A stretch of DNA of 59,143 nt from a virus (Duplodnaviria > Caudoviricetes). Positions 1 through 59,143 of this stretch are shown piece after piece. Position 1 is the first letter of the stretch, and each line of letters starts with the position of its first letter. The notes under the pieces are model-generated. The model was not told where the DNA came from, made no database searches, and worked only from the letters and a program-made list of their open reading frames with translations. The stretch lies in IMG/VR virus record IMGVR_UViG_3300031589_000002, positions 1 to 59,143 of that record; one strand, 5' to 3'. The position numbers and the translations under genes were made by a program.

Positions 1-1714
1 AATTTGTAGCGTGATTAGTTTTGTCTTGTGCTTGAATCCAACTACCATAAGGACTTGCATTTTGAACCCCCATCATTAATCCGTGTGTGCCACCTGCACT
101 ATATAAACTTAAAAAACCTGTTGAAGTGCTTCCCGATGTTGCAGGATTTCCTTGTGTTCCTGCTATTCTTAATTTAACATTTGGGTCAGTCGTTCCAATA
201 CCAACATTGCCGGCTTTTGTGATTGAAACTTTAGGAGTATCCACGTTTGCTGTACCTATCACAAAGTTATCAGTAGCATCATCATGACCAATAGTATATT
301 GAATTACTCCAGCGTTTGAAAACTTAATCTCTGTGTCAGAACCTGCGGGTGCGTTTAAACCAATCCTAGAATCCCCACTGGCTGAATTTACGTATAACTT
401 TTCAGCAGGATAACCTGGCCCGATATTTAATCTATTATTAAACCTGTCCCAACTTAAATTTGCATTACTATCTAGATTCGAATTTCCAGTAAAGAAAGGA
501 ATTCGAGTAGGCACACCACCACCAGTAATTGTGCCTGTTCCTGCAACCGCCCAAGTACCATCTTCTTTTAAGAAAGTTCCAGTAGCTGCACCTGTTGCGT
601 CTGGTACGTAACCAGGAGTAGTTCCGATAAAATCTTTAGCTTTAACCCATCCGTCATTAGAAACAGTAAAATCAGCACTATCAAACCCTGCTAAACCTTT
701 AGTAGTGTTTGCGTCTGTAGTTCCTGATCCAGCGAATCCAATGTTACTCTGAACCTCTGTCCAGTCACCTACTGTGGTTGGATTGTCTACGTTTGCTATA
801 ATCAAATCACCTACATTAAGAGGAGGACTCCAAAAAGAAGTGGAAGGACCAGCTGTAACGGCATAAGTCCATCCCTGTAATACTCCAGTTCCGCCTGTTG
901 TTAAATCAGGGGAGTTCGTTATAGCATTGTACCCTCCTTGATAAACAAGAGATCCAGCTACATTGCTATCAACATAAGCTTTTGTTGCCGCTTGTAGAGC
1001 TAAAGTGGGATCACTTGGTAAAGCTATTGCTCCAGTCATAGTCCCGCCAGCTAAAGGTAGATAACTAGCGTTTTTAGTATCTACATAACCTTTTGTTGTT
1101 AAAGTTGTAGCGGTGTCTGCGTCTACCGTTGCCGTTGAGGTTGCTTTACCTGTTACTGATATTCCCGTGGTTGATGTTGCTAGTTTTACATTGTTTGCAT
1201 GTCTAATAGTTACTCCACTTGTAGAGTTAATATTTAATAGACCTGTATCATTAGATATTTGGGCTCCACCTGCGTGGTATATCTTTAAGTCATTAGATGA
1301 TCCGAACGTCACTCTATTATTAACATTCATGTTAATGTTTCCAGCCATAGTTCCACCAGCTAGCGGTAAATAATTAGTATTACCTTGAGTGTCTACATAA
1401 TTTTTAGTGGCCGCATCTTGAGCATCTGTTGGATTAACTACGTTTTTTATTTTATGGTTAAGCATACTGAGCTCGCCATCTATAGACAAAGCGCCTGAAC
1501 CCTGCGAAACAATAGAGTCTACAAATGTAGTAGCATTACTTCTAAGTGGTATAGCATTGTCTGTGGGGTTAATGCTTGTCCCAGCATCGGCTAAGTCACT
1601 AAAAGATATATTACCTGAGCCGTCAGTAACTAACGCTTGACCATTTGTTCCATCCTGAGTAGGTAAAGTATACTCGTCATTTATATTTATACTGTTTTTA
1701 AATCTTACAGCCAT
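1..1714 (-). CDS. Tail fibre / receptor-binding protein, partial (runs off left edge; absent from ORF track)
   Basis: ATG at 1714 (MAVRFKNSININDEYTLPTQDGTNGQALVTDGSG), open to position 1 by my reading. Contains repeated ATKxYVD...YLPLAGGTMxG fibre motifs and GNVGIGTTDP, typical of Bacteroidota phage fibres. Confidence 0.85.
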   Translation of the reverse strand, partial: MAVRFKNSININDEYTLPTQDGTNGQALVTDGSGNISFSDLADAGTSINPTDNAIPLRSNATTFVDSIVSQGSGALSIDGELSMLNHKIKNVVNPTDAQDAATKNYVDTQGNTNYLPLAGGTMAGNINMNVNNRVTFGSSNDLKIYHAGGAQISNDTGLLNINSTSGVTIRHANNVKLATSTTGISVTGKATSTATVDADTATTLTTKGYVDTKNASYLPLAGGTMTGAIALPSDPTLALQAATKAYVDSNVAGSLVYQGGYNAITNSPDLTTGGTGVLQGWTYAVTAGPSTSFWSPPLNVGDLIIANVDNPTTVGDWTEVQSNIGFAGSGTTDANTTKGLAGFDSADFTVSNDGWVKAKDFIGTTPGYVPDATGAATGTFLKEDGTWAVAGTGTITGGGVPTRIPFFTGNSNLDSNANLSWDRFNNRLNIGPGYPAEKLYVNSASGDSRIGLNAPAGSDTEIKFSNAGVIQYTIGHDDATDNFVIGTANVDTPKVSITKAGNVGIGTTDPNVKLRIAGTQGNPATSGSTSTGFLSLYSAGGTHGLMMGVQNASPYGSWIQAQDKTNHATN

Positions 1715-1724
1715 ATTTTATGTA

Positions 1725-2693
1725 TTAAATTTTAGTCACAAGCACTCTTATTGAGTTTGCAGATGGAGCTGTTGTAAACGCTACGTCTACCGTGTTTACG
1801 TTTGTTCTAGTAACGTCGGAAAAAATAGTTTCAAATGTAGATGCATCATAAAGTTGTACTATAATGTCTCTTGTACCTAAGTTATGTGCAACAGAAACAG
1901 ATGTTGCGCCTCCTATGGTAGTAGCAAATGTATTGTTTGAAATAGCGGTTGCTAATCCAAGCGGAGTAACTGCAATGGTTTCTAATGTCCCGGCTGTAGC
2001 TTCAGCGACCGTGGCTAGTCTTGTAACACCATCTACAAATGTAGTAGCATCACGAGCACCAATTTCTGCTACCCCATTAGTTCTTTGAACTAATATTGCA
2101 GGGTCAGAGGCATCTACGTAATAAACTAGTGGATCGTAATTTGTCCCGTCGTTGGTTACTTCCCAACGATCTATATTGTCATTCCACTGTAACCTTGTGT
2201 TTGCTTCAGTTCCTCGCTCTACTTCGATACCACTCCTAAGTGTAGTTGGAGCAGCTCCAGTTTGACCGTTATTTAAAACAATTATATTGTCAGTAACATC
2301 TAAATTAGTAGTATTAACTGTAGTTGTAGTTCCGTTAACAGTTAAATCTCCTGCTAATACAGTATTGCCCGTTACGTTTAAAGTACCGCCCACATTTAAG
2401 TTACCAGATGTAGTAGTATGTACAGCTGTTCCGCTACCTATAACAACCGAAGAATCAATCTGAGGTAATCTTGCCTTAAGATTATCTAAATTTACGTTTA
2501 TATCAGTATTCGCAGCACTAACCCAAGCTGAGCCGTTGTAAAAGCGCAACTCGTTATCGGTCGAATCGTAGTATATTTGTCCTTCAGCGGGAGTTGATAA
2601 GCTTGTAGCTGATGAACTTGTTTCTACTTGGATTCTTGCTTTCTTTAATTGATTTTTATTTAAATCAATATCTGATAGATGTTTTATTGCCAT
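1725..2693 (-). CDS. Virion tail/fibre-associated structural protein
   Basis: Thr/Gly/Asn-rich beta-type sequence with GQIYYDSTDNELRFYNGSAW and LTVNGTTTTVNTTNL motifs. C-terminal ..HNLG.. domain is shared with the next gene. Confidence 0.7.
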   Translation of the reverse strand: MAIKHLSDIDLNKNQLKKARIQVETSSSATSLSTPAEGQIYYDSTDNELRFYNGSAWVSAANTDINVNLDNLKARLPQIDSSVVIGSGTAVHTTTSGNLNVGGTLNVTGNTVLAGDLTVNGTTTTVNTTNLDVTDNIIVLNNGQTGAAPTTLRSGIEVERGTEANTRLQWNDNIDRWEVTNDGTNYDPLVYYVDASDPAILVQRTNGVAEIGARDATTFVDGVTRLATVAEATAGTLETIAVTPLGLATAISNNTFATTIGGATSVSVAHNLGTRDIIVQLYDASTFETIFSDVTRTNVNTVDVAFTTAPSANSIRVLVTKI

Positions 2694-2699
2694 GGGTGT

Positions 2700-3050
2700 T
2701 TAGTTTAAAAATGCTTTTCCTGAGATTGCTGCACTTAATGTTATTACTATTGTGTTGTTTGATTCGTAATTGACTTCGCCATATATCACATCATCATCAT
2801 TGTCTACTAGTACCACTGCAGGGTACTTAGTTAAATTATGATTTATTGTCCATACGGCAGATGGGGAATTCTGCTCATGTATATAAGAGTTTATTTCATC
2901 CTGCCCCGGCACGTTTATAGTACTAGTCACTATTGTTCTAACTGTACCCATTGAATAGTTTTTAGTCTGCCCCGTTTCCGAATCAGTACCTATAAGTTTA
3001 TCGTCTACGCTGGGTGTTGAATCTATGCCGTAAGTTGATATTCTAGCCAT
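2700..3050 (-). CDS. Small virion structural protein (tail-associated)
   Basis: MARISTY N-terminus and WTINHNLTKYPAV domain resembling the C-terminus of 1725..2693; lies within the fibre cluster. Confidence 0.6.
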   Translation of the reverse strand: MARISTYGIDSTPSVDDKLIGTDSETGQTKNYSMGTVRTIVTSTINVPGQDEINSYIHEQNSPSAVWTINHNLTKYPAVVLVDNDDDVIYGEVNYESNNTIVITLSAAISGKAFLN

Positions 3051-3051
3051 T

Positions 3052-3501
3052 TTATAATTTGTCTTTGTTAAATTTATCTATCGCATGTGCGTATACTTTG
3101 TCTACATAAGTTTTGCGCTTTCCTATAACACTACGTTTAGCATCAATAGGCATTTCTTCTTGGCAAATCAATATCTTGTATATCCTATTGATTAATCTCT
3201 TACCTCGAAGAGATACTTTATATTTGTTATGATCACCTAAGCGGCCATTACCTTTATGTATCTTTTCTACCCAGCCTTCTCTTTGTAGCCTGTAAAAGCG
3301 CTGTCGGTCCCAATGATAATACATTGTGCCGTTCTGAAAATCTTTTATTGTAAAGTATTTTATAGGATCTAGATAAAATAACAATTCCAAATCTGAAATG
3401 GATATATCATTTTCTTTGCAAGCCCAACGTGAAACAAGTCTATAATATTTAAGAAAATCAACTTTAAGCTCACCTCTTTCTAAAAAATCATCTCTGTCCA
3501 T
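3052..3501 (-). CDS. Winged-helix (MarR-like) DNA-binding protein, putative
   Basis: ISISDLELLFYL...FYRLQREGWVEK...YKVSLRGKRL pattern resembles a MarR-type wHTH (by eye). Confidence 0.5.
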   Translation of the reverse strand: MDRDDFLERGELKVDFLKYYRLVSRWACKENDISISDLELLFYLDPIKYFTIKDFQNGTMYYHWDRQRFYRLQREGWVEKIHKGNGRLGDHNKYKVSLRGKRLINRIYKILICQEEMPIDAKRSVIGKRKTYVDKVYAHAIDKFNKDKL

Positions 3502-3761
3502 TATAAGACTATAATAACGTCCTGCTCCTGTATAACTTTAAATATTTTTTTATTAATTTCAATGTTATGTCCCGCAATACGATCGTAGTATATTTTGTCT
3601 CCCTCTACAATGCCTTCAACACGCACACCAACTGACTCTACGTCAGCGGTGCGGTATCTTATATCTTCTCTATGGTTTTCTGCTAAAAGCAGGCCACCTT
3701 CTGTTTTTTGTATCTCTTCCTTTATCTCGGAAATTATAATGTAATTACCTATCGCTTTCAT
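3501..3761 (-). CDS. groES: Co-chaperonin GroES (Cpn10)
   Basis: KTEGGLLL mobile loop, V.SVG..V..I.EGD.I.Y and final DVIIVL; overlaps groEL. Confidence 0.9.
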   Translation of the reverse strand: MKAIGNYIIISEIKEEIQKTEGGLLLAENHREDIRYRTADVESVGVRVEGIVEGDKIYYDRIAGHNIEINKKIFKVIQEQDVIIVL

Positions 3762-5343
3762 AATCTCTAATATTTGAAATTACACAATCAGTTGATAAGA
3801 TAGTTGTTGCTACCGAAACCGCATTTTGTAGTGCAGACTTAGTAACTAGCACGGGATCAATAATACCTGCTTTACGCATGTCTTTAACTTTTCCATCAGT
3901 CACGTCTACTCCTGCTCCCCATTTATCTAGATCTTTATAGTTTGCTGGGTCTAACCCGGCATTTGTCAAGATGCGCACAAATGGTGAGTGCAATGCTCTT
4001 TTTATAATCTCCACCCCAATCTCTTCGCCTTTATTGGCTGTGTTTACTTTTAGAGTGCTAGATAAAAAACACAATGCTGAACCACCTCCAGGAAGTATAC
4101 CTTCCTTCTTAGCAGCTCTAACTGCGTGTATAGCATCATCTACCCTGTCTTTCTTTTCAGAGACCTCTACTTCAGTGTCACCGCCTACGTAGACAATAGA
4201 TACGCCTCCGTTTAGAATAGCTAGTCTGCTTTCTAAGTGTGGTCGCATAACGTGATGTTCGTCCTCCTCTAATTGAGATTGTAAATACTCTACGCGTTCT
4301 TTAACTCCTTCTGCTGCTTCCGCAATAGCTAGAGTAGTCCCGTCGTTATCTATGATGGCCTTGTCGGCTCTTCCTAACACTTCAGGGGTGATATTATCTA
4401 GAGAGTCTCCTAAACCTTCATCAATAACAGTAGCACCCGTTAGAAGGGCAATATCATCAAGTACATCCTTCCGTTTCAGTCCGAATGATGGAGGATCAAT
4501 AATATTGCACTTAATATTGCCTTTTACGTGGTTCATCGCAAGAGCTGATACAACCTGCTGATCGCAAGGGGCAATGAGTAGCAATGCTCGATTGGACTTG
4601 ATTGCATACTCTAATATTGTTTGTATTCGTCGAACGTTAGACACTTCGGACGAACATAGAAATACAAGCGGCTTATCTAGCTCACTTAATTCTTTTTCTT
4701 TATTAGTATGGAAATACATACTTTTAGTCGTAGACTTAATATGTGTTCCGTCAACTGCTTCGATATAGGTTTCATTACTTGGACTTGTTTCCATTGTAAC
4801 TACACCGTTATCACCAGCTAATTTAAAAGCCTCAGCAATAAAGTCTCCAAGTAAGGGATCGTTATTGGCTGATATGCGTGACACATGATTTAATCGTTTG
4901 TCATCTACATCTACACCTTTCTTAGTAAGCGCATCTACCGTAAGTTTAGTAAACGCAAGCATACCGTTTTTAACATCACGAAACGAGTACTTCTCTGCAT
5001 CTAAGCCAAAGTAATTTTTAATTACTGACTGTGCTAATACCGTTGAGGTTGTTGTTCCATCACCAGCTTTCGATGCCGTTTGTCTAGACGCTTGTTTAAG
5101 CATAGTCACACCTAGGTTCTCTACTGGGTCTTCTAAGTTTATATAGTTTGCTACGGTTACACCATCCTTTGTAACGTGAGGGTTACCGAAGTCATCTTCT
5201 AATACTACCGTACGACCAGACGCACCTAGTGTACTGCCTACTGCTTCTGCTAATTTGTTTATTCCTGAGATTAGTCCGTCTTTAGCTTCTTTCTTAAAGC
5301 TTAGTTCTTTGACTATCTTCGGGGATCCGAATTGTATTGCCAT
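3745..5343 (-). CDS. groEL: Chaperonin GroEL (Cpn60)
   Basis: VTKDGVTVA, AGDGTTTSTVLA, EKKDRVDDA, GILPGGG, GIIDP motifs; no C-terminal GGM tail. Confidence 0.97.
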   Translation of the reverse strand: MAIQFGSPKIVKELSFKKEAKDGLISGINKLAEAVGSTLGASGRTVVLEDDFGNPHVTKDGVTVANYINLEDPVENLGVTMLKQASRQTASKAGDGTTTSTVLAQSVIKNYFGLDAEKYSFRDVKNGMLAFTKLTVDALTKKGVDVDDKRLNHVSRISANNDPLLGDFIAEAFKLAGDNGVVTMETSPSNETYIEAVDGTHIKSTTKSMYFHTNKEKELSELDKPLVFLCSSEVSNVRRIQTILEYAIKSNRALLLIAPCDQQVVSALAMNHVKGNIKCNIIDPPSFGLKRKDVLDDIALLTGATVIDEGLGDSLDNITPEVLGRADKAIIDNDGTTLAIAEAAEGVKERVEYLQSQLEEDEHHVMRPHLESRLAILNGGVSIVYVGGDTEVEVSEKKDRVDDAIHAVRAAKKEGILPGGGSALCFLSSTLKVNTANKGEEIGVEIIKRALHSPFVRILTNAGLDPANYKDLDKWGAGVDVTDGKVKDMRKAGIIDPVLVTKSALQNAVSVATTILSTDCVISNIRDYESDR

Positions 5344-5382
5344 TTAATTTGATTTAATTGAATAAAATTTATAAGATATATA

Positions 5383-5736
5383 TTAGCAGTTCCATTTACG
5401 ACGTGCTGCTCTACCACGCTCTGATTTCCATGATTTGGATCTAGCACAAAAAGCTTTACGTCTTTTAGCTGCTTTACTTCCTTTCTTAAGTTTAGAGGGA
5501 GGTGTTGTTACAGCTGTCTTTAATTTAGAACCTGGGTTGTCTTTTCTATACTTAGCTACACCCTTAGCTGTCATGCCACCACCAGCTTTACCACCAGTGC
5601 CACTGCCTGATTTAACCTTAGCGTAATAGCCTTTTGATTTTTTACGAGACGGTGCTTTACCTTTCTTCCGTTCTAGAGGAGAACCGCCTGCGCAGGTGCA
5701 CGTAGCATGCTTTGCTGTTAATGGTATTGCTTTCAT
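5383..5736 (-). CDS. Small Lys/Arg-rich phage protein
   Basis: Highly basic; GGMTAKGVAKYRKDNPGSKLKTAVT...RRKAFCARS...WNC is a motif I recognise from marine phage hypothetical proteins. Confidence 0.8.
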   Translation of the reverse strand: MKAIPLTAKHATCTCAGGSPLERKKGKAPSRKKSKGYYAKVKSGSGTGGKAGGGMTAKGVAKYRKDNPGSKLKTAVTTPPSKLKKGSKAAKRRKAFCARSKSWKSERGRAARRKWNC

Positions 5737-5972
5737 GTAGTATTGTATTTCTTAGTTCCTTTACCGTGACCACCTCTATTAGCAGCAACGCTAACAAACT
5801 TTTTCTTATTGTGATCCCAGTCTTTACCTTTTATATTTATCCCCTTCTTAAGTGCATCGCGTCTTTTCTTTTGTGTCTCCGCCTTCATAGCTCTACGCCG
5901 GGGAGTTTTAGCATATGCAAGATCACGGGCCGCTTTTTTCTTACGAGCCGCTGGAGATAATTTTTGTGGCAT
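5733..5972 (-). CDS. Small basic protein with degenerate HNH-like KDWDH...NRG motif
   Basis: ORF track; overlapping start/stop with both neighbours. Confidence 0.7.
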   Translation of the reverse strand: MPQKLSPAARKKKAARDLAYAKTPRRRAMKAETQKKRRDALKKGINIKGKDWDHNKKKFVSVAANRGGHGKGTKKYNTT

Positions 5973-6115
5973 TATTTATTGTACCCGCCGTAGCTAGAGT
6001 TTTTTTGTTTTTTTAAAGGCACTGACATTCTTTTAAGAGGTCCTGTTTTTGTTTCGGCTCTTCCTGCCATTTTCTTAAACACTCCAGGTGTTACTGTTTT
6101 TCCTTTTGTTCCCAT
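5972..6115 (-). CDS. 47-aa basic protein (not in ORF track)
   Basis: MGTKGKTVTPGVFKKMAGRAETKTGPLKRMSVPLKKQKNSSYGGYNK; fills the gap exactly, its TAA overlaps the next ATG. Confidence 0.7.
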   Translation of the reverse strand: MGTKGKTVTPGVFKKMAGRAETKTGPLKRMSVPLKKQKNSSYGGYNK

Positions 6116-6119
6116 AATT

Positions 6120-6374
6120 TTATTTTTTCTTTTTAATAGATGAAGTGCGCTTACCCATACCTGTGCGTTTCTTCTCTGATACAGCTTTTCGCTTTTGAGA
6201 AGAACTCATTTCGTTCCATGCTACAGGCGTAGACTTTGATATTCTAACCGAGGGTCTGCACTTCTTTATTTTCTTATTCTTAGTAGAACCGCAAGGGTTA
6301 CCTTTTTCGTCAGTCCATTTTTCTTTAAACCACCGTTTAAGGTTTGCTCCCTTTTTAGTTTTACTTACTGCCAT
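6120..6374 (-). CDS. Small basic protein (LKRWFKEKW..PCG..KCRP type)
   Basis: ORF track; motif typical of conserved viral basic proteins. Confidence 0.75.
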   Translation of the reverse strand: MAVSKTKKGANLKRWFKEKWTDEKGNPCGSTKNKKIKKCRPSVRISKSTPVAWNEMSSSQKRKAVSEKKRTGMGKRTSSIKKKK

Positions 6375-6375
6375 T

Positions 6376-6792
6376 CTATTTTTTCTTTAATTCCTTATAA
6401 GCTGCATCTCTGTCATCAAAATCCAATGCTGCTTTAAGTATGATCTTATCCATTACGTTATCCTGGTTCTCCAAAATAGTCCTCTGCAAATCAATGATCA
6501 TATTCTCTAAGTTATCCTTAGCTGCTACCAGTTGTTCTATCTGGTCGCTTTTCTTTTCTACTTCTGTTCTAAGCGCGTTTACGTCATCCGGTTTACTTCC
6601 AGTGATAGTAGACACAACTAAACCAATTGAAGCTGATATGGTACCTATGAGCATCATCACTACCTCTTTATTACTCTCTAGAACTGGGTACTTCATCATT
6701 ATAAATATAATGGACATAACCAGTAAGAATATAAATAGTGATCCGACGTAGTGTCTTAATTCTTTAGCGACTCCGTTAGTAGGTAGTTTCAT
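6376..6792 (-). CDS. Two-TM membrane protein with C-terminal coiled coil
   Basis: Two hydrophobic stretches followed by heptad-rich helix. Confidence 0.7.
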   Translation of the reverse strand: MKLPTNGVAKELRHYVGSLFIFLLVMSIIFIMMKYPVLESNKEVVMMLIGTISASIGLVVSTITGSKPDDVNALRTEVEKKSDQIEQLVAAKDNLENMIIDLQRTILENQDNVMDKIILKAALDFDDRDAAYKELKKK

Positions 6793-6794
6793 AT

Positions 6795-6935
6795 CTATTT
6801 GTTTTTTCTACACTTAGCAATCGCGCCCGACGCATAAGCGCTCGGGAACACCTTGTATTGTTTCTTTACTTTATGGTAGCAGGCATCCTTTTTAAATAAA
6901 GGGGATGTAGCTTGTGGGCGGTTTGCTTTTTTCAT
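6795..6935 (-). CDS. 46-aa basic protein (not in ORF track)
   Basis: MKKANRPQATSPLFKKDACYHKVKKQYKVFPSAYASGAIAKCRKNK; the DACYHKVK..FPSAYASGA motif is familiar from marine phages; fits the gap. Confidence 0.75.
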   Translation of the reverse strand: MKKANRPQATSPLFKKDACYHKVKKQYKVFPSAYASGAIAKCRKNK

Positions 6936-6947
6936 AGTGTATTGTAG

Positions 6948-7199
6948 TTAGATCTCTTCGGTCTCGACCTCTTCGACTTCCGCTTCCGCTTCTACCGATG
7001 CAATCAATTCTTTAGAGAACGCTGATTCTGCGAACTTTAGCTGTTCTAAGCCAAATTCAGCAGTACCTATTTTATTACGTAAGTCATACACGTGGTTAAC
7101 CATCAACTTTTGCGGGTCGGTGAGTTCACTCTCGTTGTAATCTTTACTGTTAATAGTAATAACTTGTTCTTTGATTTCTTCTGTTTTCTTTTTAGTCAT
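6948..7199 (-). CDS. Acidic hypothetical protein
   Basis: ORF track; AT-rich TAAATTATATATT leader; acidic C-terminal tail. Confidence 0.75.
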   Translation of the reverse strand: MTKKKTEEIKEQVITINSKDYNESELTDPQKLMVNHVYDLRNKIGTAEFGLEQLKFAESAFSKELIASVEAEAEVEEVETEEI

Positions 7200-7230
7200 A
7201 ATATATAATTTAATTGGTTACATGTTTTTT

Positions 7231-7420
7231 AATCATAAGGGCACCTCAGTCCAATGAAGGTTACCAGGTACCCCATGACTCTACTTTGAATAGTGCAACG
7301 ATCTGTACGTTCACTGCCTCAACCACTTCCTAGGTGGTATCTGAAAGGAACTAAGCAAAAAAGCAACTATATGACACCTGCCTCGATGGGGCAGCCTTAA
7401 CATAACGTGTCCATTAAGGT
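7231..7420 (-). ncRNA. Candidate structured RNA with two pseudoknots and two hairpins, family unknown
   Basis: GC-richer intergenic block with helices 7395-7400/7414-7419, 7378-7382/7390-7394, 7373-7377/7407-7411, 7327-7331/7346-7350, 7322-7326/7334-7338, 7292-7315 and 7231-7279. G-U pairs form on the minus strand only. Confidence 0.55.
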
Positions 7421-7436
7421 AGCGATTCTTAAATAG

Positions 7437-7597
7437 TTACTTTTTCTTTGTCTTACGAACAGGTTTCTTTTTAGCAACCTTCTTTTTAACTGTTTTCTTC
7501 TTAGGCTTCTTCTTTTGAAGTGCAGACTGTAACTTATTAGCAGCTGCTCCTACAAGCGCTTTCTTAGCAATAGCCCAAGTATTAATGGTAATGGCAT
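7437..7597 (-). pseudogene. Histone-H1-like Lys-rich ~53-aa ORF interrupted by a 1-nt frameshift (possible sequencing error)
   Basis: ATG CCA TTA CCA TTA ATA CTT GG(G) GCT ATT GCT AAG...; adding one G at 7574-7576 gives MPLPLILGAIAKKALVGAAANKLQSALQKKKPKKKTVKKKVAKKKPVRKTKKK. Span is 161 nt (3n-1). Confidence 0.65.
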
Positions 7598-7619
7598 ATG
7601 TGTGTGTTTTAAATTAGTA

Positions 7620-8010
7620 TTTCATATATAAAAGTAAAGTGTTGCATTATACATTTAGCAACGATATCGTAATATAGAAGCCATATGTGCAACGTATGCG
7701 GCATATTATCGTATTATTAGTGACGTTTGTTACATTTTATCGATGTATTGTCATTATTTATACGTTCGTACTACGTTATTGTATGTCATACTGTCATGAC
7801 ACTACGTTATATTCAGTACATTGTTATATACACTGCATAATATGTAACGTATTGATTGTATTGTTATTAAGTTAGCAATAAATATTGTAGTTGCTTGCAC
7901 ATTGTGTAATTGCTTTATAACACATTGCATTATATTTGGTGATTAATATGTTTTATCACATTATATTTATATAAACGTATGCTTAAGTACTTATATAATA
8001 TATATTACAT
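7620..8010. other. Divergent non-coding control region (candidate origin or genome-end region)
   Basis: AT-rich with no credible ORF; strand switch point; several TACGTT/AACGTA hexamers. Confidence 0.5.
7817..7853 (-). promoter_or_regulatory. Inverted copy of the phage early motif (perfect AATACGTTACA, degenerate second half)
   Basis: tgtaacgtatt at 7843-7853 is the exact reverse complement. ATAACAATGTA follows 15 nt downstream (7/11 match to GTGATAATATA). Confidence 0.4.
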
Positions 8011-8013
8011 AAA

Positions 8014-8044
8014 TTTGTAAAAAGGTATAATTTTTGTATATTTG
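8014..8044 (+). promoter_or_regulatory. Bacteroidota housekeeping-sigma promoter (-33 TTTG, -7 TAnnTTTG)
   Basis: TTTG 8014-8017, 19-nt spacer, TATATTTG 8037-8044, matching the Bacteroides/Flavobacterium consensus. A second TATATTTG lies at 7931-7938. Confidence 0.6.
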
Positions 8045-8050
8045 TAATAA

Positions 8051-8086
8051 AATACGTTACAGATCGCAGTTTATTGTGATAATATA
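8051..8086 (+). promoter_or_regulatory. Phage early promoter motif, copy 1
   Basis: AATACGTTACA-N14-GTGATAATATA. Confidence 0.85.
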
Positions 8087-8114
8087 TATGTAAGTAACAA
8101 AGTAACAGTCTTAC

Positions 8115-8230
8115 GGAGTTTTATAAAAGTGATTGCCTCCACAATATTAATCATTGACCCTTAACCGGGAATCGCCAGGGTTCGATAAACAACCTCGAGC
8201 ATGACTAAATAAAGTCCTAGAAATAGGCAT
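8115..8230 (+). other. Structured 5' leader or small RNA candidate downstream of the first early promoter
   Basis: Possible pseudoknot GGAG/CTCC with AGTGATT/AATCATT; helices GACCCT/AGGGTT, TCGA/TCGA, GACT/AGTC and CCTA-GAAA-TAGG. Confidence 0.3.
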
Positions 8231-8236
8231 TAAATT

Positions 8237-8425
8237 ATGAGAATACTACGAGAAAAAAGATTAAATCAAGAGTTAATAAACGGTGTTACACTAACTGAAT
8301 TAAGATCCAAACTATACGATGAAATGTATATATTTCAAGACAACGACAGATTGTTGCAAGCAATAGGTGTTAATAAAGATATTAAAATAGTTGAAGAGTG
8401 GATTGAATTAGATAAAAATAATTAA
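8237..8425 (+). CDS. Early hypothetical protein
   Basis: ORF track; TAAATTATG leader. Confidence 0.7.
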   Translation: MRILREKRLNQELINGVTLTELRSKLYDEMYIFQDNDRLLQAIGVNKDIKIVEEWIELDKNN

Positions 8426-8429
8426 TAAA

Positions 8430-8465
8430 AATACGTTACAAACCATCTAAGATTGTGATAATATA
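8430..8465 (+). promoter_or_regulatory. Phage early promoter motif, copy 2
   Basis: AATACGTTACA-N14-GTGATAATATA. Confidence 0.85.
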
Positions 8466-8487
8466 AGTGTAATTAAAAATATAAACT

Positions 8488-8664
8488 ATGAGATTTCCAA
8501 ACACATTTACTACAGAAAACAAAATAACTTTTTACACACAAAGAAAAAGAGAAATGACTAAACAGTTTAATAAATTTTCTAAACTAAATAAAATAGAACA
8601 TTCTAATAAATTAAAGAAAGAAATAGAAATCTGTGAAGTAGAATTATTAAACTTAAATAAATAA
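8488..8664 (+). CDS. 58-aa early protein (not in ORF track)
   Basis: MRFPNTFTTENKITFYTQRKREM...; directly after promoter copy 2. Confidence 0.65.
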   Translation: MRFPNTFTTENKITFYTQRKREMTKQFNKFSKLNKIEHSNKLKKEIEICEVELLNLNK

Positions 8665-8668
8665 GAAT

Positions 8669-8770
8669 ATGAAAACAGAATACACTTTTGAAAGTTTAAA
8701 TGAGTGGAGTAATGGAGATTTAGTATGGTTAGTACTAGAAATGCAAGAAGAATTAAAAAATAAAATATAA
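8669..8770 (+). CDS. 33-aa early protein (not in track)
   Basis: MKTEYTFESLNEWSNGDLVWLVLEMQEELKNKI; shared TAAGAATATGA leader. Confidence 0.6.
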   Translation: MKTEYTFESLNEWSNGDLVWLVLEMQEELKNKI

Positions 8771-8774
8771 GAAT

Positions 8775-8921
8775 ATGAGAATGTTTAAAATAACTAAAGT
8801 ACAAACTTGGAATAAAAACGGAATCCCTACAAATTGGATTAAGTATATGAAAAGTGAAACAATTGAAAATGTAATAAAACATTTTGGAACTGAAAACATT
8901 TTGGAAGTAGAAGAAGTATAA
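8775..8921 (+). CDS. 48-aa early protein (not in track)
   Basis: MRMFKITKVQTWNKNGIPTNW...; shared TAAGAATATGA leader. Confidence 0.6.
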   Translation: MRMFKITKVQTWNKNGIPTNWIKYMKSETIENVIKHFGTENILEVEEV

Positions 8922-8936
8922 ATAAAATATAAGAAT

Positions 8937-9158
8937 ATGAAAGAATTAAAAGAATATATGGAAGCTAAGAAAAAAGCTAACGCTTTAAAGTGGATGAAAG
9001 TAAATGGCTTCAACACTATCCAAGGATTCACACAGAGCGAGTTTAATGAATCCGTTAAACAAATAAAGCGTAAGACCTCAACAACTAGAAGAAGTCACTC
9101 TAAAGGCAATTTATGGACTCACAATAATTTACCACAAATTAAGCAAGATATCTTATAA
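8937..9158 (+). CDS. Early basic hypothetical protein
   Basis: ORF track; shared leader. Confidence 0.7.
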   Translation: MKELKEYMEAKKKANALKWMKVNGFNTIQGFTQSEFNESVKQIKRKTSTTRRSHSKGNLWTHNNLPQIKQDIL

Positions 9159-9194
9159 AATACGTTACAAAGCAAAATAATAAGTGATAATATA
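9159..9194 (+). promoter_or_regulatory. Phage early promoter motif, copy 3
   Basis: AATACGTTACA-N14-GTGATAATATA, abutting the upstream stop codon. Confidence 0.85.
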
Positions 9195-9195
9195 A

Positions 9196-9333
9196 ATGAT
9201 GAAAATAAATAACCCATACAATAAAAAATTCGAACTATACCTAATAAAAAAAGGTTACAACCTCGACACAATAAGTTTAACCGAAAGCTTGCAACAATTA
9301 AAAATATATAATAAGAATGAAATACGCAATTAA
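9196..9333 (+). CDS. 45-aa early protein (not in track)
   Basis: MMKINNPYNKKFELYLIKKGYNLD...; part of a tightly tiled ORF chain. Confidence 0.45.
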   Translation: MMKINNPYNKKFELYLIKKGYNLDTISLTESLQQLKIYNKNEIRN

Positions 9334-9427
9334 ATACAACTTAGCAATAACGACTCCTAAAAAAAATGAAATGTGTAAATATTCAATATGGATTCCGTGC
9401 GAATGTGAAGAATGCAAAAGATATTAA
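9317..9427 (+). CDS. 36-aa Cys-rich early protein (not in track)
   Basis: MKYAIKYNLAITTPKKNEMCKYSIWIPCECEECKRY; stop adjacent to next ATG. Confidence 0.5.
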   Translation: MKYAIKYNLAITTPKKNEMCKYSIWIPCECEECKRY

Positions 9428-9556
9428 ATGAAGAAAAGAAAGAATACTAGAAAAACAATAGCAAAGCTAACACAAGAAAGAATAAAAGTTATTGAGCATG
9501 AATATTATGAAAGATATAATGCGAATATCCCCCAATGGCAACAAAATATGTACTAA
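9428..9556 (+). CDS. 42-aa early protein (not in track)
   Basis: MKKRKNTRKTIAKLTQERIKVIEHEYYERY...; tiles between neighbours. Confidence 0.55.
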   Translation: MKKRKNTRKTIAKLTQERIKVIEHEYYERYNANIPQWQQNMY

Positions 9557-9557
9557 T

Positions 9558-9761
9558 ATGACAAACACATGGATTTTTTACGGAGACTCGCAAGAAGGAA
9601 TAAGAACTTTGCACTATATTAAAGAATGCAAACGACCTGAAGCAACTAAAGAATATAAAGAAATGATGTTCTTGCTAGAAAATAATACTTACCATGTTAC
9701 TGGATATATGACTAGTAAAAAATGGAATGAAGAAAACCAATATACAAAAGTAATACAATGA
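9558..9761 (+). CDS. Early hypothetical protein (track 9492..9761; likely start 9558)
   Basis: In-frame ATG right after the upstream TAA. Confidence 0.65.
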   Translation: MTNTWIFYGDSQEGIRTLHYIKECKRPEATKEYKEMMFLLENNTYHVTGYMTSKKWNEENQYTKVIQ

Positions 9762-9880
9762 TAAAAACAGAAACCTGCAGTATGTGCAACGAGCTTTTAG
9801 GTGAAGAAGAAGAAAAGTATTTCACCTTTGCTGCACACGAAATGCCTTTATGTATGGAATGTATGCTAAAAGATTGGTAA
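9758..9880 (+). CDS. 40-aa zinc-finger microprotein (not in track)
   Basis: MIKTETCSMCNELLGEEEEKYFTFAAHEMPLCMECMLKDW with CxxC...CxxC; ATGA overlap. Confidence 0.65.
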   Translation: MIKTETCSMCNELLGEEEEKYFTFAAHEMPLCMECMLKDW

Positions 9881-9916
9881 AATACGTTACAAAGCAAACA
9901 CAAACGTGATAATATA
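9881..9916 (+). promoter_or_regulatory. Phage early promoter motif, copy 4
   Basis: AATACGTTACA-N14-GTGATAATATA. Confidence 0.85.
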
Positions 9917-9938
9917 ATTGAATAAAAAAAATAACAAT

Positions 9939-10280
9939 ATGGATTTATACTTAAGCTTAGAAAACAACGAGCTACGAAACTTACACGAAAACTTTACAGA
10001 TGAAGTATGGTTAGCCTTTCATCAAGGTGAAATAAACGACCAAGATGATTTTTATAACTACTTGCACGAATATATTGATAACGCAGTAATATATACTGCC
10101 TCCTGCGAATCAATACTAAGTGGTAATAGTGAATATCATTATGAAGACCACGATTTATATGGCAGACCAGATAATATATCTCAAGCTGCGTTTGCTTGCT
10201 TATATGATTATCTTACTGAAAACGACGACACTGTTGTTTGGTCGCAACTAGAAGAAGTACTAAATGAATCAATACAATAA
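9939..10280 (+). CDS. ocr: Ocr (T7 gp0.3)-like DNA-mimic antirestriction protein
   Basis: 113 aa with 25 D/E, 2 R and 0 K. EINDQDDFYNYLHEYIDNAV.Y.A...S....ED..L........A.LYDYLT aligns by eye with T7 Ocr [25 protein letters not shown]...ED..L...ARIYEQLT (recalled sequence). Confidence 0.7.
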   Translation: MDLYLSLENNELRNLHENFTDEVWLAFHQGEINDQDDFYNYLHEYIDNAVIYTASCESILSGNSEYHYEDHDLYGRPDNISQAAFACLYDYLTENDDTVVWSQLEEVLNESIQ

Positions 10281-10281
10281 T

Positions 10282-10626
10282 ATGACAACATTACAAAAAT
10301 TTGAAGAAGTAGCAAACATTAAGTTTGTAGAACAAAATAGTAACCTTGAAATTGGTACACTACAAACAGCTGATGGCTATGACGTATATTACATTGCTGC
10401 TGATTTACACAACTTAAATTGGGAAAACGAAGTGTACTACTATCAACCAGATTTCGATGCAATTATGAGTGCTATAGACGAACACAGGTTTAATAGCGAA
10501 TTGCTAACAATTTCATGTTATGATGTTGAAGACTACTTTGACGAGTACTATCTGCTTGATTATATACAAGATAACATAGACGAAGATGAGTTTGAAAAAT
10601 TCAGTAATACGTTACAAACTAATTAA
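10282..10626 (+). CDS. Highly acidic early protein (second DNA-mimic candidate)
   Basis: 114 aa, 26 D/E versus 4 K/R, Tyr-rich; directly follows the ocr-like gene. Confidence 0.7.
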   Translation: MTTLQKFEEVANIKFVEQNSNLEIGTLQTADGYDVYYIAADLHNLNWENEVYYYQPDFDAIMSAIDEHRFNSELLTISCYDVEDYFDEYYLLDYIQDNIDEDEFEKFSNTLQTN

Positions 10627-10641
10627 TAACGTGATAATATA
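10606..10641 (+). promoter_or_regulatory. Phage early promoter motif, copy 5
   Basis: AATACGTTACA-N14-GTGATAATATA; the downstream ~18 nt are also identical to copy 4. Confidence 0.85.
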
Positions 10642-10660
10642 ATTGAATAAAAAAAATAAT

Positions 10661-10852
10661 ATGGAAATAAATACAAGTATAACAAAAATAGCAATGAAAT
10701 GTGCTGAACGTACCACCGACTTTGTACTCAACGAGCTTGACGAAATTGTAACATGGCAAATGAGCGACAACGATTTAACTGGCGACGACTTTGAATTGGC
10801 TAAAAGTTTAGCAATCAAAACTATAATTGAAAACATTTACAAAAGAATATAA
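10661..10852 (+). CDS. Acidic early hypothetical protein
   Basis: Track 10643..10852; likely ATG at 10661. Confidence 0.65.
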   Translation: MEINTSITKIAMKCAERTTDFVLNELDEIVTWQMSDNDLTGDDFELAKSLAIKTIIENIYKRI

Positions 10853-10853
10853 T

Positions 10854-11147
10854 ATGAATGATAAACAAATACACGAGCGTGCTATACACAAAGCTGAATC
10901 TCAAATAAGCTTTATTAAGCTTGAAATGAACGCTTTAGAGCGCGAAGTTCCCTATATGAGTTACACTATAGAAATGATCGAAGGCCAACAAGCTTTTAAA
11001 ATTAAAGAGCTTGATACATGGAGATATATTTTAGATTGTGTTAAAATAGTAGAAACCAAAAGAATGATTGAAGAAGAAAAATACATTAGATCCGGAATGA
11101 CCAATGTTGAGTTATTACAGTCATTAGCAGATTTAAACGCAAAATAA
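10854..11147 (+). CDS. Early hypothetical protein
   Basis: Track 10827..11147; ATG at 10854 follows the upstream TAA. Confidence 0.65.
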   Translation: MNDKQIHERAIHKAESQISFIKLEMNALEREVPYMSYTIEMIEGQQAFKIKELDTWRYILDCVKIVETKRMIEEEKYIRSGMTNVELLQSLADLNAK

Positions 11148-11152
11148 ATATA

Positions 11153-11228
11153 ATAAGAAAATTCAATTTACAATACAATACATTTTTAATATGATAAGAA
11201 AATTCAATTTACAATACAATACATTTTT
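11153..11228 (+). repeat. Tandem 35-bp direct repeat (period 41)
   Basis: ATAAGAAAATTCAATTTACAATACAATACATTTTT at 11153-11187 and 11194-11228. Confidence 0.9.
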
Positions 11229-11252
11229 CAAAAGAAAAAAATTAAACAGATA

Positions 11253-11288
11253 AATACGTTACAAATGAATTACATAAGTGATAATATA
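11253..11288 (+). promoter_or_regulatory. Phage early promoter motif, copy 6
   Basis: AATACGTTACA-N14-GTGATAATATA. Confidence 0.85.
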
Positions 11289-11328
11289 ACTGAAGAAATT
11301 AACGAAATGTTTTTAACATTCGCAAATT

Positions 11329-11523
11329 ATGAAGATAAATAAAAAAAATATAACCGCAATATTAAATAAACCAATGGGTAAATTACTAGTAACATATAAA
11401 GGAAAAACACACGAATATCTAGTTAACACACAAGTCGAGCCCCATGTTGTTGACGACACAATTGAAATGATATTAAAAGCTTTTCCATCTGATGTTCCTG
11501 TTGACTTCCAAGAAATGTGGTAA
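11329..11523 (+). CDS. Early hypothetical protein
   Basis: ORF track; flanked by promoter copies 6 and 7. Confidence 0.7.
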   Translation: MKINKKNITAILNKPMGKLLVTYKGKTHEYLVNTQVEPHVVDDTIEMILKAFPSDVPVDFQEMW

Positions 11524-11524
11524 T

Positions 11525-11560
11525 AATACGTTACAAATAAAATATATAAGTGATAATGAA
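11525..11560 (+). promoter_or_regulatory. Phage early promoter motif, copy 7
   Basis: AATACGTTACA-N14-GTGATAATGAA (2 mismatches at the 3' end). Confidence 0.75.
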
Positions 11561-11870
11561 AGTGAATAAAATAACATTCAGCCAAATAAAATTACGATGG
11601 CAAATACAACAAATGACCTCAGCCTATATACATGCAGAGCAACAGATAATAAAAAAGTTAGCTGATGGCATTGATATTACCGGAGCGAATGAAATTATAC
11701 AAGAAGTACAACAAAATGCAAAAACAATAACACCTAAAGATAAAATAAAAGAAAAGCTTGATGCTCTTAAAATACAAGGCAATAAGTTATTAGAACAAGA
11801 AAAATACGAATTATTTATAGAACTAAAAGAAATATATGAAAAATACAAACAAGAATATGACAGACTTTAA
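11550..11870 (+). CDS. Helical protein with weak UVR-domain-like C-terminus (start may be 11613)
   Basis: KLDALKIQGNKLLEQEKYELFIELKEIY resembles the UVR motif; the annotated start overlaps promoter copy 7. Confidence 0.55.
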   Translation: MIMKVNKITFSQIKLRWQIQQMTSAYIHAEQQIIKKLADGIDITGANEIIQEVQQNAKTITPKDKIKEKLDALKIQGNKLLEQEKYELFIELKEIYEKYKQEYDRL

Positions 11871-12699
11871 AGTAATGCTAGCAAAGCCAGTAGCAAGCGA
11901 AATCAGCTGGCCTAACACACATTTTGTACAACCTAAGCTTGACGGCGTACGTTGTTATATTAATCAACATGGTGCGTTCTCACGCAACCACAAACCATTC
12001 TACAATGCTAAACATGTACTCACTGAGCTTAAGCCTTTCTTCGCAGCCAATCCTCATATTACTCTTGACGGCGAACTTTATAATCATAAGTATCGGGATA
12101 ACTTTAATAAAATCATCTCGCTCGTCCGCAAACAAAAGCCAACCCAAGCTGACAAGTTCGAGTCGGCTAGTTCTTTACAATTCCACTGCTACGACCTTTT
12201 CGATAGCAAACAACCAAGCTTATCGTTTATCGACCGTACGCTTCAAATAACTAGCTATCAAAGTTTATACAAATGGCGTTCTATTCAACTTGTTGATACG
12301 CAAGTTGTATTCAGCGATAAAGATGTTCAAAAGTTTCACAAACAAAATAAACAAAACAAATATGAAGGCTCAATGCTACGCAACAACAACTCTTACGACC
12401 AACGACGATCAAACAACTTACAAAAAGTCAAAGACTGGTCAGACACTGAGATTACGATTACTGGCTTCGTCGAAGGTAAAGGCAAGTTCAAAAGCGGTCT
12501 TGGTAAATTCCTCGGTGTTGATTCAGACAATCGAGTAGTTGAAGTGCCTTGGCCTACTCTTACAATACAACAACGTAAAGATATATGGGCTACGCGTGAC
12601 GACCTTATTAATAAACAACTAACCTTCGAATACTTCGAGCGTACACCATCCGGTGCATATCGTTTTCCTCGAGCTAAAGCAATGCGTAATTATGAATAG
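11857..12699 (+). CDS. lig: ATP-dependent DNA ligase
   Basis: Motif I QPKLDGVRC, III LDGELY, IIIa FHCYDLF, IV EGSMLR, V LQKVK, and C-terminal OB fold ending RFPR. Confidence 0.93.
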   Translation: MTDFKVMLAKPVASEISWPNTHFVQPKLDGVRCYINQHGAFSRNHKPFYNAKHVLTELKPFFAANPHITLDGELYNHKYRDNFNKIISLVRKQKPTQADKFESASSLQFHCYDLFDSKQPSLSFIDRTLQITSYQSLYKWRSIQLVDTQVVFSDKDVQKFHKQNKQNKYEGSMLRNNNSYDQRRSNNLQKVKDWSDTEITITGFVEGKGKFKSGLGKFLGVDSDNRVVEVPWPTLTIQQRKDIWATRDDLINKQLTFEYFERTPSGAYRFPRAKAMRNYE

Positions 12700-12796
12700 A
12701 TCACTAGTAGATAGTGCATGGAATTGTGTGTGCGGCGCACTAAATGCTGGCAACCTTTTATTCTGTGCTAAATGTAATAAAGAAAAAAATGCGTAG
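12692..12796 (+). CDS. 34-aa RanBP2-type zinc-finger microprotein (not in track)
   Basis: MNRSLVDSAWNCVCGALNAGNLLFCAKCNKEKNA = W-x-C-x-C-x3-N-x6-C-x2-C. Confidence 0.65.
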   Translation: MNRSLVDSAWNCVCGALNAGNLLFCAKCNKEKNA

Positions 12797-12878
12797 ATTA
12801 TTATTTAACATGACTCTTGCTAATGAGATTAGTGAAGAAGCAATGCATAAAATATTAGATATTTATTATGGCAGGTAA
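12789..12878 (+). CDS. 29-aa hypothetical (not in track)
   Basis: MRRLLFNMTLANEISEEAMHKILDIYYGR; overlaps both neighbours. Confidence 0.45.
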   Translation: MRRLLFNMTLANEISEEAMHKILDIYYGR

Positions 12879-13011
12879 TAAATATAACTATACAGAATCC
12901 ACCCAACCTAAGATGCTATACACATTGCAGTACACTGGTGCTCAAGGCGATATAGTATCTTTAACGGGTGACTATAAACAAATTATCAATCACATTTTAA
13001 AAACAATTTAA
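12868..13011 (+). CDS. 47-aa hypothetical (not in track)
   Basis: MAGNKYNYTESTQPKMLYTLQYTGAQGD...; TAATG coupling to the next ORF. Confidence 0.5.
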   Translation: MAGNKYNYTESTQPKMLYTLQYTGAQGDIVSLTGDYKQIINHILKTI

Positions 13012-13142
13012 TGAGCTACAAAATATACAACCATTTAGTTTCTAGTAACGAAAAAGTAAGTAAAACAATTAAAGACTTTAGAAAAAATGATAGTAAAAAT
13101 AGGAAACCTAAAAGTGTATTGCACTCGAAAACGAGATCATAA
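13011..13142 (+). CDS. 43-aa basic hypothetical (not in track)
   Basis: MSYKIYNHLVSSNEKVSKTIKDFRK... Confidence 0.35.
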   Translation: MSYKIYNHLVSSNEKVSKTIKDFRKNDSKNRKPKSVLHSKTRS

Positions 13143-13299
13143 GTCTTATCTTTTTCGCAGAATAATGGAATTAAGAACTGAAGTTATTGATGAAGTATTA
13201 ATTGGTACACAAAATAATAGAATACCTGTTAAGCTTTTAAAAGAAAAAGCAAGACTTATTAGAAAGTACAGTAGAAGATTAAAATTAATAAATATATGA
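13087..13299 (+). CDS. Basic hypothetical protein
   Basis: ORF track; ATGA overlap with the sigma gene. Confidence 0.6.
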   Translation: MIVKIGNLKVYCTRKRDHKSYLFRRIMELRTEVIDEVLIGTQNNRIPVKLLKEKARLIRKYSRRLKLINI

Positions 13300-14027
13300 A
13301 GTGGTACAGCCATTCAACATACAAACAACATTTAAAGAGTCTTGATATATATGAAAGAATTGACGCAATAAAAGCTCCCTATATAGAGTGGCCTAAGTCG
13401 TTAGCAAACATATTTGAAAGATCTTACCCGAGGGTAGGTGTACTTGACCTTACTGATTTAATTCAGGAAGGTTATGTATCTTTTTATAAAGCATGGAATA
13501 AGTTAGATTGGGAACTTATAAATTCTAGAGCAGAAACAGAAAAACCTGGTATAATTACAAACTATTTAAAATTGAACATCAAAAACGGAATTAGAAGAGC
13601 CATAGCTCGCGATAGAGACACTATTAGAATTCCCGAGGCTTATTACACTACTAGCCCACACGGAGACGCCCACGGAGGTAAATATGATAATAACTATCAA
13701 ACAGATATTTTTTTAACACAAACATTTTCATCATTTTTTAACCAATATTATTTAGATGTTGCCGATGAACCTTATAACTACGACCAAGAGCTGCTAAACG
13801 ACTTCTTACATACAGTTATGGACAATGAACTTAAAGGACAAGAGAAACAAGTTTTATGTGCATTTTTTGGTATAGACGAACCTTATGATAAGAAAGCATC
13901 GGTATCTAAAATAGCCGAACGGTTTCATAGATCTGAAATATGGGTTAAGAAAATAAAAGCTAACGCTTTGAAAAAGATGACAAAACCACACGTTAAAGAA
14001 ATAATTGAAAAATACTTGGAAGAATAG
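13296..14027 (+). CDS. Phage-encoded sigma70-family RNA polymerase sigma factor
   Basis: Region 2 DLIQEG and IRRAIARDRDTIRIP (cf. RpoD ITRSIADQARTIRIP); region 4 L...EKQVL..FFGI...S..KIAERF..SEIWVKKIKANALKKM. Confidence 0.88.
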   Translation: MKWYSHSTYKQHLKSLDIYERIDAIKAPYIEWPKSLANIFERSYPRVGVLDLTDLIQEGYVSFYKAWNKLDWELINSRAETEKPGIITNYLKLNIKNGIRRAIARDRDTIRIPEAYYTTSPHGDAHGGKYDNNYQTDIFLTQTFSSFFNQYYLDVADEPYNYDQELLNDFLHTVMDNELKGQEKQVLCAFFGIDEPYDKKASVSKIAERFHRSEIWVKKIKANALKKMTKPHVKEIIEKYLEE

Positions 14028-14060
14028 TATACTTTTTCCTTTTTTTATGTAATATATATT
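14027..14060 (+). promoter_or_regulatory. Candidate middle promoter just downstream of the sigma gene
   Basis: GTATAC-N17-TAATAT (ATGTAATATAT); shares TAATAT with the early motif but has a different upstream element. Single copy. Confidence 0.3.
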
Positions 14061-14074
14061 ATAACTAAATACTT

Positions 14075-14326
14075 ATGAATACACATACAAATGTAGACTA
14101 CGACATCGAAGATGACTCTATAGACAGAGGTGATGCGACAAATACAACTGAGGGCTTAAGTTACTATAACATAGACCTTAAAGATAGTCCTTCGGACATT
14201 GAAACCTTAAACATAAAGGTTGAGCAAGACTATCATAATTCGTACTATAATACTAGAACAAAGTCTTATGGTTCAAGAACAATTAAACTCGCTAATAAGG
14301 ATTGGCACAAATTAAATAAAGTATGA
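14075..14326 (+). CDS. Hypothetical protein
   Basis: ORF track; ATGA overlap with erf. Confidence 0.7.
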   Translation: MNTHTNVDYDIEDDSIDRGDATNTTEGLSYYNIDLKDSPSDIETLNIKVEQDYHNSYYNTRTKSYGSRTIKLANKDWHKLNKV

Positions 14327-14898
14327 AACTACACGAAAAATTAAGTTTAATCCAATCGGAATTTAAAGCAAAAAAATCGCGCTTTAATAATTTCGGTAAG
14401 TACAACTTCCGGTCTGCTGAAGACATATTGGAAGCATTGAAACCTTTTAATAAACAGCATGGTGTTTATTTTACCGTAAGTGAAAGAATTGTAGTTGCAG
14501 ATACAGAGTTTCCTATTATGGAATCAATTGCAACTATATCTGACGGTACGGATGCTATACAAGCTATAGCTATTGTAGGTGTTGATTTAGCTCAGAAGGG
14601 TATGCAAATGCCTCAAAAGTTTGGTAGCGCATCTAGTTATGGTAAAAAATATAGTTTAGGAAATTTACTATTAATTGATGATACTGCAGACGCTGACGCT
14701 ACTAATAGTCATGGTAAAGGCGCTATTAACAGAACAATACCAGGAAGCGGTAATGCTTTTGGAAAAACAAAACCAGAAATTACAGATGCAAACATTGATA
14801 AAGCTAAAAAGTTTTTAGCTAATGGTGGTAAAGTAGAAACCTTACAGCAAACATATTTAATGAGTGCTGATATATTAAATAAATTAAAGAATGGATAA
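14323..14898 (+). CDS. erf: ERF-family single-strand annealing protein
   Basis: FGKYNFRSAEDILEALKP and QKFGSASSYGKKYSLGNLLLIDDTADADA (ERF signature). Confidence 0.88.
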   Translation: MKLHEKLSLIQSEFKAKKSRFNNFGKYNFRSAEDILEALKPFNKQHGVYFTVSERIVVADTEFPIMESIATISDGTDAIQAIAIVGVDLAQKGMQMPQKFGSASSYGKKYSLGNLLLIDDTADADATNSHGKGAINRTIPGSGNAFGKTKPEITDANIDKAKKFLANGGKVETLQQTYLMSADILNKLKNG

Positions 14899-15622
14899 AC
14901 AAGAGATATTAGACAAACTGCGTGATGATAATCATTATTACGGTGAATTCGGTAAAACTTATTTAAGTAACAGTGACATTATGGCGTTGTTAAATAATCC
15001 TCTTGATTTCAAGAAGCAGTCGCCTCCTACAACACCTATGGTTATTGGAGGTTACTTTCACACATGCATCCTTGAGCCTCATAAGCTTGACAAGTACAAA
15101 ATAGTTAAAGCATCAACACGTAATACGAAAGTTTACAAAGAAATCGCAGGTAGCGACATCTGTCTTTTAGAAAAAGAAGCGGACGACATACAGTTAATGC
15201 GAGAAATTGTATTAGAGAATGAATTGTTTCAAGATCTTATACAAGAAGGTAATGTTGAATATGAAGTACCTGGCTTAGTAGAGCTTGAGGGTATGACGTG
15301 GAAAGGTAAGGCTGATATCGTTAACCACACTCACCAATTGGTTATAGATTTAAAAACAACAGGTGATATTAATAAATTTACTAATTCCGCTTATCGTTTT
15401 AATTACGATAGCCAAGCATATATTTATTCAAAAATGTTTGGGTACGATTTAGTTTTTATAGTTATTGACAAAAAGACTCATCAGTTAGGTCTGTTTGACT
15501 GTAGCGATAAATTTATTCAATCTGGTATGAATAAAGTTTCAAGTGCAGTGCAAATCTATGAAGATTACTTTGTTAATGGCGACGGCGATTTTAGCCAACA
15601 TTATATATCGAAAACACTTTAA
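14891..15622 (+). CDS. PD-(D/E)xK exonuclease, RecE/exonuclease VIII-like
   Basis: LSNSDI, G..FHTCILEP, KGKADIV, IDLKTT, YDSQAYIY motifs; next to erf. Confidence 0.85.
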   Translation: MDKQEILDKLRDDNHYYGEFGKTYLSNSDIMALLNNPLDFKKQSPPTTPMVIGGYFHTCILEPHKLDKYKIVKASTRNTKVYKEIAGSDICLLEKEADDIQLMREIVLENELFQDLIQEGNVEYEVPGLVELEGMTWKGKADIVNHTHQLVIDLKTTGDINKFTNSAYRFNYDSQAYIYSKMFGYDLVFIVIDKKTHQLGLFDCSDKFIQSGMNKVSSAVQIYEDYFVNGDGDFSQHYISKTL

Positions 15623-15643
15623 TACTAATTTAAATTTAATTTT

Positions 15644-15811
15644 ATGGCAAGAACAAGAAAAAGAACTTGTGACGTTACAGGAGTAACTACAAGTATGAAC
15701 AATTTTTACAGCAACCAATCACATGTTAAAGCTGTAGATAATCTACGTAGATCAAGTGGAGCTACGAAAAAACAAATGCGTACAATGTTTAACAATTTAA
15801 CAACTTACTAA
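15644..15811 (+). CDS. 55-aa basic hypothetical (not in track)
   Basis: MARTRKRTCDVTGVTTSMNNFYSNQSHVKAVDNLRR...; TAATG coupling to the SSB gene. Confidence 0.7.
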   Translation: MARTRKRTCDVTGVTTSMNNFYSNQSHVKAVDNLRRSSGATKKQMRTMFNNLTTY

Positions 15812-16128
15812 TGGCAAGTATTATATCAGCTAATATTGATTTAACTAAAGTAGATAAATCAAAGATTTATGAAGGTAAGAAAGGTAAGTACTACCCTATT
15901 ACAATAGTTCTTAATGATGAATTGGGACAGTTTGGAGATTCCGGTTATATACAAACCGAACAAACTAAAGAAGAGCGCGATGCTAAATCACCTAAATCAT
16001 TTTTAGGTAATGTAAAAGTTGTGTGGTCTAACGGATCTAATGTAGGAGCAGCCCCCAGAGAAGGCGAACCTCAACAGCAACAGCAGAATTCTTCACAGCC
16101 TAGCCCGGGGCCAGATCTACCATTTTAA
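15811..16128 (+). CDS. ssb: Single-stranded DNA-binding protein, putative
   Basis: Small beta-rich core, Q/P-rich linker and C-terminal DLPF tip; lies between recombination genes and primase. Confidence 0.65.
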   Translation: MASIISANIDLTKVDKSKIYEGKKGKYYPITIVLNDELGQFGDSGYIQTEQTKEERDAKSPKSFLGNVKVVWSNGSNVGAAPREGEPQQQQQNSSQPSPGPDLPF

Positions 16129-16220
16129 TGGATAGTGGAGAATATATAACAAAAGTCGTTGATAAGGACGGCAATGTTACATTGGTAGAAGATTAACACA
16201 ACTCTTTAAATAGAAGATAT

Positions 16221-17924
16221 ATGATAACAGATGAGATCAATGGATTTGTGATTGACACATTCAATCAATACGATCTTGAAGCTGGAAAGAAAGAGGGTGT
16301 ATGTCCTAAGTGTTCAGCCGATAGAAAACCTGAGAATCGCAAAGCTAAATGTGCTATGTATGATTGGGAACGTGGTCTCGGTACCTGTATGAATTGCGAT
16401 GAAGTTTTTCAGCTACACACATTTAAACGCAAAGGAGGTGCTGATAAAGAATATGTTTTACCTAAATGGAAAAACAATACTGATTTAAGTGCTGCTGCTG
16501 TTAAATGGTTTGAAGATCGCGGTATTTCACAAAAAACCCTTACTAATATGAAAATTAGTGAGGGTTCTGAGTGGATGCCTCAGGTCTCTAAAGAAGTAAA
16601 CACAATACAGTTTAATTATTTTATTAATGATCAATTAATTAATACTAAATATAGAGATGGTAGAAAAAATTTCAAACTTGTTAAAGGAGCAGAAAAAGTA
16701 TTTTACAACATCAATAACGTTGTTGGTCATGACTGGTGTGTTATTGTGGAAGGCGAAATGGATGCCCTCTCTCTTTATGACGTTGGGATCACTAATGTTG
16801 TATCTGTACCCAACGGTGCTACTCTTAACCGGCTTAATCTTGATTATCTTGATAACTGTATTGAATATTTTGAGGATAAACAAAAGATTATACTCGCTAC
16901 AGATTCTGATGAAGCTGGTCAAAACCTACAACAAGAACTTATACGTAGGTTTGGCGCGGAGGTATGCTGGATGGCAGATTTCGGCGTTCATAAAGATGCT
17001 AATGATATGCTTATGGCTGATGGGCGCAACGCTGTTATCAATGCTATACATAATGCCAAAGCTGTCCCACTTGAAAATGTAGTAACTGTAAACGATATAA
17101 ACGATGAACTTGAGGAATTTATTCATGAAGGGTTTAAGCCTGGCTTCCAAGTCGGTCTTGATAACTTCGATAGCATATTTAGTACTTACACAGGACAATT
17201 CATCACCGTTACAGGTGTGCCTAGCTCTGGTAAGTCTGATTTTGTTGATAGAATGGCTGTGGGTTACCAAATGAAGTATGGCTGGAAAACAGCCTTTGCT
17301 TCACCAGAAAACAAACCAACATTTTTACACACCCATAAATTAATAAGAAAGATAGGAGGTTGGATGCCTAAACAAGAAGATCTAGGTAGTGATAAATGGA
17401 AAGACTGTTGGAATGTAGTAAATGATAACTTTTATTTTATAGAGTCTGAACGTTATGACCTTGAAGCGGTTCTTAAAAAAGGTGCCGAACTAGTGAAGCG
17501 TAAAGGTATTAAATGTTTAGTTATAGATCCATTTAATAAAGTTAAGCTGAAAGGCACGGCAACGATGTCGATACCTGATGCTACTATGGAATACTTAGCG
17601 CAAATAGAAACGTTTGCTAAAAAATATGACGTGCTTGTTATCGTTGTTGCTCACCCCACTAAAATGTACAAGAAAGATGATGGGACCATGGATGAACCAA
17701 CAATGTACTCTATTAAAGGAGGAGGCGAATGGTATGATGCTAGTTACCACGGATTACTAGTTCATAGAAATTATGGTAACAATACTGTAAAAGTTAAAGT
17801 GCTTAAAGTTAAATTTCAAAACTTAGGTGAGAATCAAGCTGAAGCGCATTTTAAATGGAATCATGTATCTGGTGATTATATACCAGTAACTGATCCGTCG
17901 GATCATAACTTACCTTGGGAATAA
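16221..17924 (+). CDS. T7 gp4/Twinkle-like primase-helicase
   Basis: Zn finger CPKC...CMNC, TOPRIM IVEGEMDALS, SVPNGA, DSDEAG, KDAND; SF4 helicase GVPSSGKS, LVIDP, VAHP. Confidence 0.95.
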   Translation: MITDEINGFVIDTFNQYDLEAGKKEGVCPKCSADRKPENRKAKCAMYDWERGLGTCMNCDEVFQLHTFKRKGGADKEYVLPKWKNNTDLSAAAVKWFEDRGISQKTLTNMKISEGSEWMPQVSKEVNTIQFNYFINDQLINTKYRDGRKNFKLVKGAEKVFYNINNVVGHDWCVIVEGEMDALSLYDVGITNVVSVPNGATLNRLNLDYLDNCIEYFEDKQKIILATDSDEAGQNLQQELIRRFGAEVCWMADFGVHKDANDMLMADGRNAVINAIHNAKAVPLENVVTVNDINDELEEFIHEGFKPGFQVGLDNFDSIFSTYTGQFITVTGVPSSGKSDFVDRMAVGYQMKYGWKTAFASPENKPTFLHTHKLIRKIGGWMPKQEDLGSDKWKDCWNVVNDNFYFIESERYDLEAVLKKGAELVKRKGIKCLVIDPFNKVKLKGTATMSIPDATMEYLAQIETFAKKYDVLVIVVAHPTKMYKKDDGTMDEPTMYSIKGGGEWYDASYHGLLVHRNYGNNTVKVKVLKVKFQNLGENQAEAHFKWNHVSGDYIPVTDPSDHNLPWE

Positions 17925-18211
17925 TGGCATGGAAATCTAAACCGCCTAAAGGTTATATAGGCTTAAACACCGGATTCGTAGCTAACGCTGAGGAATTAAA
18001 GTGGCAAAAGTTTTGTATAGATAATGATATAATAATATCACCCGAGCCAACATCAAGAGGTATGTATCCACAAGAATGGAGAATAGCAGTATCATTTATG
18101 CCTAACTTTAGAAAAGTTTATAAAACGCCAACTGTATATATAAAAGAAAACATTTGGCAAGAAACATTTAAAACAATGAAATATTATTATGACAAGAAAC
18201 ATTCAGGATGA
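17915..18211 (+). CDS. Hypothetical protein
   Basis: ORF track; overlaps both neighbours. Confidence 0.7.
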   Translation: MGIMAWKSKPPKGYIGLNTGFVANAEELKWQKFCIDNDIIISPEPTSRGMYPQEWRIAVSFMPNFRKVYKTPTVYIKENIWQETFKTMKYYYDKKHSG

Positions 18212-19013
18212 GTATAGAGGATTACTATCATCACTGGTCCACGGTGGAAAACCGAAAGAGGATCGCACGGGGACTGGGACAAGATCAGTCTTTGGACGAA
18301 TACTACGCCATGATATGTCAACAGGATTTCCTTTGCTCACAACAAAAAAAATATTCTGGAACAACGCGGTAACTGAATTGCTATGGATACTACATGGCAG
18401 AACAGACGTTAAGTATCTAAATGACAATGGTGTAAAATACTGGAATGCTGATTACGAAAGATCTGGTAGAACAGACGGCACTTTAGGGCCAGTGTATGGG
18501 TCTCAATGGCGTAACTTTAATGGTGTTGATCAATTAAAACAATTAATTCGTGAGATAAAATCCAATCCTTCTTCTAGAAGATTAATGATTAATGCTTGGA
18601 ATGCTGGTGCTATACACGAGATGGCGCTACCTCCCTGCCATTACGGATTTCAAATTTATATAAATGATGGAAAAATGGATCTTATGTGGTTACAGCGATC
18701 AGCTGATGTATTTCTTGGACTTCCTTATGATTTTGCTATGTATGGGTTATTATTACTTATGCTTGCGAAAGCAGCTGGATGTGTCCCCGGTGAGCTACTT
18801 GTTTCCCTTGGTGACTGTCATCTTTACAATAATCATATCGATCAAGCTAAACAACAATTGGATCGTAGTTTTAGAAAACTTCCTTTTGTTAGCGTTGATA
18901 GGGGACTTGCTATTATTGGAGGAGAAATAACTATACCAACTAAAGAAATGATTAATATATCAGGATATGACCCACACCCAGCAATCAAAGCAGAACTCAA
19001 CGTCGGAGTATAA
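18189..19013 (+). CDS. thyA: Thymidylate synthase
   Basis: DRTGTGT, FPLLTTKK, LGPVYGSQWR, MALPPCH, QRSADVFLGLP, GDCHLYNNH. Confidence 0.97.
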   Translation: MTRNIQDEYRGLLSSLVHGGKPKEDRTGTGTRSVFGRILRHDMSTGFPLLTTKKIFWNNAVTELLWILHGRTDVKYLNDNGVKYWNADYERSGRTDGTLGPVYGSQWRNFNGVDQLKQLIREIKSNPSSRRLMINAWNAGAIHEMALPPCHYGFQIYINDGKMDLMWLQRSADVFLGLPYDFAMYGLLLLMLAKAAGCVPGELLVSLGDCHLYNNHIDQAKQQLDRSFRKLPFVSVDRGLAIIGGEITIPTKEMINISGYDPHPAIKAELNVGV

Positions 19014-19090
19014 GCCATGGTTTTCAAAAACAAACTATATGGCTCAGTTCTTAAACGAGCACAGCAGAGAGATAATTAAAAAATTAAACA

Positions 19091-19888
19091 ATGAACATAA
19101 AAATTCCAACAGGTAAGTATAAAATTTACCATATACCAGGTATAAAAGTAGGTTGCACTACTAATATACAGAAGCGTGTTATTGAAACACAGGGGTATAG
19201 AGAAGGTGAATATGAAATACTGTTTGAGACTAATGATATTGTAGAAGCTTCTGAAGCAGAAAAAACACTACAAAAAGATCTTGGTTATAAAATTGATAGA
19301 CAATTATATAAAGATTTATTTAAAAAATCAAACAAAATGACAAAGTGCACATCATCTGAAGCAACAACAACCTTTAAGATTTCTAAAAACGAAATCAATG
19401 CAAAGTTTTTAAACAATATAGAAATAAAAAATGGGTACGGAACGTATGTCTTGGACAATGAGGCTAAAACTGAGTGGATTATATCTAATGTACATGGTAG
19501 TCAGTTTGGTCCTGGTACCTGCTACGTATATAATAAAGTTTTATCACAAGCAAAGCCTTTCCAAAAAACAAAGGAAATGAATAAAACAGGTGGTCAGTTT
19601 ATCTTTCCTCTAATTAGAGAATGGGCTACTGATCGTGGTATATACGATAAAGGCGATAGCAAAACTCAATATATCAAGCTTCAAGAAGAAGCAGGTGAAC
19701 TAGCTCAAGCTTTACTTAAAGATGATAGACCTGAGATAATAGACGCTATAGGCGATATGGTGGTTGTTTTAACCAACTTAGCAGCTCTAGAAGGTTTACA
19801 TATAGAAGATTGTATTGAGTCCGCCTACGATGTTATAATCAACAGGAAAGGTAAAATGATTAATGGAACATTTGTAAAAAATAACTAA
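19091..19888 (+). CDS. MazG-like NTP pyrophosphohydrolase with N-terminal GIY-YIG-like extension
   Basis: C-terminal WATDRGI...KLQEEAGELA...IIDAIGD...RKGKMINGTFVK; N-terminal YKIYHIPGIKVGCTTNIQKRV...EASEAE. Confidence 0.8.
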   Translation: MNIKIPTGKYKIYHIPGIKVGCTTNIQKRVIETQGYREGEYEILFETNDIVEASEAEKTLQKDLGYKIDRQLYKDLFKKSNKMTKCTSSEATTTFKISKNEINAKFLNNIEIKNGYGTYVLDNEAKTEWIISNVHGSQFGPGTCYVYNKVLSQAKPFQKTKEMNKTGGQFIFPLIREWATDRGIYDKGDSKTQYIKLQEEAGELAQALLKDDRPEIIDAIGDMVVVLTNLAALEGLHIEDCIESAYDVIINRKGKMINGTFVKNN

Positions 19889-20232
19889 TGAAAATAACTA
19901 CACAAGACCAAATAGTAAAACAAGTAATTAAAAAACTTGATGAGCGTAGCAACGTAGGTTATAAAAAGTATGGTGTAACTTTACACGATGATACACCTTC
20001 ACTACATAAGTGGCTAAATCATATACAAGAAGAGTTACTTGATGCATGTAACTATATTGAAAAGCTTAAGCATGAAACCACTGATGTATTAGCTGATAAG
20101 ATACTTAAAGATTATCTTGAAGAAGAATCTACATTCAGTAACGTTAGTGATCCTGGTCCACCTGATGGATTTGGTACTACAACCACTTCTATCTATCCAG
20201 GTGATATTAAAGTAACTTATGACAAAATGTAA
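19888..20232 (+). CDS. All-alpha nucleotide pyrophosphatase-like protein
   Basis: RSNVGYKKYGVTL...WLNHIQEELLDACNYIEK (EExxD motif). Confidence 0.6.
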   Translation: MKITTQDQIVKQVIKKLDERSNVGYKKYGVTLHDDTPSLHKWLNHIQEELLDACNYIEKLKHETTDVLADKILKDYLEEESTFSNVSDPGPPDGFGTTTTSIYPGDIKVTYDKM

Positions 20233-20234
20233 TT

Positions 20235-20711
20235 ATGAAGCGAAGAAGCAAAAAAAGAGGTCCAGTTGTAGCTAAAAAAACAACTTTTGATGGGATTAAT
20301 TTTGCATCTGGATTAGAAAAGTATACATATATAGCTCTTAAAAAAGAAAAACTATTTGAATATTATGAAGGTGAAGTTTTCCAGTTGGTCGAAGGATTTA
20401 GTTTTAAGAATAAAGCTTATGAAAAACAAGCCAACGGGAAAGGTGATTTTACTAACCGAGGGGAGAAAAAAATACTGGGAATTAAGTATACACCTGACTT
20501 CACAGGAAAAGACTACATAATAGAATGCAAGGGAAGAGCAAATGAATCCTTCCCTTTAAGATGGAAACTATTTAAGCAATGGATGATAAACATGGAAGAC
20601 TCGCGCACGCTTTACAAGCCGCAAAATCAAAAGGACGTAGATATGATGATTCAGATAATGAAAGAAAAAAGAAAAAAGAATCCTCTTTACACTACAAGCG
20701 CCGTAAATTAG
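20235..20711 (+). CDS. T7 endonuclease I-like Holliday-junction resolvase (possible -1 extension to 20806)
   Basis: FASGLE, YTPDF, IIECKG motifs. Confidence 0.8.
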   Translation: MKRRSKKRGPVVAKKTTFDGINFASGLEKYTYIALKKEKLFEYYEGEVFQLVEGFSFKNKAYEKQANGKGDFTNRGEKKILGIKYTPDFTGKDYIIECKGRANESFPLRWKLFKQWMINMEDSRTLYKPQNQKDVDMMIQIMKEKRKKNPLYTTSAVN

Positions 20712-20786
20712 ATAAAGATGTTAAGAAATATACCAAACATCATAACAAAATTAACTCAGAAGAAATTGAACGAATTGGAAGACAGC

Positions 20787-20891
20787 ATGGATTTTTCATT
20801 GGGTAGCTACCATAATGAAAAGATAGAATATCATATGAGAATGTTAAATTACTACTTAAAAGAACAAAACAATGAAGAACTGGGAACTTAG
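20787..20891 (+). CDS. 34-aa hypothetical (not in track)
   Basis: MDFSLGSYHNEKIEYHMRMLNYYLKEQNNEELGT. Confidence 0.45.
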   Translation: MDFSLGSYHNEKIEYHMRMLNYYLKEQNNEELGT

Positions 20892-21009
20892 TATAGGTTT
20901 GTATCCAGGCATCTTATTTGGTGTTAGAACTTATATAGAAGAAACATTTAAAGAACACGTATTATATCTTCCTTTTTGTATAGAAATATGTTTAACTATT
21001 GAAGATTAA
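20872..21009 (+). CDS. 45-aa hypothetical (not in track)
   Basis: MKNWELSIGLYPGILFGVRTYIEETFKEHVLYLPFCIEICLTIED. Confidence 0.6.
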   Translation: MKNWELSIGLYPGILFGVRTYIEETFKEHVLYLPFCIEICLTIED

Positions 21010-21033
21010 ATTATTACCTAAAAAAATAAATGA

Positions 21034-21255
21034 ATGAGCACAGCAACAAGAAAGCAATTAGAAAGCAGCGTCAGGGAGATTGGCAGCGTACTCCAACAAG
21101 TGATTGGAGAATTAGGAAATCTGAAAGATCTAGCGATTGGTACTATGACAGTGGTCAAAGAGCTCCCCGGTTACGAGAATGCGCTAGAGACGATGAAGAC
21201 TAAGCAAGAAGAAAAGGATAAAGAAAAAGATGAAGAAACTAAATTAGAATTATAA
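21034..21255 (+). CDS. Hypothetical protein
   Basis: ORF track; abuts nrdB. Confidence 0.7.
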   Translation: MSTATRKQLESSVREIGSVLQQVIGELGNLKDLAIGTMTVVKELPGYENALETMKTKQEEKDKEKDEETKLEL

Positions 21256-22227
21256 ATGGGATTATTTGATGAAAGAATTGCATACAAACCATTCGAATAC
21301 CCCGAGTACTATACTGAGGGATGGCTTAAACAAGCTCAAGCATTCTGGCTACATACCGAAATACCTATGTCAGGTGACCTTAAGGATTGGAACGAAAAGT
21401 TAACAGATAAAGAAAAGCACTTAGTAGGTAATATTCTTTTAGGGTTTGCTCAAACAGAATGTGCTGTTTCAGATTACTGGACACAAAAGGTTGTAGGCTG
21501 GTTTCCTAAGCACGAAATACAGCAGATGGCTATGATGTTTGGTAGTCAAGAAACCATACATGCTGTTGCTTATAGCTATTTAAATGAAACATTAGGACTA
21601 GAAGACTATGAAGCGTTTTTACACGAGCCTGCTACGATGGAAAGATTTGATAATCTTGTTGCTACTACTGATAATAACACCCGGAGCATTGGTAAGAGTC
21701 TCGCAATTTTCTCTGCGTTCGCTGAAGGCGTATCGCTTTATAGTGCTTTTGCTGTTCTTTATAGTTTTCAGTTACGTAATTTACTTAAAGGTATAGGTCA
21801 ACAAATGAAATGGTCTGTAAGAGACGAATCTCTTCACAGTAAAATGGGTTGCCAATTGTTTAGACAAATGTGTGAAGAAGATAAAGATCTTTTACAAACC
21901 TGTAGAGAAGACATAACAACAGCTGCAACAGCAATGTTAGTTGCTGAAGAAGCTTATATTGACAAAATGTTTGAAATGGGTGATGTTGAAGGTATAAAAG
22001 CTTATGACTTAAAACAATTTATTAGAAAAAGATTAAATGAAAAACTTACAGAACTCGGCTACATCGACCTCGGGCAGTACTTTGCATACGACGAAGCAGG
22101 CTCAAATAACCTCGAATGGTTTTATCACCTTACAGGTGGGGTCACTCATACTGATTTTTTCGCTGTTCGTCCTACTGACTATTCGAAAGCAGGTGAAGGA
22201 GAAGATTTTGAAGATATGTGGGATTAA
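21256..22227 (+). CDS. nrdB: Class I ribonucleotide reductase small subunit
   Basis: YKPFEYP, FWLHTEI, ETIHAVAYS, EGVSLYSAF, RDESLH, HTDFF. Confidence 0.95.
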   Translation: MGLFDERIAYKPFEYPEYYTEGWLKQAQAFWLHTEIPMSGDLKDWNEKLTDKEKHLVGNILLGFAQTECAVSDYWTQKVVGWFPKHEIQQMAMMFGSQETIHAVAYSYLNETLGLEDYEAFLHEPATMERFDNLVATTDNNTRSIGKSLAIFSAFAEGVSLYSAFAVLYSFQLRNLLKGIGQQMKWSVRDESLHSKMGCQLFRQMCEEDKDLLQTCREDITTAATAMLVAEEAYIDKMFEMGDVEGIKAYDLKQFIRKRLNEKLTELGYIDLGQYFAYDEAGSNNLEWFYHLTGGVTHTDFFAVRPTDYSKAGEGEDFEDMWD

Positions 22228-22493
22228 TGAAGAGCTTTAAGCTTAGTAGGTTAGTTAAAGACAGAAGACTAACCGTTAATGAAAAGTTATCAGGTCGTTT
22301 AGGGTATATGGGAACAGCTTTTATAATGATAGGACCTTATATATTAAGTTACGGAAATCTTGGGGCTATAAGCTATATAATTGGGGGCATCCTATGTACA
22401 CCTCAAGTAGTAGTAGCTAAGCAATGGAACTTAGTTGCAGTAAATGTGAATGTAATAATAGGATATATAATTTATTTAATAACAAATGGATAG
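22227..22493 (+). CDS. Small membrane protein
   Basis: Three hydrophobic segments; track 22218..22493, TAATG coupling at 22227. Confidence 0.65.
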   Translation: MKSFKLSRLVKDRRLTVNEKLSGRLGYMGTAFIMIGPYILSYGNLGAISYIIGGILCTPQVVVAKQWNLVAVNVNVIIGYIIYLITNG

Positions 22494-22632
22494 AATAAAA
22501 GATTACGCAAGAAGTAAATACCCAATGAAGTTTAAAAATAAAACAATAGAGGTCATAGAAGAAGATAACTTTTATAAAGTTTTTTATAAAGATGGTAGCC
22601 CAATTTTTTTAAGTAAAGATATACAATTATAA
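22486..22632 (+). CDS. 48-aa hypothetical (not in track)
   Basis: MDRIKDYARSKYPMKFKNKTIEVIEEDNFYKVFYKDGSPIFLSKDIQL; fills the gap to nrdA. Confidence 0.6.
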   Translation: MDRIKDYARSKYPMKFKNKTIEVIEEDNFYKVFYKDGSPIFLSKDIQL

Positions 22633-22633
22633 T

Positions 22634-24385
22634 ATGTGGAATAATGAATGGAAAAAAGGAATCGACTACCCAGAATGGGGTGATACCGAAGTCTACAAGA
22701 AAACAATTGGAGGTAGCTATCTCGTTGACGAAGAAACGCCTAGAGATGCTTACAAGCGAGTTAGCAGAGCTGTCTCAAAACGACTCTACAAACCAGAGCT
22801 AGAAGAAGTATTCTTTGACTACATCTGGAAGGGGTGGTTGTGTTTAGCCTCTCCGGTTTTATCTAACACAGGCACTGATCGTGGTTTACCTATCAGTTGC
22901 TTCGGCATAGATGTTGCTGACTCTATAGCTGATATTGGAACAAAAAATTTAGAAATGATGCTCTTAGCTAAACATGGCGGCGGTGTAGGAGTAGGTATTA
23001 ATATGATCAGACCCGCAGGAGCCAGAATTACAGGTAATGGAACTTCAGACGGAGTTGTCCCTTTTTGCAAAATCTACGACTCAACTATACTCGCGACCAA
23101 CCAAGGTGCTGTTAGAAGAGGAGCTGCATCAGTTAATATCAATATTGAACACCCTGACTTCCTCGATTGGATTGAAATTAGGGAACCTAAAGGAGACGTC
23201 AACAGGCAATCTCTTAACCTACATCAGTGTGCTGTCATTGGCGATAAGTTTATGCGACAACTTGAAACGGGAGATCAAGAGGCGCGACAAAAGTGGAGTA
23301 AGCTTATCCAAAAGCGCAAAGCCACTGGCGAACCATATATCCTTTTTAAAGGCAACACAAACAAAGCTAATCCAGAGGCTTACAAAGCGAACGGATTAAA
23401 AGTTCATATGACTAATATATGCAGTGAAATAACATTACATACTGATGAAAGTCACAGTTTTGTTTGCTGCTTATCATCTTTAAACCTTGAAAAATACGAC
23501 GAATGGAAGGATACAAACTTGGTATACGATGCGACATGGTTCCTGGACGGTGTCCTGGAAGAGTTCATACAGAGAGCGAAGGGGCTAAGGGGGTTCGAGA
23601 ATTCTGTAAGGTCAGCTGTCAAGGGACGGGCACTAGGGTTAGGAGTGTTGGGATGGCACAGCTTACTACAGAAGAACGGGATCGCTTTCGAAGGGTTAAT
23701 GGCACAGTTCAAAACCCGAGAAATATTTTCAAAGATAAAGATTGAAACTGAGCGTGCATCAAGAAAATTAGCTGAAGTTTATGGCGAACCTTTATGGTGT
23801 GCGGGTACTGGTATGCGAAACACTCATTTAAGAGCTATAGCGCCAACCGTATCGAACTCTAAATTATCTGGTAACGTTTCACCAGGTATTGAGCCTTGGG
23901 CTGCTAACGTGTTCACAGAACAGTCCGCTAAAGGAACGTTTATTAGGAAGAACAAAGAACTTAAAAAAGTATTAAGAAAAATTGGAATTGACAATAAAGA
24001 AACTTGGGAAAAGATTATGGCAGATGGTGGATCCATTCAAGACATTAAAGAACTCGATGGATGGTTTTACGATCACCAAGGAAGACTTACCCAAGAGCAT
24101 GAGGAAGATTACGAAAAAGTAAAGAATGTATTTAAGACATTCAAAGAAATCAATCAATTAGAATTAGTAAAACAAGCGGGGATTAGACAGGACTATATAG
24201 ATCAGTCTGTTAGTTTAAATTTGGCTTTCCCCTCTGAAGCTACTCCTAAATGGATGAATGCTGTTCATATGGAAGCATGGAAGCGTGGTGTAAAAACGTT
24301 ATACTATACACGTACCGAATCTGTATTAAGAGGTGATATTGCGGCAGCTGCAATGGATCCTGATTGTTTAAGCTGCGACGGATAA
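22634..24385 (+). CDS. nrdA: Class I ribonucleotide reductase large subunit (short, no ATP cone)
   Basis: ASPVLSN, PISCF, QGAVRRGA, TNICSEI, CCLSSLN, IAPTVSNS, KTLYY, C-terminal CLSCDG. Confidence 0.95.
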   Translation: MWNNEWKKGIDYPEWGDTEVYKKTIGGSYLVDEETPRDAYKRVSRAVSKRLYKPELEEVFFDYIWKGWLCLASPVLSNTGTDRGLPISCFGIDVADSIADIGTKNLEMMLLAKHGGGVGVGINMIRPAGARITGNGTSDGVVPFCKIYDSTILATNQGAVRRGAASVNINIEHPDFLDWIEIREPKGDVNRQSLNLHQCAVIGDKFMRQLETGDQEARQKWSKLIQKRKATGEPYILFKGNTNKANPEAYKANGLKVHMTNICSEITLHTDESHSFVCCLSSLNLEKYDEWKDTNLVYDATWFLDGVLEEFIQRAKGLRGFENSVRSAVKGRALGLGVLGWHSLLQKNGIAFEGLMAQFKTREIFSKIKIETERASRKLAEVYGEPLWCAGTGMRNTHLRAIAPTVSNSKLSGNVSPGIEPWAANVFTEQSAKGTFIRKNKELKKVLRKIGIDNKETWEKIMADGGSIQDIKELDGWFYDHQGRLTQEHEEDYEKVKNVFKTFKEINQLELVKQAGIRQDYIDQSVSLNLAFPSEATPKWMNAVHMEAWKRGVKTLYYTRTESVLRGDIAAAAMDPDCLSCDG

Positions 24386-24406
24386 ATTAATTAATTAAAT
24401 ATTATT

Positions 24407-24613
24407 ATGGCTAAAAAGTTTACATTTGCAGATGCAAAATTACGTATTAAAGAATTAGAAGATCAAGTTAAAGAGCAGCTTGATGCGATAGATTTGAATA
24501 CAGACGATCACATTTATACTACTGAAGAAAACAAGGTGATTAAATTCTTAAAAGTCTGGGGCTTTGTTGGTCCAGTTATAACAGGAATTATAGTATATGT
24601 CTTAATGGCATAA
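24407..24613 (+). CDS. Small protein with C-terminal TM helix
   Basis: ORF track; last gene of the rightward unit. Confidence 0.7.
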   Translation: MAKKFTFADAKLRIKELEDQVKEQLDAIDLNTDDHIYTTEENKVIKFLKVWGFVGPVITGIIVYVLMA

Positions 24614-24617
24614 AACA

Positions 24618-24654
24618 TAAAAAGGGGACTCCAATTACGGGGTCCCCTTTTTTA
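24618..24654. terminator. Bidirectional intrinsic terminator between convergent units
   Basis: AAAAA-GGGGACTCC-AATTAC-GGGGTCCCC-TTTTTT. Confidence 0.9.
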
Positions 24655-24655
24655 T

Positions 24656-34711: not shown

Positions 34712-37700
34712 TTATCCTGCTGCAAGCGTTATATTAATAGTATAAGTTGCTTTATTGTAACCCCCCCCGGAATTCGCTGCGGCTTGGGTCCTTGTTGATA
34801 CAATAAGTTGTACTGTCTTAGCAGGCTGACCAGCTGCGTTAGAGGCAAACGTGTATTGCACATTATCTGTTATTGGATCCCAAGTATTTGGGTAAACTCC
34901 CCCTGTAATTATATTATTGGTATTTTGATTAATATTAATGTTACGGTATAAAGCGGGATTGTTAAAATTAGATTCAAAGCTTATATCAATTTCCCCTCCT
35001 GTGTTTGGTATGGTTTTGTTTATAGTAACGTTTTGAGTCCACGGGGTTGATGTCATTACAGTGGTAACTCCATCTGCAGTGATTCTGTACCCATTAGTAC
35101 ACTGATCGTAGACATAAACAACCTGCCCATCACTATCAACTTCTACTACGTTATTTGATCCAATAAGGAATGCAGCCGAGTACCCACCACTCCCAAACCA
35201 TCCGGTAGTTTCAGCGGGTGTTGTAAAGACTGTGCTAACAGGTGCAGACCTTCTTATGTGGTCTCCTACCACTGGATACGTGCCACTACCTGTATGACTC
35301 CAGTTCGTAGCTGTTGGATCCCCACATTTTCCGTCTACAAAAGAATTACTAAATAATCCGTAAGTAGCACTCGTACCTGTGGCCCATGGAGTTTGAACTG
35401 GAAGTGCTGTGTCATATACAAAACCAGTAACTGCAGGTGCCGCAACATTTACAACTATAGGGATGTCTCTAACGTCATCGTCACTTCTTAGATCGAACGT
35501 TCTGTTTGATAAAGAACCAGCAAAAGAACTATTTGGTATATTCTTAGCACTAATAGATACTGATAATACCCCAAAACCAATAGCAAATTGCATTACCGTG
35601 TCTCCTGGCTGCCAATTAGTACCAGCACCTACAATTGAATTTTGATTTAAGTGTACAGTTGAGCCTGAATTAGTTACTTTTAAAATTTTCCAACTAGTTG
35701 AAGTGAAATCTGATTCTTCAAAAACAATTTCGTTATTATTAAGCGTATCTACCAACTTCCAGTCCCAATGGCTGTAATCAACATCATACACATGATTTAG
35801 TACCTCGTTGTCTCCATCAGCTTCAAGCCTATTTATATTTATACCTGAATTTACGCCTACAGGATCTTGCGAGTTAACATAAGAATGGTAATCCGCATTA
35901 TCGTGATCTAGGTTAAGTATCCTAGGATATGATCTTTGTGTCCCATAACCTGTATTTATAAAGTTAGCTGTAATAGGTGTACGCTGATTTTCCATCGTGT
36001 GCACTTTTACAACTGCTGTATTGAAATTATGGTAAAGCTTTGATTTAAAGATCAAATCTTCTTGTCCTGAATTGGTTCTTTTATGTAATAATTCTCCACC
36101 ATCATAAACTACTGTTCCACCTACTGTGTCATCTGTTTCCCCAAAACTAGCTGTTGAAGCTTGAGTGGTGTTACCAACCAGCGCTATAGCATTGTTAATT
36201 GCAGGTGTTGTAAAAGTTGTTGTCCCCGCAGTATTTTGAACATACTGAGATGTGTTTTCTAAATGGAACCAGTTGTTTTTACAAGGTGATGCAATTGGCA
36301 ATCCAGCGCCCTCATTTGCAAAATTTGGTAAGTTGAATGAATTTTCATAAGAACCTCCACTAACGCGCCCATCAATAGTGCCTAAGCTCGCTTGAGTATT
36401 TGCAGGAGCTAAAAAAGTATCTCCAAAGTCCCTAGATATATTAACCTCTTTATATCCAACAGGGGCTAATATGTCTATGCTATACACAGTTCCTCCATTA
36501 CCAATATCGTCAACAGAATATAGTAAAGCATCGGTGGGTACATTAGGGTCCGTTAAAAGATGCCCTGAATAAATAGGGTTAGCTAACGCTTGTGCTTTTG
36601 TACCCGCAAATGTTGAACCAGATGGAATTGGTGGAGTTGTTGTAGGATCTTCTAAATCCGCTGCTGTTAAAGCTGAACTAGAAACAGGCACTGTGCCTGA
36701 ATGGGCGTGATTTATATTTCTTCCAATTACTTTTCTTTCGTTGTTAGTTACCGCATTGGCAGATATTAACGTAGTCCCACCAAATGTAAACCATTCTCTA
36801 GGCACCCCTGAATTAGATAGGGCTGCAGAAAGAGGCTCAGTACTTAAAGAAGTTTGGAATAAGTTAGAAAAATATAAATAAGCTTCTGAATTACAATTGG
36901 GATCATTAGTTCTTCCAGCTCCTGAAATATCAGGTGTTGAATCTGCATCTAATGGGTCGGAACCGGCTAAAATCTCAAGAGCATCTGAGTGCCCATCACC
37001 GTCGTCATCTAAATCAGCATTATTACCAATCCCATCTCCGTCAGTGTCAGTATCCTCAGTGGCGTCTAAAGGAAATGCATCGTTTGCATCAAGCACGCCG
37101 TCGTTATCGTCGTCAGTATCTGCATTGTCGCCTGTACCGTCTCCGTCAGTGTCAGTGTCTTCTGTATTATCTAATGGGAAATCATCTTCTGTGTCAACAA
37201 CCCCATCACCATCTTCATCCCAAGTATCAGCATCATAAACAGCTTGTTGCAAGCTAATAGCAGATGATTCATTAGGCCTATCTACAGATGTAAAAGTTAT
37301 AACAGCATTTTTTACAATTGCGTTTACTGCGTCGTTTACATAAACAGGAGCCACACTTACACTAGTAGTTCCTTTGCCACCGCTATTAGGCGATATTGTA
37401 AACGATGCCGCATCCGTTCCAGATATAGCTGTTGTAAACCCTCCTACCTCTGCAACAGGAGATTCTAAAAATACTTCCAGCGTTTTATTACTAGTAGTGT
37501 GGTTAAATGTGTGAGATGTTATAGCCGTCGTTTGTGAGGGTTCTTGAACTCTAAATATGAAAGCAATGTCTCCAACTGCTAAATGAATTGTTATTACTCT
37601 AGTAAAGGAAGTACCGTTTGTCAATGTTACCGTAACTGTTATGGTCGCTGTTTTAACTGGTTCCTCCTCTGCGTTAGGTGATACAGTATAAGTTATATCA

Positions 37701-40700
37701 TCTGTACTACCTCCTGAGGCAGATAGTAATGATATAATATTGTTACTATCATTTGTTTCTGCAGCTGTCCATGTTACACCAGGGTTATTAGTCACTAAAT
37801 CATCTACTAAAGATAAACCTGAGTTAGATACATTATGAGTGATCGCAGAAGAATAACTACCGTTTATTGAAACAGTTGTTACCGTACCAGCCGCAAGATT
37901 AATAGTAATTATTCTAATATCCCCATTACTAAAAGTAACTGTTATAGTTGCAGTCTTAGCGCCTTCATCAAACCCGTTAGAAATAGCATTATACGTAATA
38001 TCATCTGTGCTATTTCCTGATGTAGATAAAGAACTAATAATATTGTTACTATCATTTGTTTCTGCAGCTGTCCATGTAATAGCTGGGTTATTGGTTACTA
38101 AGTCAATTGTTTGGTTACCCCCCGTGTTAGCAACGCTATCTGTAAAGTTACCTCCGTTGCCATCAAGTGTAACAGACTCTACATTTGCTTCTTGCGATAC
38201 ACTAACAGTTATAACTGTTCCGAATGCGCTTGTAACAACAAATGAATCTGATATTTGATTAAAAGCACTATTAGCGCTTGTCTTGGTAATAGTTATAGTC
38301 GTATTATTGGTTTTAACTAAAGTATACAAGTTATTTGCAGATTGTGATGGTATAGTCCAACCTGATAAATCAGCAGTTACCGCTCTGGTAGTTGACCCCC
38401 CATTTTGTGGTATTGATCCTGTTCCTGAAACACTAATTGCGTCTGTGTTAGCTATGAGTGGGTCAGTGCCTACCGCTATTTCATCAATGTCGCTAAATCC
38501 ATCTCCATCATCGTCAAGATCTGCATTATCTCCAGTGCCATCACTATCCGTATCTGTATCCTCGGTAGGATCTAGTGGAAAGTCATCTTCTGTATCTAAA
38601 ACTCCATCTCCGTCATCATCAGTATCCGTATTGTCTCCTATTCCGTCGGTATCAGTGTCTGTATCTTCATCGGGATCTAATGGAAACGCATCATCTCCAT
38701 CATTAACGCCATCACCGTCGTCGTCGGTGTCTTCGTTGTTGCCAACACCGTCACCATCGGTATCTGTGTCCTCATCCGGATCTAATGGAAATACATCATC
38801 ACCATCCAGCACACCATCCCCATCATCATCGGTGTCTGTATTATCTCCAACACCATCACCGTCGGTATCGGTATCTTCGTTAGGATCTAATGGAAATGCA
38901 TCATCACTATCCGGCACGCCATCACCATCATCGTCAGTATCTGCATTGTCGCCTGTACCGTCTCCGTCAGTGTCAGTGTCTTCTGTATTATCTAATGGGA
39001 AATCATCTTCTGTGTCAACCACGCCATCACCATCATCGTCGGTATCGGCATTATCACCTGTACCATCGCCATCTGTGTCAGTGTCTTCCGTATTATCTAA
39101 TGGGAAGTCGTCATCAGTATCTAATACTCCATCGCCGTCGTCGTCTGTGTCAGCATTATCACCCGTACCGTCTCCGTCAGTGTCAGTATCCTCATCTGGG
39201 TCCAATGGTAAATCATCGGCTGTGTCGTCAACACCATCGCCGTCGTCGTCTGTATCTTCGTTATTACCTGTACCGTCTCCATCTGTGTCTGTATCTTCGT
39301 CAGCATCTAATGGGAAGTCGTCGTTACTGTCTAAAACTCCATCTCCGTCGTCGTCCGTGTCAGCGTTGTCACCTGTACCATCTCCATCGGTATCAGTGTC
39401 TTCGTCAGCATCTAAAGGAAATGCATCATCTCCGTCTAAAACTCCATCTCCGTCATCATCAGTATCTGCATTGTCACCTGTACCATCCCCATCAGTGTCG
39501 GTGTCCTCATCTGGATCTAATGGAAACGCATCATCTCCATCTCCAACACCATCACCATCATTATCAGGATCAGTTATATCTGGGTCTCCATCGCTATCAG
39601 TATCAATATACGCACTACCATTAATATTAACTATTATAGAGCTATCTGTTGTTTCTGTGGTTCCTAGTATTGTACCATCAATTTGAGTGTAAATGGGGCC
39701 ACTACCAACTAATGCCGGGCCTGCTACGGTAACCGAGCTCCCGCCAGCTGTTGTTAAAGTTGCTAAATGAGGATTATCAAATATTAAAGATCCATCCGCA
39801 GTAAGCGTATAGTTTATGCTCCAAGACCTGCTTTCTACATTAGTTAAACTAGCTAAACTATTAATAGTCATAGTAGTTTGAGCCGCATTTGCGCCTCTAT
39901 TATTTACTCCAGTGTTGAATGTTATATTAGAAATAGCTCTAGGGCCATTTGTTGGTGTAAAATTATACTCTTCTTCTACTGCTGCGTAGACACCTGTAAG
40001 TGTCCAAGATAGCGTTAGCTCAGTTTCTGCTGTGCCACTAAACGCTAAACTGCCTAAAGATGAAGTAGTAGGTGAAAATGCTGTTGCAGCTATGTGGGCT
40101 TGAGAATGTGAAACAGCTACAAAGCTAGCAACTGTTGCAGCAATATTAGTACTGTGCCATGTGTAACCACTATTTGCAGTTAATACTACACTAAGTTCAG
40201 TGCCTGAAATATTATCTCCAGGTGTTCCTTTATACAATATACTTGTTTTACTTACAGAATAGTTTGTGCCATTAGCAAAGTTTATTCTTACACCTGGTCT
40301 AACAAATGTGGCTACCCTAGATATATCAAGTTTAAATAAAACATCTTCTATAGGTATAATTCCTTTTGAATACTCTATTAGTAAAACTAAATTACCATTT
40401 GAATCTACAGAAGCCCTTCCTTTACAAAAATCAATTAAAGGGTCTACAGTATTGCCTTGCAAAATTAACTCCTGACCTTCTTTTATATTTACTAAGTTAG
40501 CAGAAACCTCTACAGATGGGCCTACAAGAACCCAAGATCCTATTCCAGGTGGTATGGTTAAACTTATAATGTTTCCACTAAAAGCTGATCCGCTAGTTTT
40601 TGGACCTATGATAGTGTCATGAATCCATGAATCTGCCTCTATAATTACTCCACCTTCTTGTGGTTCTGGAATATCCCCATCGTCTCCGTATATCCGGATA

Positions 40701-41755
40701 GTTATTTTTTTATTTGGGTTTTGGGTTATAGATTCTGTAGGATCTGTATCCTCATCAATAAAAACATCCCAAATAATATCTTCTACATCATCATTAGTGT
40801 CTGGTATACACAAAGCATTATCTAACCCTGAGTCTGTTTGAACTCTTGGAATTCTTATTGTTTTTACAAATTTTCCATTAGGCCCTATTAAAGCATTAAC
40901 GATTATATCAGAATACGTAGCGGCTGATGTATCAGGCACTATCGTAGGGGTTATTGTAATAGTTTCTGTAGCCCCTGGGTCTCCTAATATTGTTATTACA
41001 ATAAAACCTCCGTTTAATCCGTCAAGGTCATCAGCGTTTACATCAATAGAATCAATAGCTAAATCTGGATCAGGAGTATCTCCAAAATCCGGATCAGCTG
41101 TAATGATCAAATCACCTCCACCAAGAATTATAATATCATCAGGCGTAACAATTTCATCTACTTCAATGTCATCCGAAGGGACTACAATTATTATATCATG
41201 TACGATGTCCCCGTCGTCATTTTCAACACCATCCCCCAGCTCAAAAGGTCCAGGCAAATCAATATCTAATTCGTCAGGTTCACCATCGCTGTCAGGCAAG
41301 TCGTTGCCGTCTTCAACTGCAATAATTATATCACCAACAATAATTTCGTCACCTTCATCTCCTATAATATCAATTTCTAAATTACCATTCCCAATAGGGT
41401 TGCCGTCACTATCTCTGACTATAAAGTCTATAGGACTATCATTGTCATCAAAAGCTATGTCGCCCACAATACTTACGCTTGTAGATATAGCATCACCTGT
41501 TATATCTATGACTCCCTCTATATCTTCAGATCCATATAATATGCTGTTAACTAAATCTAAAGTAATTATTACATTATCACCGACTTTAGAAACAACTATA
41601 TTTTCATATAAGCCTAAGCCGTTGTTAACAGAAAAATCACTAGCAACGACCCGATACCCCTCAAGCGGGGTTATTGTTGCGGTAACCGTTTGAGTACCAG
41701 CAGATGTACCAACAGCCCCGGTTATGCTTGTTACTGTATAAGTAAAGTTGCTCAT
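34712..41755 (-). CDS. Giant tail/surface protein with thrombospondin type-3 Ca-binding repeats and Ig/BACON-like domains
   Basis: Asp/Ile-rich N-terminus; 10+2 copies of DAFPLDxxEDTDTDGDGxGDNADTDDDGDG; duplicated DLVTNNP..TWTAAETNDSNNIIS modules. Confidence 0.8.
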   Translation of the reverse strand: MSNFTYTVTSITGAVGTSAGTQTVTATITPLEGYRVVASDFSVNNGLGLYENIVVSKVGDNVIITLDLVNSILYGSEDIEGVIDITGDAISTSVSIVGDIAFDDNDSPIDFIVRDSDGNPIGNGNLEIDIIGDEGDEIIVGDIIIAVEDGNDLPDSDGEPDELDIDLPGPFELGDGVENDDGDIVHDIIIVVPSDDIEVDEIVTPDDIIILGGGDLIITADPDFGDTPDPDLAIDSIDVNADDLDGLNGGFIVITILGDPGATETITITPTIVPDTSAATYSDIIVNALIGPNGKFVKTIRIPRVQTDSGLDNALCIPDTNDDVEDIIWDVFIDEDTDPTESITQNPNKKITIRIYGDDGDIPEPQEGGVIIEADSWIHDTIIGPKTSGSAFSGNIISLTIPPGIGSWVLVGPSVEVSANLVNIKEGQELILQGNTVDPLIDFCKGRASVDSNGNLVLLIEYSKGIIPIEDVLFKLDISRVATFVRPGVRINFANGTNYSVSKTSILYKGTPGDNISGTELSVVLTANSGYTWHSTNIAATVASFVAVSHSQAHIAATAFSPTTSSLGSLAFSGTAETELTLSWTLTGVYAAVEEEYNFTPTNGPRAISNITFNTGVNNRGANAAQTTMTINSLASLTNVESRSWSINYTLTADGSLIFDNPHLATLTTAGGSSVTVAGPALVGSGPIYTQIDGTILGTTETTDSSIIVNINGSAYIDTDSDGDPDITDPDNDGDGVGDGDDAFPLDPDEDTDTDGDGTGDNADTDDDGDGVLDGDDAFPLDADEDTDTDGDGTGDNADTDDDGDGVLDSNDDFPLDADEDTDTDGDGTGNNEDTDDDGDGVDDTADDLPLDPDEDTDTDGDGTGDNADTDDDGDGVLDTDDDFPLDNTEDTDTDGDGTGDNADTDDDGDGVVDTEDDFPLDNTEDTDTDGDGTGDNADTDDDGDGVPDSDDAFPLDPNEDTDTDGDGVGDNTDTDDDGDGVLDGDDVFPLDPDEDTDTDGDGVGNNEDTDDDGDGVNDGDDAFPLDPDEDTDTDTDGIGDNTDTDDDGDGVLDTEDDFPLDPTEDTDTDSDGTGDNADLDDDGDGFSDIDEIAVGTDPLIANTDAISVSGTGSIPQNGGSTTRAVTADLSGWTIPSQSANNLYTLVKTNNTTITITKTSANSAFNQISDSFVVTSAFGTVITVSVSQEANVESVTLDGNGGNFTDSVANTGGNQTIDLVTNNPAITWTAAETNDSNNIISSLSTSGNSTDDITYNAISNGFDEGAKTATITVTFSNGDIRIITINLAAGTVTTVSINGSYSSAITHNVSNSGLSLVDDLVTNNPGVTWTAAETNDSNNIISLLSASGGSTDDITYTVSPNAEEEPVKTATITVTVTLTNGTSFTRVITIHLAVGDIAFIFRVQEPSQTTAITSHTFNHTTSNKTLEVFLESPVAEVGGFTTAISGTDAASFTISPNSGGKGTTSVSVAPVYVNDAVNAIVKNAVITFTSVDRPNESSAISLQQAVYDADTWDEDGDGVVDTEDDFPLDNTEDTDTDGDGTGDNADTDDDNDGVLDANDAFPLDATEDTDTDGDGIGNNADLDDDGDGHSDALEILAGSDPLDADSTPDISGAGRTNDPNCNSEAYLYFSNLFQTSLSTEPLSAALSNSGVPREWFTFGGTTLISANAVTNNERKVIGRNINHAHSGTVPVSSSALTAADLEDPTTTPPIPSGSTFAGTKAQALANPIYSGHLLTDPNVPTDALLYSVDDIGNGGTVYSIDILAPVGYKEVNISRDFGDTFLAPANTQASLGTIDGRVSGGSYENSFNLPNFANEGAGLPIASPCKNNWFHLENTSQYVQNTAGTTTFTTPAINNAIALVGNTTQASTASFGETDDTVGGTVVYDGGELLHKRTNSGQEDLIFKSKLYHNFNTAVVKVHTMENQRTPITANFINTGYGTQRSYPRILNLDHDNADYHSYVNSQDPVGVNSGININRLEADGDNEVLNHVYDVDYSHWDWKLVDTLNNNEIVFEESDFTSTSWKILKVTNSGSTVHLNQNSIVGAGTNWQPGDTVMQFAIGFGVLSVSISAKNIPNSSFAGSLSNRTFDLRSDDDVRDIPIVVNVAAPAVTGFVYDTALPVQTPWATGTSATYGLFSNSFVDGKCGDPTATNWSHTGSGTYPVVGDHIRRSAPVSTVFTTPAETTGWFGSGGYSAAFLIGSNNVVEVDSDGQVVYVYDQCTNGYRITADGVTTVMTSTPWTQNVTINKTIPNTGGEIDISFESNFNNPALYRNININQNTNNIITGGVYPNTWDPITDNVQYTFASNAAGQPAKTVQLIVSTRTQAAANSGGGYNKATYTINITLAAG
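36940..37230 (-). repeat. Second TSP3 repeat block (2 units)
   Basis: FPLD units in translation; contains an 89-bp exact copy of 38931-39019. Confidence 0.85.
38490..39605 (-). repeat. Coding tandem repeat: ten 105-bp (35-aa) TSP3 units
   Basis: Ten [FL]PLD units at 35-aa spacing. Confidence 0.9.
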
Positions 41756-41758
41756 ATA

Positions 41759-44700
41759 TTATTGTAAATTGAATGTTATTGTACTATTGCCTTCAACTGG
41801 AGAAGGCAGCCCCCCAAAAATATTTGTTATATTATTAAGCGACCCAATACCTAAATGTTGATTTTGAGAAGAGTTACTGTCAGTTGAAAAATAATAAGTA
41901 TCTTCACTATTAATATTAGCCGTTTCCCTAAGAGAACTAAGGTTATCTTCTTTATAAAAATCTATTGCTTTTCCATCTCCACTTAGATTGTTTATTTCAT
42001 TAGTGATATTTATATTGCTGATACCATTAATATTGTTAAACCATTTACCTTCTTTATTTGTAAAATCCAAAACATTACCGGCTTGTTGATCTGTTAACAT
42101 TAAAGGTGCAGTCCAGCCAGCAGTTCCTTCATAATTTAAAGTTTTAAAACTTTTTATTGTAGAAGGTTCTTGATTAAATATCGTAGTTAAATAAGAATTG
42201 TATTGAGTTCCATAAAAGTTATTTCTATTAACATTAATAGAATTGTGCTGCCATAAGTTACCTTGATTAAATGTATAAAATATGTTATTAACAGAGCAGC
42301 TTGATTCTGGTACATATGAGATTCTAGAAACCCAGCCCTGTTGTTTTTCTGAAAAACCAATACTGTAATCATCAAGGGATATTATATATTGACCTGAGTT
42401 AACATCGTAACCCCCATGAATTTTACTTGTATTTGACACAAGGTTATCCTTAAAAAAATCACTCATACCTGCTTGAGATATTAAGGCAACACTATTATCA
42501 ACCCGAACCACTTTACCTCTAACTCTATCTGCAAAATACATTTTATTAGCATAAGATGCAAAAGAAGATGGATCTTGCCCAATACCAAAATCACCTGGGA
42601 CAGGAGTGGTTTGGCCCAGTACTCTGTTAGATGCTACAACTTGAGGGCTTCCTGTACCGCTGAATAGTATATCCTTATCAGCCATTATTGTGAATACTTT
42701 ATCTTCGCATAATGCTACTAAATTAGTATCTCTAGTGTGTAGTTTTTGAATACTACCATAATTAGGCTCTAAATCCTTAGTTATACCATCTGAGTATACA
42801 AACTCATTAAGCCTGTTAACACCTGTTCTAGAATTGTATATACCGGAAAATATAAGACCTGCTTTTCGTCGCTCTTTAGAATAATTTTCTTGCGGTACGT
42901 TTACCCGCACCCCCTTAGCTATTTGAACAGAATTAAACTTATCGTAAACTTTTTGTGTTTCTAAAAACACCTTTTCTTTAATTAAAGCTATGCAATTGTA
43001 AAAATCAAGAGTTTTTGCTGTGCCATGTTCTGCTATCGGAATAGACTCGGTTGATTCCCAATACAGGTCTAGATTACTATCAGCAACATCAGGCAAAGTT
43101 TCAAACCATATTGTTTGTAAAGTATTTACTTCATTTTCATCATTAAAAGTAGATTGCCCAGTAGGTATATTGCGAAAGACTCGGGGTGTTGTGCCCTCAA
43201 ACCCTGTGGCTCTTTTTATTTTAGCAAAAAATGAACCCTGGATATTTTTAAGAGCATTTTCAGTCAATTCTCCTTTAAATACAGCAAAGTCTTGACCAGT
43301 AGGATCAATACCAACAGGTTCTTCAAGTACTATTTTTAAAATATCTCTTGCTCTAAGATCACCACGACCTGAAGCGGTCATGTAATTGCTATATCCTAAA
43401 GCAACCTCTTTAATTTTAATCTTATTATTAGTATTATTAGCAACAGTAGAAACACCTACAGAGCCAATACCAAACCATAAGCCACCTTCTAGCTCAGACA
43501 CGTCAACTTCATTTACATATTCTGCAGGTTGTAATACAGTAAAGTCTTCTGATATTGTTAAGTTGCCTAAATTTTGATATCCTAGTTTTAAATTTAAAGC
43601 TGATACTAAAGGTATACGTTTCATACCTGAATTGTTCTGTCCAACCTCATAGTATAATACTGTTGAATTTTCGTCGTAAGCATTGGTAGCATTATTATCG
43701 TGTGCCTCTTCAAATCCGCCTGTTAATACCATACGATCAGGCTTATTGCTTGCACCTGCCACTGCAACAACGTTTACAGTGCTCCCTAGTTTTGACGTTT
43801 CAACTGGAAGCTGAGATCTTACTATGTCCGGAGCTTCGTTTTCAATTTCTATTATACGATGCTTAGATAAATTTTTAACTATGTGGTTAAACTGCTCTAC
43901 GGGCGGGGCTGTGGAGTTAGGATCGACCGGAGTAGATAGTGTTCTAAACACACTATCCGTAAGATCCATTACAACTGTTCCGTCTCTTTTACCTACGTAT
44001 TTTAATATTATAGGTCTAACTCTATCGCCTGTTTCTAAATCATACTCTACAGTTGTGTAAAATTTAAAATCGCGATTTTCATTACCTGTAGATTTTATTG
44101 TTGTTATTTTGAACTCAGCAACCTTAGTATGATTAAAACCTATAGACGCAAAGCTTTGGCCTACACCAACCTTTTGAAAAGAAGCTACGGTTTTTATGTA
44201 AGCGTCACCATAGAAGTCGTGGTCCCTAAAATCACCACTTTTTGAAACCCATTTTAATTCTCCTTCAAATTCAAAAGTGTATTTACCAGGTACAGCACAA
44301 GTAAATATCCAGTCAGCCTTATCTGTTGCGCCTAACCCACTATTTCCTGTTGAAAAATCTGCACTTGGGTTTGTTCCACCAGCAAACACTATAGTATTAC
44401 CTTCTTCTTTGCCATTCCTATTATGCAAGTTCATCTGGTTTATGCGAATAGTGTCTTCTTTTCGGGTAAAGGGAAGTGAATTTGTTCCGTCACCGGATAT
44501 AGCATCACCATGAGTATGCCTTCTGGGAATTATAAAAGTATCCTCACCTACCTTGTTACGATCATTAGAATCTATTTGTAGCCAAACAAATTCACTATTA
44601 AGTTTTTCATCATCCCCATCATTAAAAGTATTATATACTGGAAAATTGTGGTGATCGCTAGATACATCTTTAACGTAATGCTTAAAGTGTGTTGCCCAAG

Positions 44701-45943
44701 ATGGTGCATCACTTGTTACTTTAGCTACTAACTGTTGAGTCCCGTCTGTACTAAATTTACTAGTGTAGTTAGTCCCATTACCCGTAAGCAAGGCACCTTG
44801 TCTACCAAAAAAATCCTCATATACCACCCCTACTTCATAATCTCGCGCGCTTTTTATACTTAAACCGCTTGTAGTGTTTTTTTCTTTTTGAGAAACATTT
44901 ATATTTGCGTAAGATTCTTGCTCAAACCCAAAGTCATAATTAGCGTATATAAGTCTATTTGCTGTTATCTCTTGAGATTTAGCTAGAGTAGGTATACTGT
45001 CAAAGTGCCTAGAAAGTTGGTTACTAGGCAAGGCTGAATAAAATGATCTTTTAGTAAACGTCTGAGCGTTTACATAATTAGGATTTGTCCCAAAGTCTTT
45101 TTTTCTTATTGTTTTTAAAGTGTAAACTGTTGAGCTTATTGACTCTGTGTATAGCACTTCAACCTCAATTACGTCTTCATTACCTCTAGGTATGTTGTCA
45201 ACGGTTATTTCTGTAATAATATTTCTAACAGCCTTGTTATATCCTTCTGTATAATGTTCTTTTGTGCTGTATTCGTCTACTTCAAACACAGGTTCTGTAA
45301 AAAATGAAAACGGACTATACTCGCCGTCAGAAAATTTCCATCTATAACCAAATTGTGGAAATATTTCTTCAAATGGTAGTATTTCTTTTTTTGCATCTAT
45401 GTTGGAAGACGTTGTTAACCTTTCTTTAGGATGCGGTTTTATAACTGTTAAATCAGAGCTCACAAAAGCCCTAGAATATATTTTAGTAGGAATAGCTGTG
45501 TTGTTAGCTTTTTTCCATTTTGCAATATTTAGTTTTCTTGGCTCATTTTTATCATCTGTCCAAAATAGCATTCCATCGATAACATTGATTCCTGTTATTA
45601 AATTGCTGGCACTAAAATTAAGGCTGCCTCTTACTAAAGGTGAAACCTTATTAGTAACTGTGTCAAATTCATAAACTCCATCATAAGAAGGAGAAGTAGT
45701 AAACCAGTATATTTTACCATTTGATTTATCAGCTATAGATCCGATAGTTGCGCCTAGTTGGTTTAAAATATCTTGTCCTACCAACTTGTTACCTTTTAAA
45801 TTTTCCACAGAACTAGCGTCAGAAGACTCTGAGGTGCCTACGTTTACATTTAGAGCATCTCGGTATTCTCCTTGACCTATTAGTCTTTCGTCTAAATCTT
45901 TATTTAAACGCCCTGCTGTAAATGTATTTTTAATTTCTGGCAT
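41759..45943 (-). CDS. Tail nozzle/stabilisation protein
   Basis: MPEIKNTFTAGRLNKDLDERL..GEYRDALNV, LFWTDDKNEPRKLNI, YFADRVRG, NKEGKWF; podoviral nozzle position. Confidence 0.75.
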   Translation of the reverse strand: MPEIKNTFTAGRLNKDLDERLIGQGEYRDALNVNVGTSESSDASSVENLKGNKLVGQDILNQLGATIGSIADKSNGKIYWFTTSPSYDGVYEFDTVTNKVSPLVRGSLNFSASNLITGINVIDGMLFWTDDKNEPRKLNIAKWKKANNTAIPTKIYSRAFVSSDLTVIKPHPKERLTTSSNIDAKKEILPFEEIFPQFGYRWKFSDGEYSPFSFFTEPVFEVDEYSTKEHYTEGYNKAVRNIITEITVDNIPRGNEDVIEVEVLYTESISSTVYTLKTIRKKDFGTNPNYVNAQTFTKRSFYSALPSNQLSRHFDSIPTLAKSQEITANRLIYANYDFGFEQESYANINVSQKEKNTTSGLSIKSARDYEVGVVYEDFFGRQGALLTGNGTNYTSKFSTDGTQQLVAKVTSDAPSWATHFKHYVKDVSSDHHNFPVYNTFNDGDDEKLNSEFVWLQIDSNDRNKVGEDTFIIPRRHTHGDAISGDGTNSLPFTRKEDTIRINQMNLHNRNGKEEGNTIVFAGGTNPSADFSTGNSGLGATDKADWIFTCAVPGKYTFEFEGELKWVSKSGDFRDHDFYGDAYIKTVASFQKVGVGQSFASIGFNHTKVAEFKITTIKSTGNENRDFKFYTTVEYDLETGDRVRPIILKYVGKRDGTVVMDLTDSVFRTLSTPVDPNSTAPPVEQFNHIVKNLSKHRIIEIENEAPDIVRSQLPVETSKLGSTVNVVAVAGASNKPDRMVLTGGFEEAHDNNATNAYDENSTVLYYEVGQNNSGMKRIPLVSALNLKLGYQNLGNLTISEDFTVLQPAEYVNEVDVSELEGGLWFGIGSVGVSTVANNTNNKIKIKEVALGYSNYMTASGRGDLRARDILKIVLEEPVGIDPTGQDFAVFKGELTENALKNIQGSFFAKIKRATGFEGTTPRVFRNIPTGQSTFNDENEVNTLQTIWFETLPDVADSNLDLYWESTESIPIAEHGTAKTLDFYNCIALIKEKVFLETQKVYDKFNSVQIAKGVRVNVPQENYSKERRKAGLIFSGIYNSRTGVNRLNEFVYSDGITKDLEPNYGSIQKLHTRDTNLVALCEDKVFTIMADKDILFSGTGSPQVVASNRVLGQTTPVPGDFGIGQDPSSFASYANKMYFADRVRGKVVRVDNSVALISQAGMSDFFKDNLVSNTSKIHGGYDVNSGQYIISLDDYSIGFSEKQQGWVSRISYVPESSCSVNNIFYTFNQGNLWQHNSINVNRNNFYGTQYNSYLTTIFNQEPSTIKSFKTLNYEGTAGWTAPLMLTDQQAGNVLDFTNKEGKWFNNINGISNINITNEINNLSGDGKAIDFYKEDNLSSLRETANINSEDTYYFSTDSNSSQNQHLGIGSLNNITNIFGGLPSPVEGNSTITFNLQ

Positions 45944-45946
45944 ATT

Positions 45947-46885
45947 CTAGTGTTTTATCCATTTAGACTTACCTCTTAAAACTTGGGTCATCTCTTCGGC
46001 TTTATAGTTAGATAATCTTATTTTAGTATTACGCATTTTAGCACTAGCTTCTTTTTTGTAAAATGGAGCAAGCGACGCAGTACTAGGTCTAAGTTTAGAT
46101 AGATTGTAAAGTATGTAAGCATATAAAGCATCCTCAGCAAACTTTGGTACATAAACCTTAGATAAGTCATCATTAGATGCTAAGCCGTCTGAAATATACT
46201 CTAAAACGATTACAAGTTCTTGGTTAGCAAATGTTCCATCAAAGAAAATAATACCGCGACTCATGTCTAAAAAATAACCGCCTTCTAAATTCATGTCTGC
46301 AGGGTTGCTCCCGTATCTGCTATTATAGTAAGAAAAATTATCTTGATTATAATTATTATTATAGTATTCCGTAGCGCTTTGTCCTTGGTCAGAAGGTGAT
46401 TGAAATCTGGTTATAGCTATTGAGCTTTCTGCTCCTACCAATTCATCGCCTGTATATATAGGTTTAAAGTTTGGCTCTTGTAATATAGGTAAAGCTGCAT
46501 TTGAAGCAGATTTATTAGGTAGTATAAGTTTTTTACTACCATTGTTGGTGATTACATACACGCCTTTATAGCTAACATAATCTTGAGGTAATGGTACTTG
46601 CAGTGTTGGACCTAACTCTAATTCAATACTTTTTTCTGAATGCAATATGTCATAACTAAATTCTTGCAAACCTCTTTGAGCCCAAAAAGCAACCTCAAAC
46701 TCGGGAACCTTAGCTAATACTTTGTCCTCGCCTATATAGGCAACTACAAAATTATTTACAATATCTTCAATGCTTGTTCTTGAATAATAGCCTAACCCCT
46801 TAAAATCCGCAGGCGAATCTCCGGGTACGCCATCAAATATAGCATTATAAGCTTGATCGGTATATATTTTCCTTGATTCTGCCAT
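45947..46885 (-). CDS. Tail ring/adaptor protein
   Basis: RGLQEFSYD, LPQDYV, LEYISDGL, RGKSKWIKH; between capsid and nozzle genes. Confidence 0.65.
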   Translation of the reverse strand: MAESRKIYTDQAYNAIFDGVPGDSPADFKGLGYYSRTSIEDIVNNFVVAYIGEDKVLAKVPEFEVAFWAQRGLQEFSYDILHSEKSIELELGPTLQVPLPQDYVSYKGVYVITNNGSKKLILPNKSASNAALPILQEPNFKPIYTGDELVGAESSIAITRFQSPSDQGQSATEYYNNNYNQDNFSYYNSRYGSNPADMNLEGGYFLDMSRGIIFFDGTFANQELVIVLEYISDGLASNDDLSKVYVPKFAEDALYAYILYNLSKLRPSTASLAPFYKKEASAKMRNTKIRLSNYKAEEMTQVLRGKSKWIKH

Positions 46886-47595
46886 TATTTTTCAGATTGT
46901 GTTAATTGTTGGTCTTTTTGAGTAGCAGCTTGGGCTACGTCCATCGATTTAGTAGACAAACCAGCGTACTGGCATATTTTAAGTACAAGTTCAGTTACTT
47001 CAGACTTATGTAACTCAAAGCTAGATGACGTAGATGCGTTATACAACGGTTTATTGTTAACAGTAGTATACCCCCAGTTTACTTCCAATGGTACCCGTAC
47101 ATAGCTGTAAGTAACGTTACTTATACCGGTAACTGGGTAAACAACGATACCTGCCTCGTGCCTTGTATAAACAGGGTTTCTAGTAGTTGGTTTTGTAAGA
47201 GGTGATTTATTTATATAAACCAAATCTTTATTAGAAATTTCAGTTATATTATGTTTTTCGTTGTCTACATCTGCAGTTACAGAACCTAATCTGTAAAAAT
47301 TAACGGGGTAAGAAAAATGACTACTTGTTACGTTGCCTGCGGCATTAGTATAAGTGCCTCCAGAAACAGTTTCTTCATTATCAAATAAAGACATTTTTTC
47401 TTCTACGTTTTTTCTAATGTCGGAATAATCAGAATCATTAGAAACAGCATAGTTTCTTGACGAAAAATAACCTTCAAAAATTTCATTTTGAGCTTGGTTT
47501 GCAAATAAATTAAACTCCACAGGAGGTAGGTACCCCCTCTGTTCTTTATTAAGTATTTTTTGTACTGTTTGATATACTCTGTCTATACCTACCAT
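46885..47595 (-). CDS. Tail ring/adaptor protein
   Basis: ILNKEQRGY..P.EFNLFANQAQ...FYRLG...FELH.SE..ELV; synteny. Confidence 0.65.
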   Translation of the reverse strand: MVGIDRVYQTVQKILNKEQRGYLPPVEFNLFANQAQNEIFEGYFSSRNYAVSNDSDYSDIRKNVEEKMSLFDNEETVSGGTYTNAAGNVTSSHFSYPVNFYRLGSVTADVDNEKHNITEISNKDLVYINKSPLTKPTTRNPVYTRHEAGIVVYPVTGISNVTYSYVRVPLEVNWGYTTVNNKPLYNASTSSSFELHKSEVTELVLKICQYAGLSTKSMDVAQAATQKDQQLTQSEK

Positions 47596-47652
47596 TGGTT
47601 TCTTTTATTAATTAGTTGGTTATGGTTAAACGAATAACCACAACCTATTGTT

Positions 47653-48378
47653 TTATGTAAGCTTCTTTTCAATAGCTTTCATAACGTTTATACCATCATC
47701 TGTTTTTAAGAATCTAGCAAACGCTGTGTATGGGTGTTCATCAAATGGTACAGTTAAAATCTTTTTGCCTGTTTTAGACCATTTAAATGTAGTGTTGTCA
47801 TCTGTTAAATTAACCACTCCATTCTCAACACTTCGGTTTGCTAAGTTACGAAGCTTTATATCTTCGTCATTAGCAATCTCCGTGAATAAGCCTGGATTGT
47901 TTTTTGCAAATAAATAACAATCACGTTTAATTTCTTTTGAAGACATAGTAGTTACTTCAGAACCTAATTCAGTTCTTAGTATAGCTTCTAAGTGTTCTAT
48001 TTCTAATTCTTGAACTAGTTTTAGAGCTTCTAATTCTAATTCAATTTGATCAATATCATCAACAGCTTCTTGTAGTTCATCAATCTCTTCCCAAACTTTT
48101 CCAGCTTCAGGATGATAGTTAGATAACAACTGTTGTAATACTACATTCGTACGCGGTACAAAAAGTGCTCCGTTTTCGAAGATAACATGCTCAATCTGAA
48201 CTCTGTTGTCTTGTTCGTCAACAAACAAAGATTTTTGGTTTGGTGCGTACCTTAGCTCTCGGTTTACTTTCTTTTCTTCATCAAAGTAAAGCATTCCAAC
48301 ACTTCTTATTTTATAAGTTAGTGGACTCATTCCACCTGATAAGAGATAAGTCCTATCTTTTAATTCCCAGTTTTTCAT
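47653..48378 (-). CDS. Conserved protein downstream of major capsid gene
   Basis: ORF track; AT-rich leader. Confidence 0.7.
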   Translation of the reverse strand: MKNWELKDRTYLLSGGMSPLTYKIRSVGMLYFDEEKKVNRELRYAPNQKSLFVDEQDNRVQIEHVIFENGALFVPRTNVVLQQLLSNYHPEAGKVWEEIDELQEAVDDIDQIELELEALKLVQELEIEHLEAILRTELGSEVTTMSSKEIKRDCYLFAKNNPGLFTEIANDEDIKLRNLANRSVENGVVNLTDDNTTFKWSKTGKKILTVPFDEHPYTAFARFLKTDDGINVMKAIEKKLT

Positions 48379-48394
48379 AATATAATTTAATAAA

Positions 48395-48425
48395 ATAAAA
48401 TAACCCCCACCGAAGTGAGGGCTAT
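48395..48425 (-). terminator. Intrinsic terminator/attenuator after major capsid gene
   Basis: Minus strand TAGCCCTCAC-TTCG-GTGGGGGTTA-TTTTATTTT (UUCG loop). Confidence 0.8.
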
Positions 48426-48433
48426 ATTAATAA

Positions 48434-49873
48434 TTAGTCTTTCAATAAGAAGAAGTTATTAGCTCCTTGCGTAATTAAACATCTTTCAGATAAGAAATTA
48501 ACTCTCATTTCGTCAATGTCAGAAGTGTAAGCACCACCAACAGATCCAGTAATCCAAGTTTTCATTTTTCTGTCATCTGTTTCAGAAGATCTATAACGGA
48601 TGTGTAAGAATGGACGCTTGATGTTTTTACCAAGGTCTTGGTCATACACAGTAGATGTTCCTGCAGGAATAAGAGCTCCTTCAATATCTCCAAATTGACC
48701 ACGTGTTCCGAAGTCATTTAAGTATTTCCAGTCAGTCTTATAGAAATCGTAAGATCCACGACGGAATCCACTAAATCCTAAGTTTAAAGCCATATCCTCA
48801 GAGTTGTTGAATACTCCGTAAGAAGTACCACCAGTTCCATAAGAATTTTTAGCAGCTAAACCATCATCAATTGCTAAAGATAAAGCACGGTTTGTGTATA
48901 GCATATTCTCTTCTATAGCACCGTTTTTATCTAATTGCTTAAGGATAGTATCAAAACTAGCGATAGTATCAGCATCAGCAGCAAGATCAGTATAAACGTT
49001 TCCTCTAGACTCAAGAGCCGCAAAGAAACCTTCAGATCCAGTAATACTTCCTGGGAAGTTTGCGTGAACTGATGCTCCTTTCTTAACTGATTCAACCATA
49101 GACATCTCTAGGTAATCTTCAAATCTTTGACGAGTTTCGTGCTCAGACTTTAGGTACCATAGGTATCCGCTTGCACCATTCTCAGAAGCAACTTCAATCC
49201 AACCGATCTGAGCTGTGTCAGAACCGCTTACTTGGTAGTTATCTTTTAAGATGATTGGTTTGTTAGTATATGAACTGTAATCAGATTCGATTGCACCGTC
49301 CATACCAGCTGTACCTTTTGCAAATTCAGAACCGTAAACTAATACGTTAACGCCATTTGAGACATTAAATCCGCTTGCAGCCCATGTTGCAGCTGAATAA
49401 CAGTGTGCAGTAAATGTGCTGGTTGCACCTGCAGCAGCAGCTCCAGCAGTAATTACTACCCCTTTAAGTACTGGTCCTGAAGCGACTCCACTACCAGTTT
49501 TACCTTGTACCATAATAGTTTGCCCTGCGCGAATTGCGGCAGATCCAGAAGCAGCAAATGCTGTTCCATCAGGATTAGCAGGGTGTGTTACTGTAAATAC
49601 ACCCGTTGCAGCAACTAGTGCCACATCGTTGTATGCTACATGTAATCTTCCTTGCTCTACCCAACGAATTTCATCAGACGTAGAAGGCATCTCAGCTGAT
49701 ACCATACGTAAGAAAGAAGAGATAGAACGATTTCCGTAGATCTCAGCTTCTTTTTCGTACACGTCAGGTAAGAATTGTTTTGTAAAGTTAAAGTCTGTAA
49801 TGTAGTTGTTTTGGAATAAAGAACCTTTCGTTGGAGAAGGTACTAAATTGTTAATTCCACTTGTTAAAGCCAT
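48434..49873 (-). CDS. Major capsid protein
   Basis: 479 aa following the scaffold gene, followed by a terminator; QFLPDVYEKE..YGNR, W.EQGRLH, GF.GF.RGSYDFYKTDWKYLND. Confidence 0.85.
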   Translation of the reverse strand: MALTSGINNLVPSPTKGSLFQNNYITDFNFTKQFLPDVYEKEAEIYGNRSISSFLRMVSAEMPSTSDEIRWVEQGRLHVAYNDVALVAATGVFTVTHPANPDGTAFAASGSAAIRAGQTIMVQGKTGSGVASGPVLKGVVITAGAAAAGATSTFTAHCYSAATWAASGFNVSNGVNVLVYGSEFAKGTAGMDGAIESDYSSYTNKPIILKDNYQVSGSDTAQIGWIEVASENGASGYLWYLKSEHETRQRFEDYLEMSMVESVKKGASVHANFPGSITGSEGFFAALESRGNVYTDLAADADTIASFDTILKQLDKNGAIEENMLYTNRALSLAIDDGLAAKNSYGTGGTSYGVFNNSEDMALNLGFSGFRRGSYDFYKTDWKYLNDFGTRGQFGDIEGALIPAGTSTVYDQDLGKNIKRPFLHIRYRSSETDDRKMKTWITGSVGGAYTSDIDEMRVNFLSERCLITQGANNFFLLKD

Positions 49874-49884
49874 TTTTTAATTTT

Positions 49885-51054
49885 TTATTGTTTAAGTTTC
49901 ATTCGTAGTTTAGAACTAGAATCACCTGAAACAACTTTGAATTTCTGTCCGCTACTAGTTTTAACGACGCCTTCTTTTCTTGGATCCATATTGATATTTT
50001 TAGCTTCCTTAGCGGAGTTGCGTAGAGCATCGGCACGGCCTTGCTCGTAAAAATGTTCTGCTATTTTATCTGCGTTGCGCGCAGCAAATAGTGCTTTATG
50101 GTACCCTTTAGCGTCACTGATAGTTCCATCATCTCCCACAAATTTATTTACAAAATTATTAATATCTGACTGCTGAGTTTTAGTCTCAGAAATGTTAGGA
50201 ATCTTATATCGGTATTTATTGTCTCCAACTTGAAAATCAAAACCTTTAAAAGATTCACTAAAAACTTTGTCAGTTTTTTGTAAAAATGCTTGTGTATGTT
50301 GTTTATTTGATTCAGCGCTCTGTTTATAATCGCCATAATACTTAAGAGCCTCTTGGTACTCCTGAGGAACATCGTTTTGCTTCTTCAACTTGAGATCAGC
50401 ATAATATTTCTCTTTGTTACCGTTAAGGTACTCTTTAGCATTGTATAACTCTTCTTTAAATGCTCTTTTTTTAGAGCGAATTTCCCTGGGGTCGTCATCG
50501 TCATCATAAGTAAATTTGTCTTCCATGTACTCCTGAATATCCTGACTATCCCAAGGTTTTGCTTGTTTATAATATTCTCTTAATACATCTCCATCTTCAT
50601 AAGCGGAAATGTCTCTATTTAGATTTACGTAGTCTTCTACGGTACCGCCTGTTTCCTGCATAAATTTTACTAATTTATCCACATTCTCAGGCAATTCAAT
50701 TTGAGGTTTTTCATTAGCCTCAGCAATTTGCTGGTCTACTTTAGGTAAATCAGTTGTGACTGATTCTTCCTCATCTTCGGTAACTAATTCCAAGGGGGTA
50801 ACTTCTTCCTCTGTTTCTTTTTCAGGAGTAGCTTCTACCTCTGTTTCAACTTGCTTTGGTGTGTCCTGCTCTTCCTCAGTCGGTTTATTTATTTCGTCTA
50901 AATTTATAACCGGTACTTCATCTTCGTTTTTTCCTGCGGATTCTGGGGATATATCTCCTTCTTCAACCGCTTTATCTAAAACTGCTTGTTCTTGTTCTTG
51001 GGCTGATTTGCTTTCTTCTGCATCAACAGCTCCTTTAACTTTCCATTCACTCAT
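49885..51054 (-). CDS. Capsid scaffolding protein, putative
   Basis: Acidic disordered N-terminus and helical core; between portal and capsid genes. Confidence 0.7.
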   Translation of the reverse strand: MSEWKVKGAVDAEESKSAQEQEQAVLDKAVEEGDISPESAGKNEDEVPVINLDEINKPTEEEQDTPKQVETEVEATPEKETEEEVTPLELVTEDEEESVTTDLPKVDQQIAEANEKPQIELPENVDKLVKFMQETGGTVEDYVNLNRDISAYEDGDVLREYYKQAKPWDSQDIQEYMEDKFTYDDDDDPREIRSKKRAFKEELYNAKEYLNGNKEKYYADLKLKKQNDVPQEYQEALKYYGDYKQSAESNKQHTQAFLQKTDKVFSESFKGFDFQVGDNKYRYKIPNISETKTQQSDINNFVNKFVGDDGTISDAKGYHKALFAARNADKIAEHFYEQGRADALRNSAKEAKNINMDPRKEGVVKTSSGQKFKVVSGDSSSKLRMKLKQ

Positions 51055-51085
51055 AATTTAATAATATATAATAATTAATAATAAT

Positions 51086-53479
51086 TTATCTAGGGTTAAA
51101 AATACTTGTATCAATACCACCTAAAACATCATTGCCTTTAGATTCGAAAGACTTTGAAGGTGCAGGGTTAGAAACTTTTTTAGTTATATCAGTAGAAGAT
51201 ATTGACTTACCCTCTAATGCTGATAATTCTTTTTTAGCATCTAATTCCATTTTTTTAAGTTTCAAATTTAAATCAAACTCAAACTGCATTAGTTCTTTTT
51301 TAGTGGTAGCTTCAACCTCTAATCTTTTTATATCAAAACCAGTCTGAGCTTCACTGAGTTGTACTTTAGACTGAGTTTTTATTTGCTCTGCTTGAGCCTT
51401 AGCCATTTCAGCAGCTTGTGCCGCTTTACCATTAGCTTCAGATTGAGCAGCTATGTTAGCCTCGGATCTTGCTTGATCAGCTTTCTGTTTCTTAGTTCTT
51501 CTGTATTTTAAAAGTTGATTTGCTAATTTTATATTTTTAATTTGCCTAACATCAATAGCGTCCTCAAGAAAAATCTGATCTTTTGATAAAGCTATTTGAA
51601 TGTTATTTTCAACTAATTGTTTTTCATCTTCATCAGGGTCTAGCTCCAAAAATATGCCGTAGTCATGAAGATGTAATTTTTCCATCTCTTCTAACGCTCC
51701 TACGCTGAATCTACCAATAGCTCCAATCATTGCTTCTTTTTGAGGATGAAACTCTAATACATCTTTTATTCTTATAGATATAGCCTCCGCTAATGCCGAT
51801 GTTATGAACAACGAGCTATGTAATATATGTCTTGTTGCTGTGTTCGAATTGGCAGCGGCTAATTTTTGAACTCCAACTAATGCATGAGGTGAAGGATCTG
51901 AACCGTCTCTTGCTTCGTTTAATCCGGTTACATCACGTATCATATTTAAATAATAGTTGTATGCACTAATCAGAAGCTGTGTTTGTTGGCCTCCTCCTCC
52001 TGGAAGCTCTTGTATCGGTATTTTGCCGGGGTTCATCTCACCGTCAACCGTCATGGACCTACCAATAACAGAACCTGTTTGAAAGTACATATTTAACGCT
52101 TCCTGTGGATTATAGTTAGTACCATTGCCTAAATCTATTTCCGCTAAGCCATCAGCGTCTAAATAAACACCAGAAGGTGTCATTCTTTGTATTGTTTGTT
52201 GTAGTTTTAAATGTGTTAACTGAATTAAATCAGCATAGGTAATCATTCTGCCTACTAAACTTTCTATTTTTCCTTTATATAATCTAGGCGCACTAACCAC
52301 GTAATTCATCATTACTTTGTTAGCGTTAGATTCAGGGCGGACCATGTTTGAAGCTTTTTCCCATTTAAGAAGCGTGTTTGATCCTAAGACCATTACACCT
52401 TCATAAATAGTTTCGTTTACTGTTTGTATTTTTTCAAAACGCGCTCTTTGGTCTTTAGGTGGATTAAATTTATCTGACTTCTTTATTGCTTTACTGGCTC
52501 CAGTAGATGTTTCTTTTATTTTAAAGACTTTATTTTCCCAGCTTTTCCAATTAAAATATAAAACATTTAATGTATTAGAATCGTTTGAGGCATCTACATC
52601 GGTAGAGGCATAATCATAATTATTATAGTTGCTAGATGATTTAATAGTATCTTCAAACTCTTCACTTGTAAGATTAGGAAATTTCTTTTTTAACTCGTTT
52701 GCTTTTATTTTTTTAATTTCACCAAAATAATATACATCTTGAAAGTTAGGGTCTTCTGTGTAAGAATAAATTAAATTTGAAGGATCCACATATTCAATTG
52801 ATATTCCGTCAGTATTATTGAACCCGTGCTTTGCAGCCGCAATTCCTAGTACAGCTTGATCGTAGTCAAGACGTTTTTTTGTTTCAAAATAAGCGTTACG
52901 TTTAAAAACATTATCAATAGCCTGCTCTTGCGCTATTTCAATGCTCTGTTTGTAGTTTATCTGCATGTGTAGTTCTAACTCTTCGTTAGACTTAGGTGCA
53001 TCTGCATCAGTGTTATTACGCAAATCTAATCCAAACTCCGTTTCGATTCTATCAGTAATATCTTTTGTTAAAATATCTTCTTGTACACCTTCAACAAAAT
53101 CAGTTCTTTCTTTTATAGATGTTGGATCTTGAGCAAAAGCCTTAATTGTAAAAAGTCTATCTTGCATCCCGTTTACAACTATATCCACAAACTTCGGAAT
53201 TATAGGTACAGGAGTCCAATCTAAATTTAGATAAGACAAGTCTCCGTTTACTGAAAATTCATCTTTATATTTTTGTGTTGATTGTTCACCCCTAGCATAT
53301 AACCTTAGTTTGTGAAAATCTTTTTGGTTCTTTGCGAACCTCCCTGTACCGGATGATTTTCTGAACCATTCGTTCTGGATACCTCGTGCCACTTCCATTC
53401 CGTAGTCCATGCTAGCTTTAGTAGCATCATCAACCGATTGGCTGGGAAATTGGGTAACTTGTCCTGTAGCTTCTGCCAT
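51086..53479 (-). CDS. Portal protein
   Basis: LRLYARGEQ, IIPKFVDIVVNG, IRDVTGLNEARDGS, C-terminal coiled-coil barrel; follows terminase. Confidence 0.85.
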   Translation of the reverse strand: MAEATGQVTQFPSQSVDDATKASMDYGMEVARGIQNEWFRKSSGTGRFAKNQKDFHKLRLYARGEQSTQKYKDEFSVNGDLSYLNLDWTPVPIIPKFVDIVVNGMQDRLFTIKAFAQDPTSIKERTDFVEGVQEDILTKDITDRIETEFGLDLRNNTDADAPKSNEELELHMQINYKQSIEIAQEQAIDNVFKRNAYFETKKRLDYDQAVLGIAAAKHGFNNTDGISIEYVDPSNLIYSYTEDPNFQDVYYFGEIKKIKANELKKKFPNLTSEEFEDTIKSSSNYNNYDYASTDVDASNDSNTLNVLYFNWKSWENKVFKIKETSTGASKAIKKSDKFNPPKDQRARFEKIQTVNETIYEGVMVLGSNTLLKWEKASNMVRPESNANKVMMNYVVSAPRLYKGKIESLVGRMITYADLIQLTHLKLQQTIQRMTPSGVYLDADGLAEIDLGNGTNYNPQEALNMYFQTGSVIGRSMTVDGEMNPGKIPIQELPGGGGQQTQLLISAYNYYLNMIRDVTGLNEARDGSDPSPHALVGVQKLAAANSNTATRHILHSSLFITSALAEAISIRIKDVLEFHPQKEAMIGAIGRFSVGALEEMEKLHLHDYGIFLELDPDEDEKQLVENNIQIALSKDQIFLEDAIDVRQIKNIKLANQLLKYRRTKKQKADQARSEANIAAQSEANGKAAQAAEMAKAQAEQIKTQSKVQLSEAQTGFDIKRLEVEATTKKELMQFEFDLNLKLKKMELDAKKELSALEGKSISSTDITKKVSNPAPSKSFESKGNDVLGGIDTSIFNPR

Positions 53480-53481
53480 TT

Positions 53482-55710
53482 CTATTGTATTATTTTACTA
53501 TTTGATCCTGTATTATTATATTTAGAAAAGCCAAAATCAATTTTTTTAACTTCTCTAGTCGTTTTTGATGCATATAAATGTCTTTGGCAAGCCATTATAG
53601 CTAAGCCAGAACTTATAGATGCGTCAAATTTTGTTCTATTATTAATATCAAACCCTGCCCAATCTTCTAAGGTCCTTTGGAAATACATTCTACCATATTC
53701 ACCAGATTCCCGTAAACCAACGTGGTCTTCTATATAACTTTCAATTGAAGCAGCATGTGCTTGCTTTATGTCCTCCGAAGAGTTAGGTATACCACCTAAT
53801 TCTTTTTCTGTTATAGAAAGCTTATTTCTGGATTTATCAGGTCTATTCATTGAGTAACCCCGATAGCCTCTTCTTTTAATATGATATAATAATCTAGGTT
53901 TATTGTTTTCCGCTAATATTGGCATTCCATAAAATATCATTGCCATTAAAACATCTTCAAAAAATATTTCAGCAGTTTGAGGTCTGGCTATATATTCTAA
54001 AAAGAATTGGCTGCTAGGAACCTCAGCTAACATGCTATAAGTTGTTAATCCATGTAATGCACCATTTGATCCACTACCATCAGTTGTACCACTAATATCA
54101 TAGCTGTCACACCCGAAGGCGCCCATATCTTTATTACCAGGGTATTTTATACCATTTTTAACTACGATATTGTTCTGCATACTCACAGGAGGTATCCAAG
54201 AAAGCCTGAATCTACCACTCTTATTAGGAGAAAATTGAACTTCAGAATCTTTAACTCCATTTTTCCAATTAAATGATCCGGTTGTTATATAACCTTCTTT
54301 AGTTAAGTCTTCATTGAAATCAGTTTGCTCATATATCTTATTTAGATTAAATAAAGACTTTGCTATTTCATCTCTGAAAGCGTGCTTCTCTGTTCTTGGA
54401 AACTGTCTATAGTATTCGTTTAATCCATCGTTATTATCTCTAAGTCCATCTGCTTCATTCTCCCAATGCTCGATAACTCCAGAGTAGATAAGTTCTCCGT
54501 CGATTCCTTCAACTGGTTTTTCTGGATTATCGAAGACAGGAAATCCATATTTATCAATGAATCCCTCGTAGTTCCATTCCATAGGTATGAACAAAGAATA
54601 TAATCCACTAGCAGTCTGCCCATTGCGGTTTCGCTTGTTGACGTCTGAATCATAATATAGTTTTTTAAAGTTACCGCCTCCTTTTTTAATTGCATTAGAG
54701 GTAGAACCCATCATACACTTACCAACTATTCTTGCTCCGAGCCTGAGACACGTCTTCGTGACCCTCCAGTTGTTGAGGATGTTGTCTGGTCTCTCCCATT
54801 TACCCGATTCATCGTGGACGAGGAGTTTGAGTTTCTCTCCATCGTACGAGTTGTCACCGGTATTCTTCCAATCGATCGTGGTGTCAAGCCCTGCCTGTAC
54901 GTCCTCTGAGTTTTCTTTAATCGAGTTTCTCGTGAGCCGCTTAGACGGTACCTTGTAGGATAACTCCGTTTTTGGACGCTCCATTCCGTCTTGGGTCGGT
55001 TTAAAAAAGAACGGGTAGTTTGTTGATATTGGTACGACCTTATCTGTAAACATCTTTTTAGCATCTGCACCTGACTTCGATAGTATCCCAAATCTAGAGT
55101 CTCTAGATAATGTAGCCTGGTTGACAGTCTCTGAACTTGCCATAAAGCTAAAACCGGATCGTCTATTCTTAAGGTAGCACATTCCATAACTCCTGGTGTC
55201 CGCACAGCATGCTTCCCAAAATATGTATAATATCCTATTTGCTTGTCGAAAGTCGGGTAACCCAACATCAATTTTAGTCCAGTTGAGGTAGACGTAATGC
55301 GAACCGGTAATGTATTGACTTTTACCGTTGCACATGAACCAGTGGCCATCACTACGCTTATTATACTCATTACTAATATAGTCGTAGTACTTCTCCTTAA
55401 TATTTTCTGGATACTTTTTAAAATCATATAATGTTTTTATTTTCCCCAGCGTTTCAGGCTTTTTAGTTCGTGTAAAAACTTGTTCTTCTGGAACTTTGCT
55501 ATTAGATTCAATTTCTTTTGGCTCAGGTGGTAGTGCTATTTTTAAACCTTGTATAGCATATATTTCACCTATCTGTCCATTCTTACTTATAACAACGCAA
55601 TCTAGATCTTCATTAAATCCATATTTGAATGACTTGGATTTATTTAATTTTTTAACATACTTTTGTTGTAAGTGAGATGTCTGTACTGAGTATAAATGTT
55701 GTTTATACAT
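53482..55710 (-). CDS. terL: Terminase large subunit
   Basis: Walker A LKNRRSGFS, Walker B LLVHDESGKW, GSTSN, nuclease FGCDSYD, ENNK, FDASISSG. Confidence 0.93.
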   Translation of the reverse strand: MYKQHLYSVQTSHLQQKYVKKLNKSKSFKYGFNEDLDCVVISKNGQIGEIYAIQGLKIALPPEPKEIESNSKVPEEQVFTRTKKPETLGKIKTLYDFKKYPENIKEKYYDYISNEYNKRSDGHWFMCNGKSQYITGSHYVYLNWTKIDVGLPDFRQANRILYIFWEACCADTRSYGMCYLKNRRSGFSFMASSETVNQATLSRDSRFGILSKSGADAKKMFTDKVVPISTNYPFFFKPTQDGMERPKTELSYKVPSKRLTRNSIKENSEDVQAGLDTTIDWKNTGDNSYDGEKLKLLVHDESGKWERPDNILNNWRVTKTCLRLGARIVGKCMMGSTSNAIKKGGGNFKKLYYDSDVNKRNRNGQTASGLYSLFIPMEWNYEGFIDKYGFPVFDNPEKPVEGIDGELIYSGVIEHWENEADGLRDNNDGLNEYYRQFPRTEKHAFRDEIAKSLFNLNKIYEQTDFNEDLTKEGYITTGSFNWKNGVKDSEVQFSPNKSGRFRLSWIPPVSMQNNIVVKNGIKYPGNKDMGAFGCDSYDISGTTDGSGSNGALHGLTTYSMLAEVPSSQFFLEYIARPQTAEIFFEDVLMAMIFYGMPILAENNKPRLLYHIKRRGYRGYSMNRPDKSRNKLSITEKELGGIPNSSEDIKQAHAASIESYIEDHVGLRESGEYGRMYFQRTLEDWAGFDINNRTKFDASISSGLAIMACQRHLYASKTTREVKKIDFGFSKYNNTGSNSKIIQ

Positions 55711-55967
55711 TATTTAACCTGGGATTCAACGCCAAAAAAATCATTATTAGTTTCTTTGTTGCTTTTACCTGTAGCTTTTAGTTCTTCTACTTTATCTATC
55801 ATAGCCATTGCGTCATCCATTGCAAGTCTATAAGCTGAAGCAGAAACTTTTACCTTTTCAGGATCTATCTCTTCAGAGTTCATTTTTTTATTCATTACTT
55901 TTATAAGCTCGTTGATTGAATTTTCAGCAGCTTCAAGTAGTAGTAGTTTTGTTTTCTTTATATCCAT
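55710..55967 (-). CDS. Terminase small subunit, putative
   Basis: Small helical protein coupled upstream of terL. Confidence 0.45.
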   Translation of the reverse strand: MDIKKTKLLLLEAAENSINELIKVMNKKMNSEEIDPEKVKVSASAYRLAMDDAMAMIDKVEELKATGKSNKETNNDFFGVESQVK

Positions 55968-56520
55968 AGTTGATAGTAATGTCTTTTGATAAAATTCTAT
56001 ATAATTTTTTATCTTCTATGTTAAACTCGTATTCTGAATTTGGTGTAAAACCCACCACGTCTCCACAGGACAACCCTAAGGAGCTTAAGTAGTCGTTTGT
56101 ATATGTAAGCTTTCCTGTGAGTTTCTGTTCACTCTCAGTGCTCCATTCGTCTGCACTTTCTACTGGCTCTACAAAACAATACTGTATAGGACAATGCCAT
56201 TTACCATTTTGCTTGTATGCAAATATCTGTTCTTCAGAAACTGTATAAGTATCTTCTTTTATGTAATTACCTGAGTTGCGTTCGTTTCCTCTAACATCGT
56301 ACCATCTACGAAATACGTTATGATGTACTATAACTTCGTTTCCAGGCTCTATAGGCGTTTTTATATTTATAGGTGCGTTAATTACAGTACCTATCCTATT
56401 AACGAACAAGTAATCCCTTTCTGTTATTTCTGTATTAAGAATTAACTCTTTGTTGCCAACAGACACTTTATTATCGTATCGGCTATTTGTTGATATAATA
56501 TAATTGTATAATGATCTCAT
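55933..56520 (-). CDS. Tandem GroES-like-domain protein
   Basis: Two repeats of the GroES pattern: GTVINAP...IEPGNEVIV...VSEEQIFAY and CFVEPV...GLSCGDVVGF...RILSKDI. Confidence 0.55.
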   Translation of the reverse strand: MRSLYNYIISTNSRYDNKVSVGNKELILNTEITERDYLFVNRIGTVINAPINIKTPIEPGNEVIVHHNVFRRWYDVRGNERNSGNYIKEDTYTVSEEQIFAYKQNGKWHCPIQYCFVEPVESADEWSTESEQKLTGKLTYTNDYLSSLGLSCGDVVGFTPNSEYEFNIEDKKLYRILSKDITINYGYKENKTTTT

Positions 56521-56739
56521 TTAATAATCTAAATTGTACTCTATTGATATAGCCATATTTTTATTAAAATTTTTCCAAGGTAATTGAGATCCTTTCTTTT
56601 CAATGTATATGTTATATGCTCCGTCCTCTTCTAGTATATCACATATTTTGTGACCTCCGTAAACTTCCTGCCCAACGGCATAGTGCATAGCCTCATTCTT
56701 ATAGTCTTGGCCAACACTTATCTTTCTAATTAATTTCAT
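56521..56739 (-). CDS. Conserved hypothetical protein
   Basis: ORF track (IRKISVGQDYKNEAMHYAVGQ). Confidence 0.7.
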   Translation of the reverse strand: MKLIRKISVGQDYKNEAMHYAVGQEVYGGHKICDILEEDGAYNIYIEKKGSQLPWKNFNKNMAISIEYNLDY

Positions 56740-56749
56740 TAAATTTATT

Positions 56750-57106
56750 TTAGTATGTCCAAATAGTTGTGTCAGGCGCTCCAGGATAGCCTACTCCTAC
56801 GTGAACAAAATTACTTTTTCTTGATATGCCTATTCTTTTAAAACCGCATTTAATAGCAGCAGCAACCAACAGGTATGTAGCTTCTCCACCTACGCATTTG
56901 ATATCTACAGCAGCACCGTGTGCATGTTCCCCAGGTTTAGCCTTAGCAGCTTCTATCGGGTGATCTGGCGATCTATAAGATGAATTTATAGTTATAGGAA
57001 AACCGTATTCTTTTCTAAGAGCATCAAGCATTCCTAATAATTTAGGATCCATCTTGTCTATATTCCCCTTGAAATCATTTTTATCTGTGAAGTATTTTAA
57101 TTTCAT
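56750..57106 (-). CDS. Endolysin, peptidase M15A type
   Basis: INSSYRS, H..G.AVDI, FVHVG zinc-ligand pattern. Confidence 0.85.
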   Translation of the reverse strand: MKLKYFTDKNDFKGNIDKMDPKLLGMLDALRKEYGFPITINSSYRSPDHPIEAAKAKPGEHAHGAAVDIKCVGGEATYLLVAAAIKCGFKRIGISRKSNFVHVGVGYPGAPDTTIWTY

Positions 57107-57115
57107 ATAGTACTA

Positions 57116-57442
57116 TTATTGTTTTTTGTCTCTTTTATTACTTATTTGAATCTTAAGAGCATCTATTTTTTCCATAGAATATTCTATATCTTTCATTACA
57201 GCTTTAAACTCAACCCGCATATCTTGTACTTCTACTTCTAATTTTCTTTGATTAGGCCAAGTATACTTTTCAGTGTTTTCTTTTTGTTTAATTAGTTTCT
57301 CTTCAACAGAATTCATTCTAGCGTTTAAGCTGTAATAAGATCCAGCTACTGAAACTATCATAGCAGCTATTGTTATAATTTGGGGAAGCGATATTGTGAT
57401 ATCCGGTTTCCCATCCCCGTCAATATCTATTTTTGGGCTCAT
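57116..57442 (-). CDS. Single-TM coiled-coil lysis-associated protein
   Basis: N-terminal DIDGDGKPD loop, one TM helix, coiled coil. Confidence 0.55.
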   Translation of the reverse strand: MSPKIDIDGDGKPDITISLPQIITIAAMIVSVAGSYYSLNARMNSVEEKLIKQKENTEKYTWPNQRKLEVEVQDMRVEFKAVMKDIEYSMEKIDALKIQISNKRDKKQ

Positions 57443-57463
57443 AAGCTGTAAAGTATTTTAATT

Positions 57464-57622
57464 TTATTTATCGCATATTTTTTTGTATATATTTATACTT
57501 GTATAAATTATAGTCAATATCAATACTACAGTCTGTAGTATGGGAGTTATTCCTACTCCCTGCACGCTAGCAACTAATGCCGTTGAATTCAATCCGTATA
57601 CTTTTAGATCTGTTAATGTCAT
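57464..57622 (-). CDS. 52-aa holin-like membrane protein (not in track)
   Basis: MTLTDLKVYGLNSTALVASVQGVGITPILQTVVLILTIIYTSINIYKKICDK. Confidence 0.65.
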   Translation of the reverse strand: MTLTDLKVYGLNSTALVASVQGVGITPILQTVVLILTIIYTSINIYKKICDK

Positions 57623-58032
57623 TTATGTTTGTTATTTCCAAATACTTTTTCAACACCTCGCGATCCAAAATATCCCCCGATGACTATTGTTAGTAGCCCT
57701 GTTATATCATCTAATGGGTAACCCATATACCAACCTGCAACATATGACATTACCAAAAATATTAATGTTAGTGGTCTTACGTTAGCGGCGAGCCAGTTTC
57801 CTGATCTTGCGTCTGCTACCCATCTTTTTGTTGTTCCATCAATTTCCGCTCTTTCAATATCTAACTTTTTAAGAGCAACTTTTTTATCTTCTGGTGACAT
57901 ATCACTGCCGCCGATTATAGCTTGTATTACAGAACCTACGGGCGTATCGCTTGCAATAGCTCCAACAACACTGGGGATCTTCTGTAATAAGAACTTCCCG
58001 ACAGCAGTGTCTTTAAATTTTTTTTTAGACAT
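57619..58032 (-). CDS. Holin (3TM/GTA-holin-like)
   Basis: RW.AD..S..WLAANVRPLTLIFL...GGYFGSRGVEK motif. Confidence 0.7.
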   Translation of the reverse strand: MSKKKFKDTAVGKFLLQKIPSVVGAIASDTPVGSVIQAIIGGSDMSPEDKKVALKKLDIERAEIDGTTKRWVADARSGNWLAANVRPLTLIFLVMSYVAGWYMGYPLDDITGLLTIVIGGYFGSRGVEKVFGNNKHK

Positions 58033-58699
58033 TGTTTAGTTTTAGTGATTCTATTTCTTCTTTTAACTCCTGTATTGATTTAACTAATAAAGGTATTATT
58101 TTAGAATAGTCCACTGCCTGCATTTTTTCTGCATCTTTCTCTCCTGTTACTGCTTGAGGTAAAACCTCTTGAAGTTCGTGAGCCATTACACCATAACTTC
58201 TGCTTTTGTCAGACTTCCATCTGTAATCGTAAACAAGAATATCAGAAATCATATCCAAACCGTTAAAGCTTTGTAAATCTTCTTTTAATCTATAATCAGA
58301 AGATACGTTAAATGAAACTCCTGTGGTTCCATTTTGAGCTACCCCCCCAATTTGAGTTCCATTATAATAACAAGCTAAAAAATCAGCACCACTTGTTGAT
58401 CCTGTTTTATGACCTACTTTAATATAAGTATTTATAAGATTAGTATTTTGAATATAAACAGAACCGTTAGCTATGTTTGAGCTAGATGAAGTTCCAAATC
58501 CTACATCTCCATCAAAATACGAAGTACCATTTGAATTAACATTTAATATAGGTATACCCGATATGTCTGACACAGATAATAAATCCCCTGTTAGATCATC
58601 TGTTATTGAAAAAAGCTGTGCCAGAGTTCCCTGAACCTCAAGAACGTTGCTTGTACCGTCTACTAGGAGCCCATGTTTTATTTTAACTTCGTTTGCCAT
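58025..58699 (-). CDS. Tail fibre/spike protein with C-terminal peptidase S74 intramolecular chaperone
   Basis: SSDYRLKEDL...GVMAHELQEVLPQAV...VDYSKIIPLLVKSIQEL. Confidence 0.85.
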   Translation of the reverse strand: MANEVKIKHGLLVDGTSNVLEVQGTLAQLFSITDDLTGDLLSVSDISGIPILNVNSNGTSYFDGDVGFGTSSSSNIANGSVYIQNTNLINTYIKVGHKTGSTSGADFLACYYNGTQIGGVAQNGTTGVSFNVSSDYRLKEDLQSFNGLDMISDILVYDYRWKSDKSRSYGVMAHELQEVLPQAVTGEKDAEKMQAVDYSKIIPLLVKSIQELKEEIESLKLNNV

Positions 58700-58726
58700 A
58701 ATTGTTTCCTTTCATTTTCCAGGTTA

Positions 58727-59143
58727 TTATATATTAAATCTTTTTTTATATGCTTTGTAGTTTCGTTTCACTTCCTCAGGCGTTAGTCCTTTATTGTACA
58801 TTTTCATTACGTATATTGAGCCATTCCAAGAATAAGAAGTAGTGGTGCGCCACCTACCCATTTGTAGGCCATTGTAAAAATTAGCAGTTCCGGTGGAACT
58901 TCGTGTCCCTAAGCTAACACCGTTTTGAAAAGCTTCTAAAACACTGCCATTATAAGTTATAGTCCAATGATGTAGTCCTGTTGCAACCCCAGGATTAGGG
59001 TTGAAGTAGTTATTAAAATCATTGCTATGGTTGTACCTCCATGTTGTTGCGCCCCATTTGTAAAAATGGTCTTGGGTTTTTGAAGATATTGACATTTTAT
59101 TTGCAACAGATGTTTCGTACACCATATCAAAAGAATATTCATC
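58727..59143 (-). CDS. LamG/concanavalin-like lectin domain tail protein, partial (start beyond window)
   Basis: Frame open to the right edge; HHWTITYNGS.LEAFQNGV...MGR....WNGSI...MYNKGLTPEEV..NY. Confidence 0.8.
   Translation of the reverse strand, partial: DEYSFDMVYETSVANKMSISSKTQDHFYKWGATTWRYNHSNDFNNYFNPNPGVATGLHHWTITYNGSVLEAFQNGVSLGTRSSTGTANFYNGLQMGRWRTTTSYSWNGSIYVMKMYNKGLTPEEVKRNYKAYKKRFNI

Follow-up and report, generated by a model that had tools for sequence, protein, structure and literature searches.

A structured RNA cassette of an uncatalogued family at the head of a long gene block in marine phage genomes

An intergenic element of about 205 nt in a marine phage genome is very probably a real RNA that is maintained by selection, structured on its sense strand and a member of an uncatalogued family. 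It lies on the minus strand at positions 7425–7231 of the window, by which we mean the whole stretch of DNA analyzed here, an IMG/VR virus record of 59,143 bp with an estimated completeness of 92%. Within this window, the element extends from an invariant UCGCUA (7425–7420) to the end of a long hairpin (7231). An initial annotation, made from the letters of the window alone, had correctly placed it at these coordinates and on this strand and had called it a novel non-coding RNA of unknown family. Our results agree with this description, since the element is conserved, structured on the sense strand only, non-coding and without a match in Rfam. The alignment of its homologues supports a row of five hairpins (P1–P5) with invariant loops and junctions.

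Results

Genomic location and phage background

The element is housed in an intergenic interval (7440–7200, minus strand) between a Lys-rich ORF, the stop codon of which is located at 7439–7437 (minus strand), and an ORF encoding 83 amino acids (7199–6948, minus strand). As had been noted in the initial annotation, it forms a mild GC island, with a GC content of 0.46 at 7250–7399 vs 0.31–0.39 alongside. The GC content of the divergent region at 7700–8100 is 0.19–0.30.

The window encodes a GroEL-like chaperonin (3745–5343), a primase/helicase, a ligase, a ribonucleotide reductase, a terminase, a portal protein and virion proteins. Its GroEL is 39–41% identical to the GroELs of cultured Flavobacterium phages, and in a published survey, environmental genomes that carry GroEL and are related to Cellulophaga phage phi38:1 are assigned to phages infecting Flavobacteriaceae (PMC5332604). 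Based on this similarity and on the assignment as published there, the carriers of the element are probably GroEL-encoding phages of marine Flavobacteriaceae.

Homologues of the element

A search with GroEL yielded 45 related IMG/VR loci, nine of which contain the element as judged by blastn and nhmmer. Exact-pattern scans of IMG/VR derived from the invariant core returned 11, 12 and 12 contigs, which represent the same set bar one addition (L055). In metagenomes, 33 of 34 pattern matches were real, and the remaining one (L057), a GC-rich and unrelated chance match, was discarded. The 12 IMG/VR contigs and 33 metagenome contigs comprise 34 distinct variants of the element, of which 30 include the 5′ end and 28 are full length; as a product of exact-pattern scans, this set is biased towards close relatives. 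One variant (L077) is a mosaic recombinant, in which the 5′ part of one type is joined to P5 of the other type.

The search was then widened beyond close relatives. The region 7150–7500 was compared by blastn with 50,697 phage records, and the sole match was an AT-rich stretch of 32 nt outside the element, found in five Lak phages, which we judge to be due to chance. Relatives sought via the 83-amino-acid downstream protein gave 179 pattern matches, none of which could be confirmed. A covariance-model search for divergent copies in 43 groEL loci and 80 loci of the neighboring p138 gene recovered known copies only, and its three weak matches (E 0.02–0.07) were all located in loci that already contained a strong match. 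Exact patterns from the P3 and P3–P4 segments were also run in two scans against 185,579 species genomes of bacteria and archaea. The first scan gave no match and the second three, without any real homologue: the three sequences, from Nocardioides, Methylotenera and an Eremiobacterota MAG, were rejected by the covariance model. Because no match from the species genomes was accepted, the family would seem to be known from one marine phage lineage only, keeping in mind that exact-pattern searches cannot reach distant members.

The element is non-coding and matches no known RNA family

ARAGORN identified no tRNA or tmRNA gene in the window. The comparison with Rfam that the initial annotation had proposed returned no match at the gathering score for any of the 4227 families of Rfam 15, again over the whole window. 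If matches with E values up to 10 were allowed in the region 6900–7800, three appeared, all at chance level (E 1.2–8.9), far below gathering and unrelated to tRNA or tmRNA. The earlier statement that no tRNA or tmRNA signature is present therefore holds for both programs. The loci of seven relatives gave no Rfam match inside the element at E values up to 1. In one relative (L061, 3451–3528, plus strand), a weak partial match to the Rfam tmRNA model was observed about 2.8 kb from the element (24.8 bits compared with a gathering score of 47, E 2e-6), which might be a tRNA-like sequence.

Conserved coding potential, which had been named in the initial annotation as an argument against an RNA, was not found: none of the frames is kept open across the 28 variants examined. 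Most variants have stop codons within the element in every frame, and the longest stop-free stretch, the frame of which is variable, usually covers at most 39 of about 70 codons. An antisense frame that is open over all 70 codons is present in L026 and is not kept in other variants. Indels between the variants measure 1, 2, 5 and 13–14 nt and are thus not multiples of three. The degree of conservation was compared between the window and four diverged relatives (L009, L026, L021 and L006). In these four comparisons, the P3–P4 segment is 92–94% identical, groEL DNA is 75–81% identical and p138 DNA is 77–78% identical where alignable.

Structure model

A covariance model, R1, with 210 positions and 52 pairs was built on a five-helix model obtained from RNAfold, RNAalifold and inspection. 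It matches the window at 7219–7431 with a score of 245 bits (E 4.8e-66). According to the extent of this model and the homology boundaries seen in alignments A1–A3, the whole conserved RNA cassette spans 7222–7431 (minus strand). The 28 full-length variants were realigned to R1, resulting in alignment A5. In this alignment, which is fitted to the model and hence favors it, none of 500 shuffles reaches the counts observed for the whole structure, and sliding the pairing partners by 1–3 columns decreases pairing from 99.2% to 34–48%. The hairpins CCUUAA/UUAAGG (P1), CUGCC/GGCAG (P2), UUCCU/AGGAA (P3), GUG-AACG/CGUU-G-CAC (P4) and the long stem (P5), all of which had already been noticed in the window, are kept in 28 of 28 full-length variants.

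The cassette begins with the invariant segment UCGCUA (7420–7425, minus strand), which is identical in all 28 variants. This 5′ boundary, at UCGCUACC, is sharp, and the sequence 5′ of UCGCUA differs among at least four contexts. In P1 (7395–7419, minus strand), the asymmetric internal loop AUGGAC separates CCUUA/UAAGG from an inner stem, ACG/UGU; the pairs of P1 are kept in 27–28 of the 28 variants, with one one-sided change. Seven variants carry an insertion of 13–14 nt that extends the inner stem from three to eight pairs. A mini-hairpin (CC-loop-GG) was considered as an alternative for the 5′ side of P1, as indels fall in its loop. It was dropped, because two pairs are unstable alone and RNAfold prefers P1.

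P2 (7378–7394, minus strand), the CUGCC/GGCAG hairpin, directly abuts P1. All of its cells are paired, with two one-sided C-to-U changes, and its loop varies in length, up to two extra hairpins within the loop in L006. The junction J2/3 (7355–7377, minus strand) starts with an invariant GUGUCAUA followed by a variable linker; GGCAGGUGUCAUA is invariant, while the remainder depends on the type, with one inserted hairpin in L061 and two in L006. P3 (7323–7354, minus strand), which is predicted by both RNAalifold and RNAfold, has the form YUA-G-UUCCU/AGGAA-G-UGG with a 14-nt loop containing ACCAC. Its cells are paired to 100%, with one one-sided change (U-G to C-G) in nine of the 28 variants. P4 (7287–7321, minus strand; UGAG..GUGAACG/CGUU-G-CAC..UUCA) is likewise paired in 100% of the cells, with four one-sided changes that preserve the pair, and has a variable loop of 7 nt (UACAGAU, UACAGGU, UUUAGGU or UUCAGGU). 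Insertions sit in loops or extend stems, and one of the inserted hairpins has a GCAA loop.

P5 (7231–7280, minus strand) is an irregular hairpin with 20 model pairs (about 22 in the RNAfold fold) and a conserved apex (GU-AA-CC/GG-AC). Its pairing is strongly supported by covariation: nine of the 20 pairs change on both sides, and the observed value was reached by none of 500 shuffles. P5 occurs in at least four sequence types that share one fold; for three of these types, the z-scores are −4.0, −5.4 and −4.6. The apex, composed of GU, two bulged A residues, CC, a loop of 4–6 nt, GG and AC, is kept in 27 of 28 variants. In the window, P5 folds on the sense strand with −23.4 kcal/mol (z −4.0), compared with −12.0 kcal/mol (z −0.9) on the antisense strand. 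In the window, eight of the 52 model pairs are G-U, corresponding to A-C mismatches on the opposite strand.

For P1–P4, zero pairs change on both sides, and these helices vary too little for covariation to test them. Only eight of 64 paired columns of the P1–P4 core are substituted, in each case by transitions that keep the pair as a wobble, except for one cell in L021. Among the unpaired core columns, 33 of 75 vary, including transversions and indels. The substitutions in P1–P4 thus follow the pattern of helices. Folding of the whole 241-nt interval revealed no extra stability relative to shuffles (z −0.81). The test for homologues and covariation suggested in the initial annotation therefore has two outcomes: it confirms P5, whereas P1–P4, the pseudoknots and the switch remain without covariation.

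Pseudoknots and alternative pairings

The element had initially been described as a compact multi-pseudoknot RNA, a description that the alignment does not support. The two pairings in question, GACAC:GUGUC and ACCAC:GUGGU, are possible in 27–28 of the 28 variants and near-invariant, with 500 of 500 shuffles equal to the observed value. Because the pairings are invariant, covariation says nothing on either of them. L021 lacks GACAC altogether, yet has GUGUCAUA. The pairing ACCAC:GUGGU competes with an extension of P3 for the same G residues. As a classical H-type fold it would be sterically doubtful and is unlikely, since no loop is left between AGGAA and GUGGU.

The two alternative pairings that had suggested a switch are not conserved either. 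GCCCCAU/AUGGGGU can form in the window only; the relatives have AUAGGGU, and many of them a shorter P2 loop. The second pairing, AUAGUUGC/GCACUAU, is impossible in nine of 28 variants, in which five of its bases are missing. Four further conserved pairings (UCGCU:AGUGA, GGUGU:GCACY, AUAGU-GC:GCACUAU and UAACC:GGUUG) are possible and show no covariation signal. Taken across the variants, all six alternative or tertiary pairings that were checked can form and none is informative.

Occurrence in RNA libraries

In a run index, six metatranscriptome runs contained 7–14% of the sampled words of 6800–7800, and four of these runs, from four studies, were examined. Contigs reaching from 7226/7230 to 7430/7448 were present in all four RNA libraries. 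Such contigs demonstrate presence only, not strand, ends or level (one depth figure each). The lack of a transcript, which the initial annotation would have counted against an RNA, is thereby answered in part: the element occurs in contigs of four of four RNA libraries, but DNA carry-over is possible and the strand is not given. In three of the four runs, the contigs extend into sequence unlike the window. Two loose contig ends could be matched to the flanking gene of a relative (a Cys/His ORF and the start of a Lys-rich ORF), and one contig joins 6917 to 7226, as in relatives without the 83-amino-acid gene.

The Lys-rich ORF of the window (7437–7616, minus strand) has no in-frame ATG, GTG or TTG start. 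An ATG at 7597–7595 opens a frame of 15 codons with a stop at 7550, and RNA-library contigs of relatives have an additional base behind 7574 or 7575 that would connect both frames. In this small gene, the window thus contains a real frameshift or else an error of assembly.

The element is transcribed as part of a longer RNA

The orientation of the element is always sense relative to the flanking genes and the operon. In G007, a complete genome of 63,142 bp with a 127-bp end repeat, it is located at 192–404 as the first feature of a co-directional block. Here, the element is followed by 30 same-strand ORFs of at least 100 amino acids between 549 and 46376 (∼46 kb), and the other 17 ORFs are encoded on the opposite strand. 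The block includes groEL as well as ORFs that match the terminase, portal and giant virion-protein genes of the window in size and order, and the gene layout of the window is the same.

Among the 30 variants with a 5′ end, the element is preceded by a Lys-rich ORF in 12, by a 52-amino-acid Cys/His ORF in seven, by the remnant of a gene start in eight and by other sequences in three. The 52-amino-acid ORF (L049, 14703–14861, minus strand, and six other variants) contains a Cys-x2-Cys … His-x4-His arrangement and lies directly 5′ of the element. The CCUUAA arm of P1 supplies the TAA stop codon of this ORF, and translation would thus enter the first helix. In L064 and the B-type variants the element directly follows the promoter-like region, and elsewhere it comes after one or two small ORFs.

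Neither a promoter nor a terminator of the element's own was found. P5 lacks a U-run at its 3′ side, where the window has AAAAAACAUG and the relatives have other non-U sequences, and positions 1–9000 contain no terminator-like sites on the minus strand. Where the rightward and leftward gene blocks meet, at 24619–24652, the phage has a canonical intrinsic terminator that works both ways and consists of an A-run, a GC-rich hairpin of 14 bp and a T-run. Since the strand of the element shows no U-run or terminator, even though the phage uses a canonical terminator elsewhere, the element RNA is made as part of a longer transcript.

Within the divergent region, a block of ∼100 nt (window 7620–7710, minus strand; …CCGCATACGTTG…TTGCTAAAT…GCAACAC…) recurs upstream of the leftward genes of relatives, irrespective of whether these carry the element. 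This block is probably a leftward promoter or operator, with no fit in a scan for the sigma-70 consensus. Another stretch with a mildly raised GC content is the leader upstream of the first rightward gene (8075–8240, plus strand; ATG at 8237), with 84–97% conservation in at least 14 loci of relatives, several of which lack ∼30 nt (∼8172–8204).

The element is an optional cassette

The 138-amino-acid neighbor p138 is encoded in the best 80 IMG/VR loci, 11 of which contain the element. If only the 48 of these loci with at least 2 kb of upstream flank are considered, three carry it. It was found in none of five related large records, two of them at least 90% complete, in a search that recovers four of four known carriers. 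Eleven relatives without the element were inspected. In three, the promoter-like region runs straight into a gene encoding 46 amino acids; the remaining ones show different small ORFs at the position of the element. The element is therefore an optional cassette within its lineage, and this distribution excludes a leader that is essential for the 46-kb operon.

The initial annotation had also suggested a partnership with the neighboring basic proteins. This proposal is weakened by the distribution: DUF5872, DUF6321 and the 46-amino-acid protein also occur in relatives without the RNA, and no nearby gene co-occurs with the element in all carriers. In a comparison of ORF clusters between the promoter region and groEL in nine positive and 17 negative loci, none of the clusters combined presence in every positive locus with absence from the negative ones, and the only cluster with a 5:0 distribution was confined to near-identical contigs.

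Discussion

A leader acting in cis or a processed RNA acting in trans

Our preferred reading, held with less than even confidence, is that the element is a co-transcribed leader RNA module that would act in cis. Transcription would proceed from the divergent promoter region through the element into the ∼46-kb co-directional block, and the element would affect the transcript or the transcription complex that carries it. A factor of the host or of the phage may bind to the invariant P1–P4 core; this could be RNA polymerase together with elongation factors, or else a nuclease or other protein. P5, which is long and double-stranded, could be a processing or stability hairpin, with putative cleavage as at an RNase III site. 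Together, the core and P5 would raise the yield of the long downstream transcript.

We count in favor of cis action that the element is always in sense orientation, that it is located at the head of the 46-kb block, that no terminator follows P5, that the upstream ORF ends inside P1 in seven of 30 variants, and that contigs of four RNA libraries contain it. Counted against it are its optional carriage, the possible DNA carry-over in these libraries, the lack of downstream terminators to override (1–9000), the lack of both-sided changes in P1–P4 and the folding of the whole interval, which is no better than that of shuffles. Moreover, optional cassettes in hypervariable promoter-proximal zones of phages often provide host-takeover or counter-defence functions in trans.

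The put sites of phage HK022 and the nut sites of lambda (boxA/boxB) give rise to cis-acting antiterminator RNAs of lambdoid phages, which act on the polymerase transcribing them. A put RNA measures ∼70 nt and has two hairpins, and nut is composed of boxA and one small hairpin. Like the element, these RNAs are phage-encoded, contain stem-loops and precede the body of a long operon, just after the promoter or a first small ORF. The position of the element in G007, as a transcribed site between the promoter and the body of the operon, is of the same kind, and its 5′ segment CGCUACCUUAA presumably bears a loose resemblance to boxA. Unlike put and nut, the element comprises ∼205 nt and five helices, does not match them by sequence or model, is optional and has no detectable terminators to override (1–9000). 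Its host is probably a member of the Bacteroidota and not an enterobacterium.

P5 can be compared with the RNase III processing hairpins contained in the polycistronic transcripts of T7. Like these, it is an intergenic, irregular double-stranded RNA of about two helical turns in a polycistronic phage transcript, and its pairing is conserved while the sequence is free to change. With 20 model pairs (∼22 by RNAfold) and small bulges, it has the ∼20 bp or more of double-stranded RNA expected of an intergenic RNase III site. Unlike the T7 sites, it has an apex with a conserved bulge-and-loop motif and is attached to a conserved core of 150 nt.

For the presumed host phylum, leader-dependent elongation control by NusG paralogues (UpxY) has been reported in Bacteroides capsule operons (PMC11685472). 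This system and the element share the phylum and the transcription of a leader that precedes a long operon, a likeness of position only. The UpxY leader is described as giving specific elongation enhancement. Unlike the element, the system belongs to cells, and the operon encodes its own factor.

Nearly as likely as a cis-acting leader, and hence a serious possibility, is a trans-acting accessory RNA. Here, the element would be cut from the leader transcript, for example at P5, and a stable RNA of ∼200 nt would titrate a host protein or RNA as a decoy or sponge. This agrees with the sporadic, cassette-like distribution, the sharp boundaries with at least four upstream and several downstream contexts, and the location close to the promoter in a hypervariable zone. 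Conservation of the core extends from its structure to the sequence itself, as expected for contact with a conserved partner, and P5 is long enough for a double-strand-specific processing site. A precedent for phage RNA decoys is provided by RNA-based anti-CRISPRs (Racrs), which are reported to be small non-coding RNAs and sporadic accessory elements of phages (PMC10651486). As described there, Racrs are solitary CRISPR-repeat mimics of repeat size, and the element, with its ∼205 nt, is likened to them by type and sporadic carriage. A trans-acting RNA is disfavored by the lack of a promoter or terminator of its own and by the need to postulate its processing. In addition, the scans of 185,579 species genomes with two exact patterns (P3 and P3–P4) revealed no real host sequence that resembles these segments, and the element's complementarity to the rest of the window is at chance level, with 10 matches of at least 11 nt compared with ∼5.6 expected.

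Less probable explanations

We consider it improbable that the element senses a ligand or is catalytic, as a new riboswitch-like aptamer or self-cleaving ribozyme that controls or processes the polycistronic transcript. The near-invariance of the ∼60 nt of P3–P4 and the junctions is reminiscent of aptamer or catalytic cores, insertions of peripheral hairpins are tolerated, one of them with a GCAA loop, and several conserved alternative or tertiary pairings are possible. However, no ribozyme or riboswitch of Rfam matched even at E values up to 10, the two exact-pattern scans gave no real cellular homologue, and none of the pseudoknots is supported. Riboswitches combine an aptamer with a platform that overlaps a terminator or start codon and usually also occur in cells, whereas the element lacks an expression platform: P5 has no U-run, and at least 17 nt separate its end from the start codon that follows.

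A DNA-level or selfish element without RNA function, such as a recombination or replication site or a mobile cassette, is very improbable. Its cassette-like boundaries, mosaic recombinants (L077) and a position next to the AT-rich divergent region, which may hold a replication origin, would fit such an element. Nevertheless, the structure is strand-specific, with P5 losing about half of its stability on the other strand and eight of 52 pairs being G-U. P5 is also maintained by compensatory changes, and no consistent terminal repeats or target duplications were seen at the boundaries. That the element encodes a small protein is hardly credible, because the short open frames of the window (30 amino acids on the minus strand, 35 and 39 on the plus strand) are not kept across the variants, which differ by indels of 1, 2, 5 and 13–14 nt.

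Significance of the cassette

The evidence for the element is of the same kind as that for orphan Rfam motifs from marine and phage metagenomes, namely intergenic conservation, covariation and marine viral origin, but unlike these catalogued motifs it matches none of the 4227 Rfam families. If it comprises only a processing or stability hairpin and a leader, its contribution to the catalogued orphan RNA motifs would be modest. To our knowledge, phage-encoded structured RNAs are few, and those that are understood (put, pRNA and RNA anti-CRISPRs) each revealed a new mechanism. There is a small but appreciable chance that it is the founding member of a new functional class of phage RNAs, either an RNA-only reprogrammer of the Bacteroidota transcription complex or a processed decoy for defence or RNA-binding factors. 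It would then be a swappable module among phages of marine Flavobacteriaceae, and the invariant 60-nt P3–P4 core would be its binding or catalytic site.

The element represents a clean case, with sharp bounds, a core that is more conserved than the neighboring genes, one hairpin proven by covariation and contigs from marine RNA libraries that contain it. Its carriers all belong to one abundant group of phages, as yet uncultured and probably infecting Flavobacteriaceae, in which close relatives with and without the element form natural presence/absence pairs for testing its function once a member has been cultured.

A minor feature of the element is a motif (ACC, 3–6 nt, GGAC) that occurs twice on the minus strand, at the 5′ side of P1 (7411–7424) and at the apex of P5 (7250–7265). 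In the B-type variants, the two copies are almost identical (ACCUUAUGGAC and ACCGUAUGGAC), and they might be two binding sites for one factor.

Follow-up and report, generated by a model that had tools for sequence, protein, structure and literature searches.

The window analysed here is the 59,143-nt record of an uncultured marine podophage (IMGVR_UViG_3300031589_000002). It carries a series of near-identical bipartite elements in front of small genes, raising the question of what these elements are and what reads them. All cultured relatives of the phage infect Flavobacteriaceae, which supports this family as the probable host lineage and agrees with the Bacteroidota host presupposed in an earlier note on this DNA. 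Of 74 gene starts, only 3 have a Shine-Dalgarno core. The genome shares a divergent two-module layout and giant virion ORFs with the crAss-like phage phi14:2, to whose structural genes its own are related, including a crAss muzzle-like protein (Pfam PF25731, PF25729). The array of elements would serve the rightward module:

8237..24613, + strand: rightward module served by the array (Pfam, PHROGs, ORF calls)

The gene order of this module is ~16 small ORFs, ligase, sigma, Erf, exonuclease, primase-helicase, ThyA, MazG and RNR. The ~16 small ORFs behind the array matched no known family in Pfam or PHROGs, and no terminator-like site was seen on the + strand within the array.

A scan for AATACGTTACA-N14-GTGATAAT that allowed up to 3 mismatches returned exactly seven matches, each with 0 mismatches and each on the + strand, within 8051-11557; they start at 8051, 8430, 9159, 9881, 10606, 11253 and 11525. 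By chance 0.03 were expected, and none of 100 shuffles reached 7. With a position weight matrix built from the seven sites, their own scores were 47-64 bits and no other place on either strand of the 59,143-nt record exceeded 9.0, indicating that the genome holds no weak copies. Exact-pattern scan and matrix thus agree on the seven near-identical copies listed in the earlier note. Alignment of the seven revealed wider conservation than was written there, with the consensus AATACGTTACAaA-N12-GTGATAATATAAnTGaA; ATA follows the second block in 6/7 copies and GAA at 11525. The copies, here numbered as putative promoters, are:

8051..8092, + strand: copy 1, exact match, in a long divergent intergenic region
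8430..8471, + strand: copy 2, 4 nt past the stop of ORF 8237-8425; next ATG at 8488
9159..9200, + strand: copy 3, directly after the stop of ORF 8937-9158
9881..9922, + strand: copy 4, directly after the stop of ORF 9758-9880; next ATG at 9939
10606..10647, + strand: copy 5, with ORF 10264-10626 stopping within the spacer; next ATG at 10661
11253..11294, + strand: copy 6, in a gap of 181 nt, preceded by a direct repeat (2 x 35 nt)
11525..11566, + strand: copy 7, variant GTGATAATGAAAGTGAA, 1 nt past the stop of ORF 11329-11523

All seven lie on the coding strand and head ORFs. Most sit at or near an upstream stop codon, as had been noticed before: four (8430, 9159, 9881 and 11525) follow the preceding ORF's stop codon by 0-4 nt, one has the stop within its spacer and two are in longer gaps. 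Copy 1 is followed by a 153-nt leader and then the ORF at 8237, and the relatives L031, L032, L035, L064 and L066 also keep this leader behind a copy. Copy 6 also has a conserved leader downstream, with an ATG at 11308 or 11329, and orthologous copies in relatives; the variant of copy 7 is kept in relatives as well. In the window and its relatives the first ATG mostly lies 52-57 nt after the ACG, which predicts a leader of ~15-20 nt, near the median 5'UTR of 24 nt given for F. psychrophilum in the available part of its transcript map (PMC9723704). At copy 3, ATGATG (9196-9201) coincides with the predicted start, so that this mRNA may be leaderless.

Judged as sigma-70-type promoters, the copies have a -10 element, that is, a hexamer near TATAAT with an optional TGn. 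The block reads TGaTAATAT in 6/7 copies and TGaTAATGA in 1/7; in the alternative register GATAAT it matches TATAAT at 5 of 6 positions. The parse put forward earlier, TTACA(A/G)-N17-TAATAT with a TG one base upstream, holds for 6/7 copies and fails at 11525 (TAATGA), and GTTACA-N16-GATAAT, picked by a consensus scan, is equally valid. All seven have a -35-like hexamer, TTACAA or GTTACA, at 17 or 16 bp. The array resembles the extended -10 promoter (TTGACA-N17-TGnTATAAT) in TTACAA, the 17-bp spacer, a TG separated from TAATAT by one base and a start region that is conserved and rich in purines. It differs in having at least 19 invariant positions and extra conserved AATAC upstream and ATAAnTG downstream. 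A further difference is seen in relatives, where a second upstream-box allele, ACAC[AT]ACA, occurs beside ACGTTACA: of the 159 GTGATAAT sites on the + strand of related sigma loci, 17 have ACAC..CA, with loss of the TT of TTACA, so that the likeness to TTGACA may be coincidental. The sigma-70 geometry proposed in the earlier note is therefore upheld for the -10-like block and weakened for the -35.

Across the fetched relatives, the gap between the two 8-mers was 14 in 155 of 155 co-occurrences (gaps of 8-20 allowed), which amount to 90 distinct contexts because loci overlap. The spacer is fixed in length and variable in sequence, as had been claimed. In 86 distinct related sigma loci, the + strand carries 115 upstream sites and 4 downstream sites, and the - strand 0. 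Among 185,579 species genomes the 18-base motif was confined to arrays on contigs from 3 MAGs, and its 14-base core gave 3 matches in 201 genomes of one Bacteroidota family versus 8 for the reversed control. The fixed gap, the usual position of an ATG and the lack of a hairpin mark the motif as a conserved promoter-like element with a set orientation, whose sites look and sit like promoters.

Promoters read by Bacteroidota sigma-A (-33 TTG / -7 TAnnTTTG; F. psychrophilum SM1-3, phi14:2 middle) belong to the same host phylum. Their signature, a -7 TAnnTTTG with TTG ~19-21 nt upstream, was found at 0/7 copies, and the host-dependent promoters in the phi14:2 genome (TTG-N~20-TAnnTTTG) differ from the seven copies in having the -7 box. 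In the available part of the F. psychrophilum study (PMC9723704), the mapped classes comprise TAnnTTTG variants, sigma-54, TAnnTTGY and an ECF type, the sigma factors are only sigma-A, sigma-54 and 7 ECF, and no class is like the array motif. The description of the copies as being of non-Bacteroidota type is borne out by these results. Directly upstream of the array, two candidates of the host type are present:

7910..7938, + strand: candidate host-type (Bacteroidota sigma-A) promoter, TTG-N18-TATATTTG (pattern match)
8015..8044, + strand: candidate host-type promoter, TTG-N19-TATATTTG (pattern match)

These are 2 sites in the 451-nt head region, compared to 0.08 expected. The 8015 candidate has the TATATTTGTA box common to phi14:2 host-dependent promoters, and its predicted start lies ~1-2 nt before copy 1. 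A head element, AAAAAGG(T/G)A(T/C)A.TTTTG, is conserved before the first copy in relatives, and conservation of the 7910 candidate is partial. The two sites weaken the term 'early' that had been applied to the array: if a phage sigma reads the copies, other promoters must have acted before them. In front of the leftward structural genes in the window, no promoter of the host type was seen.

No phage RNA polymerase was recognisable when all called proteins were searched with Pfam and PHROGs. The crAss-like DFDxD motif was absent from the 2201-, 1394- and 688-aa ORFs, a search that a very divergent enzyme might escape. A 2347-aa ORF has only DLDDD, inside calcium-binding-type repeats of a protein that matches thrombospondin-type repeats. 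Compared to PDB sequences, the giant ORFs had no match to any polymerase. Neither type of virion RNA polymerase promoter is supported: for the crAss-like type, the two-barrel DFDxD catalytic motif was not detected in the giant ORFs, and for the N4 type, 7/7 sites lack a conserved hairpin and fold no better than shuffles (MFE 0 to -3.3 kcal/mol, z -0.5 to +1.0). In phi14:2, early transcription is carried out by the virion RNA polymerase gp66, and the available part of its published description gives no common motif upstream of early transcripts; in contrast, no gp66-like polymerase was detectable in the window phage. A phage without its own RNA polymerase must be transcribed by the host core enzyme.

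The module encodes a factor that could direct this enzyme:

13296..14027, + strand: phage sigma, 243 aa, RpoD-like, regions 2 and 4 (Pfam, PHROG, NCBIfam, PDB)

The gene shares its strand with the array and follows the last copy at a distance of 1.7 kb. Its product matched Pfam Sigma70_r4 with 25.5 bits (cut-off 24.1; 28.3 bits in a six-frame search), and region 2 scored 16-17.5 bits, below the Pfam cut-off of 24. Further matches were to PHROG 351 (2e-12), NCBIfam RpoD_Cterm (4e-12, at scores far below the NCBIfam equivalog cut-offs) and PDB SigA chains (1.4e-5), the last placing region 2 at residues 47-119 and region 4 at residues 163-241. Region 2 contains DLIQEGY, a core-binding stretch, and also TIRIP. 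The protein has no residues aligned to the TG-reading part of the SigA chains. Its AlphaFold model is poor outside region 4 (mean pLDDT 58.5; residues 105-162 below 50) and gives no support for a TG-reading region 3, a point against the sigma as reader. The earlier note had also considered a virion sigma-like domain. This candidate is not supported: a six-frame search with Pfam Sigma70_r4 and Sigma70_r2 (E up to 10) matched only 13296-14027, and Pfam and PHROGs found nothing sigma-like in the structural genes. The 13296 sigma, the other candidate named there, emerged as the best one, by strict synteny and co-occurrence with the array.

Where at least 5 kb of upstream sequence was available, 19 of 19 related sigma loci carry an array upstream on the same strand; with at least 3 kb the figure is 32 of 35. 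The association spans two sigma subfamilies that are only ~29% identical. Ten IMG/VR motif-bearing records were searched whole; eight have the sigma, and in both of the others the array abuts the contig end. The cultured relatives phi38:1, elemoE, MW202828 and phi14:2 have no sigma (0/4), phi14:2 differing in this from the window phage. Neither the motif nor a comparable repeated dyad was found in phi38:1, elemoE and MW202828, nor the motif in the 50-100 kb half of phi14:2, which was scanned for the motif only. Motif and sigma thus appear to have been gained and lost together among the relatives. Note that all co-occurrences fall within one phage clade and are not a set of independent events.

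No covariation of the sigma's DNA-reading helices with the upstream box was detected, which argues against the sigma as reader. L158 has 3 variant boxes and 1 canonical, L100 has 4 canonical, and their sigmas are 99.6% identical; those of L205 (variant) and L207 (canonical) are 97.7% identical with an unchanged region-4 helix, and L163 combines 1 canonical and 1 variant box in one genome. The residues opening the region-4 helix vary freely among phages sharing one box. In regions 2.4/3.0 the two sigma subfamilies, A and B, are strongly divergent, B being without TIRIP, yet both go with the same GTGATAAT block, which again counts against reading by the sigma. The alleles change blockwise, and the first 2.3 kb of the module goes with them; in that part L158 and L100 are 79-92% identical, compared to 94% downstream.

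In our best reading, for which we see about an even chance, the seven sites form a phage-private promoter class, unlike that of the host. Host core polymerase would read them with the phage sigma encoded downstream, their likeliest reader, and host-type promoters would prime what becomes a self-amplifying loop. One or both of the host-type (sigma-A) candidates, 7910 and 8015, would set off transcription of the rightward module, and read-through would reach the RpoD-like sigma gene at 13296. The new sigma, together with host core polymerase, would then go to the seven (A/G)TAC-N4-CAAA-N12-GTGATAATATAA copies, where the start is predicted at about the conserved TG(A/T)A, ~7 nt past the -10-like block. 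With the sigma gene downstream of the array and no terminator between, the loop would amplify itself, driving small takeover-type genes and replication genes independently of the host promoter grammar. A point against such a loop is that a strict host-type priming promoter was found in the window and L097, other relatives having one with a single mismatch or none.

Alternatively, host holoenzyme may read the sites directly as true early promoters, by a tolerant sigma-A or an uncharacterised host sigma, with the phage sigma serving others, e.g. late ones. Dense promoter arrays before small genes in well-studied phages are usually early and read by the unmodified host enzyme, and the present array is placed like them. 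The identity of the motif across phages with 29%-identical sigmas is as expected for a conserved host reader, the upstream-box alleles do not follow the sigma, and the phage sigma could be needed at the leftward structural genes, before which no promoter of the host type was seen. Moreover, purified C. baltica RNA polymerase transcribes a T7 A1 promoter fragment in vitro, according to the available part of a preprint (bioRxiv 10.1101/2020.03.07.982082), so that a flavobacterial holoenzyme is not blind to classical promoters. However, the -10 block shares only 3/6 specified TAnnTTTG positions in the best register, and the available part of PMC9723704 contains no such class among 1194 mapped F. 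psychrophilum start sites. The motif is unenriched in the 201 Bacteroidota genomes, not found on any host chromosome by the 18-base scan, and missing from sigma-less relatives that infect the same bacterial family. We regard direct reading by the host enzyme as rather unlikely.

We also hold it unlikely that some other phage product recognises the site, wholly or in part, whether virion-delivered at time zero or as a small early protein on the upstream box with a sigma on GTGATAAT, the latter comparable to the MotA-type sigma appropriation of T4. The two discrete box alleles switching in blocks would suit such a reader, and candidates are available in the ~16 family-less small ORFs behind the promoters and in the 2201-aa ORF that ends the structural module, which has no family and a weak lead (0.76) to LPD38 polyvalent-protein domains. 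Yet the presence of both alleles within one genome (L158, L163) means that one cell must read both, no polymerase or DNA-binding family was found in any candidate, and a second sigma-like region is lacking. T4 middle promoters combine a MotA box with a sigma-70 -10. Like them, the array pairs a conserved -10 block with a non-canonical box further upstream, near -30/-35. The likeness is no more than that, and the window phage yielded no homologue of MotA or AsiA. Very improbable, finally, is that the sites are operators of a regulator or boundaries for gene-cassette recombination and not promoters. The site is asymmetric, strictly oriented, with 0 sites on the opposite strand, fixed in spacing and in distance before start codons, and contains the extended -10-like TGnTAATAT. 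Its information content is nevertheless very high for a promoter, and whole ORFs are gained or lost beside copies, both in RNA-library contigs (joints 8478 to 8934, 8481 to 8669 and 8423 to 8934) and in the L158-L100 mosaic, although repeat recombination can be a by-product of a promoter array.

Phage sigma-70-family factors with private promoter classes are known from Bacillus phage SPO1 (gp28) and coliphage phiEco32 (gp36). The window sigma is like these in its small size with regions 2 and 4, in the position of its gene in the early or middle region, and in its proposed ability to redirect host core polymerase to a highly uniform phage-only promoter left unused by the host's own sigma. It differs in being RpoD-like by sequence, in its Bacteroidota host and in being known from sequence alone. 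Its putative promoters, unlike theirs, lie upstream of the sigma gene itself, which would create the feedback loop, and head the first gene block and not later genes.

In the widest reading, which we consider improbable as a whole, this marine flavobacterial phage clade would possess a complete and portable promoter grammar foreign to the phylum of its host. Through a diverged RpoD-like sigma, the core polymerase of Bacteroidota would recognise classical promoters of the extended -10 type. The sigma would amplify its own synthesis from the array that precedes its gene, and the two interchangeable box alleles, moving by recombination, would mean a second box reader, either MotA-like or virion-delivered.

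Searching the 59,143 bases of the window for AATACGTTACA-N14-GTGATAAT returned seven matches without mismatch, all on the plus strand, against an expectation of 0.03. A weight matrix derived from these copies scored them at 47-64 bits and the rest of the genome at no more than 9 bits. The seven near-identical bipartite sites described in the earlier note are thus borne out and, since no other site exceeds 9 bits, they form a discrete family (the array) without degenerate members. Alignment of the seven copies gave a longer consensus, AATACGTTACAaA-N12-GTGATAATATAAnTGaA. By our own ORF calls, the stop codon of the upstream ORF lies 0-4 nt before the copy in four of seven cases and inside the spacer in one, with longer gaps in the remaining two. 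The window is the entire IMG/VR virus record (completeness estimate 92%; G+C 35.8%), and the array is placed in it as follows.

1-7199 and 24656-59143, minus strand: leftward genes (terminase, portal, structural, crAss muzzle-like, two giant ORFs, lysis, GroEL/GroES)
1 kb between the leftward and rightward genes: divergent intergenic region
7910, plus strand: host-type site TTG-N18-TATATTTG, just upstream of the array
8015, plus strand: host-type site TTG-N19-TATATTTG, predicted start 1-2 nt before copy 1
8051, 8430, 9159, 9881, 10606, 11253 and 11525, plus strand: starts of array copies 1-7, exact pattern matches
8237-24613, plus strand: rightward module of ~16 family-less small ORFs, then ligase, sigma, Erf, exonuclease, primase-helicase, ThyA, MazG and RNR
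13296-14027, plus strand: the single sigma-like gene of the genome (243 aa; here, the sigma)

Note that a 35-nt AT-rich unit is present in two direct copies (11153-11187 and 11194-11228) in a 181-nt gap immediately 5' of copy 6.

An exact scan of IMG/VR with ACGTTACA-N14-GTGATAAT identified 63 loci on ~38 contigs, mostly arrays of 2-7 copies, with a few single, chance-like matches. Using the sigma as a search handle gave 25 viral loci and 80 metagenomic ones, corresponding to 86 distinct sigma loci. Sites in these loci were found 115 times upstream on the same strand, 4 times downstream on the same strand and never on the opposite strand, the nearest site preceding the sigma start by 1.6-4.0 kb. 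The array was present in 19 of 19 sigma loci that extend 5 kb or more upstream, and in 32 of 35 that extend 3 kb or more. Three loci with other or weak sigma matches (L113, L119 and L120) lack the array within the 3-8 kb available and carry no information on the linkage. The gap between the two 8-mers was 14 in all 155 co-occurrences (90 distinct contexts) when gaps of 8-20 were allowed. AAAAT 5' and AA 3' of the first block, as well as ATAA, TG and several A's 3' of the second block, are kept in 72-94% of contexts, and the distance from ACG to the first ATG is mostly 52-57 nt.

Across a collection of genomes from 185,579 species, the 18-base motif was confined to arrays on contigs from three metagenome-assembled genomes (MAGs), which look like binned phage contigs. 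In 201 genomes from a single Bacteroidota family, the 14-base core showed no enrichment (3 matches versus 8 for the reversed control). In a Bacteroidetes MAG (G010), the motif occurs three times at contig ends (C35 70314-70416 and C30 239-268; L124, L127 and L130), two copies being 73 nt apart, with identical spacers unlike the variable ones elsewhere. This triple motif may be the terminal repeat of a binned phage contig.

The nearest cultured neighbours by terminase and portal are the Flavobacterium elemo phages, followed by Cellulophaga phi38:1/phi40:1/Calle and then by phages of Tenacibaculum, Maribacter and other Cellulophaga. Flavobacteriaceae is the host or source in all 86 relatives' records that name one. 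Of 74 called genes, just 3 have a Shine-Dalgarno core ahead of them, and leaders are rich in A and poor in G, consistent with Bacteroidota translation as described in passages of PMC9723704. Neither Megablast with 7000-13000 nor tblastn with the sigma found a match among 50,697 phage records. In a profile search the sigma was found in none of four cultured relatives (phi38:1, elemoE, MW202828 and phi14:2), and the motif is absent from them too (in phi14:2, from the 50-100 kb half). A scan for comparable repeated-dyad arrays, spanning all of MW202828, elemoE up to 50 kb and phi38:1 up to 40 kb, was likewise negative. Neither Pfam nor PHROGs identified a DNA polymerase in the window (the record being an estimated 92% complete), although it has primase-helicase, ligase, Erf, exonuclease and nucleotide-metabolism genes; in phi38:1 a DNA polymerase is annotated. 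The array is a real, conserved promoter-like element of one clade of marine flavobacterial podophages.

How does the array compare with host promoters? Passages of PMC9723704 give TAnnTTTG as the flavobacterial sigma-A -7 box. They report for F. psychrophilum 1194 mapped starts in six classes (three TAnnTTTG variants, sigma-54, TAnnTTGY and an ECF type) and name sigma-A, sigma-54 and seven ECF factors as the sigmas of its genome, with no others. The middle promoters of phi14:2, host-polymerase-dependent according to sections of the phi14:2 preprint (bioRxiv 10.1101/2020.03.07.982082), read TTG-N~20-TAnnTTTG in the genome record. None of the seven array copies contains a TAnnTTTG box, in agreement with the earlier proposal that the array is not of the Bacteroidota housekeeping type.

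Upstream of the array, two host-type sites occur in 451 nt versus 0.08 expected. The head region of relatives carries a conserved block, AAAAAGG(T/G)A(T/C)A.TTTTG, and strict TAnnTTTG is found only in the window and in one relative, L097. We also considered whether host-type promoters are lost from the early module of sigma-bearing phages and kept in sigma-less ones. The counts were mixed: 0 in 16.5 kb of the window and 2 versus 0.4 expected in L097, compared with 5 versus 0.8 expected in elemoE, 2 versus 1.0 in phi38:1 and 0 versus 0.5 in MW202828.

Candidate readers of the array were sought among the phage proteins. Pfam and PHROGs identified no phage RNA polymerase among all called proteins. 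For the two giant ORFs on the minus strand (24656-31261, 2201 aa; 34712-41755, 2347 aa), a regex for the crAss-type catalytic motif found no match, and phmmer against the PDB returned no polymerase relatives. A protein atlas gave no polymerase signal for residues 1-2000 of the 2201-aa ORF (best score 0.82, unnamed clusters), and a virion polymerase was judged unlikely on these three lines. The 2347-aa ORF contains thrombospondin type-3-like calcium-binding repeats (PDB 2rhp, 7.6e-16); no family was found for the 2201-aa ORF. With no phage RNA polymerase found, the host core polymerase is the likely enzyme, leaving the choice of sites to a sigma. The earlier note had offered two candidates, a virion sigma-like domain and the 13296 sigma. 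Six-frame searches detected no second sigma-like region, so the virion domain is not supported. The sigma itself matches PHROG 351 (2e-12) and the NCBIfam RpoD C-terminal domain (4e-12). Against Pfam, region 4 scored above and region 2 below the cut-off, and the alignment with PDB SigA chains covers both region 2 (residues 47-119, containing DLIQEGY and TIRIP) and region 4 (residues 163-241). An AlphaFold2 model based on 11 sequences is confident for region 4 only. The family is wholly environmental and common in marine metagenomes, with 86 protein clusters and 86 distinct loci; the clusters carry no functional name beyond 'sigma factor'. It comprises two subfamilies, ~29% identical, and the same motif is linked to both.

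The control region and the leaders contain further elements.

7222-7440: non-coding, G+C-rich stretch flanked by the first leftward gene and the AT-rich control region
7856-7846, minus strand: isolated inverted first block AATACGTTACA, with no second block at the right distance
7943-7965, minus strand: leftward-facing block ATAATGTGATAAAACATATTAAT, sharing GTGATAA with the rightward promoters
8084-8236: leader after copy 1, 153 nt without a called ORF

The ATAATGTGATAAAACATATTAAT block, unlike its upstream flank, is invariant in four of four aligned genomes. It is a possible promoter of the leftward genes, ahead of which no host-type promoter turned up. The half-site at 7856-7846 was rejected as a part of the system, being absent from four relatives (L072, L074, L075 and L076). 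The stretch at 7222-7440 is well conserved in L072 and has no Rfam match (Rfam and tRNA scans were empty); it folds no better than shuffles on either strand (z -1.2 and -1.0). Among 30 bins, summed contig depth in one RNA library peaked at this stretch (773, counting contigs and not reads). In the control region, at about 7437-7600 on the minus strand, is a lysine-rich small ORF of ~53 aa; L072, L074 and L075, as aligned, lack the counterpart stretch. The leader sequence GAGTTTTATAAAA..TTGCCTC.ACAATATTAA also occurs 3' of a promoter copy in five relatives (L031, L032, L035, L064 and L066), and the fold of 8090-8236 is not significant (z -0.1). Sections of the preprint on phi14:2 report that non-coding RNAs are abundant early, at a comparable position (bioRxiv 10.1101/2020.03.07.982082). 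Seven metatranscriptome runs contain 5-12% of the window's words; four of them hold relatives' contigs only (no read starts) at 90-99% likeness, with DNA carry-over possible.

The promoter copies bound exchangeable gene cassettes. Small ORFs beside them are wholly present or absent in relatives' contigs (joints 8478->8934, 8481->8669 and 8423->8934), and whole small ORFs were gained or lost beside promoter copies between L158 and L100, two loci with near-identical sigmas.

The most likely mechanism for these predicted promoters, to which we give about half of our confidence, has four steps. Host-type promoters would prime the rightward module; the phage RpoD-like sigma would then be made; it would direct the host core polymerase to the array; and the array would also feed the sigma gene, closing the loop. 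The upstream box provides evidence against recognition of the sites by the sigma. Besides the canonical box there is a second allele, ACAC[AT]ACA or ACACAGCA: among 159 plus-strand GTGATAAT sites in sigma loci, 118 have the canonical box, 17 the second allele, 16 are one mismatch off canonical and 8 are unrelated. The second allele replaces the canonical box in 5 of 5 copies of L111 and 4 of 4 of L197, and the alleles are mixed in L158 (three variant copies to one canonical) and L163 (one of each). Covariation between sigma and upstream box was sought in 103 sigma loci and none was found. A single N-terminal residue separates the sigmas of L158 and L100, and those of L205 and L207 share 97.7% identity, the region-4 helix being unchanged. 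The variant copies of L158 lie in a mosaic segment 79-92% identical to L100, and identity rises to 94% over the rest of L158, where the sigma and one canonical copy lie, indicating that the alleles move by recombination. In addition, the two sigma subfamilies differ strongly in the part predicted to recognise a -10 block.

On the simplest reading, recognition requires (A/G)TAC-N4-CA(A)A and the -10 block alone, in which case the resemblance between the upstream box and TTGACA may be fortuitous. So small a requirement leaves room for a second reader, and that another phage factor reads the whole or part of the site is an unlikely alternative, set against the single sigma-like gene found. Also unlikely, though slightly less so, is direct use of the array by the host holoenzyme. 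According to parts of bioRxiv 10.1101/2020.03.07.982082, a classical promoter fragment is usable by flavobacterial holoenzyme in vitro, which, together with an allele that does not track the sigma and the differences between subfamilies, speaks against the sigma as reader; on the other side stand the missing host -7 box and the linkage of array and sigma. A non-promoter role of the sites is improbable: their orientation is strict and their spacing fixed. No hairpin formation was found at them, and no terminator-like sites on the plus strand inside the array. We retain the sigma-driven loop as the preferred reading.

Our literature search found no paper tying a phage sigma or an array promoter to flavobacterial phages. 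Promoters, RNA polymerase and the word sigma are all absent from passages of PMC8776804; passages of PMC7077304 mention neither promoters nor RNA polymerase, and 'sigma' solely as a reagent supplier's name; 'promoter' has no occurrence in PMC5335546.

The array and the sigma belong to a known class, phage sigma factors with private promoters. What distinguishes them is their occurrence in Bacteroidota, the classical -10 grammar and the two exchangeable upstream-box alleles. Bacteroidota transcription departs from the textbook model, and phage takeover of it is little known; phi14:2, with its injected polymerase, is to our knowledge the sole studied case. In contrast to phi14:2, the clade of the window, if our reading is true, uses a private sigma and a sharply defined promoter, and its non-structural genes would run outside the host promoter grammar. 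With a sigma of 243 aa and a promoter of 42 bp, the small pair is a potential orthogonal expression switch for flavobacteria and for Bacteroidota more widely, a group with few genetic tools.
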